Made by a program: the position numbers and the translations under genes. Source: a virus (lineage: Duplodnaviria; Heunggongvirae; Uroviricota; Caudoviricetes). Taken from it: a stretch of DNA of 19,414 nt. Where the stretch lies: IMG/VR virus record IMGVR_UViG_2529292911_000011. The stretch is one strand, 5' to 3'. A model generated the notes under the pieces. That model was not told the DNA's origin. It saw only the letters and a program-made list of their open reading frames with translations, and did not search any database. How positions within the stretch are numbered: position 1 is the first letter of the stretch; each line of letters begins with the position of its first letter. Below, one piece after another: positions 1 through 19,414 of the stretch.

Positions 1-1260
1 ATGCCAAAACTCACAGATATGCAGATCCGCGCATGGATAAAGGCGGGAGACAGATTTGATGGCAAGGCAGACGGCAACGGCCTTTATATTTGCTACCCAA
101 AAAACTACACAGTCCCGTTCTGGCGATTCCGCTATAAGCTCGCAGGAAAGCAGCGGGCTATGGTTATAGGCTCTTACTCCGAACTGTCACTATCAAAAGC
201 CAGAGAAACAGCAAAAGAGCTGTCAGCCAGAGTTGCTCTTGGCTATGACGTAGCAGCAGAGAAACAGGAACGAAAAGCTGAAGCACTGGCAAAAATGGAG
301 GCTGAGAAAAACGCCATGCGCGTTTCAGATCTGGCCGCCGAATACTTCGAGCGCCAGATACTTCCAAGATGGAAACATCCCGATATCCTTCGCCGGAGAA
401 TTGATAAGGATATTAACCCCTGCATTGGGCATATGAAGGTGGAGGACGTTAAGCCACGCCACATTGACGACATGTTGAAAGGTATCGTTGACCGAGGAGC
501 ACCAACGATAGCAACAGATGTATTACGCTGGACACGCCGTATCTTTGACTATGGGATAAAACGCCACGCTCTGGAGATAAACCCTTGTTCAGCGTTTGAA
601 GTATCTGATGCTGGTGGTAAAGAGGTTTCCCGCGACCGTTGGCTAACTCGCGATGAGCTTATCAGGCTATTCGAGGCTATGCGCACCGCAAAAGGATTCA
701 GCCGCCAGAACGAACTGACATTTAAGCTATTGCTGGCACTATGCGTTCGTAAGATGGAGTTATGCGCCGCACGATGGGAAGAGTTTGATTTAGATGGTGC
801 GGTATGGCATTTGCCGGAAGAACGCAGCAAAAACGGAGACCCTATTGATATACCTCTACCTTCCCCAGCCGTTGAATGGTTGAGAGAGCTACACACCTTT
901 TCATGTAATAGCGCATGGGTGCTTCCAGCCAGGAAGATGCAAAACAGAATGATCCCACATATTCAGGAAAGCACTTTGCCCGTAGCACTGGCTAAGGTTC
1001 GCGCCGAAATACCGGATGTGCCTAATTTCACGATTCACGACTTCCGACGCACCGCACGTACTCATTTAGCAGCGTTGGGTGTTGATCCTGTCGTGGCGGA
1101 ACGATGCCTCAATCATCGCATTAAGGGCGTAGAGGGGATTTATAACCGCCATCAGTATTTTGATGAGCGTAAAGCAGCACTGGCACAGTGGGCTGATCTG
1201 CTGGTGGCACTGGAAAGCGGAAAAGACCACAACGTAACGCCTCTCAGAAGGGCGAACTAA
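1..1260 (+). CDS. P4-type tyrosine recombinase (integrase)
   Basis: 419-aa ORF starting at window position 1. N-terminal arm 'LTDMQIRAWIK...GNGLYICYPK...WRFRYK' matches the pattern I recall for P4/CP4-57-family integrases; C-terminal 'HDFRRTARTH' (H-x-x-R) and tyrosine region 'GIYNRHQY'. Minus-strand ORFs at 164-896 are antisense shadows. Confidence 0.9.
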   Translation: MPKLTDMQIRAWIKAGDRFDGKADGNGLYICYPKNYTVPFWRFRYKLAGKQRAMVIGSYSELSLSKARETAKELSARVALGYDVAAEKQERKAEALAKMEAEKNAMRVSDLAAEYFERQILPRWKHPDILRRRIDKDINPCIGHMKVEDVKPRHIDDMLKGIVDRGAPTIATDVLRWTRRIFDYGIKRHALEINPCSAFEVSDAGGKEVSRDRWLTRDELIRLFEAMRTAKGFSRQNELTFKLLLALCVRKMELCAARWEEFDLDGAVWHLPEERSKNGDPIDIPLPSPAVEWLRELHTFSCNSAWVLPARKMQNRMIPHIQESTLPVALAKVRAEIPDVPNFTIHDFRRTARTHLAALGVDPVVAERCLNHRIKGVEGIYNRHQYFDERKAALAQWADLLVALESGKDHNVTPLRRAN

Positions 1261-1355
1261 CTGAATAGATTGAGCCTAGCTCGACGGGGCGAAAAGCGGG
1301 AAGCCTTACCGCCTGGCTCAATCACAAAATAAGGCGCAGCGTAAAAGGTGACGCA

Positions 1356-1887
1356 ATGAAAAAACTACCACCAAATCTCTTTTTCCGACTTAATAGAGCA
1401 GCAAATTTATTAGAAATAGAAGTCGATGATCTTCTACTTATGGGAGTATCAGGCTCTATATTTTTGAGCACAATAATTCACCAGTATGAAGGCGTACTCT
1501 ATCAAGCGGGAAACTTGCCACCAGACCACGGCAGCAAAGACATAGAAAACTTATTATTTGGTTCTATTATTTCTACTAGAGAAGATACCGAAAGATATCT
1601 AAATGAAGGTGTTTTCGATGGTATGAAGTGCTTAGCAAGTGGATTATGGCACGTTCCTAGTGATTTCATTGCTTCCCTTGCAGGGGTTAAGAGAGCCCCT
1701 GACATTCCACTCATATTCTCACCAGCATATATAAAAAAAGAACTAGATATCACATCAGGACGTTACTTTTTCTACGATTTTCGCGAACATGATACCACCG
1801 TATCGTCTGTGGAAGATTTGTATATATCAAGACCGTGGGTTGAATATATAGCTGAAAGCATGGATAAAAATCAGCCAATACCCAGCA
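1356..1887 (+). pseudogene. 5' fragment (177 codons) of an AT-rich gene of unknown function, interrupted by IS10
   Basis: ATG at 1356 with upstream 'aaaaggtga'. The reading frame runs into the IS10 inside end at 1888 and terminates at 1922 within IS-derived sequence. Removing the IS and one copy of the target duplication joins it in frame to 3226-3539, giving a 281-codon ORF. Markedly AT-rich by eye relative to the integrase. Confidence 0.7.
1879..1887. repeat. 9-bp target site duplication (TACCCAGCA), left copy
   Basis: Identical 9-mer directly abuts both IS10 termini (1879-1887 and 3217-3225); 9 bp is the duplication length IS10 makes. Confidence 0.9.
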
Positions 1888-3216
1888 CTGAGAGATCCCC
1901 TCATAATTTCCCCAAAGCGTAACCATGTGTGAATAAATTTTGAGCTAGTAGGGTTGCAGCCACGAGTAAGTCTTCCCTTGTTATTGTGTAGCCAGAATGC
2001 CGCAAAACTTCCATGCCTAAGCGAACTGTTGAGAGTACGTTTCGATTTCTGACTGTGTTAGCCTGGAAGTGCTTGTCCCAACCTTGTTTCTGAGCATGAA
2101 CGCCCGCAAGCCAACATGTTAGTTGAAGCATCAGGGCGATTAGCAGCATGATATCAAAACGCTCTGAGCTGCTCGTTCGGCTATGGCGTAGGCCTAGTCC
2201 GTAGGCAGGACTTTTCAAGTCTCGGAAGGTTTCTTCAATCTGCATTCGCTTCGAATAGATATTAACAAGTTGTTTGGGTGTTCGAATTTCAACAGGTAAG
2301 TTAGTTGCTAGAACCCATGGCTCCTTTGCCGACGCTGAGTAGATTTTAGGTGACGGGTGGTGACAATGAGTCCGTGTCGAGCGCTGATTTTTTCGGCCTT
2401 TAGAGCGAGATTTATACAATAGAATTTGGCATGAGATTGGATTGCTTTTAGTCAGCCTCTTATAGCCTAAAGTCTTTGAGTGACTAGATGACATATCATG
2501 TAAGTTGCTGATAGGTTTCCAGTTTTCCGCTCCTAGGTCTGCATATTGTACTTTTCCTCTTACTCGACTTAACCAGTACCAACCCAGCTTCTCAACGGAT
2601 TTATACCATGGCACTTTAAAGCCAGCATCACTGACAATGAGCGGTGTGGTGTTACTCGGTAGAATGCTCGCAAGGTCGGCTAGAAATTGGTCATGAGCTT
2701 TCTTTGAACATTGCTCTGAAAGCGGGAACGCTTTCTCATAAAGAGTAACAGAACGACCGTGTAGTGCGACTGAAGCTCGCAATACCATAAGTCGTTTTTG
2801 CTCACGAATATCAGACCAGTCAACAAGTACAATGGGCATCGTATTGCCCGAACAGATAAAGCTAGCATGCCAACGGTATACAGCGAGTCGCTCTTTGTGG
2901 AGGTGACGATTACCTAACAATCGGTCGATTCGTTTGATGTTATGTTTTGTTCTCGCTTTGGTTGGCAGGTTACGGCCAAGTTCGGTAAGAGTGAGAGTTT
3001 TACAGTCAAGTAATGCGTGGCAAGCCAACGTTAAGCTGTTGAGTCGTTTTAAGTGTAATTCGGGGCAGAATTGGTAAAGAGAGTCGTGTAAAATATCGAG
3101 TTCGCACATCTTGTTGTCTGATTATTGATTTTTCGCGAAACCATTTGATCATATGACAAGATGTGTATCCACCTTAACTTAATGATTTTTACCAAAATCA
3201 TTAGGGGATTCATCAG
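1888..3216 (-). mobile_element. IS10 insertion sequence, complete copy (1329 bp)
   Basis: Inside end 'CTGAGAGATCCCCTCATAATTTCCCC' at 1888; outside end (reverse complement of 'CTGATGAATCCCCTAATGATTTTGGTAAAAATCATTAAG') ending at 3216; full-length transposase between them; flanked by a 9-bp direct repeat. Length is exactly 1329 bp. Single copy, no tet genes, so not a composite Tn10. Confidence 0.95.
1901..3109 (-). CDS. IS10 transposase
   Basis: 402-aa ORF 'MCELDILHDSLYQFCPELHLKRLNSLTLACHALL...' that I recognise as the IS10/Tn10 (IS4-family) transposase; lies entirely inside the IS10 ends. Confidence 0.95.
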   Translation of the reverse strand: MCELDILHDSLYQFCPELHLKRLNSLTLACHALLDCKTLTLTELGRNLPTKARTKHNIKRIDRLLGNRHLHKERLAVYRWHASFICSGNTMPIVLVDWSDIREQKRLMVLRASVALHGRSVTLYEKAFPLSEQCSKKAHDQFLADLASILPSNTTPLIVSDAGFKVPWYKSVEKLGWYWLSRVRGKVQYADLGAENWKPISNLHDMSSSHSKTLGYKRLTKSNPISCQILLYKSRSKGRKNQRSTRTHCHHPSPKIYSASAKEPWVLATNLPVEIRTPKQLVNIYSKRMQIEETFRDLKSPAYGLGLRHSRTSSSERFDIMLLIALMLQLTCWLAGVHAQKQGWDKHFQANTVRNRNVLSTVRLGMEVLRHSGYTITREDLLVAATLLAQNLFTHGYALGKL

Positions 3217-3225
3217 TACCCAGCA
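3217..3225. repeat. 9-bp target site duplication (TACCCAGCA), right copy
   Basis: Exact copy of 1879-1887, immediately after the IS10 outside end. Confidence 0.9.
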
Positions 3226-3539
3226 TACTCCATTTGGGTTCACACGATCTTTATGAAAAGGAATTTAAAAACATAGAGCATGGAAATAGAGCACGACATA
3301 GCCTGAACCGTGAGAATAGCATTATGGCGTTGATTTATGTGAAACGGCACTATCCGGAAGAGTGCAAAGGGAAAAACGGGAAAGAAACCAACGAAGCGTG
3401 GGCAAACGCTACGATAGACCACTGGCCACATGTGGGTGGCGATTATGATGAACCATCTACAGATTATTTAAAGAAGATCATATCTGACATGGACAGATTG
3501 CCGGAAAAACGTACCACGGCAGGAAAGAAGAAATCATGA
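3226..3539 (+). pseudogene. 3' fragment of the IS10-interrupted gene
   Basis: Continues the 1356 frame once IS10 plus one duplication copy are removed (junction reads ...QPIPS|ILHLGSHDLYEKEFK...); stop at 3537-3539. The ORF track shows it as an orphan 101-aa ORF from 3234. Confidence 0.65.
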
Positions 3540-3651
3540 TAATAAAATTTAGTATCGTGACAATAAAATTTACTGTAATTCACTTTTGAGCATGCACACC
3601 ATTAAATACCCGTAACGAAGCAACAACTATCGCTAAGAGGTTACGGGAAGC
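3539..3651 (+). promoter_or_regulatory. Putative alpA upstream control region
   Basis: Perfect 11-bp direct repeat 'AATAAAATTTA' at 3541-3551 and 3563-3573. 8-bp inverted repeat 'CCCGTAAC' (3609-3616) / 'GTTACGGG' (3640-3647) whose right arm overlaps the alpA Shine-Dalgarno 'AAGAGG'. No promoter hexamers were confirmed. Confidence 0.3.
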
Positions 3652-3855
3652 ATGAACACCGACACGATTCCTACAAAAGGCTATATCAGACGCTTTCGCC
3701 TGGCTGAATTGCTGGGCGTTAGTGTATCCACCATCGACCGTAAAGTAAGAAACGGTTCACTACCACGTCCGGTAAAGCTGGGAGAAAAAATAACTGCGTT
3801 TGATGCGGTTGAGATTCACAACTGGCTGGCAGAACGCCGCGGGAAGGTGGCCTGA
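3652..3855 (+). CDS. alpA: AlpA-family transcriptional regulator (phage-type HTH)
   Basis: 67 aa; 'RLAELLGVSVSTIDRKVRNGSLPRPVKLGEKITAFDAVEIHNWL' matches the AlpA helix-turn-helix pattern; SD 'AAGAGG' upstream; positioned downstream of the integrase as in P4-type islands. Confidence 0.85.
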   Translation: MNTDTIPTKGYIRRFRLAELLGVSVSTIDRKVRNGSLPRPVKLGEKITAFDAVEIHNWLAERRGKVA

Positions 3856-4286
3856 TGGAAAAGAAAAACCGCCCATTACAGGCGGCTAATTCAGATACTC
3901 GCGTATCTGATGTTACGCCCCTTACAAAATCCCTTCAAGCACCAAAGCGCACACCGAAAAAGCATCGTGCCAGAGTCTATATGCTGCGTACTGGTATAGA
4001 GGGATGGACAGAAAATGACATTCTTCGCTACTGCCGTCTGTCTTCTGGTCGTAACTATGCAACAGAGTTAGAACGCCAGCTTGGAATCACTCTGGAGCGT
4101 ATCGACGAAAAGAATCCTGATGGTATCGGAACACACCTTCGCTACCGTTTCTCCTGCCGCGGTGATGTTCTGAAAGTGATCACTCATATTAACCATCTTG
4201 CGAACATAAATGATCACAACGGACTTTCTCAGCAGGAAATTGCCGACATTCTGAAACTCTACCCGGACGCGTTTAACGCCGCCTAA
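3855..4286 (+). CDS. Hypothetical protein (143 aa), translationally coupled to alpA
   Basis: Start overlaps the alpA stop (TGATG). Basic N-terminus. No family recognised. Confidence 0.6.
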   Translation: MEKKNRPLQAANSDTRVSDVTPLTKSLQAPKRTPKKHRARVYMLRTGIEGWTENDILRYCRLSSGRNYATELERQLGITLERIDEKNPDGIGTHLRYRFSCRGDVLKVITHINHLANINDHNGLSQQEIADILKLYPDAFNAA

Positions 4287-4298
4287 CGGAGACTGAAA

Positions 4299-5132
4299 AT
4301 GAACATCGAAAAAAGCAGATTAATTTCTGAGGCCGCCCCTCATCTGAACGCCTCTCTGGGCACAATTAACGGTAATGAATTTGCCGCAATTGTCCCGGTT
4401 ATTCCTGGTCATATCGGTGGGCGTGAAACCAATATTGTTAGCGCAAAAGCGTTGCACAAAGCGTTGGGCGTGGGAAAAGACTTCTCTACATGGATCACTG
4501 ATCGCATCTCTGAATATGACTTCACCATTGGGCACGATTACTCAGTCCATAAAACAATTTCCCCAAATTTGGGGAAAAGCCCGAATGGCGCGGCTTACAG
4601 CAAGATAAAGCACTCTGGCAGACCCGGCAAAGACTATCTGTTAAGTGTCGGAATGGCGAAAGAACTGGCAATGATCGAACGCAATGATCAGGGTCGCGCT
4701 ATCCGCCGTTATTTCATCCAGTGCGAGGAAGAATTACAGCGTACCGTGCCTGAAATCGCCGCCCGCTATCGTCGCCAGCTAAAAGCCCGTATCAGTGCCG
4801 CAAACAACTTTAAGCCAATGTGCGATGCGCTGAATATGGCCCGTGCCGAGCAGGGGAAAACGACGCAGCAACACCACTACACAAACGAGAGCAATATGAT
4901 TTCTCGTATCGTTCTTGGTGGGCTAACTGCCAAGCAGTGGGCGCGGATAAATGGCTATTCTGGCGAACCTCGCGACCATATGAACGCAGAACAGCTTGAG
5001 CACCTCTCATATCTCGAAAGCACCAATATCACGTTAATTGATATGGGCATGGAATATGAGCAGCGCAAAGGAGAACTCACCCGCCTGTCGCAACGCTGGC
5101 TCGCCAAGCGTCTGGAGGTGGTCAATGTCTAA
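4299..5132 (+). CDS. Phage antirepressor-like protein (Ant/Bro/Rha-type N-terminal region)
   Basis: 277 aa; segment 'DYLLSVGMAKELAMIERNDQGRAIRRYFIQCEEEL' resembles the conserved core of phage antirepressor/Rha/Bro-N proteins as I recall them. Domain call is by pattern only. Confidence 0.65.
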   Translation: MNIEKSRLISEAAPHLNASLGTINGNEFAAIVPVIPGHIGGRETNIVSAKALHKALGVGKDFSTWITDRISEYDFTIGHDYSVHKTISPNLGKSPNGAAYSKIKHSGRPGKDYLLSVGMAKELAMIERNDQGRAIRRYFIQCEEELQRTVPEIAARYRRQLKARISAANNFKPMCDALNMARAEQGKTTQQHHYTNESNMISRIVLGGLTAKQWARINGYSGEPRDHMNAEQLEHLSYLESTNITLIDMGMEYEQRKGELTRLSQRWLAKRLEVVNV

Positions 5133-5307
5133 GCCAACAGGAACACCACAACCACAAAAACGCTACAAAGATGCCCACGGAGCACTCGTTACTGTCGAAA
5201 GCGTGTCTCACAACCGAGTGACGTTTTATCGCGACGGGTATCAATCGCCATGCGTACAACCGCTGGCACGTTTCATGAAGGAGTTCGCGGAGGTTAACAA
5301 ATGCTAA
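5125..5307 (+). CDS. Small protein (60 aa), possibly DUF4222-like
   Basis: ATG at 5125 preceded by SD 'GGAGGTGG' (5113-5120); the 89-aa track ORF from 5038 is probably an over-extension. 'RYKDAHGALVTVESVSHNRVTFYRDGYQSPCVQPLARF' resembles small prophage proteins annotated DUF4222 from memory. Confidence 0.5.
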   Translation: MSKPTGTPQPQKRYKDAHGALVTVESVSHNRVTFYRDGYQSPCVQPLARFMKEFAEVNKC

Positions 5308-6329
5308 CCGTCCAGAAGAAGACATTTTCACTGGCAGGTATGTCGCCAAAATCCAGCAATATGACGGCAAAGTCAGGCATTAATACAGCAGATGCAAGCA
5401 AAGTTTATCATTTGCTGGTGGTCGGAACGGATGCCTTAACCATACCAGAAATCTCGGGCGATGATATTAGCATTGAGAAGGTCAGCGGCTGCGCCAGAAA
5501 ATTTCTGGTCGTAGATGATGTCTTCCGCTCGTGTAGTGACTCCACAAAAACATTCGTCCACGTGCGTGACGTTAACGAAATGAGCGCGATGTACTGTGCA
5601 TCTGGTGCTTCCAATACTGAGTTTTCGGAGTCCATAAAAAAGAGCTTGCCGTTATGCGGCAACACGGTTTATGGTTATAAGGCACCTCATAAAACGGGTG
5701 CCGGGATTGGCCTCCCGCTGACAATCGAGGCGATACATGACGCGCCAGCGTCTTTTTTTGTATCGGCGCACACGCACACCTTATCAATGGTGGGCTGTAT
5801 GGGGCTACCTTCGGGTAGGCTGGTTTCCTTGATTGCCAGTAAGGCCAACTCCGTACAGTCCACCGCCAGCAAGATTGGTCTCTTGGGCGGTGGCTATAAA
5901 CCATCAATCAAGGAGGCTGCCACATGCTGGCTACTACCCCTACCCCAAAACCGCAATTTATCTGGATTATCGCCGCAGTTCGCCGCGATTGCCCGACAAT
6001 TACCGCCAAAATTCATCATATTGCTGCCGAGTCTGAACGCGATGCTCGCCGTTCTCTGGTGCGCGATCACGTCTGCTTTTTTGCTGGTCGTATCCGCATG
6101 GAGGTGGCACATGATTAAAACCTACGATGTGCATATGGATCCCCTCGAACGCACAAGCCAGATCATCACACTGACAGAAGTGATTAACGACATTCTGGTG
6201 AGCAACTCTCCCTCACGAGACGAAAGACTGAAGGCGTTACTCGCGATATTGGATCTCGCCGTTCGTGACGTTCATTTCCTGCTGGAAGGTGGACAAATGC
6301 CATGCAAAACGGGGGCAACCAATGAATAA
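5301..6329 (+). CDS. Stop-free 342-codon frame of uncertain coding status; its 3' 73 codons (from ATG 6111) are the best-supported part
   Basis: ATG at 5301 overlaps the upstream stop (ATGCTAA). The frame is open for 1029 nt. An in-frame ATG at 6111 has a strong SD 'GGAGGTGG' (6101-6108). An out-of-frame ORF with its own strong SD (5924-6118) sits inside it, so the 5301-6110 part may be non-coding or an overlapping gene. Confidence 0.3.
5924..6118 (+). CDS. Small protein (64 aa), possibly Icd-like host cell division inhibitor
   Basis: Consensus SD 'AGGAGG' (5911-5916) 7 nt before ATG 5924; stop overlaps ATG 6111 (ATGATTAA). '[27 protein letters not shown]' resembles prophage proteins annotated Icd-like, from memory only. 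Confidence 0.45.
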   Translation: MLATTPTPKPQFIWIIAAVRRDCPTITAKIHHIAAESERDARRSLVRDHVCFFAGRIRMEVAHD

Positions 6330-6516
6330 CTCAATTAATCCCCCTCGCCTTACGTCCGCACTTCAATTAATCGAGCAAGCAGCGGCTGTCCTGGTTGCTG
6401 TCAGTCTTTCGGCTGAAGAAATGGACGCTGCTGATGTCGTGGATGCGATTAAAGCGTGCTCATCTTTGGTTAACGATGCCCGTGCCGAGCTGGTAATTCT
6501 TGGGGGTGAAAAATGA
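6322..6516 (+). CDS. Hypothetical small protein (64 aa)
   Basis: ATG 6322 with SD 'GGGGG' (6311-6315); start overlaps the upstream stop (ATGAATAA); stop overlaps the next start. Confidence 0.5.
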   Translation: MNNSINPPRLTSALQLIEQAAAVLVAVSLSAEEMDAADVVDAIKACSSLVNDARAELVILGGEK

Positions 6517-6776
6517 ATATCAACTTAATTTATCGTCATCCGTGTGAGCTGGAAATTGAATCATTGCTGGGGCGCGAAGAGCCATATCCAGACACATTCA
6601 CTCCCGCAGATTGCGCGACTGAACGGCTTACCAGAGCGCGCACAGGTCTGGTTCATGTGATGAATGAGATTGTTCCCTCGGTGGGAGGGGAACAGGCGAC
6701 AGTAATCAATAGCTGGCTACAAAAAGTTACCTCCCTGATAGATATCGGTTTAATCGATGTGGAGAGTGCGAAATGA
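6513..6776 (+). CDS. Hypothetical small protein (87 aa)
   Basis: ATGA start/stop overlap on both sides; part of the coupled operon leading to the primase. Confidence 0.55.
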   Translation: MNINLIYRHPCELEIESLLGREEPYPDTFTPADCATERLTRARTGLVHVMNEIVPSVGGEQATVINSWLQKVTSLIDIGLIDVESAK

Positions 6777-6994
6777 CCAACATCCAGCTCATTGAAGCGC
6801 AATGTCGCATCGAACAGGTTCAGACTGTTTTAGGGTTCTGGCTTGAAGGGGCCAGCCCCAGCAACAGAGACAAGTTAATGATTGGCGCGGTTATGTCACT
6901 GCTCAATGGCGTACCAGAAGCTATTCAGGAAGCGGACGAATTGTTGGGCAAATATGAGTTACAGAATCATTCAGGCGAGGCGAAACATGAATAA
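6773..6994 (+). CDS. Hypothetical small protein (73 aa)
   Basis: ATGA overlap with the upstream stop; its own stop overlaps ATG 6987. Confidence 0.55.
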   Translation: MTNIQLIEAQCRIEQVQTVLGFWLEGASPSNRDKLMIGAVMSLLNGVPEAIQEADELLGKYELQNHSGEAKHE

Positions 6995-7589
6995 TTTCTT
7001 AACTTTCCATGCAGAAGCAACGCCTGACGGCGTAAACATCATGTACCGCAGCAACGATGGCATGACAGAACGCGTTGAGACCGTCTCATATATTGATGCC
7101 GTAAATCGTCTGGATGCCGGGGATTATGACGATAAACCAGATGAAGGCATGTTTATACATCTCGCTATTGCCAGTGGCGGCAACCAGGGATATTTCGATT
7201 ACACATCACAGCATCACGTGATTATGTGGCGCTGGCTGATAGCAACAGCATTCATCAATGAAATGAGAAAGGAAAACGGCACCGTCAGCATTATTGATGA
7301 CAGTGGCAATCATTCCGTGGTTTCTGTTTATTCCAATGGCATCGTCGCCATGCCGCTGTATCCAGTAGCAGAGCGCCTCGCTATGGCAAACAACATTGAG
7401 GGCGCAATGATCGAGAAATATGGTGTTGATGTCGGAACAAAGAATGCCATCATTTTTTACAGCAACATGTTCGATGTCGAACAGGGAACACTCACTTCGT
7501 TTGGGCGAGAAGTGCTTGCCGATCTTCACAACAGCTTTATTGCCGAACTAAACGAAAACGGCATCCCAGAAGCACCAGTGACGCACTAA
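6987..7589 (+). CDS. Hypothetical protein (200 aa) immediately upstream of the primase
   Basis: ATG 6987 with SD 'AGGCGAGG' (6974-6981), overlapping the upstream stop (ATGAATAA). The track ORF from 6882 is probably an N-terminal over-extension. No family recognised. Confidence 0.6.
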   Translation: MNNFLTFHAEATPDGVNIMYRSNDGMTERVETVSYIDAVNRLDAGDYDDKPDEGMFIHLAIASGGNQGYFDYTSQHHVIMWRWLIATAFINEMRKENGTVSIIDDSGNHSVVSVYSNGIVAMPLYPVAERLAMANNIEGAMIEKYGVDVGTKNAIIFYSNMFDVEQGTLTSFGREVLADLHNSFIAELNENGIPEAPVTH

Positions 7590-7601
7590 ACGGGGGCCAG
7601 A

Positions 7602-10358
7602 ATGCGAAACATTGATCTTATCCGTCAGGTTATCAGTGCGTCTGAAAACAACTGGCCTCATGTGCTGGGCTGCCTGAACATAAATGTCCCTGACTCTCCG
7701 CGCCGTCATGCTCCCTGCCCTGCATGTGGGGGCAAAGATCGATTCCGGTTCGATGACAACGGGCGCGGTAGCTTCATCTGTAATCAGTGCGGCGCTGGTG
7801 ATGGGCTGGATTTAATTAAACGCGTAAATAACTGCGACACAACAGAGGCGGCGCTTCTTGCCGCTGATGTTCTGGGTATTGATTACCGGACAACGGAAAC
7901 ACCAGAAGCCACCAGCCAGAAACGGGAACAACTGGAAACCGAGCGCCAGCGACGCGAACAGGAGCGCCTGAAAAGGGCAGAGAAGGACGAACAACAAAGA
8001 CGGGATACGTTTTCCCGTCAGTTTGATGACATGCGCAGAAAGGCTGTAAACGGCAAATCTGATTATCTGGTTGCGAAAGGGGTAGGTGATTTTACATTCC
8101 CCGTGTTGCCCGATGGATCTCTGTTGCTGGCGCTGGTGGATAAATCCGGCGCAGTCACAGCAGCACAGACTATTACCTCACATGGTGAAAAAAGACTCCT
8201 GACAGGTTCAGCAAAGCGAGGGGCATATCACGCCATAAACGCACCAGAAACAACACAGAGCATCTTAATCGCAGAAGGGCTGGCAACGGCATTATCTGCC
8301 CATTTAATTCGTCCAGAGGCGCTGACAGTGGCGGCGATTGATGCCGGGAACCTGTTATATGTCGCCCAGGTACTGCGGGATAAATTTCCTTCAGCACAAA
8401 TCATCATTGCTGCGGATAACGACCACAGCGAAGGAAGACAAAACACGGGGAGAATAGCAGCAGAAAAAGCAGCTTTATCTGTTTCTGGATGGGTGGCATT
8501 ACCCCCGACAGATCACAAAGCAGACTGGAATGATTACCACCAAAAACACGGCATTAAATGCGCCACAGAAGCGTTCAATAAGTCAATGTACCAACCACAG
8601 GGTAATGGCGTGAAACAGGAGCCACAGACCATTGAGGGAAGCGATTTTAAGGTTATGGATACCGACCCACTGAAACCAAGAATAGAAAGCCGCGAGGATG
8701 GTATTTATTGGGTATCTCCGAGAGCTGACAGCCAGAGTGGAGAAATCATCAATAACGAAAGCTGGTTATGTTCTCCGTTAAGCGTTATCGGTACTGGCAG
8801 AGACGATAAAGACCAGTATCTCATTCTTCGCTGGCTGTCGTTTGGTTCTGAAACGCCGACAACCGCTGCCATTCCACTGGCTGATATTGGTGAACGTGAA
8901 GGATGGCGCACACTTAAAGCTGGTGGGGTAAATGTCACGACCAAAAGCAGCCTCAGAGCAATACTGGCAGACTGGCTACAACGCAGTGGCTCTCGTGAAT
9001 TGTGGCGTGTTGCTCATGCCACTGGCTGGCAATGCGGAGCGTACATCATGCCTGATGGGGAAATCATCGGAACACCTGAAAATCCTGTGCTGTTCAGCGG
9101 GAGAAGCTCAGCCGCAGCCGGATATACCGTCTCAGGGAGCGCGAAAAGCTGGCGTGATAACGTGGCGCGTCTGGCCTTTGGTAACTATTCAATGATGACC
9201 GGGATCGGCGCAGCACTGGCAGCGCCATTGATTGGGCTGGTGGGCGCTGACGGGTTCGGCATTCATTTCTATGAGCAGTCGAGCGCGGGTAAGACCACCA
9301 CGGCAAACGTGGCGAGCAGCTTATACGGCAACCCTGATTTACTGCGGCTGACGTGGTACGGAACCGCGCTGGGGCTGGCAAATGAGGCCGCCGCCCACAA
9401 TGACGGATTAATGCCGCTTGATGAAGTTGGTCAGGGCGCTGATCCTGTCAGCGTTTCACAGTCTGCCTATGCGTTATTTAACGGTGTAGGGAAACTGCAA
9501 GGCGCTAAAGATGGTGGAAACCGTGATCTAAAACGCTGGCGTACAGTGGCAATCAGCACCGGAGAAATGGATTTAGAAACATTTATCGCTACTTCTGGGC
9601 GAAAAACCAAAGCCGGGCAACTGGTGCGACTGCTGAATATTCCGTTGAGTAAAGCAGTACGCTTTCACGATTACCAGAACGGAAAACAGCACGCAGACGC
9701 ACTGAAAGACGCTTACCAGCATCACCACGGCGCAGCCGGGCGTGAGTGGATTAAATGGCTGGCAGACCACCAGCAACAGGCTATTAAAACTGTTCGTGAT
9801 TGCGAAAGCAGATGGAGAAGCCTGATCCCATCCGATTATGGTGAGCAGGTTCACCGTGTAGCCGCGCGATTTGCCATTCTGGAGGCAGCATTGCTGTTAG
9901 GCGAAGTTGTAACAGGCTGGGATGCTCAGACATGCCGTGATGCGATACAGCACAGCTATAACGCATGGTTGCGCGAGTTCGGCACAGGTAACAAAGAACA
10001 TCAGCAGATTATTGAACAAACGGAGGCATTTCTTAATGCCTATGGGCTTAGCCGTTTTGCACCATTTCCATACAGCCCGGCAGATTTGCCCATCAAAGAT
10101 TTAGCCGGATACCGTCAGCGTGGAGAACATGACGAAAGCCCAATGATTTTCTACACATTCCCGGCCACATTTGAAAAGGAGATCGCATGTGGTTTCAACG
10201 CAAAACAGTTTGCTGAAGTGTTGAAAAAAGCCGGGATGCTAACCCCACCAAACAGCGGTCGTGGATACCAAAGAAAATCACCACGTATTCAGGGACGACA
10301 AATAAACGTTTATGTACTCAATTACCAGCCAGGAGATTATAACTCATCTGAAGAATGA
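7602..10358 (+). CDS. DNA primase-helicase (N-terminal zinc ribbon + TOPRIM + C-terminal P-loop ATPase), P4 alpha / PICI Pri-Rep type
   Basis: 918 aa. Cys cluster 'CPACGG...CNQCG' near the N-terminus; TOPRIM-like 'LIAEGLATALS' and 'IIAADNDHSEG'; Walker A-like 'YEQSSAGKTT'. Iteron cluster lies immediately downstream. Confidence 0.9.
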   Translation: MRNIDLIRQVISASENNWPHVLGCLNINVPDSPRRHAPCPACGGKDRFRFDDNGRGSFICNQCGAGDGLDLIKRVNNCDTTEAALLAADVLGIDYRTTETPEATSQKREQLETERQRREQERLKRAEKDEQQRRDTFSRQFDDMRRKAVNGKSDYLVAKGVGDFTFPVLPDGSLLLALVDKSGAVTAAQTITSHGEKRLLTGSAKRGAYHAINAPETTQSILIAEGLATALSAHLIRPEALTVAAIDAGNLLYVAQVLRDKFPSAQIIIAADNDHSEGRQNTGRIAAEKAALSVSGWVALPPTDHKADWNDYHQKHGIKCATEAFNKSMYQPQGNGVKQEPQTIEGSDFKVMDTDPLKPRIESREDGIYWVSPRADSQSGEIINNESWLCSPLSVIGTGRDDKDQYLILRWLSFGSETPTTAAIPLADIGEREGWRTLKAGGVNVTTKSSLRAILADWLQRSGSRELWRVAHATGWQCGAYIMPDGEIIGTPENPVLFSGRSSAAAGYTVSGSAKSWRDNVARLAFGNYSMMTGIGAALAAPLIGLVGADGFGIHFYEQSSAGKTTTANVASSLYGNPDLLRLTWYGTALGLANEAAAHNDGLMPLDEVGQGADPVSVSQSAYALFNGVGKLQGAKDGGNRDLKRWRTVAISTGEMDLETFIATSGRKTKAGQLVRLLNIPLSKAVRFHDYQNGKQHADALKDAYQHHHGAAGREWIKWLADHQQQAIKTVRDCESRWRSLIPSDYGEQVHRVAARFAILEAALLLGEVVTGWDAQTCRDAIQHSYNAWLREFGTGNKEHQQIIEQTEAFLNAYGLSRFAPFPYSPADLPIKDLAGYRQRGEHDESPMIFYTFPATFEKEIACGFNAKQFAEVLKKAGMLTPPNSGRGYQRKSPRIQGRQINVYVLNYQPGDYNSSEE

Positions 10359-10370
10359 GCTTCTTCATGT

Positions 10371-10484
10371 GCGTAGAAAAGGTGTTGGTTCAGTTGGTTC
10401 AGTTGGTTCAATTTGCAAAGAGTATTGTTTTGTAAGGATTTTATTCTTTTTATTGAACCAACACTGAACCAACAACACGGTATT
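10371..10484 (+). repeat. Iteron cluster A (putative origin of replication)
   Basis: Three tandem 9-bp 'GTTGGTTCA' repeats (10374-10400), a ~40-bp AT-rich spacer, then three inverted 'TGAACCAAC' copies (10444-10452, 10455-10463, 10476-10484). Sits directly 3' of the primase-helicase. Confidence 0.8.
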
Positions 10485-10813
10485 TTGAACCAACACAATG
10501 TGACTGAATTGATGCGCTCAACACCTGGCTGGCATCAGAGAGTGTTTTACGAGACTTTCGTAAAATCCTGTGTACAAGGGCGTGACGTTTTTGAAAGTGA
10601 GCACTACGAAATTTTCGTAGTTCAGAAAACAGCCCCTGAGAAGTTGTTATGCCTGTTCAGCAAACCATCCGCATAGCTGATCGCGAATCAAATTACCAAT
10701 GGAGCCAGAAGCAAGGGCAGAACTGAAAAGCGCCTGCCGTGAAGAGTAATGCGACACCATAAATATAGTTTTTAGAGTCCATAAAAAACCTGTCAAAACC
10801 TGACACACAGAAC

Positions 10814-10848
10814 GATGCCACCAGCTACTGAGCGGTGGCATTTTTTTG
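10814..10848 (+). terminator. Rho-independent terminator
   Basis: Stem 'TGCCACC' (10816-10822) / 'GGTGGCA' (10834-10840) with an 11-nt loop, followed by TTTTTTT (10841-10847). Confidence 0.7.
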
Positions 10849-10909
10849 TGCTGTTTGTTTCATATTTTGCAATTACGATGATGAATATTGCGATTTGTGA
10901 AACTATAAT

Positions 10910-10929
10910 AACTGTTGTTTTATACAGTT
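10910..10929 (+). promoter_or_regulatory. LexA-box-like site (putative SOS operator) in the cargo operon promoter region
   Basis: 'AACTGTTGTTTTATACAGTT' = CTGT-N8-ACAG with AT-rich centre; 15/20 identical to the box at 18749-18768, including both flanks. Lies between a 'TATAAT' hexamer (10904-10909) and the SD 'AAGGGGG' of the ORF at 10943. Confidence 0.45.
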
Positions 10930-10942
10930 CTAAGGGGGCGTT

Positions 10943-11116
10943 ATGGCTATTTCAGTAAAGCCGGTATTGATAAGTGAGAAGCAAATGGAAGCGATAAAGA
11001 AAATTCAGGAGGAGCAGCGTAAAAAATCAGAGGTAGGAGTTGCGCCAACGATCCACGAAATTGCTCGGGGATTAATGGATAAGGCGCTGGCTTACACTTT
11101 AACTGGACGTGGGTAA
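10943..11116 (+). CDS. Small protein (57 aa), possible ribbon-helix-helix DNA-binding protein
   Basis: Not in the ORF track (under 60 aa). ATG 10943 with SD 'AAGGGGG' (10932-10938). 'KPVLISEKQMEAIKKIQEE...GVAPTIHEIARGLMDKAL' has a strand-helix-loop-helix layout compatible with an Arc/CopG-like fold. Ends 4 nt before the next ATG. Confidence 0.45.
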   Translation: MAISVKPVLISEKQMEAIKKIQEEQRKKSEVGVAPTIHEIARGLMDKALAYTLTGRG

Positions 11117-11120
11117 ATCA

Positions 11121-12587
11121 ATGGCTACGTGGCAACAGGGTATTAATTCTGGTGGTTTTCTGGCTGGCATCGGTACGCAAAATGAGAATGCGCCAAAGGC
11201 AAGCGACATTAACGCAACGCTTGGTCTGATTCGCGAAAACAATGAACTGGCTCGATCAGGTGCAAATAACGTTGCTCTGACAGGTCTTCGTGGTCTGGCT
11301 GGAGTTGCTGATATTTATAAGCAGCAGCAACAGCAGGAGCGTAAAGCGGCATTCCAGAAAGGTTATGCAGATGCTTATGCGTCCGGTGACAGGGAGCAGA
11401 TGCGTAATCTTATTACAGCATTCCCAGAAGAGTTTGAGGAAGTCCGTAAAGGGATGAGTTATGTCGATGATGCTCAAAGGGATGATTATGGCAATCTGGC
11501 GCTCAAAGCACAGGTAGCCTCATCGCTTGGTCCGGGCGCATTTGGCAGGTTCATGATGGATAATGAGCAGGAGATGCGTCGTTTAGGTATCCCTCCAGAA
11601 ACTATTGCTGAAATGCAGGTTAATGACCCGCAGGGCTTCCAGCATTTCGCAGGTAATCTGGCGCTGTTTTCTCTCGGTCATGAGAAGTATTTCGATATCA
11701 AAGATCAAATGGAAAGTCGGGATATTGAGCGTGGCAAGTTGGCAGAGACAATCCGCAGCAATCAGGCTGGTGAAGCACTTCAGGCGAGAGGGCAGGATAT
11801 TAGCCGAGCAAATGCGTTAACGTCAGCATATGCACCAACAGCAGCAATGCAGAATTACAATCAGTACGCGCAAATGTTAAAGGCTGATCCAGAGGGGGCG
11901 GCGGCATTTGCGGCAGCGGCTGGAATTAATACAAACACCAAAAAATTAATGAGTGTTAGAGAAAACGATGATGGCACTGTCACAAAATACTACACAGACG
12001 GAAGTGAAGAGCAGGGAAAACTAAACCAGCCAATATCTGGAGATGGGTTTCGTCCAATAGCTTTGCCAACAGCCCAAAAGATCATGGAAAAGTCGCCAGA
12101 AGGGGCTAAAAAAGCTGCTGGATTTGCATACAGGGTTAGGGATGCTCTTGATTCAATAGATACACTGAAAGACCAGCTTAGCCCACAGCGAGTGGCGATC
12201 ATTAATAATGCTTTGGGTAATGGGACGCTGGCTAACTTAACGCTCAGCCCAGCAGAGCAGCAATACGTTGTTAATGCTAATGACGCAATAATGGCAATAC
12301 TCCGTCAGGAAACAGGGGCAGCTATCGCACCTGCTGAAATGTCAAAATATTATCAAATGTATTTCCCTCAGCCTGGCGACTCCACAAAAACCATTGATAC
12401 CAAGCGCCGGAAGATGGAAAACCAGTTCAATTCGCTGAAAGCTGCTTCTGGTCGAACTTATGATGCTTTGCGGGTTATTTCAGCAGTTGACAGAGGAACT
12501 GCTTCTTCGTCGCAGACATTGCCGCAATCTGAGCAGGTATCACAGCCAGCAGCCAGCAGTAACTTTTCTTCACTATGGGGTGATTAA
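11121..12587 (+). CDS. Hypothetical protein (488 aa), Gln/Ala-rich, function unknown
   Basis: ATG 11121 (the track's GTG at 11109 is an alternative start). Poly-Q stretch 'KQQQQQERK', Ala-rich tracts; no catalytic motif recognised. Stop overlaps the start of the next gene (TAATG). Confidence 0.8.
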   Translation: MATWQQGINSGGFLAGIGTQNENAPKASDINATLGLIRENNELARSGANNVALTGLRGLAGVADIYKQQQQQERKAAFQKGYADAYASGDREQMRNLITAFPEEFEEVRKGMSYVDDAQRDDYGNLALKAQVASSLGPGAFGRFMMDNEQEMRRLGIPPETIAEMQVNDPQGFQHFAGNLALFSLGHEKYFDIKDQMESRDIERGKLAETIRSNQAGEALQARGQDISRANALTSAYAPTAAMQNYNQYAQMLKADPEGAAAFAAAAGINTNTKKLMSVRENDDGTVTKYYTDGSEEQGKLNQPISGDGFRPIALPTAQKIMEKSPEGAKKAAGFAYRVRDALDSIDTLKDQLSPQRVAIINNALGNGTLANLTLSPAEQQYVVNANDAIMAILRQETGAAIAPAEMSKYYQMYFPQPGDSTKTIDTKRRKMENQFNSLKAASGRTYDALRVISAVDRGTASSSQTLPQSEQVSQPAASSNFSSLWGD

Positions 12588-14692
12588 TGGCTAAAGCATG
12601 GAAAGATGTTATCGCCTCTCCACAGTATCAGGCGTTAGCACCAGAACAAAAAGCGCAGGCTCAGGAGCAATACTTCAATGAAGTCGTTGCCCCGCAAGCC
12701 GGAGAAAGTGTAGAGCAGGCTAAGCAGGCTTTTTATGCTGCCTATCCACTACCATCAACGAATGAAATAGACCGATCCCAATCAGCAACTCAAAATATTC
12801 AACATACATCATCTGATAATTCTATTGCGTCAGGGTATGCAAAGTTAGCTACTCAGCAAAGAGAGGGGCTTGAGCGTTCAGCAGAACAGGGAGCCAGTCT
12901 TGGGGCTGCGATGCGCGATGCTATAACAGGCGAAAGCCGAATGACTCCAGAGATGGAGAGACTGCAAAATGTCGACCTTGCCCCAGAGTTAACCTCACTC
13001 AGCATGGATGCTCTAAAAGCTCGATGGTCTCAACTTTTCGGCTCTGACGCATCTCAGGAAAAGATTCTTCAGAGCATGGGAGCGAAATTAAGGCAGGATG
13101 AGAAGGGTAACACTATCGTTTCCCTGCCATCCGGTGATTATGCTCTGAACAAGCCGGGTTTATCGCCGCAAGACGTGGCATCGTTTCTGGCTAATGCGCT
13201 GGCGTTTACACCAGCGGGCAGGGCCGGAACGGTGCTGGGGGCCATAGGGAAATCAGCAGCTACAGATTTAGCACTACAGGGAGCCACCAGCCTCGCTGGT
13301 GGAGAAGATATTGATCCGTTACAAACGGTAATTTCTGCTGGCATTGGTGGTATTGGTAAGGGGCTGGAAAATACAGCGAGTGCGGTTTCGAGGGCTGTTC
13401 GTGGTGATATGTCGCCTGAAGCAAAGGCTGCTGTCGACTTTGCATCGGAAAGAAATCTGCCGTTAATGACCAGTGACATGCTGAAAGATAAAACCTTTAT
13501 GCAGAGTCAGGCTCAGACATTAGGCGAAAGAGTTCCTTTTTTTGGAACCGGTAAGAATCGGCTGAATCAACAACAAGCACGAGAAAATTTAGTCAGAACA
13601 TTTAGCGATGGTCTGGGTGGCATTTCTGATAAACAGCTTTATGAATCTGCGACTAAAGGGCAACAAAAATTCATTGAGGCAGCAGGAAAGCGATATAACC
13701 GCATAATTGACGCTATGGGGGATACCCCTGTCGATCTCTCAAACACGGTAAAAGCTATCGACAATCAGATTGCCGTGTTAAGCCGCCCGGGCAAATCTCA
13801 GGATAGAGCCGCGGTAAAAGTCTTGCAGCAATTTAAAGACGATATCACCAGCGGACCAAATGACCTGCGTCTGGCGAGGGAAAACAGAACCGATCTTCGA
13901 AAGCGATTTATGGCGTCATCTGACACTGTTGATAAAGATACGCTCCAGAAAGCCAGCGATATTATCTACAAGGCATATACGGCGGATATGAAAAAAGCCG
14001 TAGCCAAAAATCTTGGAGCAGACGAAGCTATTAATATGGCAAGGGTTGATCGCTCATGGTCTAAATTCAATGACATGATGGGAAGAACGCGCGTTCAAAA
14101 GGCAATAGCCAGCGGCAAGGCCACGCCTGAGGATGTAACAAAACTTGTTTTTAGCCAAAGCCCATCAGAACGTTCTCAGCTTTACAGGCTTCTGGATGAC
14201 AATGGTAGGCAAAACGCACGAGCAGCCATAGTTCAGAATGCTGTAGATAAGGCGACTGATCCGTCTGGAAATATCAGTGTTGAGAAGTTTATTAATGCGT
14301 TACACCGGAACAGGAAGCAATCAGCAACTTTCTTTAAAGGCATACATGGAAAGGAACTGGACGGCGTTATTAAATACCTCAACGATACAAGACACGCGGC
14401 AAAAGCGAACGTTCAAAACTTAAATGGTCAGCAGCTTTATGGATTGTTAGTTGGTGGTGGCATCATAAACGCAGCAGTATTAGCGGGGATGCTAAAAACG
14501 GCTGCGTTTGTTGTTCCTGCTGCTGGTGCCGTAGGCGGAGCAGCGAAGGCATACGAAAGCCCTGTTATACGAAATGCCTTGTTACGTCTGGCAAATACGC
14601 CAAAAGGTAGCACAGCATATGACAGAGCGATCAGTACGGTCACACAATCACTGACCACAGCAGCACAAGCATCGCAAAAGGAAGCTCAATAA
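12587..14692 (+). CDS. Hypothetical protein (701 aa), helical low-complexity with a C-terminal Gly/Ala-rich hydrophobic segment, function unknown
   Basis: Translationally coupled to the upstream gene. Residues ~617-656 'LYGLLVGGGIINAAVLAGMLKTAAFVVPAAGAVGGAAKAY' (nt ~14435-14554) look like a glycine-zipper/transmembrane segment. No nucleotide-binding or nuclease motif recognised. Confidence 0.85.
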   Translation: MAKAWKDVIASPQYQALAPEQKAQAQEQYFNEVVAPQAGESVEQAKQAFYAAYPLPSTNEIDRSQSATQNIQHTSSDNSIASGYAKLATQQREGLERSAEQGASLGAAMRDAITGESRMTPEMERLQNVDLAPELTSLSMDALKARWSQLFGSDASQEKILQSMGAKLRQDEKGNTIVSLPSGDYALNKPGLSPQDVASFLANALAFTPAGRAGTVLGAIGKSAATDLALQGATSLAGGEDIDPLQTVISAGIGGIGKGLENTASAVSRAVRGDMSPEAKAAVDFASERNLPLMTSDMLKDKTFMQSQAQTLGERVPFFGTGKNRLNQQQARENLVRTFSDGLGGISDKQLYESATKGQQKFIEAAGKRYNRIIDAMGDTPVDLSNTVKAIDNQIAVLSRPGKSQDRAAVKVLQQFKDDITSGPNDLRLARENRTDLRKRFMASSDTVDKDTLQKASDIIYKAYTADMKKAVAKNLGADEAINMARVDRSWSKFNDMMGRTRVQKAIASGKATPEDVTKLVFSQSPSERSQLYRLLDDNGRQNARAAIVQNAVDKATDPSGNISVEKFINALHRNRKQSATFFKGIHGKELDGVIKYLNDTRHAAKANVQNLNGQQLYGLLVGGGIINAAVLAGMLKTAAFVVPAAGAVGGAAKAYESPVIRNALLRLANTPKGSTAYDRAISTVTQSLTTAAQASQKEAQ

Positions 14693-14753
14693 CAGATGGC
14701 CATGGATGGTTGGTTATAATAGTAATTAGTATTTTTTCAAATAGTTATGAACA

Positions 14754-15152
14754 TTAACACTTGCCTTTAACATTGCCGACAAATGAGCCTGTAAATGAGC
14801 CTATATCAGATCGACTAATTGTTCGTGTATGGATCACTTTTCCGTCATTTGAGATTGCCCATGTGACAAGCGTCAGTTGACCATCTCGATAGCTTCTTCC
14901 CATCATGGCATTCGGAGATAGCGGGTAATAATCAATACCTCCACCTATACCATCTTTTGCCAAGATAAGATCCGCCTTCTCTTTACTTATTACCAAATGA
15001 AAGGTATCTGGTATAGATGATAACTTATAGTTATACCCATCTGAACTTGAGGCTTCTTGTCCTTTCAGATCACCAATAATCCAGCATTCAGCGTTCGCTC
15101 CAAAAGAAGCAAATAATAAACCGGAGACAACCAATCGCTTCAATTGATTCAC
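14754..15152 (-). CDS. Small secreted protein with Sec signal peptide (133-aa precursor)
   Basis: GTG start at 15152 with strong SD 'AAGGGAGGG' 5 nt upstream on the minus strand; N-terminus 'MNQLKRLVVSGLLFASFGANA|ECW' is a classic signal peptide with an AxA site. The track's upstream extension to 15278 would bury the signal peptide and is rejected. AT-rich. Mature protein has Cys near both ends. Confidence 0.65.
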   Translation of the reverse strand: MNQLKRLVVSGLLFASFGANAECWIIGDLKGQEASSSDGYNYKLSSIPDTFHLVISKEKADLILAKDGIGGGIDYYPLSPNAMMGRSYRDGQLTLVTWAISNDGKVIHTRTISRSDIGSFTGSFVGNVKGKC

Positions 15153-15291
15153 ACCAACCCTCCCTTTAGCGTTGTTTAGAATGGCAATCATCATATATCC
15201 AAGACATGGCATTTGGTACATAGCTTGGGTCGGGATTTCAAATCCGATCCCCGTTGATGGGGCCGTTACAGTGCGCACATATCCGCTTTAT

Positions 15292-15552
15292 GTGAAACAG
15301 GAAGATTTTTCTGATATCACTGCCACAGCAAAACACCAATTTCGAGACAAGTACGCGTGCGAGGGGTATCAGTTGCAAAAAATTTTGCAACTACGTCCGA
15401 CCAGTATGCACACGATGGCGGGGGGATACCATAAAACTGTTCTCTACATGAGACAGAGTGGTGGTGATGTGTTGATTATCGGCGTATATGCGCACAGGAC
15501 GCGCTATGACGATGTTTTATGCGGGTACACCAATCACATGTATCTGGTGTGA
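15292..15552 (+). CDS. Hypothetical small protein (~86 aa), possibly RelE/ParE-like fold
   Basis: C-terminal 'GGYHKTVLYMRQSGGDVLIIGVYAHRTRYDDV' loosely fits the RelE/ParE core pattern. Start is uncertain (GTG 15292 or 15271; no clear SD). No antitoxin partner seen. Confidence 0.3.
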   Translation: MKQEDFSDITATAKHQFRDKYACEGYQLQKILQLRPTSMHTMAGGYHKTVLYMRQSGGDVLIIGVYAHRTRYDDVLCGYTNHMYLV

Positions 15553-16185
15553 TAAATCGCGTTACATGACCTCTCATGTTGTGCTGGTGGTTATCACGAC
15601 GTTCTGAATCTGGCCTTTGCCTGGTATTTTGCGACAAGTACGCGCGCGTAGCATCGAAATAATCGGATGGCGTATGCTGCTGGTAATATGAAGACCGATA
15701 GCATTAACCGAAAGGAGAAAGACTTCTCGATAACGGCAAGGGGGCTGAATTGCGAGGCGAGATTAAGCAACTGTCTTGAACGTAAAAATCATGGAGCAAC
15801 ATGATGGTACGATTCATTCCATTCTTCGTTCTTTCTGAGCATTGCGTTCAGGCTTAGTCAAAATTAGTGTTGCGAGCGGACCTATTAGTAATTGTTGGTG
15901 CGATGCGCCTGTTATGGATTGTTATGGTTGTGGCAGGCCTGATTAATATCCAGTATGACCACCAGCTATGAGAGGCCACCTCAGTGGTTCGCAGTTGCAG
16001 GTTTGCACTCAGGTTCGCAGGGTTTTGGCTACTTTCACGTGCGAACCTGCAGAATTGCAAAGGACAACTAAGTCCTCTGGCCAACTCCCGGTTTATGAGC
16101 GACACAGTCCGCCTGGCGCATCGTTTTCGTCGAGTGCGCCCATCAGCTTGTCCATGGACTATCCACCACTCGATATTAAAGCTAA

Positions 16186-16371
16186 TCATTGGTTGCCAGC
16201 CCGCGAATCAAGTTTGTTCTGGATCCAAGCTTCAACCTCCTCAAGCGACCATCTAGCTGATCTACCAATTTTAACTGGCTGTGGAAACGTGCCCGTCTTA
16301 ACCCATGAGTAGATTGCCGTTTTCTTGAAGCCCGTTCTGAGCATGACTTCGCTTAATTTGATAAGGCGCAT
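16186..16371 (-). CDS. alpA: AlpA-family transcriptional regulator, second copy in inverted orientation
   Basis: 61 aa 'MRLIKLSEVMLRTGFKKTAIYSWVKTGTFPQPVKIGRSARWSLEEVEAWIQ' is a textbook AlpA HTH pattern. Divergent in sequence from the copy at 3652. Confidence 0.8.
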   Translation of the reverse strand: MRLIKLSEVMLRTGFKKTAIYSWVKTGTFPQPVKIGRSARWSLEEVEAWIQNKLDSRAGNQ

Positions 16372-16623
16372 AGAGGCTCCTCTGCTTTAGATTAAGCATA
16401 GTGACAATCTGGCTTTGGGCGGTATCCAAAAGCGAGGTATCCATGTTGGTATCCACCAAAACGCTGTTTACCAAAAAAGTTACCACCGGAACAGGACATT
16501 TTGAGCTGTAACTTAACACATAGCATATGGAGTTCACGCATAGACTTCACGCACAACGGCTCCGGCCAGTGAAGAATCACCCTGGCTGGCAATATAATGC
16601 CGATCACCATCAGAGGGGAATCC

Positions 16624-16815
16624 ATGACACCACGAGAAATCGAGCTGCTGACCATTGCCAAGCTGGAGCATGACGGCCACCAGCTCAGCCCGGCAGAACT
16701 GCGGGAATTAAGGCGCCAGCTGGCAGAGGGCCCTGTAATAGCCAGGCGGTACCGCGAAATGATGACCAGCCACGCATATCGCTGGAGCAAACCAGCGCCG
16801 CTCCGTGCGCGGTGA
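16624..16815 (+). CDS. Hypothetical small protein (63 aa)
   Basis: ATG 16624 preceded by SD 'GAGGGG'; 'MTPREIELLTIAKLEHDGHQLSPAELRELRRQLAEG...'. Two direct 'TTCACGCA' repeats (16533-16540, 16546-16553) lie upstream. The overlapping minus-strand ORF 16392-16790 is W/R/C-rich and looks spurious. Confidence 0.35.
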   Translation: MTPREIELLTIAKLEHDGHQLSPAELRELRRQLAEGPVIARRYREMMTSHAYRWSKPAPLRAR

Positions 16816-16890
16816 GCAGCACCTAACCAGCACTAGACAAGCCCTGTGCTGGTGGATGTCCCTCATAATTAGCGGTTTTTAAACGGCGTG

Positions 16891-17013
16891 TTGGTTCACG
16901 GCCTCTTTTTGTTGGTTCAAAAATGGGGTGTGTTGGTTCACATTTTGCGAATAATCCTTTTAAAAACAATACTCTTTGCAAATTGAACCAACTGAACCAA
17001 CTGAACCAACACC
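16891..17013 (-). repeat. Iteron cluster B (second ori-like / cis replication region), inverted relative to cluster A
   Basis: On the minus strand: three tandem 'GTTGGTTCA' (plus-strand 'TGAACCAAC' at 16984-17010), an AT-rich spacer, then three dispersed copies (16891-16898, 16912-16919, 16933-16940). Positions 16963-17013 are the exact reverse complement of 10371-10421 (51 bp). Confidence 0.8.
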
Positions 17014-17046
17014 TTTTTGCTTATCTATATAGTCTGAGAGGCAGAA

Positions 17047-17334
17047 ATGATAAGGGACAGGAAAGCTGAAGAGCTGGAGTTAAAAGGGCTATGCCGGAGA
17101 GCTGCCACACGATGGGCAGAAGTCATGACGCTGGCAGATGGCGATAAAGAACGTGAACATGCAGCAAACAGACGCTCTGAATGTATCCGTAGGGCGGCAC
17201 GCCCACCAGCAACTACAGACAGATTCGGAGACTTAAGACAGGCAGTTAAGCGAACGCATTCAGCTCTTGGTATGGATGAGGAAGCGAGAGGGTACTTCAG
17301 GCGTTATCGCGATAAAGATTGCCAGCTACGATAA
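17047..17334 (+). CDS. Hypothetical basic protein (95 aa)
   Basis: ATG 17047 with SD 'GAGAGG'; Arg-rich; immediately downstream of iteron cluster B. No family recognised. Confidence 0.55.
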   Translation: MIRDRKAEELELKGLCRRAATRWAEVMTLADGDKEREHAANRRSECIRRAARPPATTDRFGDLRQAVKRTHSALGMDEEARGYFRRYRDKDCQLR

Positions 17335-17503
17335 AGCAAAGGAGGTGTCTTACTACAATGACCAAGCAAAACTGTCGTTGCTTTCGCATAGCATCAGCTA
17401 AAAGATCAAGACACCCAACATCGCATTAATAAGTATAATCAATTTGCTTCTTTCAACATTTGCTATAGAGTTTTTGAACCTTAATGGTTTATGAGCATCT
17501 ATA

Positions 17504-18268
17504 ATGACTACAACGGTATATGATCGTGTTAACGCCTTAGTAGCGACCGACTCTAGGTGGTCTGTTGATCTTAGCCCACATGGCTACGATGGTCATATCC
17601 TGTATATTGACGATACCGGCTTCGGTAAGCTAGCTCCACGAAATGATTTTGTTATGCTTTTAGCCGGTGATGGTCTTTTGATTCAGTTATGGAAGCATTG
17701 GTGGCGAGGAGACCTATCTCAACAAGAACCACCAGTTGTTTTACCTACTGGTCAATCGGTAAATTTACATATTGTGAAAAAATCAACTAATGAAGTGATT
17801 TTTGATAAAGGTCAAAAATTAGTTGTAAAAAATAACGAAACGGAAGAACTGTTCGCTGTCTTTACAGGCTCAGGATGCGGTGCTGCTGCGCAAAACTGGA
17901 TGTATAGCCATTGCGCAAGATCAGCAATTGAAGAATCTAAAAAGCTTGACCCATACACTGGCGGCACTGTACGTTTTTTAGACTTCAGGACTAACGCATC
18001 ATTAGTAGAAGACTCTGTTTCAACCATTAGCGAAGTAAACGAAGCTCTATTGCAGAGGGGGCTGATTATGGATACCAAAAACCCACATTCACCACACGTT
18101 TCTATCAGTGCACAAGAAGTTGCTGAAGTTCGTCAAATGCTGGTTAGTGGTTCAATTACCCCATGTGCACCAGTAGGCCAAAGAACCCAAGATTGGGATG
18201 ACAACTCCAAATTGCGTTTAGCAAATGCTATTCAGCGTATTCGTGAAGAAGAAGCACAAATGCGATAA
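17504..18268 (+). CDS. Hypothetical protein (254 aa), AT-rich, function unknown
   Basis: Long ORF in a relatively AT-rich segment, followed by a strong hairpin terminator. No motif recognised. Confidence 0.75.
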   Translation: MTTTVYDRVNALVATDSRWSVDLSPHGYDGHILYIDDTGFGKLAPRNDFVMLLAGDGLLIQLWKHWWRGDLSQQEPPVVLPTGQSVNLHIVKKSTNEVIFDKGQKLVVKNNETEELFAVFTGSGCGAAAQNWMYSHCARSAIEESKKLDPYTGGTVRFLDFRTNASLVEDSVSTISEVNEALLQRGLIMDTKNPHSPHVSISAQEVAEVRQMLVSGSITPCAPVGQRTQDWDDNSKLRLANAIQRIREEEAQMR

Positions 18269-18286
18269 ATGGAATAAGTAAGCCTA

Positions 18287-18316
18287 AAAAGCTGCCTATC
18301 ATACAGGCAGCTTTTT
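18287..18316. terminator. Rho-independent terminator, potentially bidirectional
   Basis: 'AAAAGCTGCCT-ATCATAC-AGGCAGCTTTTT': 7-bp GC-rich stem flanked by an A-run on the 5' side and a T-run on the 3' side; 19 nt after the stop of the 254-aa ORF. Confidence 0.75.
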
Positions 18317-18627
18317 AGTCCGTTTCCCCATTCTATGTAAATACACTTCCTAAAAATAGCGATTAACTTACCTCTCACAATCAATTTCACGAGCAATACG
18401 CGTGCGCAGTACAACAAGCCTGAACAGGGTTACACACCTCGATCGTGAGCGATGTAGACAATGGCTTTTGACCAAAGCACCAGAAAAAACCGTGTACATA
18501 AGGGTGTACATAATCAAAAAAATCATTAGAAAGAAATCAGCCACAATGCGGCATTGAAGCCAATACTCTACAAACAGATTCAATTGAGTAACTCGTAACA
18601 CTAATTCTTACTTTTCAGCCTTCACAA

Positions 18628-18658
18628 ATGCCGCCCACTCAAACAGAGCGGCATTTTT
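18628..18658 (+). terminator. Orphan rho-independent terminator-like hairpin
   Basis: Stem 'ATGCCGC' (18628-18634) / 'GCGGCAT' (18648-18654), 13-nt loop, T-run 18654-18658. No plus-strand ORF within about 300 bp upstream. Confidence 0.5.
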
Positions 18659-18748
18659 CTTCCCCGCAACTTCAATTCTGTTTTGCGTGCCTGCTCCAGA
18701 TTTTGCGATGTTTTTTTGCCCAGCACACTGAGAACGTGAGATACTCAC

Positions 18749-18768
18749 AACTGTATATAAATACAGTT
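18749..18768 (+). promoter_or_regulatory. LexA box (SOS operator)
   Basis: 'AACTGTATATAAATACAGTT' is a perfect CTGT-N8-ACAG palindrome with AT-rich centre, about 45 bp upstream of the start of the downstream ORF. It matches the dinD SOS box as I remember it. Confidence 0.8.
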
Positions 18769-18811
18769 ACAGATTTACTTTCTTTGCAATCGATATCACA
18801 TGGAGTGGGCA

Positions 18812-19414
18812 ATGAACGAACATCATCAACCTTTTGAAGAGATAAAACTGATTAATGCAAACGGAGCAGAACAATGGTCAGCAAGACAACTTGGGAAACT
18901 ACTGGGTTATTCAGAGTATCGTCACTTTATACCTGTATTAACGCGCGCCAAAGAGGCCTGTGAGAACAGTGGTCACACAATTGATGACCATTTCGAGGAG
19001 ATCCTCGATATGGTCAAAATTGGCTCAAATGCCAAAAGAGCATTAAAAGACATCGTACTCTCCCGCTATGCCTGTTACCTGGTAGTACAAAACGGCGACC
19101 CCGCGAAACCGGTCATTGCGGCAGGGCAGACTTATTTTGCTATCCAGACCCGACGGCAGGAGCTTGCTGACGATGAAGCATTTAAGCAACTTCGTGAAGA
19201 CGAAAAGCGTCTGTTTCTGAGAAATGAGTTGAAAGAACATAACAAACAATTGGTTGAGGCAGCACAGCAAGCTAATACCACACACTTTGACGTGGGTAGC
19301 AAGGTGAGGCAAACCATTCAGGAACTTGGCGGAACCATGCCTGAGGAGTTGCCGACCCCGCAGGTCAGCATCAAGCAGTTGGAAAACAGTGTAAAAATTA
19401 CAGAGAAGAAATAG
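18812..19414 (+). CDS. dinD: DNA-damage-inducible protein, DinD-like
   Basis: ORF ending at a TAG at the window edge. Preferred start is ATG 18812 (GGAG at 18802-18805); the track start is 18800. Identity rests on the LexA box and my recollection of dinD, not on an alignment. My memory is that DinD is longer (~274 aa), so this may be a shorter variant or my memory may be wrong. Confidence 0.6.
   Translation: MNEHHQPFEEIKLINANGAEQWSARQLGKLLGYSEYRHFIPVLTRAKEACENSGHTIDDHFEEILDMVKIGSNAKRALKDIVLSRYACYLVVQNGDPAKPVIAAGQTYFAIQTRRQELADDEAFKQLREDEKRLFLRNELKEHNKQLVEAAQQANTTHFDVGSKVRQTIQELGGTMPEELPTPQVSIKQLENSVKITEKK

Follow-up and report, generated by a model that had tools for sequence, protein, structure and literature searches.

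In the 19,414-nucleotide stretch of viral DNA that was analysed as a whole (the window), gene X, which lies between the integrase gene int and alpA, was split after codon 177 by a recent transposition of IS10. The IS10 insertion by itself is ordinary and routine, and the interest lies in the X gene family. We infer that X represents a single allele within a hyperdiverse and so far uncharacterised family of proteins. We give an even chance to the reading that X, two tandem repeats and the alpA promoter constitute a swappable regulator-plus-operator cassette controlling alpA, with the repeats as candidate operators.

Transposition of IS10 into gene X

The insertion and the two parts of the interrupted gene were located as follows:

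1356-1887, plus strand: X 5' fragment, codons 1-177, with the predicted winged helix and variable core; 100% identical to intact alleles
1879-1887: left copy of the 9-bp target duplication TACCCAGCA
1888-3216, minus strand: IS10 (ISVsa5-type), 1329 bp, with its outside end at 3216
3102-3171, plus strand: RNA-OUT, the pOUT transcript (Rfam RF00240, 98.8 bits)
3217-3225: right copy of the 9-bp target duplication TACCCAGCA
3226-3539, plus strand: X 3' fragment, codons 178-281, with the conserved C-terminal helical domain

All of the IS10 features tested (length, ends, transposase, duplication, and RNA-OUT) fit IS10 of the IS4 family, and there was structurally no difference from IS10/IS10-right of Tn10 (ISVsa5). 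The element begins with CTGAGAGATCCCC and finishes with GGGGATTCATCAG, ends that agree at 17 of 23 positions and form imperfect terminal inverted repeats. Its transposase gene (3109..1901, minus strand) is intact and encodes 402 aa with a DDE_Tnp_1 domain (Pfam E value, 1.5e-24). RNA-OUT heads outward from IS10, toward the X 3' fragment and alpA, which is the direction that had been predicted for the outward promoter, and the -10 element of pOUT, TAAAAT, was confirmed in the sequence at 3089-3094. The two 9-bp copies match exactly, with a random-match chance of about 4e-6. The target consensus of IS10 is NGCTNAGCN, with which the target used here agrees in the right half (AGC) only. Many E. 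coli genomes hold IS copies that are 100% identical to this one and are annotated as ISVsa5 or IS4-like.

Joining 1356-1887 to 3226-3539 gave 846 nt, corresponding to 281 codons and a stop, and 14 complete E. coli genomes carry a gene, annotated as encoding a hypothetical protein, that is 100% identical to the restored X from end to end. The original prediction, that excision would yield one 281-codon ORF, was thereby confirmed, and the uninterrupted alleles that had been sought in related strains were found, for example in E. coli 042 (EC042_RS21010/WP_000735991.1), where both fragments belong to one gene. As the gene now stands, the frame of the 5' fragment runs on into IS10 and stops at 1922 (188 aa), and an in-frame ORF with a TTG start lies within the 3' fragment (3234-3539). 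Since the duplication is intact, the IS and its flanks show no divergence, and excision restores the sequence of uninterrupted alleles, the insertion looks recent; the transposase and RNA-OUT are likewise intact, in agreement with the complete, recent element that had been proposed.

The restored gene was found in 38 of 5426 genomes, and this IS10 junction was present in no complete E. coli genome; a partial protein of 177 aa from a draft assembly (P0166) ends exactly on the junction. X was also disrupted independently in other strains: in MIN6 it is interrupted by an IS3-family element, there is a third truncation, and the truncated variants include P0157. A literature search on WP_000735991 found nothing.

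The X family in the int-alpA slot

The genes around X that define the element were as follows:

1-1260, plus strand: tyrosine integrase, 419 aa, at the left island end (Pfam Arm-DNA-bind_3, Phage_int_M, Phage_integrase)
1269-1335, plus strand: int-alpA RNA motif (RF02996; cmscan, 60.6 bits against a gathering score of 35.8)
3652-3855, plus strand: alpA, 67 aa (Pfam Phage_AlpA and HTH_17)
7602-10358: TOPRIM/DUF927 primase

The island is, by its gene content, an EcCIMP1-like phage-inducible chromosomal island (PICI), that is, a phage satellite. Its core, int-alpA-primase, is unidirectional and without capsid, tail, or lysis genes, the ejection proteins being its only phage-like component. Its integrase is 99.9% identical to that of the E. 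coli 042 island adjoining yicC. alpA is the master activator of Gram-negative PICIs (PMC6092414, PMC11773190). The RNA motif lies after the stop codon of int and ahead of the start of X and is equally placed in loci L002, L010, L012, and L015.

The slot between int and alpA proved to be as variable as had been claimed, with at least four occupants (in 38, 41, 77, and 112 genomes) behind integrases that were mostly at least 95% identical. In E. coli, a single superfamily accounts for three of the four occupants, as divergent alleles (HMM E values, 1e-47 to 1e-78). Restored X is AT-rich, also as claimed, its GC content of 39.8% being below that of int (49.8%) and that of the whole window (47.0%), and all occupants of the slot have a GC content of 36 to 42%. 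All 12 contexts examined keep the order int, X, alpA, among them islands whose unrelated replication genes are of the DUF927, D5_N/Pox_D5, or VapE type. The X family always stands directly 3' of int, sometimes with a gap of only 4 to 13 nt, which suggests co-transcription. YfjH of CP4-57, the gene in the int-alpA slot of E. coli K-12, was rejected as a member of the X family (HMM E value, 0.053; opposite strand), and no X remnant was found in the slots of EcCIMP1 and L008.

A profile search placed 173 clusters at 50% identity in the X family, with matches mostly at the N and C termini. In the conservation profile of the family, residues 9-37 and 195-228 were conserved, and residues 51-92, 111-150, and 171-194 were hypervariable. 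The N-terminal ~50 residues of X superpose on Xis (4j2n), an AlpA-family excisionase (8c3t), BldC (6amk), and MerR regulators, pointing to a MerR/Xis/AlpA-type winged helix as the sole recognisable domain. The likely layout of X is therefore the winged helix, then hypervariable middle segments, and then a conserved C-terminal helical domain, which is the part separated off by IS10. X is four to five times longer than Xis, AlpA, BldC, and MerR proteins. Membership in the MerR family was rejected, as the MerR coiled coil and a Pfam MerR match were both absent. Membership in the Xis/AlpA (HTH_17) family was also rejected (281 aa for X versus ~60 to 75 aa, and no Pfam match), the likeness being structural only; hhalign of X against this family gave a probability of 13%, and Pfam returned one weak HTH_17 match (E value, 0.005) among 50 X relatives.

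Searches with X itself gave no family match in Pfam, NCBIfam, PHROGs, or PADLOC, nothing meaningful in a PDB sequence search, no tblastn match in 50,697 phage records, and no match in a search for related loci in genome contigs (alignment A2). An AF2 model built from nine sequences had a pLDDT of 58.5 and was left out of use. Foldseek searches of BFVD and PDB returned nothing significant, and the model beyond the N-terminal part showed no structural match and no enzymatic or effector fold.

These results bear on the original view of X as horizontally acquired cargo. According to that explanation, X would be an accessory anti-phage or superinfection-exclusion protein, and the repeats would serve alpA regulation or be incidental. 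The AT-rich, variable slot, the part of the claim that stood, is in its favor, as are the diversity of the family, which is often seen with immune genes, the recurrent disruption of X, which suits a costly gene, and the defence genes that satellites are known to carry (literature cited in PMC11773190). In addition, X is dispensable to PICI function, as EcCIMP1 is without it. Against cargo, the search of restored X against defence-system models that had been suggested returned 0 families at an E value of ≤1 (PADLOC-DB 2.0), the only recognisable domain is a predicted DNA-binding one, and the position and orientation beside alpA are strictly fixed. Most of the occupants belong to one superfamily, and their repeats, described below, track the X allele rather than AlpA. 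We consider the cargo explanation rather unlikely.

Allele-specific repeats and the putative alpA promoter

Between the end of X and alpA, three elements were recognised:

3533-3577, plus strand: two allele-specific tandem repeat units, 21 bp apart, candidate operators, overlapping the X stop codon
3579-3607, plus strand: putative alpA promoter, -35 TTCACT (3579-3584) and -10 TTAAAT (3602-3607), from the footprint in alignment A5
3609-3647, plus strand: alpA leader, conserved, in which the inverted repeat CCCGTAAC/GTTACGGG surrounds the ribosome-binding site

The repeat units given by the search tool were ATCATGATAATAAAATTTA (3533-3551) and ATCGTGACAATAAAATTTA (3554-3572); re-registered, they read GATAATAAAATTTAGTATC (3538-3556) and GACAATAAAATTTACTGTA (3559-3577). 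The repeat score of the window was reached by 0 of 1000 shuffles, and members of the X281 clade conserve the repeats. A pair at 20- to 22-bp spacing stands just upstream of the putative alpA promoter in 8 of 12 loci (score reached by at most 9 of 1000 shuffles), and its second repeat ends 65 to 81 nt before the alpA start codon, as counted by hand from the coordinates. The promoter proposal is a phylogenetic footprint of the alignment only, and a consensus promoter scanner made no call; the footprint runs in the order repeats, -35, a 17-nt spacer of nonconserved sequence, and -10. The alpA leader forms the right boundary of the variable cassette. The repeats are centred near -46 and -67. A MerR-type operator placement was rejected: such an operator sits inside a promoter spacer of 19 to 20 bp, whereas here the repeats precede the -35 element and the spacer measures 17 nt.

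Among the window, L002, L009, and L010, AlpA is 97 to 100% identical, and the upstream elements vary with the X allele; L003 and L004, whose AlpA is 69 to 75% identical and whose X is of the same clade, conserve the repeats. Thus, the repeats follow the X allele and not AlpA. These comparisons also bear on the explanation that the tandem repeats serve AlpA in autoregulation, or act as an AT-rich UP element, and that the function of X is unrelated. In its favor, AlpA is an activator of the promoter from which it is itself expressed (PMC6092414), the repeats are rich in AT and precede the -35 element, and the L008-type slot, which holds a 216-aa non-X protein, also has repeats spaced 20 to 21 bp apart upstream of alpA. 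However, AlpA of the window and that of L010 are 100% identical while their upstream elements are entirely different, the 72-aa AlpA proteins of L003 and L008 are similar by eye while their repeats differ, and members of the X281 clade keep GATA..ATC as repeat flanks while the spacer varies. AlpA or UP-element sites are, on this evidence, distinctly unlikely.

A further explanation would make X an accessory factor of integration and excision, in the manner of a large Xis with a directionality or architectural role alongside the adjacent integrase. The place of X immediately after int and its N-terminal likeness to the excisionases 4j2n and 8c3t would suit such a role, and Xis- and BldC-type proteins typically occupy tandem direct repeats head to tail. 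The repeats, however, lie ~2.3 kb from the island end (IS10 excluded), too distant for att arm sites; integrases that are at least 98% identical occur with unrelated X alleles and unrelated repeats; and an Xis-like function is already supplied by alpA, with EcCIMP1 excising without X. This explanation is very unlikely.

The occurrence of one superfamily at a fixed position in 12 of 12 contexts, the predicted winged helix, and the joint exchange with repeats and the putative promoter argue for the regulator-plus-operator cassette rather than arbitrary cargo. In such a cassette, X would bind both allele-specific repeats and set alpA expression, and its hypervariable middle would confer allele-specific specificity, possibly for a helper-phage signal. 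X, the two repeats, and the alpA promoter would be exchanged together between int and alpA in EcCIMP1-like PICI satellites. By likeness to SaPI Stl, we lean toward X acting on alpA as a repressor, and the positions of the repeats are compatible with activation as much as with repression.

Several observations count against the cassette. The winged helix is the best-conserved part of the family, yet the repeats differ by allele, and the L009 and L010 alleles have a terminator-like palindrome with a T-run in place of tandem repeats. Functional PICIs without X also count against it and make X optional for the satellite cycle. Furthermore, P4-type C4/isrK RNA immunity is present on the island, so that X need not be the master control, and the independent disruptions of X in other strains are unexpected if X is an essential repressor.

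The insertion removes the conserved C-terminal domain of X, would sever any int-X read-through to alpA, and brings in pOUT, directed outward, ahead of both the repeats and alpA, and the induction control of the island is for these reasons probably altered. Read-through from pOUT into alpA may affect alpA expression. The natural disruptions (IS10 here and the IS3-family element in MIN6) are ready-made mutants, for which E. coli 042 carries the intact allele. With its fixed position, hyperdiversity, predicted DNA binding, and candidate sites at the alpA promoter, the X family is a concrete candidate for helper-phage sensing in Gram-negative PICIs.

Comparison with EcCIMP1, SaPI Stl, and lambdoid immunity regions

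EcCIMP1 is an E. coli PICI mobilised by phage Kapi1, and its induction, excision, and packaging are helper dependent (PMC11773190). The island shares its backbone, comprising int, alpA, the AntA antirepressor, DUF4222, ash with C4/isrK, the TOPRIM/DUF927 primase, P22-type ejection proteins, and PerC, and several island proteins are EcCIMP1 proteins by accession. EcCIMP1 differs in its integration at tRNA-Thr, in its integrase, and in its slot between int and alpA, which is 428 bp long, has the small ORF EcCIMP1_002 as its only occupant, and lacks any member of the X family. EcCICFT073 also appears to be without X, its alpA apparently being ORF2 as judged only from the naming of the gene after alpA as "ORF3" in the paper.

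Like SaPI Stl, X is a DNA-binding protein (by prediction, in the case of X) that is encoded beside int and the regulatory switch and is highly divergent between islands. Stl divergence among SaPIs reflects different helper-phage inducers (PMC6092414). No sequence or fold relationship between Stl and X was detected. In addition, Stl, the SaPI master repressor, and its target are transcribed in divergent directions. X lies upstream of alpA and is read in the same direction, so that the divergent-promoter arrangement is absent, and X is optional in Gram-negative PICIs. It is a tentative possibility that the X family is a functional Stl analogue that senses the helper phage and exerts regulation in a large subset of the PICI-type satellites of Gram-negative hosts, with the winged helix on allele-specific tandem operators, the middle recognising a helper-phage protein, and the block swapped like an immunity region. 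The lambdoid immunity regions (imm lambda, imm434, and imm21) differ in having a lambda-repressor-type helix-turn-helix, in contrast to the predicted MerR/Xis-type winged helix and the unidirectional gene order of X, and resemble the proposed cassette in that a regulator, its cognate operators, and a promoter are swapped as a block between near-identical elements.

IS10 insertion between int and alpA

A complete IS10 element of exactly 1,329 bp interrupts the gene, here called X, that lies between the integrase gene (int) and alpA, the activator gene of phage-inducible chromosomal islands (PICIs). Its ends are imperfect terminal repeats matching at 17 of 23 positions, and its transposase and target duplication are intact, as the original prediction had stated. 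The features are as follows:

1888-3216, complete IS10
3109..1901, minus strand, intact DDE transposase of IS10, 402 aa
3102-3171, plus strand, RNA-OUT, transcript of the IS10 outward promoter pOUT (Rfam, 98.8 bits)
1879-1887 and 3217-3225, exact 9-bp duplication TACCCAGCA on both sides of IS10

Because neither the element nor its flanks show decay, the insertion is recent, which also had been proposed. IS copies with 100% identity, annotated as ISVsa5/IS4-like, are widely carried by E. coli. The junction found in the window was absent from all complete genomes searched, and one partial protein (P0166), encoded in a draft assembly, stops exactly at this junction. The insertion is real, recent, and ordinary, and the notable part is the gene that was hit.

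Excision of IS10 and one duplication copy produced an 846-nt ORF of 281 codons. Fourteen complete E. coli genomes, among them E. coli 042 (EC042_RS21010, WP_000735991.1), carry a gene annotated as "hypothetical protein" that equals the restored X at 100% identity along its entire length. The predicted single ORF therefore has intact homologues. This 281-aa allele (X281) was found in 38 of 5,426 complete genomes. X is also AT-rich, as predicted, with a GC content of 39.8% against 49.8% in int. It had no match in Pfam, NCBIfam, PHROGs, or PADLOC and was not encoded by any phage record searched.

In the window, IS10 strips X of its conserved C-terminal domain and leaves a 188-aa N-terminal product. 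In E. coli MIN6 (L019 4001-6182, NZ_CP069692.1), the same allele was independently hit around codon 116 by an element of the IS3 family, and a third truncation, ending after codon 174 with the foreign tail RLAP, was present on 10 contigs, implying that loss of X is recurrent. Proteins P0157 and P0168 belong to these disrupted forms. IS10 would break any int-X read-through into alpA, and pOUT is directed at the repeats described below and at alpA, the start codon of which lies 481 bp past the end of RNA-OUT; alpA expression may rise or fall as a result.

The X family and its fixed position

Searched with a profile, 1.84 billion representative proteins yielded 173 clusters at 50% identity; most are of 260 to 380 aa and typically match over an N-terminal and a separate C-terminal stretch. 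Residues 9-37 and 195-228 of X are conserved, and residues 51-92, 111-150, and 171-194 are hypervariable. Pfam found no meaningful domain in any member of a 50-sequence sample of relatives, and no published description of the family was found in the literature searched. An AlphaFold2 model built from a 50-sequence alignment was confident (pLDDT 84.8) and contained the following parts:

residues 9-50, winged helix
between the winged helix and the C-terminal domain, beta-rich middle
residues 197-266, C-terminal helical domain

The IS10 breakpoint separates the variable core from the conserved C-terminal domain. Profile comparison of X with AlpA gave a weak, in-register match (E 0.002), and neither PDB nor BFVD yielded a significant match to the model beyond the winged helix. 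X is notable as belonging to a hyperdiverse, uncharacterised family of winged-helix proteins that in PICI-type satellites keeps a fixed place between int and alpA and comes with allele-specific tandem sites at the putative alpA promoter.

The window-type integrase was present in 331 complete genomes (267 at ≥95% identity), with four different genes downstream:

X281, 281 aa, 38 genomes
L009 type, 316 aa, 41 genomes
L010 type (E. coli MS14385), 321 aa, 77 genomes
L008 type (E. coli 21AR0303), 216 aa, 112 genomes

An HMM built from X relatives matched the 316-aa (E 1e-47) and 321-aa (E 1e-56) proteins end to end and did not match the 216-aa protein. The original prediction of cargo in a variable slot therefore holds for the slot, which has four occupants; most of these are alleles of one family, which looks less like arbitrary cargo. 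The order int, X, alpA on one strand was kept in all 12 independent contexts (E. coli, Leclercia, Enterobacter, the NCBI draft-genome contig L015, Logan assemblies of sequencing runs, and metagenome contigs), across which X identity falls to about 20 to 25%, and beside unrelated replication genes (DUF927, D5_N/Pox_D5, or VapE). X is optional for the island; whereas the window slot holds X, that of the E. coli PICI EcCIMP1 is just 428 bp with a small ORF, yet this island is fully functional. For EcCICFT073, the name ORF3 given to the gene that follows alpA implies that alpA is ORF2.

Rather than adjoining alpA, an int-alpA RNA motif (RF02996; 1269-1335, plus strand; Rfam, 60.6 bits) is situated between the int stop and the X start. 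It recurs at the equivalent place in four compared loci (L002, L010, L012, and L015), is missing where X begins a few nucleotides after int, and may be a leader or terminator controlling X.

Island setting

The window corresponds to the E. coli 042 island located between yicC and dinD. Several proteins of its backbone are identical to those of EcCIMP1, a PICI that has been verified by experiment and is mobilised by phage Kapi1 (PMC11773190). The gene order is as follows:

int, X, alpA, hypothetical gene, AntA antirepressor gene, ash-family gene
TOPRIM/DUF927 primase gene, 918 aa
P22-type ejection protein genes, after the primase gene and before PerC
PerC gene

The ash-family ORF (5301-6329) of this PICI-like island contains an RNA immunity module of the P4 type, made up of isrK RNA (5682-5758, plus strand, 65 bits) and C4 antisense RNA (5783-5870, plus strand, 79 bits). 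The pair also occurs in EcCIMP1, L003, L008, L009, L010, and L015. The P22-type DNA-ejection genes (11109-14692, plus strand; Pfam Inj_translocase, E 7e-84, plus a 701-aa neighbour) are accompanied by no capsid or tail genes in the satellite. About 1.3 kb with a DUF2824 gene and a 225-aa gene in E. coli 042 (L001 29127-30424) is replaced by about 210 bp in the window (11091-11301). A perfect 55-nt inverted repeat holding three GTTGGTTCA iterons (10377-10431 and 16963-17017) flanks the ejection-protein module; the first copy is directly downstream of the primase gene, the expected place of an origin, and the second is 6.5 kb off. A weaker second pair is present at 10465-10498 and 16907-16940. 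Two origins are one possible reading of these repeats, and substrates for an inversion another. In E. coli MS14385 only, just beyond the island, a gene of the reverse transcriptase family, possibly a retron, lies between slmA and pyrE (L010 2142-3101, minus strand).

Elements upstream of alpA and the proposed role of X

Two 19-nt repeats, 21 bp apart, lie at the X stop codon and, re-registered, read GATAATAAAATTTAGTATC and GACAATAAAATTTACTGTA. An alignment of X281-clade spacers revealed a footprint of two units, TTCACT, a 17-nt non-conserved spacer, TTAAAT, and a conserved leader with a ribosome-binding site:

3533-3551 and 3554-3572, 19-nt repeats
3579-3584, TTCACT
3602-3607, TTAAAT

We infer a putative alpA promoter, which a consensus promoter scanner did not call, with two candidate sites centred near -46 and -67. 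Repeat pairs spaced 20 to 22 bp were found in 8 of 12 loci and were reached by at most 9 of 1,000 shuffles; among spacings of 10 to 40, the best was 21 to 22 bp in most of the eight, and in all eight the alpA start codon is 65 to 81 nt from the second repeat end (counted from coordinates). The repeats of distant X alleles are unrelated to one another. L009 and L010 lack such repeats and have at the equivalent place a perfect palindrome with T residues after it, which may serve as a terminator, as an operator, or as both.

These upstream elements track the X allele, not AlpA. Among the window, L002, L009, and L010, AlpA is 97 to 100% identical, yet the elements vary with X; L003 and L004, with the same X clade and AlpA only 69 to 75% identical, retain GATAnTAAA..TTA..ATC units. 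If the repeats were AlpA sites, identical AlpA proteins would not be expected to face different elements, as they do. The block from the int end to about 3608 is variable and therefore includes X, the repeats, and the putative promoter. At 3609-3647 (plus strand), a conserved inverted repeat, CCCGTAAC N23 GTTACGGG, surrounds the alpA ribosome-binding site; common to E. coli, Leclercia, and Enterobacter islands whatever the X allele, it may form a translational hairpin or be bound by AlpA. In L008 (8254-8307), TCTTTCAATAGAT is present in two to three copies about 20 to 21 bp apart, which precede a different alpA allele and follow the 216-aa protein outside the X family, so other cassette types may have regulator-and-site pairs of their own.

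The reading with the best support takes X as a putative sequence-specific DNA-binding regulator that would bind allele-specific sites at the putative alpA promoter and be exchanged between islands together with them as one cassette. A role as defence or exclusion cargo is possible, given a variable, AT-rich slot and a gene that is optional, diverse, and repeatedly lost, but it has no positive support, as neither a defence model nor an effector fold matches X, and it leaves the cognate repeats unexplained. An excision co-factor is unlikely because some 2.3 kb separate the repeats from the island end and unrelated X alleles pair with near-identical integrases.

AlpA is the master activator in such islands; helper phage turns on its expression by a route not known, and a global repressor's existence is described as unclear (PMC6092414). 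Co-transcription with int and analogy with SaPI Stl suggest that X may repress alpA, the candidate site positions fit activation equally well, and the repeated disruption of X in nature speaks against its being an essential repressor. Since the island carries P4-type C4/isrK RNA immunity, X may be an extra control layer. The proposed regulator cassette would resemble phage immunity regions, which are likewise exchanged with their sites, and the hypervariable middle of X would give allele-specific recognition, possibly of a helper-phage product, on the model of SaPI Stl.

Follow-up and report, generated by a model that had tools for sequence, protein, structure and literature searches.

Why should a small mobile island carry the same array of iterons twice, in inverted orientation and with a block of cargo genes in between? 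The question is raised by IMG/VR virus record IMGVR_UViG_2529292911_000011, from which a stretch of 19,414 nucleotides, here called the window, was analysed as a whole. An earlier note on this DNA had offered three readings of the two clusters: a pair of replication regions comparable to ori and crr of P4, the junction of two related elements, and the ends of an invertible segment.

The element and its cargo

Judged by its sequence, the window is a Gram-negative PICI of the EcCIMP1 type, lying between yicC and yicG. At the Pfam level its gene set comprises int, an alpA-like gene, AntA, Ash and a Zn-ribbon/Toprim/DUF927 primase, followed by the iterons. The tyrosine integrase gene int (positions 1-1260), with Arm-DNA-bind_3, Phage_int_M and Phage_integrase domains, lies at one island end, next to an int-alpA RNA (RF02996, 1269-1335) and, 3' of int, alpA (Phage_AlpA, PF05930, 3652-3855). 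Nearly all long ORFs of the window are on the plus strand, which amounts to the largely rightward transcription that is a PICI trait. The island measures ~18.5 kb with its IS10 included, within the small size range of PICIs (about 10-20 kb); yicC and yicG flank the same island in Ecol_244 and EC14, and tRNA-Thr is the site of sister islands. Pfam and PHROG searches of the window returned no capsid, tail, terminase or lysis domain, and the window has no tRNA gene.

For EcCIMP1 of E. coli MP1, a close relative, excision and transfer by the P22-like phage Kapi1 have been shown (PMC11773190). Helper-induced excision, replication and high-frequency transfer are experimental findings for this relative with Kapi1 only, and the paper that reports them does not discuss the origin (PMC11773190). 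E. coli MP1 was itself among the matches (H141) in our search of E. coli genomes. The island analysed here shares with EcCIMP1 its P22-type ejection-protein genes, described there as 'DNA transfer' genes (PMC11773190).

In the window, the segment between the two clusters (10497-16887, plus strand; PF16928; PHROGs 917, 770 and 66) does hold the cargo operon and second alpA/xis-like gene that the earlier note had placed there, in 6.4 kb. It contains a small ORF, o57 (10943-11116), genes for a P22 gp20-like ejection protein (11109-12587) and a gp16-like DNA-transfer/transglycosylase protein (12587-14692), a 174-aa ORF on the minus strand (14754-15278), the alpA_1/xis-like HTH gene, also on the minus strand (16189-16371), and a 72-aa ORF (16597-16815). 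P22-like phages are 87-92% identical to the cargo at the nucleotide level over ~1.5 kb, and homologous cassettes occur in five of the related loci (L002, L004, L005, L034 and L138).

Layout of the iteron modules

The 9-mer GTTGGTTCA occurs in 12 exact copies in the window, against 0.17 expected (12 copies were reached in 0 of 200 shuffles), and these are confined to two mirrored clusters, modules A and B. Module A (10377-10496, plus strand) consists of three tandem iterons (10384-10410, plus strand), an AT-rich spacer of 43-44 nt (10411-10453, 80% A+T) and three phased iterons on the opposite, minus strand (10454-10462, 10465-10473 and 10486-10494). Module B (16888-17017, minus strand) is its mirror image, with three phased iterons on the plus strand (16890-16898, 16911-16919 and 16932-16940), an AT-rich spacer (16941-16983, 75% A+T) and three tandem iterons on the minus strand (16984-17010). 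This confirms the common architecture, three tandem and three dispersed 9-mers around an AT-rich spacer, that had been noticed earlier. Each module, with two opposed iteron sets around a 44-nt AT-rich spacer, has the design of PICI/SaPI origins. A PICI origin is defined as two iteron sets around an AT-rich region, directly behind pri-rep (PMC6092414), and module A begins 26 nt past the pri-rep stop codon, likewise in all relatives.

The outer ends of the clusters span 6.6 kb, with 6,395 bp between the innermost iterons. Likeness between A and B is restricted to ~120 bp: apart from a 55-nt core, the modules have nothing but their iterons in common, and their flanks are unrelated. At the inner edge of the module A flank, before the cargo, lies the motif CCTGGCTGGCA (10524-10534, plus strand), which sits between both modules in the compact origins of six relatives (L006, L012, L026, L038, L048 and L058). 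On the outer side of module B, the conserved motif TTTTTGCTTATCTATATAG (17014-17032, plus strand) lies 15 nt upstream of the start codon of a perC-family regulator gene directly 3' of the module (17047-17334, plus strand; PF06069, E 1e-30); in most loci, also in lineages with other iteron types, variants of TTTTGCTTATATATAG come directly after B's outer tandem iterons. A scan for consensus sigma-70 promoters found none at module A or module B. We also considered whether the 450 bp of non-coding DNA behind A might hold another isrK/C4-like RNA and rejected this: at E <= 1, Rfam returned a chance lncRNA match and nothing else, and alignment of this stretch shows only a shared motif of 35-45 nt.

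Compact and split arrays in related loci

The comparison took in some 130 related loci, drawn from Enterobacterales and from IMG/VR. All 73 paired arrays are convergent (+++ ... ---). In 56 of them the modules are adjacent (140-419 bp) and directly follow one pri-rep gene, and in the other 17 they lie 1.2-10.5 kb apart. Among ~60 species-level loci, ~16 have module A alone within <=10 kb downstream, so that B may lie farther away in these loci or be dispensable. Relatives that always carry a single cluster would, by the earlier note, have spoken against its reading; most carry both.

Ten A and ten B modules from eight genera were aligned. Conservation is 0.91-1.00 in iteron columns and 0.47-0.72 between and outside the iterons; across related loci, both modules have iterons that are conserved at about 98-100%, with drift in the sequence between them. 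The spacer is 44 nt long in 19 of the 20 aligned modules and 54 nt in one A module, with 68-89% A+T. Orthology holds among the A modules, and likewise among the B modules, across lineages of the eight genera, and module B of the window is orthologous to B of nine other split lineages. Both modules appear to be under selection.

Lonsdalea britannica has both forms, a compact locus (L048) and a split one (L015) whose flanks are 89-97% identical; L015 carries 5.86 kb in place of the ~120 bp between the inner iterons of A and the tandem iterons of B. The two forms also differ in spacer type: the B spacer is AT-rich and 43-45 nt long in 17 of 17 split origins, whereas the second-half spacer is GC-rich and 33-34 nt long in 24 of 55 compact origins (Fisher p = 3.5e-4, for loci that are not independent). 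Such a GC-rich spacer in many compact origins implies no independent unwinding of the second half, and the ancestral role of B may therefore have been accessory and not one of initiation.

Pri-Rep and iteron specificity

The gene that precedes module A, pri-rep (7602-10358, plus strand), encodes a predicted fused primase-helicase initiator of 918 aa with Zn-ribbon, Toprim and DUF927 domains (PF08273, PF13362 and PF06048; PHROG 1139, DNA primase). Residues 402-813 match a SaPI Rep structure (PDB 8tch, 'Pathogenicity island protein', E 1e-11), and a comparison with P4 alpha structures gave no sequence match at E <= 0.01.

Seven iteron types were seen among the loci, each identical in both halves of its element; in a Citrobacter locus (L065), for example, CTTRTCCCA occurs in both modules, 7.6 kb apart. 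Across related loci, the iteron sequence of both modules co-varies with the Pri-Rep C-terminus at residues 891-896. At ten alignment columns, all GTTGTCTCA-type primases share a residue that 18 of 18 GTTGGTTCA-type primases lack, and five of these ten columns fall at residues 891-896; the largest gap between within-type and between-type identity, 0.16, is found in the C-terminal 60-residue alignment window. The corresponding codons (R-K-S-P-R-I; 10272-10289, plus strand) are a candidate iteron-specificity determinant. A single-sequence structure model of the C-terminal 168 aa had a mean pLDDT of 39, too low for a winged-helix fold to be read from it. By iteron co-variation, the part of Pri-Rep that reads the iterons is likely to be its C-terminus, at residues 891-896, rather than the N-terminal region for which the earlier note had suggested binding assays with the 9-mer. 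Judged only by co-variation and by homology to SaPI Reps, Pri-Rep would bind both modules; both would also act in replication.

The 55-nt inverted core

The left arm (10377-10431, plus strand) and right arm (16963-17017, minus strand) form a perfect inverted repeat of 55 nt, with 100% complementarity. The identical core described in the earlier note does exist, but it is 55 nt long, not 51, and its left arm, given as 10371-10421, had been misplaced by 10 nt: the reverse complement of 16963-17013 is 10381-10431.

Mean identity between A and the reverse complement of B is 0.698 within an element and 0.701 between elements, and both values lie below the mean identities of A with A (0.758) and of B with B (0.743). 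It follows that the pair is old and that the 55-nt identity is lineage-specific. General concerted evolution of A and B was rejected, because identity within elements is no higher than between them. In three Leclercia-type loci (L057, L113 and L133) the modules share iterons only, so conservation does not extend to the long identical core. At TTTGCAAAG, variants in A and B are matched within an element, with C in both modules of the window and T in both modules of NC101 and L138; these shared variants demonstrate sequence exchange between the two copies. The perfect 55-nt identity is not itself a functional requirement and most likely stems from gene conversion between A and B within the Escherichia lineage.

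A proposed split origin and its alternatives

The comparisons make it probable that the clusters form the replication origin of a single EcCIMP1-type PICI, located between yicC and yicG, with A and B as the two modules of this origin. Pri-Rep would recognise the 9-bp iterons by its C-terminal tail and assemble to either side of the AT-rich spacer, which it would melt. In the common form of the family, the abutting modules would make up a composite origin of ~260 bp directly after pri-rep, with the tandem iterons as convergent 'bookends'. In the lineage of the window, a helper-exploitation cassette (P22-type ejection-protein genes and alpA_1) lies between the modules and would split the origin by 6.4 kb, rather as P4 ori and crr are separated. 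Most likely, A and B are self-contained units of initiation, and protein-mediated looping may let them cooperate. Candidate roles for module B are those of an additional origin, of an enhancer and of a site for copy control.

It seems unlikely, though by no means far-fetched, that only A fires and that B is a regulatory array that titrates Pri-Rep, either as an operator for perC and distal genes or in handcuffing copy control, for which iteron plasmids have loci such as P1 incA. The GC-rich second-half spacers of compact origins, which would be unlikely to melt, are consistent with such a role, as are the conserved TATA-rich TTTTGCTTATATATAG motif after the outer iterons of B and the gene starts found 33-63 nt downstream of B in many loci. 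However, every split origin retains the full mirrored design with its AT-rich B spacer, no sigma-70-like promoter is found at B, and the gene 3' of B varies by lineage (perC, a 61-aa ORF and others); in five loci (L015, L022, L025, L028 and L030) perC follows A and not B.

We consider it very improbable that cluster B is where the island meets the decayed remains of another, related one, each element having contributed one origin. Tandem and decayed islands do exist at such sites, the truncated island of strain EC14 keeps only cluster B, and an Arm-domain integrase fragment adjoins the NC101 island. Yet cluster similarity stops within ~120 bp, the flanks of B hold no remnant of another primase, int or alpA, and a single island, with yicC and yicG as its borders, contains the entire segment. 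In addition, A and B are separately orthologous across eight genera, and 56 relatives have both modules within 419 bp 3' of a single pri-rep. The limitation of homology to the module and the adjacency of the modules in relatives led us to reject two abutting elements, and with them the earlier suggestion of a junction.

The least credible proposal, a switch in which recombination between the 55-bp inverted cores flips the cargo operon, could appeal to a perfect inverted repeat long enough for RecA-dependent exchange and to the sequence exchange seen at TTTGCAAAG, but the window encodes only int and an IS10 transposase, with no serine invertase or second tyrosine recombinase gene, and the long identical core is missing in L057, L113 and L133. 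The earlier note had proposed looking for both orientations in related islands; all split loci (GTDB, IMG/VR) show a single one, with the cargo co-oriented with pri-rep. We also built both junctions expected from core-core inversion and looked for them in 5,426 complete genomes of E. coli. The inverted left junction occurred in none of 509 E. coli genomes and the inverted right one in none of 576; no match reached 80% coverage, and the best coverage of the synthetic junctions (57% and 59%) came from the native half only. With no inverted junction in assembled E. coli genomes and no dedicated recombinase, the invertible switch was rejected.

Discussion

The window shares several features with PICI/SaPI origins such as those of EcCICFT073, SaPIbov1, SaPI1 and SaPI5, in which the origin also lies directly 3' of pri-rep and short opposed iteron sets surround an AT-rich region. 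The initiators of these elements are self-loading helicases, and the helicase part of Pri-Rep matches 8tch; SaPI Reps read iterons with a C-terminal winged helix, and it is the C-terminus of Pri-Rep that co-varies with the iterons. The experimentally validated origin region of EcCICFT073 is a compact bipartite array in which TGTCTACC tandem pairs are inverted ~225 bp apart, convergent 'bookends' like those of the window. Unlike the PICI/SaPI origins described, the window has the unit twice, mirrored, with 6.4 kb of genes between. In the literature searched, we found no description of a doubled or split PICI origin; published accounts give one iteron/AT-rich/iteron unit.

P4 ori and crr are reportedly two clusters of the same repeat, kilobases apart on a small satellite, and P4 alpha, a fused primase-helicase, is reported to read these repeats via its C-terminal domain. 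The window likewise has two separated clusters of one iteron type, as does L065 with a different iteron, and the conservation of A and B together with the co-variation of iterons and Pri-Rep C-terminus supports the ori/crr-like reading by analogy. This part of the earlier note fits the comparative data; what does not hold is the kinship, as the element is a PICI and not a P4-like satellite. In gene content and gene order it matches a PICI, neither Pfam nor PHROG gave a match in the window to the P4 gene set (alpha, sid, psu, delta, epsilon and cos), and the P4 iteron is TGTTCACC as against GTTGGTTCA here. A further difference from P4 ori and crr is that each cluster forms a complete origin-like unit and that most relatives have the two side by side. 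The only P4/P1-like traits of the window are an Ash-family ORF and a C4/isrK RNA region.

Some iteron plasmids with remote iteron sets, such as R6K (gamma with the alpha and beta origins) and P1 (incC and incA), have several clusters served by one initiator, and distance-independent communication by initiator looping or handcuffing is possible between them. The initiator of the window differs from these in being a helicase-primase instead of a RepA/pi-type winged-helix dimer, and its clusters are mirror-image full origin units with no partition or copy-control genes evident. With Hin/Gin/Cin, shufflons and the fim switch, the window has in common that inverted repeats bracket a gene-bearing segment; unlike them, it has no dedicated recombinase and no second orientation in the genomes examined, and its repeats are arrays of putative initiator-binding iterons.

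A further idea, which we put forward tentatively and regard as rather doubtful, is that the halves form a distance-independent pair bridged by Pri-Rep looping and act as conserved recombination anchors, the origin centre being the site where PICIs swap helper-specific modules. If true, origin architecture would direct cassette exchange, here of P22-type ejection proteins, and convergent origin units bracketing a cassette might selectively amplify it during helper infection.

These findings have several implications. First, they caution that long inverted repeats around genes are not always a switch. Second, such islands can be sought by a sequence signature, convergent tandem iterons and their co-variation with the Pri-Rep tail, and residues 891-896 are nominated as a testable iteron-specificity code. 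Third, the position of helper-exploitation cargo is located in widespread, poorly annotated enterobacterial satellites, which are scored as 'Type C' PICIs. Finally, an origin unit can apparently be doubled as a mirror pair and selected as such even with up to ~10 kb of genes between its halves. Long-distance communication between initiators has been studied mainly with P4 ori/crr and R6K, and the islands described here offer a natural system for how self-loading helicase initiators communicate over distance.

Structure of the island and its two iteron clusters

The nonamer GTTGGTTCA occurs in 12 exact copies in the 19.4-kb window (0.17 expected; 0 of 200 shuffles reach 12), and all 12 are confined to two clusters. 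Cluster A (10384-10494) follows pri-rep and consists of three tandem iterons (+), a 43-44 nt spacer (80% A+T) and three iterons (-) whose starts lie 11 and 21 nt apart. Its mirror image, cluster B (16890-17010), has three iterons (+) set 21 and 21 nt apart, then a spacer (75% A+T) and finally three tandem iterons (-). This is the architecture that an earlier note had described. A perfect inverted repeat was also rightly noticed there, but it is 55 nt long, not 51 bp (10377-10431 versus 16963-17017); the right arm, 16963-17013, was correct, whereas the left, given as 10371-10421, was misplaced by 10 nt, as the reverse complement of the right is 10381-10431. Outside the 55-nt core nothing but the iterons is shared, and similarity is gone within ~120 bp. 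The gap separating the pri-rep stop codon from A's first tandem iteron (10359-10383) contains a conserved motif, TCACATRCGTAG, which occupies this position in related loci from several genera as well (L006, L012, L026 and L048).

The island opens with an integrase gene (1-1260) and an IS10 insertion (1356-3180) carrying a DDE_Tnp_1 transposase (1901-3109, -) and RNA-OUT (3102-3171; Rfam), followed by alpA (3652-3855), AntA, Ash and the 918-aa Zn-ribbon/Toprim/DUF927 primase-helicase, Pri-Rep (7602-10358). Between the clusters, where the earlier note had placed a cargo operon and second alpA, we found a small ORF, a pair of P22-type genes for ejection proteins (PF16928; PHROGs 917 and 770) and minus-strand ORFs that include an excisionase/alpA-like gene (16189-16371, -). 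After cluster B come perC (17047-17334) and a 254-aa ORF. IS10 truncates a hypothetical gene whose intact counterpart encodes 281 aa in E. coli Ecol_244 (L001 8695-9540), where the same island sits between yicC and yicG. The last ORFs of the window (18628-19414), one of 69 aa and one for a Bro-N protein, match the dinD region that in strain EC14 (L003) separates the island from yicG, and thus place the island's right end between about 18270 and 18630.

Tested on sequence, the element passes as a Gram-negative PICI and fails both as a member of the P4-like satellites and as an invertible switch. The helicase part of Pri-Rep matches the structure of a SaPI 'pathogenicity island protein' (8tch; E 1e-11), and sister islands that share its replication module occupy tRNA-Thr in NC101, CH10268 and MP1. 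The MP1 island is EcCIMP1, for which excision and transfer by the P22-like phage Kapi1 were shown experimentally; that paper records 'DNA transfer' genes as well as a second alpA in opposite orientation (alpA_1), and is silent on an origin or iterons (PMC11773190).

The ejection (injectosome) cargo (10943-14692) comprises a gp20-like gene and one resembling gp16 that includes a transglycosylase part. Over about 1.5 kb, its DNA is 87-92% identical to that of P22-like phages. The relatives L005, L138 and NC101 have in addition DUF2824 and a 225-aa gene upstream, both absent from this island. Ejection proteins of a satellite's own are unusual, a point so far touched on just in the EcCIMP1 paper. 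Rfam matches include an int-alpA RNA (1269-1335) and, above gathering score, isrK (5682-5758) and C4 antisense RNA (5783-5870). The latter two fall within an 'ash family protein' ORF (5301-6329), overlapping its Pfam Ash domain; the island may carry a P1/P4-like region for immunity or anti-termination by RNA that has been mis-annotated as protein. Two short motifs, GCGTGACGTT...GAAA(G)TGAGC and AGTTTTYRGAGTCCATAAAAAA (91% identical), are common to 5546-5641, upstream of isrK, and non-coding 10562-10788, after module A, and may mark a common operator or RNA target; the stretch after module A yielded no second isrK/C4.

Compact and split origins

Querying species-representative genomes with the primase gave 77 loci, and querying IMG/VR with the triple iteron gave 61 stretches; to these we added several E. 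coli loci and mapped iterons and marker genes in the collection. The earlier note had allowed that relatives might always carry a single cluster; instead, 73 cases of paired clusters were found, a + tandem array followed by a - tandem array, convergent (+++ ... ---) in every case. The arrays span 140-419 bp directly after pri-rep in 56 of the 73 (compact), and 1.2-10.5 kb, as in the window, in the other 17 (split). Split forms occur in Escherichia, Lonsdalea, Chimaeribacter, Rosenbergiella, Pantoea, Leclercia, Cedecea, Serratia, Erwinia and Citrobacter. About 16 further species-level loci have module A alone within the 10 kb examined, with B farther off or absent.

Yersinia pekkanenii L036 holds three complete compact origins within 6 kb (8154-8421, 12736-13003 and 13917-14214), one upstream and two downstream of a stretched primase match (10001-13866). 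Module A of Erwinia L064 has seven tandem GTTGGTTCA iterons (3988-4050), and six- or seven-copy tandem GTTGGTTCA arrays occur in large viral contigs (L083/L129, L101 and L122; IMG/VR, 30-130 kb), near which no primase or perC homologue was found. Two perC copies around one B, or B beside an inverted perC, in some IMG/VR contigs (L112 2370-5200; L135 4720-9300) suggest further rearrangements or tandem islands.

What module B does, and where it came from

The view best supported is of a single replicon whose origin is doubled in mirror image, the two halves being able to tolerate separation. Cluster A alone and cluster B alone each fit the definition of a PICI origin, in which opposed sets of iterons enclose AT-rich DNA. 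Module B has the full AT-rich design in 17/17 split origins, whereas the second half has a GC-rich spacer of 33-34 nt in 24/55 compact ones (p = 3.5e-4, with loci non-independent), which suggests that the halves can be parted only where B forms a complete unit by itself, and favours A and B as two initiation-competent units. The main rival is that B is accessory: it could serve copy control or provide the distal genes with an operator, as a conserved TTTTGCTTATATATAG motif after B might indicate, but no consensus promoter was found at B.

The earlier note's alternative of a junction between two related elements is not supported by the ancestry of the modules. In an alignment of A and B modules that covers ten split lineages and eight genera, mean resemblance is 0.758 among A and 0.743 among B modules, higher in both cases than that of A to the reverse complement of B, which is equal within (0.698) and between (0.701) elements. 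The pair is therefore old, each member being inherited as such, rather than a recent duplication or what a second island left behind. Iteron columns are 0.91-1.00 conserved against 0.47-0.72 between and outside iterons, and the spacers, 68-89% A+T, are 44 nt long in all but one of the 20 modules (an A module with 54 nt). Read from these alignments, A and B are both under selection and part of one replicon.

Lonsdalea britannica offers both states, in compact L048 and split L015, with flanks 89-97% identical. L015 has 5.86 kb (perC, the small cargo ORF o57, a cassette and B's inner portion) in place of ~120 bp of L048, with breakpoints at A's inner iterons and B's tandem iterons, which indicates that iteron arrays act as homologous anchors for cassette replacement. 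The place of B relative to perC, o57 and distal genes varies among lineages, consistent with repeated exchange of modules. A and B are not identical over long stretches in every lineage: in Leclercia-type elements the modules have only iterons in common, and in Escherichia they have 48-55 nt in common, with a spacer T/C variant alike in both copies within each element. We read the Escherichia identity as probable occasional gene conversion and not a functional requirement.

An invertible switch, also raised earlier, is the weakest reading: the window has no invertase gene, the left and right junctions expected from core-core inversion reached at least 80% coverage in 0/509 and 0/576 assembled E. 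coli genomes (best 57% and 59%, the native half), and every split locus from other genera and IMG/VR has its cargo pointing the same way as pri-rep.

A candidate iteron reader

Seven iteron types were found (GTTGGTTCA, GTTGTCTCA, GTCGGTTCA, ACGGGTTAY, CTTRTCCCA, GGTCGGGTA and GTGGGTTAT), and the type is identical in both halves of every element; Citrobacter L065, for example, has CTTRTCCCA in modules 7.6 kb apart. With primases grouped by iteron type, the largest excess of within- over between-type identity (0.16) falls in the final 60 columns of the alignment. The GTTGTCTCA group has ten invariant columns that are shared by none of the 18 GTTGGTTCA-type proteins, and residues 891-896, where QRKSPRI (GTTGGTTCA) becomes QGRV-RE (GTTGTCTCA), account for five; Ser893 is Thr in four of five examined proteins from GTCGGTTCA-iteron elements. 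Neither integrase type nor alpA type tracks iteron type. Together with the precedent of SaPI Reps, which recognize iterons through a C-terminal winged helix, this co-variation points to the Pri-Rep C-terminus as the probable reader.

In P4, ori and crr cooperate by looping via the primase. The likeness to this pair drawn in the earlier note holds by analogy, as two same-type clusters co-vary with the Pri-Rep C-terminus, and A and B may also cooperate through Pri-Rep-mediated looping.

PICI iteron origins are already known. The origin region of EcCICFT073, validated by experiment, has a different Pri-Rep type and iteron, TGTCTACC, but shares the compact layout of the relatives here, its tandem pairs inverted ~225 bp apart. 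The literature searched holds no description of a doubled origin with adjacent and split states and helper-exploitation genes in the gap, which would be new relative to known PICI origins. Such a doubled, separable PICI origin would be relevant to work on satellites and on replication initiation.

Follow-up and report, generated by a model that had tools for sequence, protein, structure and literature searches.

The window (the whole 19.4 kb stretch of DNA that was analysed) is an EcCIMP1-like phage-inducible chromosomal island (PICI) of E. coli that carries homologues of the P22 ejection proteins gp20 and gp16. We put the chance at about one in two that positions 10904–14692 form a helper-exploitation operon, whose gp20 and gp16 would be made on SOS induction and loaded into helper particles, giving them a different injection specificity.

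Three tightly packed genes on the + strand span 10943–14692. They encode a leader protein of 57 aa (10943–11116, +), a gp20-type ejection protein of 488 aa (11121–12587, +) and a gp16-type ejection or DNA transfer protein of 701 aa (12587–14692, +). The gap between the leader stop codon and the ATG of the 488-aa gene is 4 nt (ATCA), and TAATG at 12585–12589 is the stop/start overlap of the two large genes, just as an earlier sequence-only reading had described them. An alternative GTG start at 11109 would extend the 488-aa frame to 492 aa.

The identity of the two large genes is clear. The 488-aa protein is homologous to P22 gp20; its residues 12–228 match positions 1–217 of the 218 in the PF16928 profile (Inj_translocase) with an E value of 6e-84 and a score of 281 bits (Pfam gathering cut-off, 29.7). 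PHROG 917 matches it over the full length (aa 1–488, E 2.7e-143), and aa 1–238 are 55% identical to P22 gp20. DNA homology with P22-like phages begins at about 11111, at the gp20 start. Such a protein would travel inside the particle and leave it when a cell is infected. PHROG 770 matches the 701-aa protein over aa 19–700 (E 4.5e-161), while Pfam and NCBIfam models gave no match to it. It is 67% identical to the protein in the gp16 position of Lederbergvirus N7 and 30% identical to P22 gp16 over 482 aa (E 7e-50). Residues 617–655 (nt 14435–14569) form a hydrophobic, Gly/Ala-rich segment of predicted membrane type, with a Kyte-Doolittle 19-residue average of 1.8. The gp20-type gene lies directly 5′ of the gp16-type gene, the order found in N7, Kapi1 and P22, and the RefSeq names for the large proteins are 'phage DNA ejection protein' and 'P22-gp16 family'. 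Both are rich in Ala (about 14%) and Gln (7–8%), a composition already remarked on from the sequence.

The sequence-only reading had proposed a new kind of accessory or defence system, unassignable and unrelated to virion proteins, with an ejection or pilot-like, virion-associated or membrane-active role as its fallback. Homology of both large proteins to helper-type ejection proteins, which that reading itself had named as grounds for refutation, was looked for by profile search and was found over their full length, so that the fallback stands and the novel system does not. PADLOC defence models matched none of the three operon proteins or their neighbours. The sole point in favour of a novel system is the position, as the corresponding island region elsewhere is occupied by Abi, RnlAB and AAA_15/21 genes. 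We consider this reading barely credible.

That the module belongs to a satellite island, as had been proposed, is borne out by the gene set, which comprises int, AlpA, AntA, Ash, a Toprim-DUF927 primase and iterons (Pfam on the window ORFs, a repeat search and RefSeq). The island is flanked by yicC and dinD. The primase has Zn-ribbon, Toprim and DUF927 domains, and its gene ends at 10358. Origin-like iterons follow 3′ of this gene and outside the operon (10384–10496, no strand assigned), with GTTGGTTCA present three times in direct and three times in inverted orientation; the earlier placement of the module downstream of the origin is therefore correct. Capsid, tail-fibre and lysis genes are absent (Pfam on the window ORFs; RefSeq annotation of identical yicC–dinD islands). 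An integrase, AlpA, a primase-replicase with an adjoining origin and the lack of these three gene classes make up the gene content by which Gram-negative PICIs are recognised, at a size of about 10–20 kb. No small terminase or pac function is recognisable in the window. The 'forbidden' criterion of SatelliteFinder excludes phage tail and structural genes. The island, with two virion ejection proteins, breaches it, and so do relatives that code for tape measure and hub proteins. This absence criterion is operational, not biological.

The operon has a promoter of its own. It lies directly after a terminator-like hairpin with a T-run (10824–10849, +; terminator scan and inverted repeat) that closes the upstream replication region, where the sequence-only reading had also placed a terminator. 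The −10 hexamer TATAAT (10904–10909, +) is invariant in 16 of 16 aligned loci and in 11 of 11 Escherichia loci. A LexA operator-like 20-mer, AACTGTTGTTTTATACAGTT, follows at 10910–10929 (+). Its core CTGTTGTTTTATACAG (10912–10927) is a perfect CTGT-N8-ACAG palindrome, 2 nt 3′ of the TATAAT and over the predicted transcription start. The promoter seen from the letters, a TATAAT with a LexA-box-like palindrome, is thus real and conserved. Perfect CTGT-N8-ACAG motifs occur twice in the window, against 0.26 expected by chance; the second (18751–18766) belongs to the flanking SOS gene dinD as its operator and serves as an internal positive control. We scored the window with a LexA weight matrix trained on 19 E. 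coli sites from the literature, dinD excluded. The operon box reaches 18.3 bits and ranks second in the window (dinD, 24.3 bits). Eight of the 19 training sites score lower, which places the box inside the spread of known sites, and the same score was attained in just 1 of 200 shuffled windows. In sequence and in placement over the promoter and start, the palindrome has what is expected of a LexA operator.

All 11 Escherichia loci examined share the same LexA core, regardless of the cargo. Across Escherichia, Serratia, Erwinia persicina, Lonsdalea and Pantoea (five genera), CTGT and ACAG are invariant and the centre is variable. Several genera have a box shorter by 1 bp (CTG-N9-CAG) with scores of just 5–9 bits, and LexA control is therefore not universal in the family. 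A generic sigma-70 scan did not call the operon promoter because its −35 element is weak. Two further candidate operator sites lie upstream on the + strand, TTTCATATTTTGCAAT at 10858–10873 and its imperfect inverted copy ATTGCGATTTGTGAAAC at 10887–10903. The corresponding TTTCA...TGCAAT/GAAA blocks are kept across an alignment of 16 loci that represent about 12 genera, and they may function as operators. We infer that the operon is probably under LexA control, for which SaPI operon I, given as LexA-controlled in the entry for Ubeda 2007 in PMC6092414, would be a precedent.

The leader protein belongs to a conserved, satellite-specific family of small proteins and is always encoded by the first gene of the operon. 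Its 45 homologues are all enterobacterial, and there was no match in phages. The motif GVAPTIHxIARGLMDKAL is invariant in the alignment, and dN/dS is 0.07–0.17. The AlphaFold2 model (pLDDT 77) has an extended coil at residues 1–11 and helices at 12–28 and 37–53. This topology is compatible with, and not diagnostic of, the 'RHH-like' label given to the protein earlier; Pfam and Foldseek against the PDB returned no match, and hhalign against an Arc/Mnt alignment gave a probability of 0.3%. The label is only a guess from predicted topology, and a DNA-binding regulator is possible.

The closest characterised element is EcCIMP1, a PICI of E. coli MP1 whose helper is the P22-like phage vB_EcoP_Kapi1 (Pick, Stadel, Raivio, ISME J 2025, PMC11773190). 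The two islands share int, AlpA, a 143-aa protein, AntA, DUF4222, Ash, small ORFs, the Toprim-DUF927 primase and PerC. EcCIMP1 also has an identical TATAAT and LexA box, a leader protein that is 87% identical and an E-protein operon at the equivalent place. They differ in integration site, which is tRNA-Thr at proA/yagU in EcCIMP1 and yicC/dinD in the window. EcCIMP1 has the full 14-7-20-16 set, whereas the window has an N7-like 20-16 pair only; the EcCIMP1 gp20 is 26% identical to that of the window, and its gp16 is a 906-aa SLT-type protein. Excision, replication and transduction of EcCIMP1 occur only with the P22-like Kapi1, transduction by Kapi1 is low, and a Kapi1-like prophage is present in just 2 of 21 strains carrying EcCIMP1 (PMC11773190). 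The authors gave the operon genes no function; they described them as 'DNA transfer'-like, guessed at a packaging role, said that structural genes are absent and did not mention the LexA box or a cross-genus pattern (PMC11773190). Comparison of EcCIMP1 with Kapi1 gives identities of 26% for gp20, 24% for gp16 and 83% for gp14. To judge by these sequences, the island gp20/gp16 is an alternative to the pair of the helper and not a copy of it.

P22-like phages (Lederbergvirus) share with the window full-length homology, gene order and the overlapping stop and start codons. They also share a conserved gp20 N-terminal domain with a mosaic gp20 C-terminal half and gp16, and a convergent moron/sieA slot downstream. 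In these phages, however, gp20 and gp16 lie inside the late operon behind genes 14 and 7, whereas the pair in the window is satellite-encoded, preceded by the satellite-specific leader and LexA-type promoter, and accompanied by no gp7, capsid, portal, tail or lysis genes.

The promoter and leader are kept in about 12 enterobacterial genera, and the cargo behind them is nearly always a virion DNA-delivery or tail part, such as E-proteins, tape measure proteins or a baseplate hub. In other genera the same leader and promoter precede genes for tape measure, tape-measure-like, distal-tail-like and baseplate hub proteins and for small terminases, which argues that the operon supplies virion parts. 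The cassette is present in 315 of 5426 complete E. coli genomes and is intact in most of them. Near-identical islands at the dinD site hold different gp20/gp16 pairs, with the junction at about codon 200–212 of gp20; the exchanged unit is thus the C-terminal half of gp20 plus gp16. Exchange of cassettes is shown by these sequences. A true P22-like prophage of E. coli HS13-1 has about 93% nucleotide identity over roughly two thirds of the cassette, so the gp20/gp16 proteins are not satellite-specific; over the full gp20 coding sequence, dS between this prophage and the island is about 0.8, a large divergence.

The prophage match, together with the onset of phage homology at the gp20 start, would also fit a non-functional relic, phage DNA that recombination with a P22-like prophage brought into the island and that is passively carried. 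So would the lack of gp14 and gp7 in the window, as sister islands have both, and the decay of some copies. In TB354 gp16 is a pseudogene, the copy in ETEC1731 has an IS1203 insertion, and in Serratia silvae the tape measure gene is truncated. Yet the island copies are under purifying selection, with dN/dS of 0.18–0.31 for gp20 and 0.09–0.17 for gp16, although these low values could be partly inherited from time in phages, which weakens the argument. The long reading frames are intact across hundreds of genomes, and a dedicated promoter and leader serving almost always one functional class of cargo is not what a relic would have. P22 genetics adds that gp20 plus gp16 is the minimal functional unit, since the two function only as a cognate pair and gp7 is interchangeable (PMC10461980); this matches a cassette with 20 and 16 and without 7. 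A passive relic is therefore quite unlikely.

From these data we infer LexA control, virion loading and a benefit to the island, which could be connected as follows. In the resting cell, LexA on the operator overlapping the transcription start would keep the operon off. DNA damage would induce resident P22-like prophages and remove LexA, and the SOS-induced island would make the leader protein and a cognate gp20 and gp16 early and in quantity. These would enter helper procapsids beside, or in place of, the helper's own; foreign E-proteins do assemble into P22 virions (PMC10461980). When a particle with island DNA adsorbs to a new cell, the island gp20 and gp16 would be ejected. With the interchangeable gp7 of the helper, gp20 in the periplasm and gp16 at the inner membrane would form the conduit for the island DNA. 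The benefit would be an injection specificity unlike that of the helper pair. In P22 genetics this pair determines the sensitivity to SieA, with escape located in the C-terminal portions of both proteins, and transducing particles are also blocked by SieA (PMC10461980). Several observations speak against this scheme: the low transduction of EcCIMP1, the few EcCIMP1 strains with a Kapi1-like prophage, the decaying copies, the shorter box of several genera, the prophage match and the lack of a recognisable small terminase or pac function in the window.

Two non-cognate pairs in one particle could do harm rather than help. The island pair might poison assembly, co-assembling into particles of helper or competitor P22-like phages and thereby reducing phage pressure on the host population, in the manner of tail-assembly interference (Tai). 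Since function requires a cognate gp20 and gp16, mixed particles would inject poorly, and P22 virions that take up a non-cognate gp16 or gp20 are non-infectious (PMC10461980). Assembly-blocking defences such as Tai are known from PICIs and prophages (PMC11364771), the island pair is very unlike that of the proven helper, and SOS timing would place the island proteins in the cell ahead of the helper late genes. EcCIMP1, however, left Kapi1 titres after induction unchanged (PMC11773190). Poisoned particles would carry island DNA too, at a cost to the transfer of the island itself. In relatives, the operon includes small terminase genes, which are transfer functions, and PADLOC gave no match. We regard poisoning as unlikely, though the most plausible of the alternatives.

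Kapi1 lysogens resist superinfection by Kapi1 more strongly when they carry EcCIMP1, through a gene that the study did not map (PMC11773190). Together with the membrane-type segment of the gp16-like protein, this could point to gp20/gp16 acting in the resident cell, where low-level or SOS-induced protein would jam the conduit of incoming P22-like phages and add to superinfection immunity. The gp20-like protein, however, has no signal peptide or hydrophobic segment by hydropathy with which to reach the periplasm from within, repression by LexA would silence the pair in precisely the cells to be protected, and the adjoining slot encodes membrane proteins, SieA-like ones among them, that are better candidates for exclusion. 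In the window this slot, where P22 has sieA, contains a convergent small gene (14754–15191, −; translation, PHROG 2651, tblastn). Its product has a signal-peptide-like N-terminus and is about 30% identical to the phage 434 'repressor protection protein' (record annotation) and to Sf6 gene 38; its tie to the operon is positional only. Sister islands have a SieA-like membrane protein in the sieA-type slot. We hold exclusion by resident protein to be very improbable.

As a proposed helper-exploitation operon that would be wired to the SOS repressor, the operon resembles operon I of SaPIs, the LexA-controlled packaging and morphogenesis operon of these staphylococcal PICIs. The small terminase genes of the window's relatives are a further likeness. 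There is no sequence relationship, the cargo of SaPI operon I is capsid-size and terminase factors as opposed to DNA-delivery proteins, and the LexA link in the window is putative. Capsid-forming PICIs (cf-PICIs) likewise encode part of the virion and steal the rest; they make capsid, portal, connector and terminase and take tails (PMC10085698), whereas the family of the window encodes only internal proteins of DNA delivery that are ejected, or else tape measure and hub, and would take everything else from the helper. Tai systems, borne by PICIs and prophages, are a further case of island genes directed at virion assembly, in P22-like phages among others. They are reported to target helper tail proteins (PMC11364771), whereas the proteins of the window are full-length homologues of virion components.

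Three points appear to be unreported in the literature searched: a promoter and leader conserved across about 12 genera with virion-part cargo, purifying selection on the island copies, and the gp20 and gp16 of the island as the cognate pair that, going by published P22 genetics, would set SieA sensitivity. Our analysis suggests that the island refits helper phage particles with its own DNA-injection parts, and the likeliest gain would be that SieA-type injection exclusion is evaded in helper lysogens, or that the incoming DNA is handled differently.

The operon consists of three tightly packed genes on the plus strand: a leader ORF of 57 aa (10943-11116), a gp20-like ORF of 488 aa (11121-12587) and a gp16-like ORF of 701 aa (12587-14692). 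A 4-nt gap separates the leader from the gp20-like gene, which overlaps the gp16-like gene at TAATG. The -10 hexamer TATAAT is located at 10904-10909, and two bases on lies CTGTTGTTTTATACAG (10912-10927). A three-gene operon with a LexA-box-like promoter had been proposed in the sequence-only reading, and every feature of it was found in place. A generic sigma-70 scan left the operon promoter uncalled because the -35 element is weak; the promoter call relies on conservation instead. A hairpin with a T-run (10824-10849) lies upstream of the promoter; the stretch from the primase stop to the operon also contains origin-like iterons (10384-10496). The iteron GTTGGTTCA is present in three copies at 9-bp spacing, with its reverse complement repeated three times about 60 bp downstream.

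The two large proteins are homologues of phage ejection proteins. In the 488-aa protein the P22 gp20 domain Inj_translocase is recognized at E 6e-84, and PHROG 917 matches along the full length. The 701-aa protein matches PHROG 770 'DNA transfer protein', also over its full length (E 4.5e-161). Its identity is 67% to the protein in the gp16 position of Lederbergvirus N7 and 30% to P22 gp16 itself (E 7e-50). DNA similarity to P22-like phages begins at about 11111, at the gp20 start, and identical genes are annotated in RefSeq as phage DNA ejection proteins. The third ejection protein, gp7, is missing from the window. A hydrophobic Gly/Ala-rich segment is observed in the gp16-like protein (aa 617-655) and none in the gp20-like protein, consistent with the periplasmic location of P22 gp20 and the inner-membrane location of gp16 (PMC10461980). 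Neither large protein matched any PDB sequence, and hence no solved homologue was usable. The operon had been called unassignable and a candidate novel accessory system, with ejection or pilot proteins as the alternative. The homology of both proteins to ejection proteins, the very finding that the sequence-only reading had named as telling against it, overturns the first view and bears out the second. PADLOC gave zero matches for the operon and neighboring ORFs, so a defense system is unsupported. These genes should be annotated as ordinary ejection proteins and not as a new defense system. As the genes are of known kinds and the island family is published, the original claim of novelty falls.

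The window has an integrase (1-1260) at one end and the flanking gene dinD (from 18800) at the other. Between them lie AlpA, AntA, Ash and a Zn-ribbon/Toprim/DUF927 primase; a Pfam search of the window ORFs found no capsid, tail-fiber or lysis genes. Identical islands are present in other E. coli, likewise between yicC and dinD. An IS element (1356-3300, with a DDE_Tnp_1 transposase at 1901-3109, minus strand) splits the gene beside the integrase. In sister islands the 846-nt gene at this position is intact, and the IS stretch makes up most of the ~7% of the window that they lack. A PerC-family regulator is encoded at 17047-17334; the PerC homologue of EcCIMP1 was reported as a LEE1 repressor in Citrobacter. 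Beside it, a 254-aa protein (17504-18268) weakly matches PHROG 1040 'peptidase HslV family'.

The closest described element, EcCIMP1, is integrated at tRNA-Thr in strain MP1 and has a backbone in common with the window, the same TATAAT and LexA box, and a leader protein that is 87% identical. Its cassette is 14-7-20-16, whereas that of the window is 20-16. Both excision and transduction of EcCIMP1 require the P22-like phage Kapi1, and alpA is needed as well (PMC11773190). It does not lower Kapi1 titers, and lysogens that carry it show increased superinfection immunity (PMC11773190). In that study three genes were described as similar to 'DNA transfer' and DUF2824 proteins, a packaging role was guessed for them, and structural genes were stated to be absent (PMC11773190).

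The leader family has 45 members, all of them enterobacterial, and its relatives span about 12 genera; further loci came from a scan of one genome per species. Of 5426 complete E. coli genomes, 499 (~9%) carry the leader. The leader protein had zero tblastn matches in 50,697 phage records, and no phage counterpart of the promoter and leader gene was found in that search. It had no match in Pfam, PHROGs, NCBIfam or Foldseek against the PDB, and none by hhalign against an Arc/Mnt alignment. The RHH label given to it is unproven. In an alignment of the upstream regions of 16 loci (A2), two copies of a TTTCA-N5/6-TGCAAT-like motif precede the -10 hexamer (window 10858-10903). In the window and Serratia the copies are mutually inverted; in Klebsiella and Erwinia they are direct. 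A GATC-containing block, ACGATCAAAT, also lies upstream in many other genera. The leader protein is a candidate binding factor for the TTTCA-N5/6-TGCAAT-like motifs.

The perfect core CTGT-N8-ACAG occurs twice in the window, against 0.26 copies expected by chance. The second copy, at 18751-18766, is the dinD operator and served as an internal positive control, dinD being the flanking SOS gene; its 20-mer, AACTGTATATAAATACAGTT (18749-18768), lies 30 nt before the dinD start and was the control in the LexA scans. The island insertion adjoins an SOS gene. The weight matrix was built from 19 E. coli LexA sites known from the literature, with dinD left out. With this matrix dinD scored 24.3 bits and the operon box 18.3 bits, second in the window. 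The operon box outscores eight of the 19 training sites, and its score was reached by one of 200 shuffles. A third LexA-like 20-mer, TGCTGGATTTGCATACAGGG (12116-12135, 16.8 bits with the same matrix), lies within the gp20-like coding sequence and could be a chance occurrence.

The architecture of the promoter before the leader is two TTTCA...TGCAAT/GAAA blocks, followed by TATAAT, two bases and CTGT. It is common to Escherichia, Serratia, Erwinia, Pantoea, Lonsdalea, Chimaeribacter, Rahnella, Raoultella and Klebsiella. A perfect LexA core is present in Escherichia, Serratia marcescens/nevei, Erwinia persicina, Lonsdalea and two Pantoea; in these lineages CTGT and ACAG are fixed and the center is variable. 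The box is identical in all 11 Escherichia loci, irrespective of the cargo downstream. In the other lineages (loci L007-L009, L012, L013, L015, L016 and L020-L023) the box is CTGTATAAATATCAGG (CTG-N9-CAG), 1 bp short of a LexA site. It scores 5-9 bits, thus suggesting that LexA control is probably not universal across the lineages with the leader gene. The surroundings of this short box are conserved despite its low LexA score.

The cargo behind the leader varies, yet it is nearly always of one functional class. It is gp20 and gp16 in the window; gp14, gp7, gp20 and gp16 in EcCIMP1 and two further loci (L014 and L031); and gp20 with an SLT-gp16 in Serratia. In Erwinia, Pantoea, Chimaeribacter and Lonsdalea it is a 108-aa protein and a tape measure protein of 584-1136 aa. 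Klebsiella has a tape measure protein with a transglycosylase domain and a Dit-like (distal tail) protein, Rahnella a baseplate hub and a small terminase, and Raoultella a tape-measure-like protein and small terminase-like proteins. The exception is the island of E. coli PC6 (L032), in which the leader is followed only by a 223-aa protein, with no virion genes. This protein (L032 7266-7937) has a HEAGH metalloprotease-like motif and no family match. The leader loci are PICI backbones without capsid or portal genes. A 108-109-aa protein (PHROG 19131) always precedes the tape-measure cassettes (L010, L016-L020 and L022, at about 10159-10488). The slot before a tape measure gene is the expected place of a tail assembly chaperone.

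In SatelliteFinder, tail genes count as a forbidden component of PICIs (PMC10085698). Relatives with such genes behind the leader would therefore be filtered out, and those bearing tape measure genes are probably hidden by such filters. In the literature on satellites with ejection or tape measure proteins or a P22 helper, of which our coverage is incomplete, only EcCIMP1 was directly relevant, and no other PICI with ejection or tape measure proteins was found described. Tai and its like work by interference and are of another kind than the leader-family islands.

The window-type cassette, with or without a 1087-bp gp14-gp7 insert, is present in 315 of the 5426 complete E. coli genomes. In strain B2C the leader at this dinD site is identical to that of the window, but the pair behind it resembles that of Kapi1 (75% identity for gp20, 41% for gp16). 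The mosaic joint between B2C and window-type cassettes is at about gp20 codon 200-212, and the unit exchanged among islands is the C-terminal half of gp20 together with gp16. A genuine P22-like prophage of HS13-1 matches about two-thirds of the cassette at ~93% nucleotide identity. When the entire gp20 coding sequence is compared, the window-type and HS13-1 copies show large divergence (dS about 0.8), and the shared stretches are therefore mosaic. The cassette belongs to a gene pool common to islands and phages. The cassette as a plain duplicate of helper genes is ruled out for EcCIMP1, whose gp20 and gp16 are 24-26% identical to those of its proven helper Kapi1.

Some copies are decaying. In TB354 (L001 13738-15553) gp16 is annotated as a pseudogene; in ETEC1731 (matches H1 and H83) IS1203 lies within a cassette that is otherwise 100% identical to the window; and in Serratia silvae (L021 10494-11126) the tape measure gene is cut to 210 aa. 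These copies and the phage-identical stretches are what a relic of recombination would leave, and this explanation fits part of the evidence. However, island-to-island dN/dS indicates selection (gp20 0.18-0.31, gp16 0.09-0.17, leader 0.07-0.17). A relic also does not account for the dedicated conserved promoter and leader, or for cargo of a consistent functional class.

Directly downstream of gp16, a convergent gene fills the slot that sieA has in P22. It varies among near-identical islands, with an N-terminal ~30 aa in common (MIAILNNAKGRVGV); the loci compared were window 14754-15191 (minus strand), L027/L028 5363-5977, L031 6449-6838 and L033 9738-10133. The window protein has a signal-peptide-like N-terminus and ~30% identity to the gene annotated 'repressor protection protein' in phage 434 records and to Sf6 gene 38. 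We rejected it as a SieA homologue, as it resembles that phage 434 gene. In TCM3e1 and SLK172 the slot holds a 204-aa multi-pass membrane protein that is weakly SieA-like (blastp E 5e-6; PHROG 7745 E 4e-4), and in B2C and 20KM2222 other small multi-pass membrane proteins. This adjacency of ejection alleles and exclusion-type genes is positional only; it fits an arms race and proves nothing.

Foreign ejection proteins assemble into P22 virions, and P22 gp20 and gp16 work only as a cognate pair, while gp7 is swappable (PMC10461980). The determinants of escape from SieA, an inner-membrane exclusion protein, lie in the C-terminal regions of both gp20 and gp16; the E-protein set of HK620 is partly SieA-resistant, and transducing particles are likewise blocked by SieA (PMC10461980). 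A satellite riding in helper particles thus meets the injection exclusion of that helper in helper lysogens, the very recipients from which it would gain most. The window cassette is the minimal cognate unit of P22 genetics, 20 and 16 without 7. This, the exchanged unit and the ~25% identity between the EcCIMP1 and Kapi1 pairs led us to propose an altered injection specificity. The sequence comparisons themselves establish gene identity, island type, a conserved regulatory architecture, selection and the exchange of cassettes; the helper dependence of EcCIMP1, the pairing rule and SieA as the target come from published work. In the scheme that we infer, SOS induction would free the operator from LexA, and island gp20 and gp16 would be made alongside or ahead of the helper late proteins. 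The pair would be packed into procapsids and form a conduit for the island DNA, with an injection specificity unlike that of the helper. Exclusion by these proteins inside the cell is unlikely, because the gp20-like protein has no export signal and the genes would stay off under LexA. The tdx-1 mutation is reported to affect gp16 and may alter circularization of transduced DNA (PMC10461980); an island-specific gp16 could conceivably also influence the establishment of incoming DNA.

Poisoning of helper or competitor phage assembly is plausible, since non-cognate pairs yield dead particles (PMC10461980). However, EcCIMP1 leaves Kapi1 titers undiminished (PMC11773190), and the island's own particles would suffer too.

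We give about one chance in three (0.35) to the reading that an enterobacterial PICI lineage re-arms stolen virions with its own genome-delivery proteins. This would be a previously unrecognized form of helper exploitation, involving neither capsid resizing nor packaging redirection. The cassettes would be exchangeable behind one conserved leader and promoter, often LexA-controlled. Those with gp20 and gp16 (with or without gp14 and gp7) would be matched to P22-like podophages; other genera would use tape measure proteins or a baseplate hub. Re-armed particles would bypass SieA-like injection exclusion or host-factor barriers in helper-holding cells.

The prevailing view is that tail and virion genes are almost absent from phage satellites, and candidates with such genes are rejected by the standard finder (PMC10085698). 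The remaining interest lies in a conserved operon, LexA-type in many lineages, that provides a PICI lineage with helper-type DNA-delivery proteins as exchangeable cassettes. A common island family encodes proteins of the kind that decide the passage of packaged DNA across the recipient envelope. If these proteins are used, satellites would be able to alter the injection specificity of the particles that they hijack. This would affect which strains acquire island defense genes, virulence regulators (PerC) and other cargo, and would provide a natural and testable system for the co-evolution of SieA-type exclusion and ejection proteins.

Follow-up and report, generated by a model that had tools for sequence, protein, structure and literature searches.

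Does the palindrome at positions 10910-10929 place the operon behind it under the control of LexA, and what would such an operon contribute to a mobile island? The window, i.e., the whole stretch of 19,414 nucleotides that was analysed, is a piece of E. coli chromosome with a PICI-like integrative island between yicC and dinD. A first-pass annotation of this DNA had proposed that the palindrome is a second LexA-box-like site, that it lies over the promoter of a cargo operon, and that it couples this operon to DNA damage, the signal that also induces helper prophages. The reading argued for here, with a probability of roughly 0.7, is that LexA binds the site, represses the operon and contributes to its SOS-dependent control. 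The following LexA-like sites are discussed:

10910-10929, no strand assigned: LexA (SOS) box candidate AACTGTTGTTTTATACAGTT, core CTGT-N8-ACAG at 10912-10927, identified by matrix score and family conservation
18749-18768, no strand assigned: SOS operator of the host gene dinD, AACTGTATATAAATACAGTT, identical to the published dinD box (PMC3009722), outside the island
12116-12135, no strand assigned: weaker LexA-like site TGCTGGATTTGCATACAGGG inside the gp20-like open reading frame, 15.7 bits, heterology index (HI) 10.6

The letters and the coordinates of the 20-mer AACTGTTGTTTTATACAGTT agreed with the window. The similarity to the box at 18749-18768, on which the proposal had been based, was found as described: AACTGT...ACAGTT is common to both sites, and five of the eight central positions differ. 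This reference site is a LexA box, but it had been treated as a member of the element, and this part did not stand. It is the published operator of the host gene dinD, and it lies beyond the right end of the island, the position of which, about 18582, was derived from an excised circular copy; the dinD box was, thus, rejected as a part of the island. The remark that several genuine SOS boxes have T-rich centres applies to uvrB, the documented box of which is AACTGTTTTTTTATCCAGTA (PMC3009722).

Matrix scoring had been suggested as a check. The 18 E. coli boxes that are documented as UV-induced in Table 4 of PMC3009722 served for a position weight matrix and a Lewis-type HI. With the symmetrised matrix the site reached 19.4 bits and an HI of 7.9, which is well within the range of bound E. 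coli sites; a low-HI peak has been published at about 7.3 (PMC12527982). In leave-one-out scoring, the 18 reference sites extended from 26.7 bits (istR2) down to 3.1 bits (polB), and the site at 10910-10929 was level with those of recA (20.0 bits), yebG (19.8 bits), lexA (19.2 bits) and sulA (18.9 bits). It would stand about tenth among the 18 sites, i.e., in the middle of the range. When all 20-mers of the window were ranked, the dinD box was first and the site at 10910-10929 was second. In sequence (a 20-mer related to TACTG(TA)5CAGTA), in score and in its position at a promoter, the site has the properties of a gammaproteobacterial SOS box. LexA is strict with respect to spacing, and strong LexA sites are generally occupied (cf. 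the indirect citation in PMC3688515). The architecture of the 20-mer is the same as that of the canonical E. coli SOS operators (dinD, uvrB, recA, sulA, umuDC), its score is in their range, and its T-rich centre resembles that of uvrB. In contrast to these operators, it is situated on a mobile island, which is found in about 9% of complete E. coli genomes, and it is not included in the K-12 regulon lists. The weaker site TGCTGGATTTGCATACAGGG is of a grade that is expected about 0.04 times per window. It is also present in other E. coli copies of the island, and this conservation is uninformative because the site lies in coding sequence.

A palindrome that arose by chance and has no function was also considered. 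The bare core CTGT-N8-ACAG is expected 0.26 times per window, a frequency at which a chance hit is conceivable, and the two exact occurrences that were found are on their own weak evidence against chance. The full matrix was much more restrictive. The exact score distribution gave a probability of 1.7-2.3e-7 per position for scores of at least 19.4 bits, so that a window of this size should contain 0.003-0.005 such sites by chance and the intergenic region about 1e-4. When this 266-nt region was shuffled 20,000 times, the score was reached in 3 cases. In addition, the element always has the same place behind the -10 hexamer, and other spacers recur in other genera. The matrix statistics, the shuffles, this recurrence and the enrichment in promoter windows described below have effectively refuted a chance origin.

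The following features define the island around the site:

1-1260: tyrosine integrase (int)
1901-3109, minus strand: IS transposase DDE_Tnp_1, 402 aa
3652-3855: AlpA-type regulator
4299-5132: AntA/B
5301-6329: Ash-family protein
7602-10358: Toprim/DUF927 primase
10384-10496: iterons, just downstream of the primase stop
17047-17334: PerC homologue

An integrase, an AlpA-type regulator and a primase/replication module are present in the order that is conventional for PICIs. The layout int - AlpA - primase/replication - ori-like iterons - downstream module is that of the Gram-negative PICIs (EcCICFT073-type; Fillol-Salom et al. 2018/2019). In Gram-negative PICIs an accessory/immune hotspot is located next to pri (He et al. 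2024, PMC11364771), and the variable module of the window has the same position next to the primase. In contrast to these PICIs, no rpp, terS or capsid gene was found in the window, and the module consists of helper-type genome-delivery proteins behind a conserved leader. The search with Pfam and PHROGs for genes of packaging redirection or capsid size (terS, rpp, cpm, sid, own capsid) had no hit in the window, where several small ORFs are unannotated. Three direct iterons, GTTGGTTCA(G/A)TT with 9-bp spacing (10384-10413), face three inverted copies, TTGAACCAAC (10453-10496), and this stretch is a candidate for the replication origin of the island.

As in other PICIs, an excised circular copy exists. 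The 12,152-bp circular 'plasmid' NZ_CP148430.1 is collinear with the window from 3845 to 11536, its gp20 gene is truncated, and it joins the right end of the island (window about 18382-18582) to the integrase end. The E. coli strain from which it stems also has chromosomal copies of the island. The record is evidence that the island is excised and circularised, with an assembly artefact as the other possibility. Similar non-mobilizable 'plasmids' of 17-23 kb, with weaker matches to the leader, were seen in Raoultella and Klebsiella. The IS at 1901-3109 sits just past the integrase-adjacent gene, and at this place the TB354 island, which is collinear elsewhere, is shorter by about 1.25 kb. The right-hand accessory region differs from strain to strain (14754-18300 in the window, 18155-22327 in L001). 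In TB354 it encodes an Abi-family protein, and in the window it contains several unannotated ORFs, the PerC homologue and a protein of 254 aa that weakly matches an HslV-peptidase-like PHROG; PADLOC had no match in the region 14754-18300 of the window.

The region upstream of the operon has the following features:

10806-10850, plus strand: intrinsic terminator, stem GCCACC...GGTGGC at about 10817-10839 and a T-run; reported by the scan as 10824-10839 plus ATTTTTTTGT
10857-10903, no strand assigned: upstream promoter region with the inverted 17-mers GTTTCATATTTTGCAAT (10857-10873) and ATTGCGATTTGTGAAAC (10887-10903)
10904-10909, plus strand: -10 hexamer TATAAT, a perfect match to the consensus that hardly varies within the family
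10932-10938, plus strand: Shine-Dalgarno sequence AAGGGGG of the leader gene, read from the sequence

The box had been said to sit between a -10-like hexamer and the first ribosome binding site. Both neighbours were present: the hexamer is a perfect TATAAT, which abuts the box without a gap, and AAGGGGG as well as the ATG at 10943 are downstream of the box. The predicted transcription start, at about 10916, lies within the box. This is a usual arrangement, i.e., in many SOS and colicin promoters the box overlaps the -10 or the +1, and the colicin boxes are just downstream of the -10. The terminator, about 60 bp upstream of the -10 hexamer, insulates the operon from the primase and the upstream region, and the operon therefore has its own promoter. 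The box lies directly on this promoter, the only one that is plausible for the operon. A simple sigma-70 scan found no canonical -35/-10 pair, with 3 of 6 matches for the -35, and the promoter call thus leans on the -10, which is perfect and conserved. The weak candidate -35, ATGAAT (10881-10886), is flanked by the two 17-mers, and in an anchored alignment of 62 distinct promoters TTTCA/TGCAAT/TGAAA repeats between -50 and -1 were conserved family-wide. Because the -35 is weak and the repeats upstream are conserved, a second regulator of the promoter is likely, and the region 10857-10903 is its probable site. LexA would, therefore, probably be one of two locks and not the only switch.

The weak -35 and the conserved repeats could also mean that LexA binds with little physiological effect and that an activator (AlpA, PerC, a late activator of the helper, or the leader) lets the operon follow helper infection or island induction. 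The island encodes an AlpA and a PerC regulator, and most relatives function without a proper box. However, a perfect TATAAT can give an appreciable basal activity that needs repression, and full boxes appear to have arisen and been kept in two clades independently, which argues for a selected effect. Control by an activator with LexA as a bystander was, thus, regarded as unlikely; dual control by LexA and an activator would leave the claim of DNA-damage control partly true. Very improbable is a third reading, according to which the inverted repeat is an RNA hairpin of the 5'UTR that controls translation or stability. The arms are able to pair in a stem of 5-6 bp, but in five lineages the folding energies were no better than those of shuffles (z +0.5 to -1.3), and the shorter class B element of most relatives is unable to form the stem. 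In addition, the left arm would not be transcribed, because the predicted +1 is inside the box.

The operon behind the LexA site consists of three genes:

10943-11116, plus strand: 57-aa leader gene, from a family with the invariant GVAPTIHEIARGLMDKAL, island-specific
11121-12587, plus strand: P22 gp20-like DNA ejection protein (Inj_translocase PF16928, 6.6e-84; phrog_917, 2.8e-143)
12587-14692, plus strand: P22 gp16-family DNA transfer/ejection protein, 701 aa (phrog_770, 4.5e-161)

For the gp20-like gene, the start at 11121 is the one that RefSeq annotates in the TB354 copy, which is collinear. In RefSeq the pair is named 'phage DNA ejection protein' and 'P22-gp16 family'. The two genes are adjacent, and the homology to gp20 and gp16 extends over most of their length, as is characteristic of P22-type ejection (E) proteins. 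The "cargo operon" of the first-pass annotation is, thus, an operon, but its content is no ordinary cargo: it encodes a leader and, according to Pfam, PHROGs and RefSeq, P22 gp20/gp16-type ejection proteins. A reading of the operon as a defence system was rejected, since PADLOC gave no match. Because the operon encodes DNA ejection proteins, co-timing with helper induction is more sensible. A study on P22 SieA reported that gp16 and gp20 enter the virions independently but function only as a cognate pair, and that changes in gp16/gp20 let the phage escape SieA exclusion (PMC10461980); the window carries a gp16 and gp20 pair of this kind.

The leader protein family has 20 invariant columns in the alignment. 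The leader had no match in Pfam, PHROGs or PADLOC, and a sequence search of the PDB gave no meaningful match. The AlphaFold model (pLDDT 74) has an extended N-terminus and two helices, and Foldseek found no fold match for it in the PDB. The leader is possibly a ribbon-helix-helix protein; as neither the sequence nor the fold was matched, this stays a guess. None of 50,697 phage records encodes the leader, and phage genomes align only from the start codon of gp20 onward. Promoter, box and leader are, therefore, island-specific.

The promoter region was found in 502 of 5,426 complete E. coli genomes (about 9%), with 90-100% identity. Through the leader protein family, encoding contigs, species-representative genomes and IMG/VR yielded 80 further loci, and three E. 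coli records were added. The comparison set is given as 81 related loci, 80 of which were scored for box class, and the loci are not independent of each other. A full box (class A) was defined as a site of at least 15 bits. It was present in 23 of the 81 loci, including the window, in four sequence versions and in two separate clades. The Escherichia version is AACTGTTGTTTTATACAGTT, or the same with a G at position 1, the Serratia version is TACTGTGTCTATATACAGTT (21.0 bits), one further lineage has AACTGTATCGTTATACAGTG (17.1 bits), and the version of Erwinia persicina, Pantoea and Lonsdalea is TACTGTATAAAATAACAGGA (20.6 bits), the right arm of which is fused to the Shine-Dalgarno sequence. The four versions vary at position 1, at positions 7-14 and at positions 19-20, and ACTGT and ACAG are constant. 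Fixed arms and a free spacer match the information profile of the LexA motif, an agreement that is partly circular because class A was defined by the score. All E. coli copies examined, including HeN100 and the 12-kb circular copy, retained the box, and position 1 alone varied between A and G. Sites that reached 15 bits numbered 22 in the 6,715 positions of the 85-nt leader-promoter windows, versus 17 in the other 733 kb of island DNA, i.e., they were about 140-fold denser at the leader promoters.

In all forms the element begins directly after the TATAAT. Class B comprises 38 of the 80 scored loci. Its element, nCTGTAT-N3-TATCAGGrGG, i.e., CTG-N9-CAG, is 1 bp too short for LexA and scored 0-8 bits; it lies about 25-40 nt upstream of the leader ATG (L004-L081) and contains a perfect LexA half-site, TACTGTAT. 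Class C was found at 10 of the 80 scored loci; it has the sequence CTGTATAAATATCATG, with CATG as right arm, and scored up to 14 bits. A few loci are otherwise mutated. The Leclercia copy has the length of the TACTGTATAAAATAACAGGA version, but its arms have decayed, and it scored 6.6 bits. At one locus (L036) an operon with E proteins is situated behind a class B promoter, and LexA control is, therefore, not required for an E-protein operon.

Class B is itself conserved, so that something besides LexA also constrains the sequence. The palindrome might, thus, primarily be the operator of another regulator, i.e., the 57-aa leader or a factor of the island or the helper, and its likeness to a LexA box might be secondary. 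In favour of such a regulator, most relatives have kept at this position a related element, CTGTAT-N3-TATCAG(G), whose length falls 1 bp short of what LexA needs, and the leader, with its 20 invariant columns, its predicted extended N-terminus and its two helices, fits a small DNA-binding fold. However, the full boxes have a free centre of 8 bp between fixed ACTGT and ACAG, which is the profile of LexA, whereas class B conserves the centre, and invariant recognition residues are not expected to tolerate both spacings. Moreover, no similarity of the leader to a DNA-binding family or fold was detected, and binding of LexA in addition would remain compatible with such a regulator. As the primary role of the palindrome, this second operator was considered improbable. 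More speculatively, LexA may bind to the half-site of class B with the help of a cofactor, as in GIL01, where LexA uses a half-site with the help of the small element-encoded gp7 (PMC4551915). It is conceivable that GIL01 is a model for the 1-bp-short class B with its perfect TACTGTAT half.

The distribution of the full boxes was compared with the leader-protein tree and with the type of upstream sequence. In both cases the full boxes formed two clades nested among forms without the box, although a tree of a 57-aa protein is weak. The two clades also differ in the architecture of the 5'UTR. The separation of the clades and their different 5'UTR layouts suggest two independent acquisitions of the full box. 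The simplest reading, given the weak tree, would be two gains and one loss. The transition between class B and the full box can be an indel as small as 1 bp, and it appears to have occurred more than once. The LexA-competent form and the form that is 1 bp shorter, at the same promoter position, would be a natural example of regulatory rewiring via spacing.

In the collected loci the leader cassette was always downstream of a primase, and the genes behind the leader varied. Related islands carry the full 14-7-20-16 set, and the modules include P22 gp14/gp7/gp20/gp16, a tape-measure/transglycosylase protein together with a baseplate hub (phrog_196), and others. A further module encodes an internal virion protein of 840-900 aa with an SLT domain and its phrog_1145 partner. 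All annotated modules (L002-L081; typically 5150-9500 in locus coordinates) are virion parts for genome delivery or envelope penetration. In HeN100 (L083, 3125-4001) the same cassette of promoter, box and leader, with a box of 19.5 bits, follows a P4-family primase and not a DUF927 primase, and the leader is followed by a 223-aa hypothetical protein, without ejection proteins. From this layout it follows that the cassette moves between backbones.

If the LexA site acts as proposed, the following course of events would result. The operator at 10910-10929 would start at the base after the -10 hexamer and cover the predicted +1 of a sigma-70 promoter, which would drive the 57-aa leader, the gp20-like and the gp16-like gene. 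In the undamaged cell a LexA dimer on the operator would block RNA polymerase. After DNA damage RecA would become active, LexA would cleave itself, and the operon would be derepressed. The same signal inactivates the repressors of P22-like prophages, and the ejection-protein pair of the island would accumulate in time for being built into the procapsids of the helper. It is, thus, probable that the SOS signal that awakens helper prophages also turns on the ejection proteins of the island. These proteins might equip the island-carrying particles, bypass exclusion, or poison helper virions.

A wider picture of the family can be drawn, which we put forward tentatively and regard as possible but rather doubtful as a whole. 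In it, an Enterobacterales family of PICI-like islands would use a portable cassette of promoter and 57-aa leader to drive interchangeable genome-delivery modules that are matched to the helper (P22 gp14/7/20/16; tape-measure/transglycosylase and baseplate hub; internal virion SLT). These satellites would supply a DNA-injection machinery of their own to helper virions, as equipment or as sabotage, e.g., to get past a superinfection exclusion of the helper such as SieA, which targets gp16/gp20. In at least two lineages a spacing change of as little as 1 bp would independently have made the non-LexA form a full SOS box, which synchronises the cassette with helper induction.

The LexA site is one more of a well-known kind, and the controlled operon family is the more unusual part. 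What makes the operon of more interest than the box is that a satellite-like island has phage ejection proteins of its own and that its relatives swap modules; this raises the two possibilities that satellites adapt the device with which hijacked virions deliver DNA, or that they poison helper particles. In the open-access literature that was covered by a few searches, no description of satellites with ejection or tape-measure proteins was found, and none of the four box sequences was found in the open-access literature searched.

The nearest known counterpart is operon I of the SaPIs of Staphylococcus aureus, which is described as LexA-controlled (Ubeda et al. 2007, as cited in PMC5052747). 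Also in that case a satellite operon that acts on the assembly of helper virions is under the host SOS repressor and fires with the induction of the helper prophage. In contrast to SaPI operon I, the host of the window is Gram-negative and the motif is the gammaproteobacterial CTGT-N8-ACAG, the proteins are of the gp20/gp16 ejection type instead of terS/cpmAB/pti, and LexA control, which is predicted here from the sequence, is confined to some lineages of the family. The island, with a key promoter that would be wired to LexA, also resembles GIL01 and other LexA switches of temperate phages; in contrast to the LexA-controlled antirepressors, the genes that would be regulated here are structural. 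If the reading as a LexA operator is correct, the window would contain a Gram-negative equivalent of SaPI operon I with its LexA control, and a mobile operon would join the SOS regulon of E. coli, an addition that varies between strains because the cassette is present in about 9% of the complete genomes.

Additional LexA-like sites were observed in two of the relatives, L043 and L081 (3038-3079). Between the SSB gene and the leader cassette these loci have tandem boxes, TACTGTGTTTTTATACAGTC (22.5 bits) and TACTGTTCATAATCACAGCT (15.5 bits), 22 bp apart, which precede the genes for a 349-aa protein and a 169-aa membrane protein. This accessory operon is likely to be SOS-controlled, and the presence of strong tandem boxes in two relatives indicates that SOS wiring recurs in these islands.

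What the first reader, a model, noticed from the sequence alone, without database searches (positions are those of the whole stretch)
14435..14554. Glycine-zipper-like hydrophobic segment near the C-terminus of the 701-aa protein
The stretch LYGLLVGGGIINAAVLAGMLKTAAFVVPAAGAVGGAAKAY is the only strongly hydrophobic region in an otherwise polar helical protein. Small-residue repeats of this kind are typical of membrane-inserting or pore-forming helices (phage pilot/ejection proteins, channel-forming toxins), hinting at membrane-active effector or ejection-related function.
Basis: inference. Interest (0 to 1): 0.5.

Follow-up and report, generated by a model that had tools for sequence, protein, structure and literature searches.

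The report
Hydrophobic hairpin in a gp16-type ejection protein
The flagged stretch is real and lies in a phage P22 gp16-type DNA-ejection protein, the part of the injection tube that crosses the bacterial inner membrane; here the gene sits on a phage-parasitic island, and the protein family and island family are both already described.

Summary
Window 14435-14554 encodes LYGLL...AKAY (aa 617-656 of the 701-aa ORF 12587-14692), which is by far the most hydrophobic part of a mostly helical, polar protein.

The protein belongs to the P22 gp16 ejection-protein family (PF26808, PHROG 770). Its gene follows a gp20-type gene (PF16928). In P22, gp16 forms the part of the DNA channel that crosses the cytoplasmic membrane.

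The segment is a family-wide feature, not a quirk of this copy. It is about 40 residues, almost free of charge and about half Gly/Ala. An almost invariant Gly (G614) precedes it and a Y-E-S motif follows it. The two P22 gp16 mutations that escape the inner-membrane exclusion protein SieA map onto it.

Its composition matches the C-terminal V-shaped hairpin of P22 gp7, which cryo-EM shows embedded in the outer membrane. Hydropathy alone is marginal, however. In P22 the C-terminal 134 residues are reported dispensable for membrane binding in vitro. Membrane insertion by this segment is therefore plausible but unproven.

The gene lies on an EcCIMP1-like phage-inducible chromosomal island (primase 99.7% identical), a published satellite of a P22-like phage. 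Verdict: a new member of a known kind, of modest interest.

The parts
12587..14692 (+). 701-aa P22 gp16-family DNA-ejection (E) protein
   Evidence: PHROG 770 E 4.5e-161. BLASTP to P22 gp16 E 4e-53. The PF26808 tag is on near-identical cluster representatives. dN/dS among island copies is 0.13-0.17.
14435..14554 (+). The flagged Gly/Ala-rich hydrophobic segment (aa 617-656). Two arms, 617-634 and 639-653, flank a K637-T638 turn.
   Evidence: AF2 predicts helices 614-623 and 630-656 at low confidence.
14405..14545 (+). Full low-charge stretch, aa 607-653, with K637 as its only charged residue. Its hydrophobic core (aa 617-653) is bounded by the nearly invariant G614 (P22 G532) and followed by K654 and the conserved Y656-E657-S658...R662 motif.
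13193..13396 (+). It is a candidate second membrane- or partner-interacting region.
   Evidence: pLDDT below 50 across 203-270. Across the family it has 54% small and 14% charged residues. In 46 of 151 homologues the most hydrophobic window falls in this part of the protein.
11121..12587 (+). 488-aa gp20-type ejection protein (periplasmic tube); its stop overlaps the gp16 start.
   Evidence: PF16928 Inj_translocase E 6.6e-84. PHROG 917 E 2.8e-143.
10943..11116 (+). 57-aa ORF heading the ejection-protein operon. It was found only in island copies.
   Evidence: tblastn finds it in 18 island-type loci and in none of about 70 phage-type loci. It is 77-80% identical in islands whose primase is 75% identical.
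14754..15278 (-). ORF converging on the gp16 gene, with a signal-peptide-like N-terminus, in the position that sieA occupies in P22.
   Evidence: PHROG 2651 E 2.9e-22. Translation. In phage SE10 the superinfection exclusion gene sits in this position.
7602..10358 (+). Island primase-helicase (Zn ribbon, TOPRIM, DUF927), 99.7% identical to that of PICI EcCIMP1.
1..1260 (+). Island tyrosine integrase. The island is inserted between yicC and dinD.

Best explanation
The 701-aa ORF encodes a gp16-type ejection protein of P22-like podophages.

Such proteins are packed inside the capsid and expelled through the tail before the DNA. On the distal end of the gp20 periplasmic tube they assemble the part of the DNA conduit that crosses the cytoplasmic membrane; AlphaFold3 modelling with six gp16 copies best fitted the in situ density.

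The flagged segment is the family's conserved C-terminal, nearly charge-free, Gly/Ala-rich element of about 40 residues. I propose that it folds as a two-armed V-shaped helical hairpin, with arms 617-634 and 639-653 and a turn at K637-T638. In this model it stays masked while the protein is soluble in the virion. After ejection it packs helix-to-helix through its small residues in the oligomer and sits in or on the inner membrane.

Shown: family membership, conservation of the element, and the mapping of the SieA-escape sites onto it. Inferred: the hairpin fold, lipid embedding and oligomer packing.

This copy is carried by an EcCIMP1-like phage-inducible chromosomal island, which keeps an exchangeable cassette of these genes.
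For: Family membership:
- PHROG 770, P22 gp16 BLASTP E 4e-53, the PF26808 tag, and BFVD fold matches to 'injection protein' models at E 4e-19.
- Relatives at 70-93% identity sit in complete P22-like prophages after gp7 and gp20.
- A 98% identical 701-aa copy with the identical segment is in a phage contig that has portal, hub, gp14 and gp7 genes.

The segment:
- In 104 of 151 diverse homologues the most hydrophobic 19-residue window lies in the last fifth of the protein.
- The region carries 5% charged residues against 22-28% in most of the rest of the protein, and is bounded by G614, Y656, E657 and S658, each at least 90% conserved.
- The P22 SieA-escape changes G532W and P546S (PMC10883804) align to G614 and to the K637 turn. 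[quoted passage not shown]
- P22 gp7 residues 184-229 form a V-shaped two-helix hairpin embedded in the outer membrane. That stretch has nearly the same composition: 48% against 47% Gly/Ala, mean KD 0.87 against 1.09, and one charged residue against two (in gp7 a single central Lys).
- AF2 models the core at pLDDT above 90 but 626-639 below 50, so this is not a confident buried core helix.
- The unrelated 906-aa protein in the same slot of EcCIMP1 also has a Gly-rich hydrophobic stretch about 90-108 residues from its C-terminus.
Against: - Hydropathy is marginal. The additive Hessa score is +2.6 kcal/mol for the best 19-mer, and a soluble primase in the window scores the same (KD 1.76, Hessa +2.9). 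A real SieA transmembrane helix scores KD 2.60 and Hessa -1.3.
- In most family members each arm has only about 11-15 residues, and an Asp/Asn often sits in the middle. That is too short for a classical transmembrane hairpin.
- The P22 stretch contains R540, K550 and E555. [quoted passage not shown]
- P22 gp16 residues 476-609 are reported dispensable for membrane association in vitro (second-hand).
- No solved structure exists to check against.
- I could not model an oligomer.
Confidence: 0.55

Rival explanations
1. The segment is a protein-protein packing element, not a lipid-embedded one. Small-residue (GxxxG-type) faces would let helices pack tightly within the gp16 oligomer, against the gp20 C-terminal 'plinth', or against a host or exclusion protein such as YajC or SieA.
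For: - GxxxG-type spacing is a general helix-packing motif; here it occurs at 619-623 and 647-651.
- SieA-escape mutations map to the segment, and they need companion changes in gp20.
- The C-terminal 134 residues of P22 gp16 are reported dispensable for membrane binding.
- A soluble primase has an equally hydrophobic stretch.
- The arms are short in most homologues.
Against: - Near-absence of charge over about 40 residues across a very diverse family is unusual for a soluble interface.
- The composition matches the gp7 hairpin seen embedded in a membrane.
- AF2 does not dock the segment confidently onto the monomer core.
Confidence: 0.25
2. The segment is a flexible Gly/Ala-rich linker or hinge. 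Its job would be to let the protein unfold, thread through the portal and tail channel, and refold. It would have no specific membrane or partner contact.
For: - pLDDT is low at both Gly/Ala-rich regions, 203-270 and 626-639.
- Length varies, with insertions and deletions inside the segment across the family.
- Ejection proteins are known to refold (PMC8954989).
Against: - Linkers are normally polar or charged. This one excludes charge and keeps hydrophobic positions: L, I or V dominate columns 617, 618, 626 and 649.
- The boundary residues are nearly invariant.
- Point mutations here change the SieA phenotype.
Confidence: 0.12
3. The segment is a compositional accident of an Ala-rich protein and has no function.
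For: 12% of shuffles of this protein reach the same hydropathy.
Against: - The feature recurs at the same aligned position in most of 131-151 homologues that share only 25-40% identity.
- It is identical or nearly identical among island copies that differ at synonymous sites, with dS up to 0.27.
Confidence: 0.03

Closest known systems
Phage P22 gp16 (E protein; Pfam PF26808 Phage_P22_gp16; PHROG 770)
   Same: - Homologous over aa 210-683: 30% identity, E 4e-53.
- Same gene order, directly after the gp20 gene.
- Same conserved boundary motifs (TGQ ... YES-x-x-RN-x-LLRLANT).
- The same low-complexity element sits between those motifs.
   Different: - 701 aa rather than 609 aa.
- A different, HK620-type N-terminal 55 residues.
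- The hydrophobic element is 9 residues longer in pairwise alignment with P22. It includes a six-residue insertion (627-632) present in only 4-9% of the family.
- It has no internal charge except K637, so it is much more hydrophobic than in P22 (KD19 1.79; P22's highest window anywhere is 1.18, outside the homologous stretch).
C-terminal V-shaped membrane hairpin of P22 gp7 (residues ~184-229)
   Same: - About 45 residues, about 48% Gly/Ala, one central Lys, a low hydrophobic moment, and a position at the C-terminus of an ejected protein.
- Cryo-EM shows it as two helices per subunit embedded in a membrane within a 12-mer.
   Different: - No sequence homology.
- gp7 inserts into the outer membrane, while gp16 acts at the inner membrane.
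- The gp16 segment is followed by another 45 conserved polar residues.
- The fold of the gp16 segment has not been observed.
T7 gp16 internal core protein
   Same: - Same functional slot: the last and largest ejected protein, which forms the inner-membrane part of the ejectosome.
- It is soluble yet inserts into liposomes, and it is proposed to have two membrane regions, one of them C-terminal.
- BFVD fold matches include relatives with LT_GEWL or SLT lytic-transglycosylase domains.
   Different: - No detectable sequence similarity.
- No lytic-transglycosylase domain here (no SLT hit in Pfam).
- About half the size.
EcCIMP1, a phage-inducible chromosomal island of E. coli MP1 (Pick, Stadel & Raivio, ISME J 2025, PMC11773190)
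   Same: - Same island backbone: primase 99.7% and AntA 97% identical, with 93-98.6% DNA identity over most of the backbone.
- Same small ORF followed by an ejection-protein cassette downstream of the primase.
- A PerC-family gene, and no capsid, terminase or lysis genes.
   Different: - A different integrase and integration site (yicC/dinD rather than thrW).
- The gp14 and gp7 genes are missing.
- gp20 is only 26% identical.
- The gp16 slot holds an unrelated 906-aa transglycosylase-type protein in EcCIMP1.
Hydrophobic helical hairpins of soluble-to-membrane proteins (colicin pore domains, diphtheria toxin TH8-TH9)
   Same: A charge-free, Ala/Gly-rich stretch of about 40 residues within an otherwise soluble helical protein that must later enter a membrane. 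This comparison rests on my own knowledge.
   Different: - No homology.
- PDB fold search gave nothing significant; alpha-pore-forming toxins appear only at E about 1.

Membership tests
Phage_P22_gp16 (PF26808) / PHROG 770 ejection protein | Full-length sequence similarity to the family | tested here: met
   PHROG 770 E 4.5e-161, covering aa 19-700 against profile positions 3-667 of 668. P22 gp16 BLASTP E 4e-53. The PF26808 tag is on 96-99% identical cluster representatives. The local Pfam copy lacks this model, so there was no direct Pfam hit.
Phage_P22_gp16 (PF26808) / PHROG 770 ejection protein | Gene lies immediately downstream of a gp20-type (PF16928) gene | tested here: met
   The gp20-type ORF at 11121-12587 overlaps the gp16 start at 12587. 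Phages show the same order.
Phage_P22_gp16 (PF26808) / PHROG 770 ejection protein | Conserved family residues are present | tested here: met
   G540 is invariant. T295, D297, E314, P317, G320, T321, R325, G614, Y656, E657, S658 and R662 are at least 90% conserved, and all are present.
Phage_P22_gp16 (PF26808) / PHROG 770 ejection protein | Packaged in virions, ejected before the DNA, and required for DNA entry | not testable with these tools
   Supported only indirectly. A 98% identical copy is encoded by a complete P22-like phage contig.
Canonical transmembrane helix | At least 19 residues with KD of 1.6 or more and a favourable insertion free energy | tested here: inconclusive
   KD19 is 1.79, but the additive Hessa score is +2.6 kcal/mol. 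The SieA control scores 2.60 and -1.3; the soluble primase control scores 1.76 and +2.9. No dedicated predictor (TMHMM or DeepTMHMM) was available.
Glycine zipper (GxxxGxxxG or (G/A/S)xxxGxxxG) | Three small residues at i, i+4 and i+8 with Gly at the last two positions | tested here: not met
   Only single GxxxG pairs (G619-G623, G647-G651) and looser patterns (A630-G634-T638, G647-G651-A655) are present. 'Glycine-zipper-like' is fair; a strict zipper is absent.
EcCIMP1-like PICI (phage satellite) | Integrase, AlpA-type regulator, antirepressor, Ash, primase and PerC present, with no capsid, terminase or lysis genes | tested here: met
   Pfam and PHROG annotation of the window's main ORFs. tblastn finds no portal, coat or hub genes. 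The primase is 99.7% identical to EcCIMP1's.
EcCIMP1-like PICI (phage satellite) | Excision and transfer only when a helper phage is induced | not testable with these tools
   Shown experimentally for EcCIMP1 with the helper phage Kapi1 (PMC11773190), not for this island.
T7 gp16-type internal core protein | N-terminal lytic transglycosylase domain | tested here: not met
   No SLT or LT domain in Pfam. The PHROG 29864 label 'transglycosylase' covers aa 65-411 of the gp16 body, with no SLT/LT catalytic domain detected there. LT-fused relatives do exist.

The most novel reading that the evidence does not exclude
The island's ejection-protein cassette may be an active satellite weapon rather than passive cargo. 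I see two versions.

(a) The satellite's own matched gp20/gp16 pair is built into helper capsids. Particles carrying the island could then deliver DNA into cells that exclude the helper's own gp16/gp20, for example through SieA-type exclusion.

(b) gp16 made from the resident island reaches the inner membrane through this hydrophobic hairpin and poisons the channel of an incoming P22-like phage. That would explain the superinfection immunity of EcCIMP1, whose mechanism is still unknown.

Either way, the backbone stays 93-99% identical while the gene 20/16 alleles are swapped wholesale. This is what an arms race over DNA entry would produce.
Probability: 0.15. Interest if true: 0.7.

Novelty: new member of a known kind. 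Interest (0 to 1): 0.3.

Why it matters
Which part of gp16 crosses the inner membrane is still open. The only structural data are a ~10 Å in situ density, and the P22 authors note that gp16 has no strongly predicted transmembrane helix.

This allele offers a cleaner handle than P22's own gp16. Its version of the conserved C-terminal element is longer, and K637 is the only charge between its bounding motifs. The known SieA-escape positions fall on that element.

That gives a concrete, testable candidate for the membrane-embedded or SieA-contacting part of the channel. It also shows that a published satellite family, the EcCIMP1-like PICIs, carries the set of internal/ejection-protein genes gp14, gp7, gp20 and gp16 as an exchangeable cassette. 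The original paper read these genes as possible packaging genes.

Tried and rejected
- PDB by sequence and by fold: nothing significant, so no solved gp16 structure is available to place the segment.
- NCBIfam and PADLOC scans of gp16, gp20 and neighbouring ORFs: no hits, apart from a sub-threshold excisionase-domain hit on the 67-aa HTH ORF.
- The local Pfam copy has no gp16 model.
- A search for the P22 pac site, with the sequence recalled from memory and up to 3 mismatches: none in the window.
- Promoter and terminator scan around the operon: no more sites than in shuffles. The only persuasive site is a terminator at about 10824-10848, upstream of the operon.
- The search for related loci with the family alignment failed because no block was conserved enough. 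The single-protein scan of species-representative genomes found the island type only in Escherichia.
- Perez et al. 2009 (PMC2612440) is not held, so its truncation result is cited second-hand from PMC10883804.
- 'Channel-forming toxin/effector' was considered and rejected. Alpha-pore-forming toxins appear only at E about 1 in the PDB fold search, and homology assigns the protein to virion ejection proteins.
- I first thought a satellite carrying ejection proteins was unreported. One search then found EcCIMP1, which removed that claim of novelty.
- dN/dS between the window and the L009 copy was uninformative, with only 2 differences. More distant island copies were used instead.
Full report
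**1. The observation**

They are aa 617-656 of the 701-aa ORF at 12587-14692.

A 19-residue Kyte-Doolittle scan puts the protein's maximum, 1.79, at aa 625-643. The runner-up anywhere in the protein is 0.95. AlphaFold2 predicts an almost all-helical protein. So the description, the only strongly hydrophobic stretch in a polar helical protein, holds.

Within this one sequence the statistics are modest:
- 12% of shuffles reach the same hydropathy, because the protein is 14% Ala.
- About 4-5% of shuffles give an equally charge-poor 40-residue window or an equally long charge-free run.

A strict GxxxGxxxG zipper is absent. Only GxxxG pairs and looser small-xxx-G-xxx-small patterns occur.

**2. What the protein is**

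The ORF is a member of the phage P22 gp16 ejection-protein family.
- It matches PHROG 770 'DNA transfer protein' end to end, E 4.5e-161.
- It aligns with P22 gp16 at 30% identity over 482 columns, E 4e-53.
- Proteins 96-99% identical to it carry the precomputed Pfam tag PF26808, which names Phage_P22_gp16.
- RefSeq annotators call the gene 'injection protein' or 'P22-gp16 family phage DNA ejection protein'.
- Relatives at 70-93% identity sit in complete P22-like prophages, in the order portal, coat, gp4, gp10, gp14, gp7, gp20, gp16.
- One metagenomic phage contig (L035) encodes a 701-aa copy that is 98% identical and has an identical segment, next to portal, hub, gp14 and gp7 genes.

No solved structure matches by sequence or by fold. 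Predicted viral structures labelled 'injection protein', and transglycosylase-fused relatives, match at E down to 2e-19.

**3. What gp16 does**

A 2026 preprint used in situ cryo-EM of P22-infected minicells. It shows that gp7, gp20 and gp16 build a ~50 nm channel. The stump of density that crosses the cytoplasmic membrane is missing when gp16 is deleted. That density is resolved only to about 10 Å, so which residues cross the bilayer is not assigned. [quoted passage not shown] A 2022 review states that C-terminal putative transmembrane helices were identified in all the gp16-like homologues it tabulated (PMC8954989).

**4. The segment is a family feature**

I aligned 151 diverse homologues, most of them 25-45% identical to the query.
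- In 104 of them the most hydrophobic 19-residue window lies in the last fifth of the protein.
- The median KD19 of the homologous region is 1.34, and 24 members reach 1.6 or more.

In a 131-sequence alignment, the columns for aa 611-656 carry 5% charged residues, against 22-28% in most of the rest of the protein (14% in the aa 203-270 Gly/Ala-rich region), and 53% small residues. The region is bounded by G614, Y656, E657, S658 and R662, each at least 90% conserved.

Most members have a polar, helix-breaking centre, commonly D/N then P, any residue, then T. This splits the region into two arms of about 11-15 residues. The query has a six-residue insertion (627-632) that only 4-9% of the family share, and K-T at the turn. 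That gives arms of 18 and 15 residues. The longer variant is not specific to the island; a Yersinia P22-like prophage has it too.

**5. Links to membrane biology**

(a) SieA escape. P22 mutants that escape the inner-membrane exclusion protein SieA carry gp16 G532W and P546S, together with gp20 changes (PMC10883804). In my alignments G532 corresponds to the nearly invariant G614 at the N-terminal edge of the segment. P546 falls at the K637/T638 turn.

(b) A precedent in the same machine. The C-terminus of P22 gp7 forms a V-shaped pair of helices embedded in the outer membrane, 24 helices from 12 subunits. That stretch (aa 184-229) and the gp16 segment (aa 614-656) have nearly the same composition:

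| Property | gp7 184-229 | gp16 614-656 |
|---|---|---|
| Gly/Ala | 48% | 47% |
| Mean KD | 0.87 | 1.09 |
| Charged residues | 1 (central Lys) | 2 |
| Hydrophobic moment | low | low |

So weakly hydrophobic Gly/Ala hairpins do serve as membrane elements in this machine.

(c) Structure prediction. AlphaFold2 models the central core (aa 270-610) at pLDDT mostly above 90. It leaves 63-78, 203-270 and 626-639 below 50. I could not inspect coordinates or model an oligomer.

**6. Evidence against**

Controls show that hydropathy alone proves little:

| Segment | KD19 | Additive Hessa score (kcal/mol) |
|---|---|---|
| P22 SieA transmembrane helix | 2.60 | -1.3 |
| This segment | 1.79 | +2.6 |
| Window's cytosolic primase | 1.76 | +2.9 |

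The homologous P22 stretch contains three charged residues. P22 gp16 lacking residues 476-609 is reported still to bind membranes in vitro (Perez et al. 2009, as cited in PMC10883804). I could not read the original paper.

That result may reflect a second Gly/Ala-rich, low-confidence region, aa 203-270 here and about 127-190 in P22. In 46 of 151 homologues it holds the hydrophobicity maximum.

I therefore commit to a membrane-proximal V-hairpin of the inner-membrane channel at 0.55. Of the rivals, a protein-protein packing interface is rated 0.25, a refolding hinge 0.12 and chance 0.03.

**7. Genomic context**

The window is an E. coli chromosomal island between yicC and dinD. It encodes an integrase, an AlpA-type HTH protein, AntA, DUF4222, Ash, a TOPRIM-DUF927 primase and PerC. 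It has no portal, coat, terminase or tail genes.

It belongs to the family of EcCIMP1, a phage-inducible chromosomal island shown experimentally to be induced and transduced by the P22-like phage Kapi1. EcCIMP1 also adds to superinfection immunity by an unknown mechanism (PMC11773190). The similarity is close: the primase is 99.7% and AntA 97% identical, and most of the backbone DNA is 93-98.6% identical.

Sister islands, and EcCIMP1 itself, carry a small ORF followed by gp14 (DUF2824), gp7, gp20 and gp16. The window and some others lack gp14 and gp7.

Further observations on the cassette:
- The small ORF was found only in island copies: 18 island loci, and none of about 70 phage loci.
- The cassette alleles are swapped while the backbone is conserved. 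EcCIMP1's gp20 is 26% identical, and its gp16 slot holds an unrelated 906-aa transglycosylase-type protein. That protein nevertheless also has a Gly-rich hydrophobic stretch about 90-108 residues from its C-terminus.
- More distant islands (primase 75% identical) keep the same cassette order.
- 302 of 5426 complete E. coli genomes hold at least 80% of this operon.
- Island copies differ mainly at synonymous sites. dN/dS is 0.13-0.17 for gp16 and 0.15-0.35 for gp20. Exchange with phages could contribute to that signal.
- Some copies are broken: by IS1203 in ETEC1731 and by truncation in strain E66.

**8. Novelty and verdict**

The protein family, its role at the inner membrane and the island family are all published. 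The new points are incremental:
- The segment is defined as a conserved family element.
- The SieA-escape sites map onto it.
- Its composition matches the gp7 membrane hairpin.
- The 'DNA transfer' genes of EcCIMP1-like PICIs are recognised as a swappable cassette of the internal/ejection-protein genes gp14, gp7, gp20 and gp16.

I rate it a new member of a known kind, with interest 0.3. The most novel reading left open is that the satellite uses the cassette to bypass or to impose exclusion at the DNA-entry step.

Noticed in passing
window 1-18800 (whole island); L110 = E. coli MP1 NZ_CP139039 3557883-3585854: The window is an EcCIMP1-like phage-inducible chromosomal island. Its primase is 99.7% and AntA 97% identical to those of the published PICI EcCIMP1. 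It has a different integrase (29% identical) and a different insertion site (yicC/dinD rather than thrW).
   Followed up: yes
window 10943-14692; L009 12044-16880; L012, L015, L016, L017, L049: Sister islands carry a small ORF followed by gp14 (DUF2824), gp7 (PF25688), gp20 and gp16. The window (and L010, L011) goes straight from the small ORF to gp20, so gp14 and gp7 are missing. Island gp7 is only 61% identical to the reference phage gp7 (Salmonella prophage L005), whereas most P22-like E. coli and Salmonella phage loci are 77-99% identical to it.
   Followed up: partly
window 10943-11116 (+): A 57-aa ORF (MAISVKPVLISEKQMEAIKKIQEEQRKK...) heads the ejection-protein operon. It occurs only in island-type loci, never in phage loci. 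Its sequence pattern suggests a ribbon-helix-helix regulator; this is my reading and was not tested.
   Followed up: partly
window 10383-10500 and 10815-10848: Just downstream of the primase gene there are iteron-like repeats: TTGGTTCAG three times, then inverted TTGAACCAAC-type copies. This may be the island's replication origin. A strong hairpin-plus-T-run terminator follows, before the ejection-protein operon.
   Followed up: no
window 1901-3109 (-); L001 20267-21480: An IS (DDE_Tnp_1 transposase) interrupts the ORF that starts at 1356 in this window. The otherwise identical island of strain ETEC1731 lacks that IS but has IS1203 inserted inside the gp16 gene. In strain E66 the gp16 gene is truncated, so the cassette is not always kept intact.
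   Followed up: partly
window 14754-15278 (-): An ORF converges on the gp16 gene in the position where P22 carries sieA. It has a signal-peptide-like N-terminus (LKRLVVSGLLFASFGANAEC) and matches PHROG 2651 (unknown function). It is a candidate periplasmic exclusion or moron protein.
   Followed up: partly
L110 12598-15318 (-), EcCIMP1: In EcCIMP1 the gp16 slot holds an unrelated 906-aa 'lytic transglycosylase domain' protein. It also has a Gly-rich hydrophobic stretch (SGAIAGGFGGGVIGSISGLVAGGAL, KD19 1.55) about 90-108 residues from its C-terminus, so the feature recurs in a non-homologous occupant of the same slot.
   Followed up: partly
L035 8646-12106 compared with window 11121-14692: A complete P22-like phage contig has a gp16 that is 98% identical to the window's. 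Its gp20 matches only in the N-terminal 228 residues (51%) and the last 20 residues (90%). The recombination breakpoints therefore lie inside gene 20, even though gp16 and gp20 are reported to need matching partners.
   Followed up: partly
window 12587-12750 (aa 1-55 of the 701-aa protein): The N-terminal ~55 residues are HK620-type (74% identical to HK620 gp16). The rest of the protein is of a different type, 93% identical to the gp16 of a Sf6-coat-type phage whose N-terminus starts MKVTANGK. The ejection protein is thus a mosaic.
   Followed up: partly
window 9192-9248 (primase aa 531-549): The cytosolic primase-helicase contains MMTGIGAALAAPLIGLVGA, which is as hydrophobic as the flagged gp16 segment (KD19 1.76). 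It served as a negative control for hydropathy-based membrane calls.
   Followed up: yes
L001 4142-5101 (outside the window, between slmA and pyrE of strain ETEC1731): A 'reverse transcriptase family protein' gene lies about 3 kb from the island's left end. It may be a retron-type defence gene.
   Followed up: no

Follow-up and report, generated by a model that had tools for sequence, protein, structure and literature searches.

A Hex-like protein with a predicted Sec leader in the sieA slot of an Escherichia coli island, a candidate for superinfection exclusion

An unannotated 'hypothetical protein' found in about 2% of complete Escherichia coli genomes can be tied, by its sequence, to hex of phage 434, a gene that is genetically defined but mechanistically obscure. 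It is encoded on the minus strand, at positions 14754 to 15152, of a 19,414-nucleotide stretch of DNA filed as IMG/VR virus record IMGVR_UViG_2529292911_000011 (the window). We put at somewhat better than even the chance that it is a periplasmic superinfection-exclusion protein acting on genome delivery by P22-like phages. This reading rests on its homology to Hex together with its place in the sieA slot beside P22-type ejection genes, and it gives substance to the guess, made in the original prediction, of an immunity or exclusion role on a mobile element. Export signals, a predicted barrel and the sieA slot combine into a testable alternative to the sole published mechanism for Hex, and they mark the Hex-like protein as a soluble candidate for inhibiting P22-type ejection machinery. 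A false toxin-antitoxin lead was removed as well.

Start site, leader and mature domain

The mechanically called reading frame that contains the minus-strand gene runs from 14754 to 15278, and PGAP starts a longer form of the gene at an ATG at 15191. We prefer the GTG at 15152, giving 132 codons and a stop, because it alone is preceded by a Shine-Dalgarno sequence and because the cargo of sister islands diverges at this point. That Shine-Dalgarno sequence (GGGAGGG, 15158 to 15164, minus strand) stands 5 nucleotides upstream of the GTG, within the backbone common to all cargo variants. The first 21 codons (15090 to 15152) specify a Sec signal peptide, in which K5 and R6 are followed by a hydrophobic core and by A-N-A at positions -3 to -1, with signal peptidase I cleavage predicted between ANA and E. 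Up to this site the 132-residue precursor reads MNQLKRLVVSGLLFASFGANA, and the 111-residue mature domain (14757 to 15089) then runs ECWIIG...GNVKGKC, its two cysteines being residues 2 and 111 of the mature form (C23 and C132 in precursor numbering). A signal peptide, a strong ribosome binding site and a mature domain of about 112 residues with a cysteine near each end had all been predicted for this gene, and all are borne out. The gene is real, and its product is probably exported from the cytoplasm.

The leader is the only hydrophobic stretch of the protein, and the remainder is predicted to be a soluble beta-barrel. An AlphaFold2 model built from a 48-sequence alignment has a mean pLDDT of 88.2, with values above 90 across the mature domain, and shows the leader as a separate helix of low confidence. 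The mature domain is modeled as a closed meander barrel of nine antiparallel strands, the first and last of which carry the two cysteines. The barrel would thus be closed by a C23-C132 disulfide, for whose formation export would be a prerequisite. A conserved lipoprotein had been named as the alternative identity for the secreted protein. This is ruled out, as the cysteine lies at +2, not +1, with D, E, N or Q at +1 across the family; the +2 position marks the precursor as a signal peptidase I substrate with no lipobox.

A third subfamily of Hex proteins

The protein has no match in Pfam, NCBIfam or PADLOC. Among the PHROGs, only the minus-strand gene of the divergent pair was matched, by a family of unknown function (phrog_2651, E=1.3e-22). 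Searching phage genomes with tblastn gave full-length matches at 30-33% identity (E between 1e-11 and 5e-15) to 434 Hex, Sf6 gp38, HK446 (gp39), HK633 and Emek orf129; the match to 434 Hex itself covers 98% of the query at 29.6% identity (E=4e-13). A profile built from three subfamilies recovers approximately 100 clusters, all labeled 'hypothetical', from E. coli, Salmonella, Citrobacter, Yersinia, Klebsiella, Enterobacter, Pseudocitrobacter and Aeromonas, and the minus-strand protein scores E=1.4e-56 against the family profile. The family has no Pfam entry and no solved structure, and Pfam domains are absent from all its proteins; the one match that was flagged (P0024) looks like a fusion with the upstream repressor. 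On this sequence evidence, the gene is a new member and third sequence subfamily of the Hex family.

The features that point to export are shared across the family. In the 48-sequence alignment C23, G31 and W98 are invariant, and conservation reaches 90% or more at W24, D45, Y75, G85, G126, V128 and C132. A leader of 11-27 residues precedes the mature part in 47 of the 48 homologues (17-27 residues when one truncated entry is set aside). In these 47, position -1 is A (42 sequences) or S (5) and position -3 is S, A, V or T; a hydrophobic core is present in all, and one or more basic residues (Lys or Arg) stand close to the start in nearly all. The cysteine at +2, following D, E, N or Q, is likewise found in 47 of 48 homologues, and 45 of 47 have exactly two cysteines in the mature part.

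The matches among phage genomes fall into two groups. The first group lies directly 3' of cI in 434, lambda imm434, HK446, HK633, Sf101, Huey and Chlobot, and includes gene 38 of Sf6; members directly after cI in lambdoid prophages are therefore expected to be expressed in lysogens. In Enterobacter lambdoid prophages, the hex homologue overlaps the end of cI. In the second group, formed by Emek (a P22-like phage of Salmonella; orf129) and ST-35, the gene directly follows, and converges on, the gp16 injection gene, as in the window. P22-like prophages carry a hex-like gene as the last of a string running from mnt through a Rap1a-domain gene, again convergent on gp16. In these prophages (loci L027 to L029, 4399-5390), the lysogen-expressed mnt operon thus includes two small, apparently exported proteins. 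In Aeromonas, the hex homologue is located in a variable region adjoining recombinase genes. Judged by gene order, all family contexts are either lysogen-expressed or island cargo.

The sieA slot as a swappable cassette

In P22-like phages, sieA is located between genes 16 and 9, and its product blocks DNA injection by P22-like phages, with escape mutations located at the C-terminal ends of gp16 and gp20 (Leavitt et al. 2024, PMC10883804). The slot in the window (14693 to 15152) was compared with those of island loci L002, L003, L009, L010 and L011. In alignments of these sister islands, sequence identity ends immediately after the common ribosome binding site and GTG (approximately position 15147) and is not regained until the gp16 gene ends. 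The slot is therefore a cassette hotspot with sharp boundaries, one at the ribosome binding site and GTG and the other at the gp16 stop.

Four kinds of cargo were found in it. Among 5426 complete E. coli genomes, 121 carry the Hex-like gene; sister islands have a multi-transmembrane protein of about 116 residues or a second type of multi-transmembrane protein. The fourth, at locus L011, is a 204-residue membrane protein that matches the PHROG 'superinfection exclusion SieA-like' (E=1.9e-4) and has RYPGEA in its C-terminus, which fits the SieA motif FxRYPxEAxxFNK (Leavitt et al. 2024, PMC10883804). The minus-strand protein of the window has no match to the SieA PHROG and no FxRYPxEAxxFNK motif in its sequence.

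The original prediction held that the divergent genes at this locus are both AT-rich and were acquired separately. Both parts stand for the minus-strand gene, which has 40.4% GC against 47.0% for the window and is a swappable cassette. Neither holds for the plus-strand frame, which is average in composition (45.9-46.4% GC against 47.0%) and belongs to the island backbone.

Upstream of the slot lies a block of 608 bp (15153 to 15760) that is part of the island backbone and occurs in 545 of the 5426 complete E. coli genomes. The slot gene's promoter and 5' leader probably lie within this block. No convincing promoter, in the sense of a strong consensus, and no terminator were found for the gene. 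Folding of the leader region gave unpersuasive z values of 0.42 and -1.99 and no significant RNA structure, and a search of 14700-16400 with Rfam gave no match. Six-frame comparison of 15153-16186 with P22-like and lambdoid loci also yielded no match, nor did blastn and megablast searches of the region against phage genomes return any meaningful DNA match.

A P4-like island with P22-type ejection genes

The chromosomes of several E. coli strains match the segment from 14600 to 15900 at 100% identity, and in strain ECONIH5 the island sits between yicC and dinD. Its backbone includes a tyrosine integrase (1 to 1260), an int-alpA RNA (1269 to 1335), an AntA/B antirepressor and a TOPRIM/DUF927 primase (7602 to 10358). 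A copy of IS10 (1901 to 3171) is inserted just 3' of the integrase, with a transposase frame of 402 residues (1901 to 3109) and RNA-OUT (3102 to 3171, 98.8 bits). At the IS10 position, ECONIH5 has an 846-bp hypothetical gene, and it has further downstream an IS66 copy that is absent from the window. The antisense RNAs isrK (65 bits) and C4 (79 bits) stand in tandem at 5682 to 5870, upstream of Ash/Icd-like genes, and form an RNA immunity module of the P1/P4 type.

Downstream of the primase, and convergent on the Hex-like gene, are two plus-strand ejection-protein genes: a gp20-like gene (11109 to 12587; Pfam Inj_translocase, E=6.6e-84) and a gp16-like gene (12587 to 14692; PHROG DNA transfer protein, E=4.5e-161). 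PGAP labels these genes 'injection protein' and 'phage DNA ejection protein'. Sister islands additionally have gp14-like (DUF2824) and gp7-like genes; the island of strain D8 (locus L002, 1-5637) carries gp14, gp7, gp20 and gp16, and the window only gp20 and gp16. In several genomes gp16 survives only as a pseudogene, and the ejection module thus appears to be a P22-like prophage fragment in decay, joined to what looks like a P4-like island backbone. For this union of a P4-like backbone with a P22-type virion module (window positions 7602 to 14692), the gp16 pseudogenes favor a prophage relic over a satellite that supplies its own ejection proteins. Our literature search found no report of islands or satellites with ejection-protein genes.

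The right part of the island holds a second variable region, approximately 15737 to 17046. In the window, it contains an IS110-family transposase relic of 95 nucleotides (15766 to 15860, minus strand), derived from the 3' end of the gene and ending in LNAMLRKNEEWNESYHHVAP followed by the stop, and an AlpA-type helix-turn-helix gene (16186 to 16371, minus strand). The relic is 96% identical to the end of an annotated IS110 transposase, and about 2300 E. coli genomes have its sequence at the ends of IS110-family transposase genes. A cluster of overlapping inverted repeats (GGTTCGCAGTTGCAGGT and ACTTTCACGTGCGAACC, with others) occupies 15986 to 16051, a little downstream of the AlpA-type gene. 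Other islands have at this position ImmA/IrrE with a partner, an Abi family protein, a Doc toxin or small hypothetical proteins, and the region looks like a hotspot for defense and accessory genes. After this variable cargo stands a small PerC/ANR-like regulator gene (17047 to 17334), conserved at the right end of the island. It is followed, within the region 17047 to 18268, by a gene for a 254-residue protein that matches the PHROG 'peptidase HslV family' (E=2.8e-13) and is conserved as well.

Proposed function of the Hex-like protein

In the proposed mechanism, the Sec leader would direct the protein to the periplasm, where the mature part would fold as a soluble beta-barrel stapled by its disulfide. 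The barrel might then interfere with penetration of the envelope and crossing of the peptidoglycan, or with the conduit that the ejection proteins provide for DNA. Exclusion would be directed against incoming P22-like phages and possibly others; given that identity to Hex is only about 30%, phage specificity may differ from that of Hex.

A periplasmic location would equally suit an inhibitor of, or immunity protein against, a cell-wall-degrading enzyme, either a phage lytic transglycosylase or lysozyme or an amidase effector of a type VI secretion system (T6SS), in place of a block of the conduit. Lysozyme inhibitors are found among small periplasmic beta-barrels. Such a role is also suggested by the neighbors of the Hex-like genes: the gene before the homologue in P22-like prophages has a Rap1a domain, and Rap1a is a family of immunity proteins against T6SS amidases; the gp16-like protein next to the gene in the window matches a PHROG labeled transglycosylase, and the corresponding gene of one island is annotated with a lytic transglycosylase domain. 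We consider this reading unlikely to be the right one, and prefer that of a superinfection-exclusion protein acting on phage genome delivery.

The only published mechanism for Hex places the protein in a different compartment. Hex stands for 'heterologous exclusion' (PMC3564112). As cited there, lambda-imm434 lysogens of Salmonella exclude P22 and hex mutants do not (Susskind and Botstein 1980, via PMC3564112). Shkilnyj et al. (2013, PMC3564112) assigned Hex a cytoplasmic role, in which it blocks the RecA-stimulated autocleavage of repressor. Deletion of hex increased spontaneous induction in recA+ cells only, and sHex, a stable purified fragment of 61 residues that covers E43 to N103 when the open reading frame is read as 158 residues, kept the 434 and P22 repressors from being cleaved in vitro; overexpression of full-length Hex stopped growth (PMC3564112). 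Searches of the later literature on Hex found nothing beyond this report.

These deletion and in vitro data are the case for reading the minus-strand protein as a cytoplasmic factor that shields a LexA-like prophage repressor from RecA-stimulated autocleavage and thereby stabilizes lysogeny. Against it stands the conservation, throughout the family, of a cleavable Sec leader and a cysteine pair, with which a cytoplasmic role in repressor cleavage appears hard to reconcile. Export was never considered in the report, whose text makes no mention of a signal sequence or the periplasm (PMC3564112). Upon translation of the 434 locus (hex, L005 2438-2914), E43 of the 158-residue reading corresponds to E19 of a 134-residue form and is the first residue past the predicted leader cleavage site, between ANS and ECW. 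The fragment thus begins at the predicted cleavage site, and its end, N103, falls in the middle of the barrel in the predicted fold, so that sHex spans only the first half of the barrel. Furthermore, no S24 repressor gene adjoins either the island gene or the slot next to gp16 in P22-like phages. Taken together, these points leave repressor protection an improbable function for the protein.

We return to exclusion at the envelope, and tentatively extend it to the whole family, although we hold this broader proposal to be a little more doubtful than an even call. Hex proteins, that of 434 included, would be Sec-exported barrels and a second, soluble class of exclusion protein in the sieA slot. 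They would block P22-type genome delivery in the periplasm, for example by binding the gp20/gp7 conduit or at the cutting of peptidoglycan, and repressor protection would be a side effect or an artefact of the half-barrel.

The divergent plus-strand reading frame

The plus-strand frame (15172 to 15552) begins with a TTG at 15172 and has an in-frame ATG at 15181 and GTG at 15292. It had been proposed as a possible RelE/ParE-like toxin lacking an antitoxin partner. No relationship to toxins emerged: neither the window form nor a short form matched Pfam, NCBIfam or PADLOC (E<=0.1-1) or the PHROGs (E<=0.01). An exhaustive phmmer search of 1.84 billion representative proteins returned 15 proteins, all from this locus, and tblastn against phages found nothing. 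The RelE/ParE assignment is thus not supported, as a real member would be expected to match many proteins of a very large superfamily. A word-based search likewise found only copies from the same locus, with many differing truncations and frame switches.

The reading frame itself is unstable. In an alignment of 13 copies, it depends on a G-run (15420 to 15425) whose length differs from genome to genome (G5, G6 or G7), on an A-run and on a 53-nucleotide segment (15358 to 15410) that is present or absent between islands and is absent, for example, from locus L008. Changes in homopolymer length leave the frame shifted in 8 of the 13 sampled copies, and substitutions between copies, counted by hand, have no third-position bias. 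The 53-nucleotide segment contains a perfect palindrome with arms of 10 nucleotides, AGTTGCAAAA-AA-TTTTGCAACT (15371 to 15392), of which the arms are conserved and the two-nucleotide spacer is AA or TT; it could be an operator. AlphaFold2 gave no confident fold or usable model for the frame (mean pLDDT 34.8), no Shine-Dalgarno sequence precedes the GTG at 15292, and PGAP calls the frame only in some genomes, a minority, having passed over it in 11 of the 13 RefSeq island copies that were examined. The absence of an antitoxin partner was confirmed: small frames in 15153-15291 and 15553-15850 include no antitoxin candidate and have no family match, and part of the second interval is the IS110 relic. 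The plus-strand frame, not being maintained, is probably not a functional gene, though it might conceivably be what remains of a decayed toxin.

A functional small protein starting at 15172 or 15292, possibly a highly diverged toxin of the RelE/ParE type, is very improbable given the broken frames, the missing profile matches at permissive thresholds, relatives confined to the locus, the absence of a Shine-Dalgarno sequence and partner, the unconfident model and the silence of PGAP in most copies, and this despite a C-terminal stretch, GYHKTVLYMRQSGGDVLIIGVYAHRTRYDD, that by eye loosely resembles the beta-hairpin and HR..Y region of RelE/ParE, a C-terminal frame free of stops in every copy, two different indel combinations that restore the long frame, and the PGAP annotation in some genomes.

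Comparison with known systems

The closest known proteins are 434 Hex, Sf6 gp38 and HK446 gp39 (PHROG 2651), with which the island protein shares full-length homology of about 30%, size and status as cargo of prophages or mobile elements. It also has the family's leader ending in A-x-A/S, the mature start x-C-W-(I/V), the C-terminal FVG.V.G.C and the two cysteines. The genes of the 434 type differ in overlapping the end of cI and being read from PRM, whereas the window gene, of a third subfamily, converges on a gp16 ejection gene as in Emek, here within an island that is not a phage. The plus-strand frame resembles RelE/ParE in its length and, loosely and by eye, in its C-terminal pattern, but differs in the lack of a profile match, an antitoxin and a stable frame, and no confident fold is predicted for it.

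P22 SieA shares with the Hex-like protein its position, directly after gene 16 and on the opposite strand, and a sister island encodes a SieA-like protein in exactly that slot. Hex, according to the genetics of 434, also excludes P22. The two proteins have no sequence similarity, and their architecture differs: SieA has three to four transmembrane helices and a cytoplasmic FxRYPxEAxxFNK motif, and the Hex-like protein only a cleavable leader and a soluble barrel.

Several small phage-encoded envelope proteins, including Spackle (Sp) and Imm of T4, Llp of T5, and Cor, block the entry of superinfecting phages. Such a block at the envelope is the mode of action that we propose for the Hex-like protein. 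None of the four is homologous to it; Spackle has a helical fold, and Llp and Cor belong to the lipoproteins, unlike the Hex-like protein with its cysteine at +2 and not +1. In its proposed action, the Hex-like protein would resemble the inner-membrane protein SieA in outcome and T4 Spackle in compartment.

Follow-up and report, generated by a model that had tools for sequence, protein, structure and literature searches.

A proteasome-like hydrolase gene as attR-proximal cargo of an Escherichia coli phage satellite, with a possible role in phage exclusion

A phage satellite at yicC/dinD and its PerC-family gene

The window, a 19,414-nucleotide stretch of viral DNA (IMG/VR record IMGVR_UViG_2529292911_000011), carries near its right edge two genes for proteins of 95 and 254 amino acids that a first-pass annotation had left unassigned. 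What do the two genes encode, and does either of them belong to the backbone of the element or to its cargo? The element in the window is a phage-inducible chromosomal island (PICI) of the EcCIMP1 type, whose insertion site lies between yicC and dinD. It has a terminal integrase gene (int, 1-1260), an AlpA regulator gene (3652-3855), a primase/replication module with a Toprim/DUF927 primase gene (7602-10358), the latter two identified with Pfam, and att repeats, and it has no capsid, tail, or lysis genes. The attR core CGTGTACATAAGGGTGTACATAAT (18491-18514, unstranded) is a direct repeat of the attL core between yicC and int; in L001, the att cores at the two junctions, left and right, agree at 22 of 24 positions, and the right flank at attR is kept in all islands aligned. 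In the case of EcCIMP1 (Pick, Stadel & Raivio 2025, PMC11773190), the genes int, AlpA, AntA/B, Ash, primase, P22-type ejection proteins, HTH, and PerC follow one another in the same order, and several proteins are identical in the two islands; the P22 injectosome translocase of the window island was confirmed with Pfam, and P22 injectosome-type genes are also present in EcCIMP1. However, EcCIMP1 has another integrase and another att site (tRNA-Thr/proA instead of yicC/dinD), and its slot after perC is occupied by a pRiA4b ORF-3-family gene and two hypothetical genes, whereas the window island has a proteasome-like gene there.

The 9-mer GTTGGTTCA occurs in 12 exact copies in the window, compared with 0.17 expected by chance. 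One of two twin clusters is located directly after the primase gene (10384-10494). The other, described earlier as iteron cluster B, is indeed present upstream of perC (16890-17010, unstranded) and consists of six exact copies, three at 21-nt spacing followed by three inverted tandem copies at 9-nt spacing.

The 95-aa gene behind these six repeats (17047-17334, + strand) is identified by profile comparison as the small basic PerC-family regulator of the island, a backbone gene. Its product is Arg-rich, as had been noted (19 Arg, pI 9.9), but it is not unassignable: it matches the Pfam PerC family (PF06069) with an E of 1e-30 and 106.2 bits (cut-off 22.6) from end to end, with residues 1-89 on profile positions 1-89 of 90, and bears the RefSeq name 'PerC family transcriptional regulator'. 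The protein is 51% identical across 85 aa to EcCIMP1_025, the PerC homologue encoded by the characterised PICI EcCIMP1, which repressed LEE1 and modulates LEE virulence expression (PMC11773190). Among 5,426 E. coli genomes, perC was found in 532, and this allele group, at a coverage of at least 80%, in 312. The first-pass annotation held that its reading would fall if both proteins were conserved core satellite genes; this applies to perC, which is conserved in these 312 genomes and in EcCIMP1 too, and not to the 254-aa gene. Whatever the role of its neighbour, the annotation of the 95-aa gene is thereby corrected to PerC, part of the backbone of this satellite family and not cargo of unknown kind.

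The cargo cassette and its signals

The 254-aa gene (17504-18268, + strand; WP_000214207.1), an open reading frame located as first annotated, lies in a swap-in cargo cassette of 1,052 bp (17330-18381, unstranded) that was delimited by alignment with islands lacking the gene. Homology to these islands stops at ~17330 and restarts at ~18382, so that the final two codons of perC fall within the swapped segment, and the right edge of the cassette is situated 110 bp inside attR. In its place, the sister islands contain ~330-380 bp in which no gene is annotated and no ORF is convincing (ORF list of L002), and in other islands the slot is vacant or filled with different cargo. We found the cassette in 43 of the 5,426 E. 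coli genomes, at least 99.9% identical, which corresponds to about 14% (43/312) of the islands with this perC and indicates that the satellite cycle can proceed without it. Carrier strains include ETEC1731 and C8. An identical 254-aa gene was also found on an IMG/VR contig of 11,992 bp. Five annotated islands carry identical cargo (WP_000214207.1), while perC varies, with three protein accessions, and so do the accessory genes upstream. The GC content is 42.1% in the 254-aa gene (GC3 31%) and 40.3% in the cassette, compared with 51% in perC and 48.6% in the island core. The earlier description of an AT-rich, independently acquired module near the right edge is thus well founded: the base composition deviates, the homology breaks at 17330/18382 close to attR (18491-18514), the carriers number 43 genomes, and the proposed comparison of islands shows the gene to be variable, missing from sister islands that are otherwise alignable. 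The cassette fills the 3' (attR-proximal) accessory slot of the island. It varies in presence, deviates in base composition, and ends with a terminator of its own, all of which are features of a moron, and the layout of a conserved upstream block of ~80 nt, a single ORF, and a strong bidirectional terminator is the classical one, with the promoter as its putative part.

The terminator closing the cassette (18284-18318, both strands) was examined by folding and shuffling. Its 14-bp stem is perfectly paired and encloses a loop of 7 nt; the hairpin is flanked by a 5' A-run and a 3' T-run and hence reads alike on both strands. Its free energy of -21.8 kcal/mol corresponds to z = -5.1, and none of 200 shuffled sequences folds equally well; the strong bidirectional terminator suspected after the gene is therefore real by these measures. 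At the other end, the upstream block (17427-17503, + strand) was aligned with the loci L004, L016, and L026 and keeps 70% nucleotide identity to loci whose protein is merely 37% identical. It contains a putative -35 element, TTGCTT (17444-17449, + strand), after ATAAGTATAATCAATT, and a putative -10 element, TAGAGT (17466-17471, + strand), and GAGCATCTATA directly abuts the ATG of the 254-aa gene. The block may represent the promoter and 5'UTR of the cassette itself; its -35 and -10 elements are weak, and a strict consensus sigma-70 scan returned no promoter. Read-through from perC into the 254-aa gene is possible.

Between perC and the block lies a Cys/Arg-rich mini-ORF (17358-17429, + strand; ATG at 17358, stop at 17429), whose 23 codons and AGGAGGTG site were correctly recorded in the first-pass annotation. 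The further suggestion that it is a leader peptide, and as such would control the 254-aa gene, is very improbable in our judgement. In its favor, the strong Shine-Dalgarno sequence AGGAGGTG (17340-17347) is situated 10 nt 5' of the ATG, and the interval from perC to the 254-aa gene has no terminator, so read-through transcripts would contain it. However, the mini-ORF is confined to cassette copies from E. coli and is missing upstream of all other homologues, its stop at 17429 precedes the ~80-nt block with which the gene is associated in other elements as well, and two E. coli copies already have one amino-acid change. Furthermore, neither an Rfam family nor an attenuator-like fold is present, the Rfam scan of 16500-18900 having given nothing above chance level, and 58 ORFs of at least 20 codons arise by chance in the 2.9 kb. 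The mini-ORF is probably not functional as a leader peptide.

Fold and active site of the 254-aa protein

The remote homology and structure searches proposed for the two proteins led to PerC (PF06069) for one and to a proteasome-beta/HslV-like fold for the other. Although the Pfam and NCBIfam scans of the 254-aa protein gave no match, it is neither unassignable nor free of recognisable motifs, as had been assumed: it starts with MTTTV and matches PHROG 1040, 'peptidase HslV family', with an E of 2.8e-13. The AF2 model (pLDDT 93.1, pTM 0.88) has the four-layer alpha-beta-beta-alpha architecture of proteasome beta subunits; the top 41 Foldseek matches in the PDB are all 20S beta subunits with a probability of 1.0, and the fold search of BFVD also yields viral proteasome-like proteins. 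The core fold extends from residue 1 to ~165 and is followed by a conserved extension of ~90 residues (~165-254); in the predicted model, a single helix (57-68) is located between the sheets. On this modelled structure, the 254-aa protein has the proteasome-beta/HslV Ntn-hydrolase fold, which corresponds to MEROPS type T1, and its gene is that of a predicted N-terminal-threonine hydrolase. We hold this identity, together with the cargo status of the gene, with high confidence. The kinship is visible only by fold and by the PHROG profile: the family profile found no proteasome or HslV match among PDB sequences, and hhalign of the family against an approximate HslV sequence returned a meaningless 16-column match. 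A single-sequence PDB search paired residues 145-251 with the trypanosome mitoribosomal protein mS26 (E 0.006); neither the family profile nor the fold searches reproduce this match, which we regard as spurious.

The family consists of compact two-domain proteins of about 235-265 aa, with full-length matches in 441 clusters at 50% identity; the named homologues are all from Gamma- or Betaproteobacteria. Nearly all of the 212 homologues aligned, which diverge to about 27% identity, start with (M/V/L)TT; in the 254-aa protein, Thr2 directly follows the initiator Met, and no propeptide is present. Asp36, Lys42, Gly55, Gly122, Gly124, Ala128, Asp149, and Gly186 are conserved in 100% of the members, Asp16 in 99%, Thr3 in 97%, and Thr2 in 96%. 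Thr2, Asp16, Lys42, Gly55, the G-S-G at 122-124, and Asp149 are thus essentially invariant and, in the predicted model, the conserved residues are situated at strand and helix ends as in the proteasome topology. We infer that they would be the equivalents of the N-terminal Thr, Asp17, Lys33, Gly47, Ser129/Gly130, and Asp166 of the proteasome. In the proposed mechanism, methionine aminopeptidase would cut off Met1, the freed amino group and hydroxyl of Thr2 would provide the nucleophile, and Lys42 and Asp16 would complete a proteasome-type triad. The enzyme would then act as a peptidase in the cytoplasm, although amidase activity, or transpeptidase activity like that of connectase, is conceivable. 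The model and the conserved residues suggest that the protein is probably an active hydrolase. An inactive pseudo-enzyme or a decaying hitch-hiker might account for a small family with no curated match in Pfam, NCBIfam, or PADLOC, but such a reading is scarcely credible for a protein of fixed length with full-length matches across 441 clusters, whose catalytic positions are 96-100% conserved down to ~27% identity and whose undisrupted ORF shows at least 99.9% identity among 43 genomes.

Compared with HslV (ClpQ), a core-genome protein of about 175 aa, the 254-aa protein has about 80 extra C-terminal residues, and its family resides on mobile elements and has its own invariant motifs, RWS, DDTGF, WK.W, and SAP. 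It lacks a match to the Pfam and NCBIfam HslV models and an hslU partner in any locus. The protein does not fit HslV proper in its length, its lack of an hslU/AAA+ neighbour, and its lack of a model match. No hslU or other AAA+ ATPase adjoins the gene in the approximately 25 annotated loci, no conserved partner, whether a small upstream ORF or an ATPase, is common to them, and neither a partner ATPase nor an activator is encoded near the 254-aa gene of the window. Isolated HslV and proteasome subunits have poor activity unless they are assembled or activated.

Fuchs et al. 2021 described 22 orphan groups of proteasome homologues and found no function-suggesting genomic context for them. The 254-aa protein agrees with their description of the group RPC. 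The fold is proteasome-like, the active site is of the Thr1/Asp/Lys kind, and a propeptide is absent; helix H2 is missing, so that a single helix lies between the first and second sheets; the C-terminus bears an additional domain for which no structural match is known; the family is small and restricted to Proteobacteria; and PHROG 1040 ties it to phage PPH-type proteins. This likeness is one to the group description, as the RPC representative WP_140207863 was not among the 20 clusters inspected. The gammaproteobacterial group 'GPH' of the same authors stands as a formal alternative to RPC; its representative, WP_152342571, was likewise not found among the cluster members inspected. A search for papers citing Fuchs et al. 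found nothing functional on the family.

Genomic slots of the relatives and possible roles

In contrast to the missing context reported for RPC, the family presents itself here as hot-spot cargo of prophages and satellites. The relatives of the 254-aa gene are solitary and AT-rich, each with its own terminator: at all 13 relative loci the terminator lies no more than about 20 nt from the stop codon, and at 12 of the 13 the GC content of the gene is below that of its flanks. A relative is present on 37 IMG/VR viral contigs. In nine of these 37 loci, as in Serratia and Enterobacter prophages, it occupies the slot directly after cI, that is, the slot of lambda rexAB and BTP1 bstA; in P2-like prophages, it lies between gpA and the portal gene, in the old/tin slot. 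Other relatives adjoin integrase, tail-fibre, or lysis genes or lie at prophage ends, and that of a Vibrio filamentous prophage is located in the terminal slot after zot. The neighbours include repressors and antirepressors in several prophages and SOS-linked genes, namely umuDC and DinI (Raoultella, Salmonella) and S24 repressors. The Raoultella and Salmonella loci lie among island or prophage-remnant genes and not in an identifiable prophage, and the Cupriavidus locus has no recognisable phage genes. Both enteric and environmental bacteria (Marinomonas, Aeromonas, Pseudomonas, Cupriavidus) are among the hosts. A tblastn search of 50,697 GenBank phage genomes returned no match, and the family thus appears, from these searches, to reside on prophages and satellites rather than on the sequenced, mostly virulent phage isolates.

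Accessory slots of this kind, cI-N, gpA-gpQ, and the ends of PICIs, are rich in anti-phage genes (PMC8585504, PMC9122126, PMC11364771), and in PICIs, immune systems are located at the 5' or the 3' end (PMC11364771). Since the relatives are solitary cargo in the exclusion and abortive-infection slots of resident prophages and satellites, anti-phage proteolysis seems the most likely role: a protein of the incoming phage, or a host factor that the phage needs, would be proteolysed, which would protect the resident element and its host. The accessory slots also bear virulence, methylase, and other non-defence cargo, and position alone is therefore weak evidence. We accordingly regard a phage-exclusion role of the 254-aa gene, which we derive from its context, as a tentative proposal with a little less than an even chance. 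On a broader reading, the product may be a phage-exclusion or lysogenic-conversion protease of the resident element. The combined explanation, which joins the PICI, PerC, the moron cassette, the proteasome-like hydrolase, and phage exclusion, seems to us fairly likely as a whole. The 254-aa protein has no match at E <= 1 in PADLOC-DB v2 (defence and candidate-defence HMMs), the words 'proteasome' and 'HslV' and the accession WP_000214207.1 do not occur in the text of the Rousset hot-spot supplementary tables, one of which was available in part, and our literature search found no paper naming WP_000214207.1 and no proteasome- or HslV-like defence gene.

The same slots leave room for cargo that is not related to phages at all, in which case the hydrolase would alter the physiology of the host. 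It might degrade, for example, a regulator of the host or a stress- or SOS-related protein, with a gain in fitness or virulence for the carrier. The moron slots found at the ends of prophages and behind zot, the latter being that of the Vibrio relative, classically house virulence and fitness genes, umuDC, DinI, and S24 repressors are SOS-linked neighbours, and the EcCIMP1 homologue of the adjoining PerC modulates LEE virulence expression (PMC11773190). We consider such lysogenic conversion unlikely, as the enteric-to-environmental hosts have no common lifestyle that is apparent, and the recurrent slots (cI-N, gpA-gpQ, PICI ends) are experimentally enriched in anti-phage genes. A role in the life cycle of the element or in counter-defence is distinctly unlikely. 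Here the protease would act at induction, for instance on a helper or host repressor, on a host defence protein, or, as satellite interference, on structural proteins of the helper; relatives do adjoin repressors and antirepressors in several prophages, and PICIs interfere with their helpers, EcCIMP1 affecting its helper phage Kapi1 (PMC11773190). But a cassette present in 43 of 312 islands is dispensable, the elements concerned (inovirus, P2-like, lambdoid, and PICI) have quite different cycles, and a same-strand position behind cI predicts expression in the lysogen and not in the lytic cycle (PMC8585504).

Phage exclusion, the role that we prefer, has precedents in the very slots where the relatives lie. 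Lambda RexAB, Salmonella BTP1 BstA, and P2 Old/Tin are encoded by lysogen-expressed accessory genes of variable presence situated after cI or between gpA and the portal gene, and bstA, like the relatives of the 254-aa gene, has its own Rho-independent terminator; the proteins themselves are unrelated to the 254-aa family, and the likeness is positional only. In the case of Lit of the e14 prophage, a lone prophage-encoded cytoplasmic protease aborts phage infection by cleaving EF-Tu; unlike the Ntn threonine hydrolase predicted here, Lit is a zinc metalloprotease, and its trigger is the Gol peptide of T4. It is conceivable, as a conjecture drawn from the slots and somewhat against the odds, that RPC-type proteasome homologues form an unrecognised single-gene anti-phage (exclusion/abortive-infection) system that spreads in the form of promoter-gene-terminator morons among defence hot spots in PICIs and in lambdoid, P2-like, and filamentous prophages. 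If so, the proteasome/HslV threonine-protease fold would for the first time be found in an immune effector, and bacterial immunity would gain a mechanistically new effector class, an ATPase-independent threonine protease; it would give one orphan group of proteasome homologues a biological role and would explain the presence of the 254-aa gene in about 14% of these E. coli satellites. The orphan group gains a context in any case, as solitary cargo of temperate phages and satellites in the slots of RexAB, BstA, Old/Tin, and PICI immune genes. The exclusion hypothesis is cheap to test, with 1 kb of DNA, one mutant, and phage plating.

The island and its PerC gene

The island occupies the interval between yicC and dinD in E. 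coli, and a 100% identical stretch is present in strain ETEC1731. Its genes follow the order integrase, AlpA (Pfam Phage_AlpA), AntA/AntB antirepressor, Ash, primase (Zn-ribbon/Toprim/DUF927), two ejection proteins, the first of which is a P22 injectosome translocase by Pfam, a small HTH protein, and PerC. The gene order matches that of EcCIMP1, a phage-inducible chromosomal island (PICI) that has been characterised by experiment and that the P22-like phage Kapi1 mobilises (Pick, Stadel & Raivio 2025, PMC11773190). The EcCIMP1 locus (L030) is syntenic with our island and some proteins have identical RefSeq accessions in the two, but the integrase and the attachment site differ. The attR site is located at 18491-18514, with the att core CGTGTACATA(A/G)(A/G)GGTGTACATAAT; the 254-aa gene is the final gene ahead of it, and this gene region therefore lies at the 3' end of the island.

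The P22 injectosome-type genes at 11109-14692 encode an Inj_translocase protein (Pfam E 7e-84) and a 701-aa partner, and the same genes are carried by EcCIMP1. Injectosome genes encode virion or ejection proteins, which are atypical as satellite functions. The gene for the 701-aa protein is intact in the window (12587-14692) and interrupted by IS1203 in ETEC1731 (locus L001, 12799-15893). The 5' accessory region between int and alpA contains an unassigned 188-aa ORF with 43% GC (1356-1922, plus strand) and a 402-aa DDE_Tnp_1 IS-type transposase gene (1901-3109, minus strand); the otherwise identical ETEC1731 island has a different 846-bp hypothetical gene in this interval. Beyond the other end, the dinD allele beside the island (18800-19414) encodes 204 aa instead of 274 aa, with an in-frame loss of approximately residues 156-221. 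Over the first 155 aligned residues it shares just 74% identity with the dinD of other strains, most of the differences falling in the N-terminal ~90, and its C-terminal 53 residues are 92% identical. A LexA-box-like perfect palindrome, CTGTATATAAATACAG, is located 5' of dinD at 18751-18766, outside the island and ~240 bp past attR.

The 95-aa Arg-rich ORF was confirmed at 17047-17334 (19 Arg, pI 9.9). The first-pass annotation had left it unassigned, which does not hold: Pfam PerC (PF06069) matches along its full length (E 1e-30; 106 bits, cut-off 22.6), and RefSeq also annotates the protein as PerC. It shares 51% identity across 85 aa with EcCIMP1_025, a PerC-like protein that repressed LEE1 in Citrobacter rodentium (PMC11773190). 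A perC DNA match was found in 532 of the 5,426 complete E. coli genomes, covering at least 80% of the gene in 312. Given this identity and this spread, perC is therefore a conserved satellite gene and not cargo lacking assignment; it is an ordinary, already known PICI backbone gene. Directly upstream of perC, at 16890-17010, lies a cluster of six exact copies of the 9-mer GTTGGTTCA, three direct and three inverted, and a twin cluster, also of six exact copies, lies directly 3' of the primase gene at 10384-10494. The 12 exact copies in the window compare with 0.17 expected by chance. The position after the primase gene is where a PICI origin usually lies. The two clusters flank the entire P22-type ejection-protein module together with the accessory genes.

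An exchangeable cassette between perC and dinD

The 254-aa ORF was confirmed at 17504-18268, and its AT-richness is borne out by a GC content of 42.1% (GC3 31%), compared with 51% for perC and 48.6% for the island core. The hairpin of the strong bidirectional terminator proposed behind it is also present: at 18284-18318, it has a 14-bp perfect stem and a 7-nt loop, is preceded 5' by an A-run and followed 3' by a T-run, and therefore has the look of an intrinsic terminator on both strands. Its predicted RNA stability is -21.8 kcal/mol (z = -5.1), which was equalled by none of 200 shuffles. When the window was aligned to sister islands that pass directly from perC to dinD, homology was lost at ~17330, within the final two perC codons, and regained at ~18382. 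These sister islands contain 330-380 bp in place of the 1,052 bp, with no annotated gene or convincing ORF there.

The cassette is present in 43 of the 5,426 genomes, always at an identity of at least 99.9%. All five annotated cassette islands have the order perC, 254-aa gene, dinD and encode the identical cargo protein WP_000214207.1, next to which three alleles of perC are found, and the accessory genes 5' of perC vary. The proposal of an independently acquired module near the right edge thus stands for the 254-aa gene, which is swapped between islands and variably present; the original observation was real but mis-described, and its interpretation half right. In other islands, the slot 3' of perC is either empty or occupied by a pRiA4b ORF-3-family gene accompanied by small hypothetical genes. 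The slot just 5' of perC holds, in sister islands, an Abi-family gene or an ImmA/IrrE metallopeptidase with a partner (L022 1294-2271, L023 1294-2271, and L002 4418-5281), and further kinds of gene elsewhere. Both perC flanks are therefore variable accessory slots, and the slot around the cassette behaves as an accessory hot spot. PICIs are known to carry immune systems at their 5' or 3' ends (Tai paper, Penadés group, PMC11364771).

Upstream of the gene, a block of ~80 nt with the pattern ATAAGTATAATC.ATT ... TTGCT ... TA.A.T ... GAGC.TCTA.AATG is conserved between loci of different elements even though the encoded proteins share just 37-72% identity. This block probably comprises the cassette promoter and 5'UTR; a strict consensus promoter scan of the region found none. 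A motif of ~17 nt, (G)ATAAGTATAATC(G/A)ATT (window 17427-17445; L004 ~7925-7945; L016 and L026 ~7920-7945), is kept 5' of family members in unrelated elements, namely a PICI, a lambdoid prophage end and a cI slot, and may serve as a promoter element or be bound by a common regulator. The 23-codon mini-ORF (17358-17429) exists as described, with a strong Shine-Dalgarno site, AGGAGGTG, at 17340-17347, 10 nt 5' of its ATG. The suggested leader-peptide role is highly improbable: the peptide is restricted to the E. coli cassette copies, two of which already carry an amino-acid change, and is missing 5' of all other homologues. The mini-ORF ends 5' of the conserved putative promoter block, and no Rfam family or attenuator-like feature was found near it.

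A predicted proteasome-type fold

No curated Pfam, NCBIfam or PADLOC model matches the 254-aa protein, which had been said to have no recognisable motifs. This description is contradicted by a match of residues 1-165 to PHROG 1040, 'peptidase HslV family' (E 2.8e-13), and by a confident proteasome-type AlphaFold2 model built from an alignment of relatives (pLDDT 93.1, pTM 0.88). A large protein database returned 80 relatives, each ~250 aa long and labelled 'hypothetical', from Enterobacterales, Aeromonas, Vibrio, Marinomonas, Pseudomonas, and Cupriavidus. Searched against 1.84 billion representatives, the family profile found 441 clusters, 181 of them with E <= 1e-30, whose family members are nearly all 235-265 aa and match end to end; it matches no solved proteasome or HslV by sequence. 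Phage-encoded proteasome-like proteins are also contained in BFVD.

Among 212 full-length members, the protein starts with (M/V/L)-T-T, with T2 conserved in 96%, T3 in 97% and D16 in 99%, and D36, K42, G55, G122, G124, A128, D149, and G186 in 100%. In the model, the conserved residues are located at the start of S1, the end of S2, before S4, before H1, before H3, and after H4. By topology, they would occupy the sites of proteasome Thr1, Asp17, Lys33, Gly47, Gly128-Ser129-Gly130, and Asp166, so that the predicted proteasome fold retains a conserved Ntn-type active site. The protein has no propeptide, and Thr2 would therefore be exposed via methionine aminopeptidase. The N-terminal Thr of HslV is exposed by the same enzyme.

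Among the 22 new groups of proteasome homologues in Fuchs, Alva & Lupas 2021 (PMC8665760) are PPH, of ~140 aa, in phages and their hosts, and RPC, which occurs only in Proteobacteria, is missing helix H2, and carries a C-terminal domain whose fold is not known; the authors found no genomic context suggesting a function. The modelled 254-aa protein likewise shows just one helix (57-68) between its sheets and a C-terminal extension (~165-254), features that, rather than a comparison with an RPC representative sequence, would place it with RPC. On this assignment, the 254-aa gene adds a member to a proteasome-homologue group that is catalogued but functionally orphan.

Genomic homes of the family and its possible role

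We surveyed ~60 loci, comprising 24 whose neighbour genes were already annotated and 37 viral contigs from IMG/VR, the latter classified by an S24-repressor search with Pfam spot-checks on 20 neighbour ORFs. Almost every relative is a lone cargo gene of a temperate element, and no partner gene is common to the surveyed loci. In lambdoid prophages, the relative lies just 3' of the CI-type HTH+Peptidase_S24 repressor and co-oriented with it, in the slot held by rexAB in lambda and bstA in BTP1. This arrangement was found in Serratia (74% identical protein), in four different Enterobacter, E. coli or Klebsiella prophages (53% identical), and in nine of the 37 viral contigs (35-53% identity; three Pfam-verified). 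The cI-N interval is a mosaic hot spot where the abortive-infection genes rexAB and bstA reside, and the promoter that drives it ranks among the most active prophage promoters in lysogens (Owen et al., PMC8585504). In two P2-like prophages, the relative lies between gpA and the portal or terminase genes, the same slot as P2 old/tin and a defence hot spot (Rousset et al. 2022, PMC9122126). Other relatives are found at prophage ends beside tail-fibre or J genes, lysis genes, or a convergent integrase; near large polyvalent (LPD) proteins and Arc/KilA-N/ANT regions in Aeromonas and other prophages; and in a terminal position after zot in a Vibrio cholerae filamentous prophage (Rep_trans, DUF1293, Zot), where the homologue is 32% identical (L010 8001-8789; also L011 and L012). 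The Raoultella and Salmonella loci lie among island or prophage-remnant genes (umuDC, DinI, resolvase) and not in an identifiable prophage, and no recognisable phage genes were seen at the Cupriavidus locus. In the relatives' loci examined, 13 of 13 genes have their own hairpin-plus-T-run terminator within ~20 nt of the stop, and 12 of 13 are lower in GC than their flanks. The 254-aa gene forms a self-contained cassette, and the family is variably present in the accessory slots of temperate elements of at least five kinds. Earlier work seems not to have described how consistently the family resides in defence hot spots of prophages and satellites.

The protein is probably a catalytically active threonine peptidase of the cytoplasm that the resident element expresses. 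It may cleave a phage protein or a host factor and thereby shield the carrier cell or the element from other phages. We give slightly less than an even chance to protection of the carrier against other phages as the selective value of the gene. Against it, the family is absent from PADLOC, and 'proteasome', 'HslV', and WP_000214207.1 are absent from the entries listed in the Rousset hot-spot tables. Two general considerations also weigh against defence. Subunits of the proteasome type do not usually function without assembly or an activator, and no activator is encoded near the 254-aa gene; moreover, accessory slots of this sort hold non-defence cargo too. The gene could instead bring about a lysogenic conversion unrelated to phages, which we consider unlikely, and a role in the life cycle of the element or in counter-defence appears less probable still.

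At the Cupriavidus locus (L025), a 442-aa CLP_protease-domain protein is encoded at 8777-10105, on the same strand and 3' of the most divergent homologue examined; this is the sole locus with a possible proteolytic partner.

Follow-up and report, generated by a model that had tools for sequence, protein, structure and literature searches.

The right attachment site of a very probable yicC-integrated PICI in Escherichia coli and the deletion allele of dinD beside it

Tyrosine-integrase attachment sites of the lambda/P4 type can lie at the 3' end of a gene. There, the attP of the element copies the 3' end of the target gene so that the gene stays intact, the core is flanked by arm-type repeats, and the integrase has an arm-binding domain. 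The site of e14, in icd, is an example of an attachment site in a gene 3' end. The organization of the PICIs of Gram-negative bacteria has been described, with the element of Escherichia coli strain 042 as a representative (Fillol-Salom et al. 2018; PMC6092414). PICIs at yicC, and the PICI of E. coli 042 (EcCIO42, also EcCI042), are likewise known (PMC6092414; preprint 10.1101/2022.07.18.500453). The 3' end of yicC is also the target of Vibrio MGIs, which differ in that they are mobilizable islands of another kind (PMC5704250). For the yicC PICIs, a preprint from the Williams lab noted 'attB drift', that is, identity blocks that do not overlap, without explaining it. The idea that prophages are grounded by way of resected att sites is also known (PMC6379469).

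We found that the right end (positions 18287-19414) of a 19,414-nt stretch of DNA, here called the window, is very probably the attR of an EcCI 042-type PICI that has inserted in the final codons of yicC. With this reading, an orphan terminator in this region is that of yicC, and the next gene is chromosomal dinD with an internal deletion. The explanation is ordinary biology that published work on PICIs and on dinD already covers. For annotation, the gain is a border fixed to the base, a target that is yicC and not a tRNA gene, an explanation for a stray terminator, and a dinD flagged as a deletion allele.

We compared 18287-19414 by megablast to 5426 complete E. coli genomes, 4736 of which matched. 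In island-free genomes the match began at query position 297, which is window position 18583, and the features beneath it were yicC and dinD. From 18583 to 19414 (the 3' end of yicC to dinD), the window is 100% identical to the island-free strain 700462, and in a base-by-base walk backward the identity to the island-free genome stopped at 18582. That is, the junction between island and chromosome is at 18582/18583. An initial annotation of the window had put the probable end of the island between 18316 and 18750 and had proposed alignment to an island-free chromosome; the alignment to 700462 placed the junction within that interval. The segment of the right arm from 18440 to 18582 was present in 210 of the 5426 genomes. 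None of the 5426 contained an exact copy of the window including its IS10.

The chromosomal context is that of yicC and dinD. In the island-bearing relatives that we examined, including ETEC1731, fS58a, and 042, the gene order is rph, yicC, the integrase and the rest of the island, dinD, yicG, ligB, gmk, rpoZ, and spoT. Given the synteny of rph, yicC, the island, dinD, and yicG, there is therefore no island DNA beyond dinD. In island-free genomes yicC and dinD are 220 bp apart, and the island sits between them. The nearest relative is ETEC1731 (100.0% identity in the aligned part, which is 93% of the window). Because the window's own attL is outside the window, it is from these relatives that we infer integration into yicC. 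The initial annotation had sought a tRNA-like attachment site. The target would instead be the 3' end of a protein gene: ARAGORN found no tRNA or tmRNA gene in the whole window, and the junction is inside yicC, so the element does not belong to the class that targets tRNA or tmRNA genes.

The island is approximately 17.4 kb plus an IS10 insertion of 1.3 kb, and it is 97% identical in DNA sequence to the element of strain 042 across 83% of the window. It has the gene set of a PICI. This comprises int, the int-alpA RNA, AlpA, an AntA-family protein, an Ash-family protein, a primase with Zn-ribbon, Toprim, and DUF927 domains, and PerC (Table 1). The island also encodes isrK and C4 antisense RNAs along with a P22-type injectosome protein and one other large protein. 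As expected of a PICI, int, alpA, and pri-rep are all on the + strand in one rightward unit, and there is a specific attachment site with attL and attR repeats, a 21-bp core in the 3' end of yicC. The island is like the EcCI elements (EcCIO42/EcCI042) in its rightward order of int, alpA, a Bro/Ant zone, pri, a late zone, and PerC, in its size (within 10-20 kb), and in its dedicated attachment site in yicC. It differs from EcCIO42/EcCI042 in that the copy in the window has IS10 in the ORF beside int and lacks 4 nt of the attR core through a deletion. In contrast to most reference PICIs, its late zone has genes for P22-type ejection proteins and not a capsid gene. The only sign of excision or replication is an indirect one: a sibling element has been assembled as a 12-kb circle.

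Table 1. Coordinates in the window of features of the island, its right border, and the adjacent chromosome.
Feature	Position	Strand	Remarks
Tyrosine integrase, 419 aa, with N-terminal arm-DNA-binding domain	1-1260	+	Left island end; Pfam Arm-DNA-bind_3, Phage_int_M, Phage_integrase
int-alpA RNA	1269-1335	+	Rfam, 60.6 bits
AlpA	3652-3855	+	
Zn-ribbon/Toprim/DUF927 primase	7602-10358	+	
Terminator of the last island gene	18284-18318		Hairpin with perfect 14-bp stem, A-run and T-run flanks; last island gene is 17504-18268
Right arm of the island (P arm of attP)	18319-18574		Non-coding in RefSeq annotation of relatives
Two arm-type direct repeats, GTGTACATAA	18492-18513	+	18492-18501 and 18504-18513, in a 12-nt register, at distances of 83 and 71 nt to the left of the core
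Remnant of the attR core, CAGATTCA^ATTGAGTAA	18575-18591	+	17 of 21 core nt; from comparison with attB, attL, and attP
Predicted original intrinsic terminator of yicC, cut off from yicC by the island	18626-18661	+	9-bp stem, 13-nt loop, T-run
LexA (SOS) box of dinD, AACTGTATATAAATACAGTT	18749-18768	+	Same sequence as the box of dinD in K-12
dinD, short allele, 200 aa	18812-19414	+	Ribosome-binding site GGAG at 18802-18805
Deletion junction in dinD, one copy of ACAGCAAGC left	19264-19272	+	K-12 has two copies, 222 bp apart

The att core is a 21-bp sequence, CAGATTCAGAATATCGAATAA, that is also the last 21 nt of yicC (encoding Q-I-Q-N-I-E and the stop codon). In island-free genomes, attB reads GAG-CAGATTCAGAATATTGAGTAA-CTCG, in which TAA is the yicC stop codon. 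The attL of four relatives reads GAG-CAGATTCAGAATATCGAATAA-GCTATC, and the attR of the window (18566-18595) reads CTACAAA-CAGATTCA-ATTGAGTAA-CTCG. That is, GAAT is missing from this attR between 18582 and 18583, and the original stop codon of yicC, now displaced, is at 18589-18591. The attL junction was found in 257 of the 5426 genomes and was full-length in 255 of those 257; in one relative (L001) the end of yicC with the core is at 1531-1551 and int starts at 1740. The core of the window's own attL, which the initial annotation had correctly placed outside the window, would be approximately 189-209 nt upstream of its first base, judging from the relatives. That annotation had reported no direct repeat because the attL partner is this far to the left and the attR copy is eroded.

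We recovered attP four times. Three were in metagenome contigs in which the right arm is joined to the left arm, and the fourth was in NZ_CP148430.1, a circular replicon of 12,152 bp that is the sibling element present as a separate replicon in one complete genome. A scan of viral contigs found no attP junction. The four attP read ...CTACAAA-CAGAT(T/C)CAGAATATCGAATAA-GCTATCAG... (in a longer form, CTCTACAAA-CAGAT(T/C)CAGAATATCGAATAA-GCTATCAGTAAAAATC), and all of them have the full 21-bp core. An attP that naturally lacks the GA dinucleotide (core AATAT...) had fitted the first five attR and was refuted by these four.

The repeats in the right arm were kept in position in all 26 copies sampled, with both repeats exact in 24, and the left arm of relatives has the arm motif four times (two direct and two inverted). 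By analogy with the lambda/P4 paradigm, the GTGTACATAA repeats are putative sites for binding of the integrase through its arm-binding domain. The site is thus like those of the lambda/P4 type in its arm-type repeats, in its integrase, and in an attP that copies the end of the target gene. It differs in that the block of identity is just 21 bp and in that the island also brings a replacement terminator. We propose that the tyrosine integrase of the island recombined the 21-bp core of attP with the last 21 nt of yicC, to which this core is identical. At attL, which is seen only in the relatives, yicC would get its last codons and a stop codon from the island, along with a new hairpin terminator. 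The residue at attR would be the P arm with its two arm-type repeats, a copy of the core, and then unchanged chromosome, in the order old yicC stop codon, old yicC terminator, dinD promoter region with the LexA box, and dinD. If so, the island is a clear case of an integrative element providing its target gene with a new end and a new terminator together.

The orphan hairpin fits this arrangement. The initial annotation had placed it at 18628-18658, which is essentially right. Its stem is perfect (18626-18634 paired with 18648-18656) with 5 G-C pairs and is followed by TTTTTCTT, and its fold z-score is a modest -2.2. A simple terminator scan made no call at 18626-18661; the scan has a loop limit of 8 nt, versus the 13-nt loop here. 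In two island-free genomes (L002 and L003) the hairpin begins 35 nt past the yicC stop codon. No other terminator-like structure lies between yicC and dinD, and therefore we take this hairpin to be the original terminator of yicC, stranded by the insertion. Its form predicts that transcription would end there. Just past the restored yicC stop codon in the attL of relatives is another hairpin, of canonical form and with a T-run, AAAGCCCG-N10-CGGGCTTTTTT (1582-1617 in L001). The island thus has its own replacement stop and terminator at attL, which leaves the old terminator stranded at attR. There it would at most halt read-through from the island, the last gene of which has a strong terminator of its own. 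One of two suggestions in the initial annotation, that the hairpin is a remnant of a gene cut by integration, agrees with its place as the yicC terminator in island-free genomes; the other is taken up below.

The gene to the right of the hairpin is chromosomal dinD, as the initial annotation had supposed. It is 100% identical to dinD of strain 700462, it is in yicC-dinD-yicG-ligB synteny, and its product matches the DinD equivalog model of NCBIfam (NF008573) with 330.2 bits, above the cutoff of 242. K-12 DinD matches this model in one stretch (488.1 bits). The match of the window protein is in two stretches, the better of which ends at position 159 of 288, and the centre of the profile is unmatched. 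The initial annotation had also set dinD against a phage Bro-N protein, with an island that continues past the window. The first half of this choice was ill-posed. Pfam Bro-N is found at residues 10-105 of the window's DinD, and K-12 DinD likewise has it, and therefore Bro-N cannot discriminate between the two; synteny and identity settle the matter. As to the second half, the island stops before dinD.

The LexA box upstream of dinD is, as had been noted, essentially perfect. It has perfect 8-nt inverted arms and matches the consensus (CTGT-N8-ACAG type) at 17 of 20 positions. Nothing else in the window matched TACTG(TA)5CAGTA with up to 3 mismatches, and 200 shuffles gave 0 matches. The box is 43 nt upstream of the ATG of dinD, and between the core and the start of dinD all 229 bp are the same as in the island-free strain. 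The SOS gene dinD is a classical one, and its LexA box ranks among the best: in K-12, this box has a heterology index of 2.2, and dinD has 9.8-fold induction by AZT and 12-fold dependence on lexA (PMC11228462). DinD acts on RecA filaments (Uranga et al. 2011, as cited in PMC4849656). In the window, dinD would be a resident SOS gene repressed by LexA at this box; a promoter scan found no sigma-70 consensus promoter for it. The longest ORF (18800-19414) is 204 aa and reaches the last base of the window. The start in RefSeq annotations of identical sequences is its second ATG, which GGAG precedes by 6 nt, and the product is 200 aa versus 274 aa in K-12. A sequence search of the PDB found no solved relative of DinD.

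The impression in the initial annotation that this ORF is shorter than DinD, and its proposal to look for an internal deletion by alignment, were both correct. Relative to dinD (pcsA) of K-12, the copy in the window is missing 222 bp in frame between 9-nt repeats, which removes 74 aa (residues 155-228). Outside the deletion the protein is 100% identical to that of K-12 except for R237S (K-12 numbering), and the two genes have an identical LexA box and promoter region and the same position between yicC and yicG. Slippage or recombination between the two repeats would have removed codons 155-228. By a 45-mer across the junction, the short allele is in 343 of the 5426 genomes, among them IAI1 and the island-free strain 700462; approximately 4327 have the long allele (deleted segment present), and 707 have no dinD. 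The short allele occurs with or without the island, and it is therefore a standing polymorphism unrelated to it. Few parts of DinD are as well conserved as the stretch that was deleted. In 77 homologues from many phyla, its mean identity to the K-12 residue is 81% with no gaps, and it contains the motifs TELAANLFRA (100%) and DFAIFQNHGY (96%). All 77 are 262-292 aa long, and the window protein, at 200 aa, does not have the full-length DinD architecture of ~265-290 aa. It is not a separate family but a deletion allele of dinD that automated pipelines call normal dinD. Given the loss of the most conserved part of the family, the short DinD is probably non-functional.

We read attR in 26 integrated copies of the element, including that of the window. 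Four had the full 21-bp core and 22 had deletions, of 2, 4, 6, 7, 9, 11, or 12 bp, in at least 10 sequence forms. All of the deletions start no more than 2 nt after CAGATYCA, are nested, and run rightward. As a control, the 100 nt to the left of the core had no indels, and the 100 nt to the right had two single-nt lineage indels only. All four attP are intact, in contrast to attR (Fisher p = 0.0026). ETEC1731 has the -11 form, versus -4 in the window, despite being the nearest kin, and therefore the changes in attR are recent and recurrent. The loss of the 4 nt GAAT should prevent excision, and the island in the window is therefore probably locked in.

Several other explanations were considered for parts of this region. 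It is very unlikely that the hairpin is the 3' end of an sRNA, either independent or derived from the 3'UTR of yicC. Such 3'UTR-derived sRNAs are common in E. coli, and the hairpin and its flanks are kept in the four dinD-bearing backgrounds that we aligned, which differ there only by SNPs and by a single 1-nt indel polymorphism in the loop. However, neither the hairpin nor the att arm matched any Rfam family, whether the cutoff was the gathering threshold or E<=1 (chance matches below threshold were found only at the island's own terminator), and a promoter scan found no promoter-like site upstream of the hairpin. This suggestion of the initial annotation thus found no support. In addition, 35 nt past the stop codon is the normal place for a terminator in the island-free genomes, and when the island is present the DNA upstream of the hairpin is an att arm. 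The reading as the yicC terminator is preferred. A broader proposal is that the terminator, LexA box, and dinD form a 1.16-kb cassette, the relic of an older element at the same yicC site, such that the mobile region goes beyond the PICI. The flanks of dinD in E. coli speak against it: they have no integrase, arm repeats, or second core, only a 7-nt AATATTG close to the cassette's right edge, and yicG, ligB, and gmk follow directly after dinD. Moreover, yicC is immediately followed by dinD in Pectobacterium, Photorhabdus, Morganella, Yersinia, Rahnella, and Providencia, and in these genera DinD has diverged about as much as YicC, a pattern in keeping with long-standing vertical inheritance and some losses. 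We therefore regard the cassette as improbable, despite the 707 genomes without dinD in which an unrelated 78-bp sequence begins precisely where the yicC stop codon ends, which is also where the att core has its right edge, the Bro-N domain in DinD, the full-length homologues of DinD (52-61% identity) on Streptococcus satellite phages and small phage contigs, and the homologues of 66-84% identity that are scattered over distant phyla. Among 80 homologue loci, a canonical LexA box upstream of dinD was found only in Escherichia and Shigella, with a weaker CTG-N10-CAG in five others, and so the LexA box is not part of a mobile cassette.

Two further alternatives concern the deletions. The 200-aa DinD might be a functional variant under selection. 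Its deletion is in frame, 343 genomes have it as an intact ORF annotated as dinD, all with the same junction, and it keeps the Bro-N domain and the C-terminal 46 aa. This reading is nevertheless rather unlikely, since residues 155-228 hold invariant motifs, 0 of the 77 homologues are gapped there, and dinD can be dispensed with, to the point that 13% of the genomes lack it. The shortened attR core, in turn, might reflect a variant attP or a different crossover point at integration, in which case the island may still be mobile. A variant attP without GA, with a crossover to its right, could explain the -2 form (CAGATTCA-ATAT...), which is in three chromosomal backgrounds, and the 'attB drift' of the Williams-lab preprint is in keeping with it. 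Against this, the pattern used to search the metagenome contigs for attP would also have admitted any shortened core, yet the four attP recovered were full-length. The attR forms, at least 10 in length or sequence, go down to 9 nt, too short for an overlap region of 6-8 bp, and the nearest relative of the window's island has -11 where the window has -4. We consider a variant attP or a shifted crossover unlikely and prefer erosion of attR, which probably explains the 'attB drift' of the yicC PICIs.

What causes the erosion is a separate matter. It is possible, if doubtful, that the attR core of the yicC PICIs is a mutational hot spot and that the deletions are scars made by an enzyme. According to this model, the integrase would cleave the top strand at a fixed position in attR and, in an abortive reaction, reseal it onto a recessed 5' end. 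The deletions would be like those of the topoisomerase-I type, and the satellite would be progressively grounded. The alternative is ordinary selection for copies that do not excise, with attL protected as the code for the C-terminus of YicC. The state of the island is like that of grounded prophages (PMC6379469) in that an otherwise intact element has a damaged attR core and a predicted loss of excision. It differs in that here there are nested deletions of 2-12 bp from one point in the core, in most resident copies, and in attR only. In the literature searched we found no description of nested attR deletions, only the concept of grounding and the remark on 'attB drift', and the one-sided nested pattern confined to attR may be new. 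If the deletions are made by the enzyme, they would provide a simple mechanism, open to testing, for the permanent fixation of satellites in chromosomes. They would also be a caution for border-mapping software that is built on blocks of identity between attL and attR.

A match to the island arm in H30 had the appearance of a second integration locus. It proved to be the same yicC site, in a lineage without dinD.

We found that the copy of the att core at the right end of the island (attR) was often shortened. Nested deletions of 2-12 bp were present in the attR core of 22 of the 26 yicC PICI copies sampled (window 18575-18591 and relatives at loci L001, L004-L008, L016-L027 and L108-L114), and every deletion started no more than 2 nt after the sequence CAGATYCA. 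In contrast, attL and attP of the yicC PICIs were intact. To the right of the core, dinD was absent from 707 of the 5426 complete E. coli genomes searched. These genomes had an unrelated 78-bp sequence in place of the 1.16-kb cassette containing the terminator, LexA box and dinD. The replacement began exactly past the right edge of the att core, where the yicC stop codon ends.

In an island-bearing relative that includes the left junction (L001), a 12-nt stretch directly upstream of int (1717-1728) perfectly repeats the att core in inverted orientation (TATTCGATATTC compared to GAATATCGAATA). This stretch lies ~12-23 nt before the int ATG, a position just left of window base 1, and may be a site for autoregulation by the integrase.

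A sibling PICI was present in its assembly as a separate circular "plasmid" of 12,152 bp (L015, the whole of record NZ_CP148430.1), with attP intact. Published work describes PICIs as having no plasmid state. This circle may be the excised, replicating form of the PICI, caught at the time of sequencing.

Features of the window and of two dinD-less junctions
Feature	Position	Details
int-alpA RNA	window 1269-1335	Rfam, above gathering score
Target duplication, left copy	window 1879-1887	9 bp, TACCCAGCA
IS10	window 1888-3216	complete, 1329 bp
IS10 transposase	window 1901-3109	minus strand
RNA-OUT of IS10	window 3102-3171	98.8 bits
Target duplication, right copy	window 3217-3225	9 bp, TACCCAGCA
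isrK Hfq-binding RNA	window 5682-5758	Rfam, above gathering score
C4 antisense RNA	window 5783-5870	Rfam, above gathering score
PICI late zone	window 11109-14692	P22-type DNA-ejection protein genes
Last island gene	window 17504-18268	254 aa
dinD-less junction	L006 20245-20330	
dinD-less junction	L007 4105-4190	

Within the island, IS10 splits a 282-aa ORF adjoining int, an insertion found in none of the complete genomes in the collection. The isrK and C4 RNAs constitute a P1/P7-type immunity RNA module and adjoin AntA/Ash genes. The late zone matched Pfam Inj_translocase (281 bits), also encodes a 701-aa protein that other annotations assign to the P22-gp16 family, and contained no capsid gene. 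These ejection proteins hint that the helper phage is P22-like. The 042 relative has two more genes of the ejection module. The product of the last island gene had no match in Pfam or NCBIfam. The same position contains a Doc-type toxin module in the 042 island and an Abi-family gene in the Ec387 island, and looks like a variable cargo slot beside attR.

DinD was unusually highly conserved: homologues in distant phyla, among them Chlamydiae, Campylobacterota and Geobacter, shared 66-84% identity. Full-length homologues were also found in Streptococcus satellite phages. The homologues considered here are those at loci L030, L037, L041, L042, L052, L058 and L083 and the phage hits H160-H180. In six further enterobacterial genera dinD is likewise directly downstream of yicC. 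Only in Escherichia and Shigella did the search find a canonical LexA box ahead of the homologue. Two records labelled "Campylobacter phage", each of 174 kb (MG065686.1 and MG065691.1; hits H158 and H159), contain a copy 100% identical to E. coli K-12 dinD, most likely E. coli DNA contaminating these assemblies.
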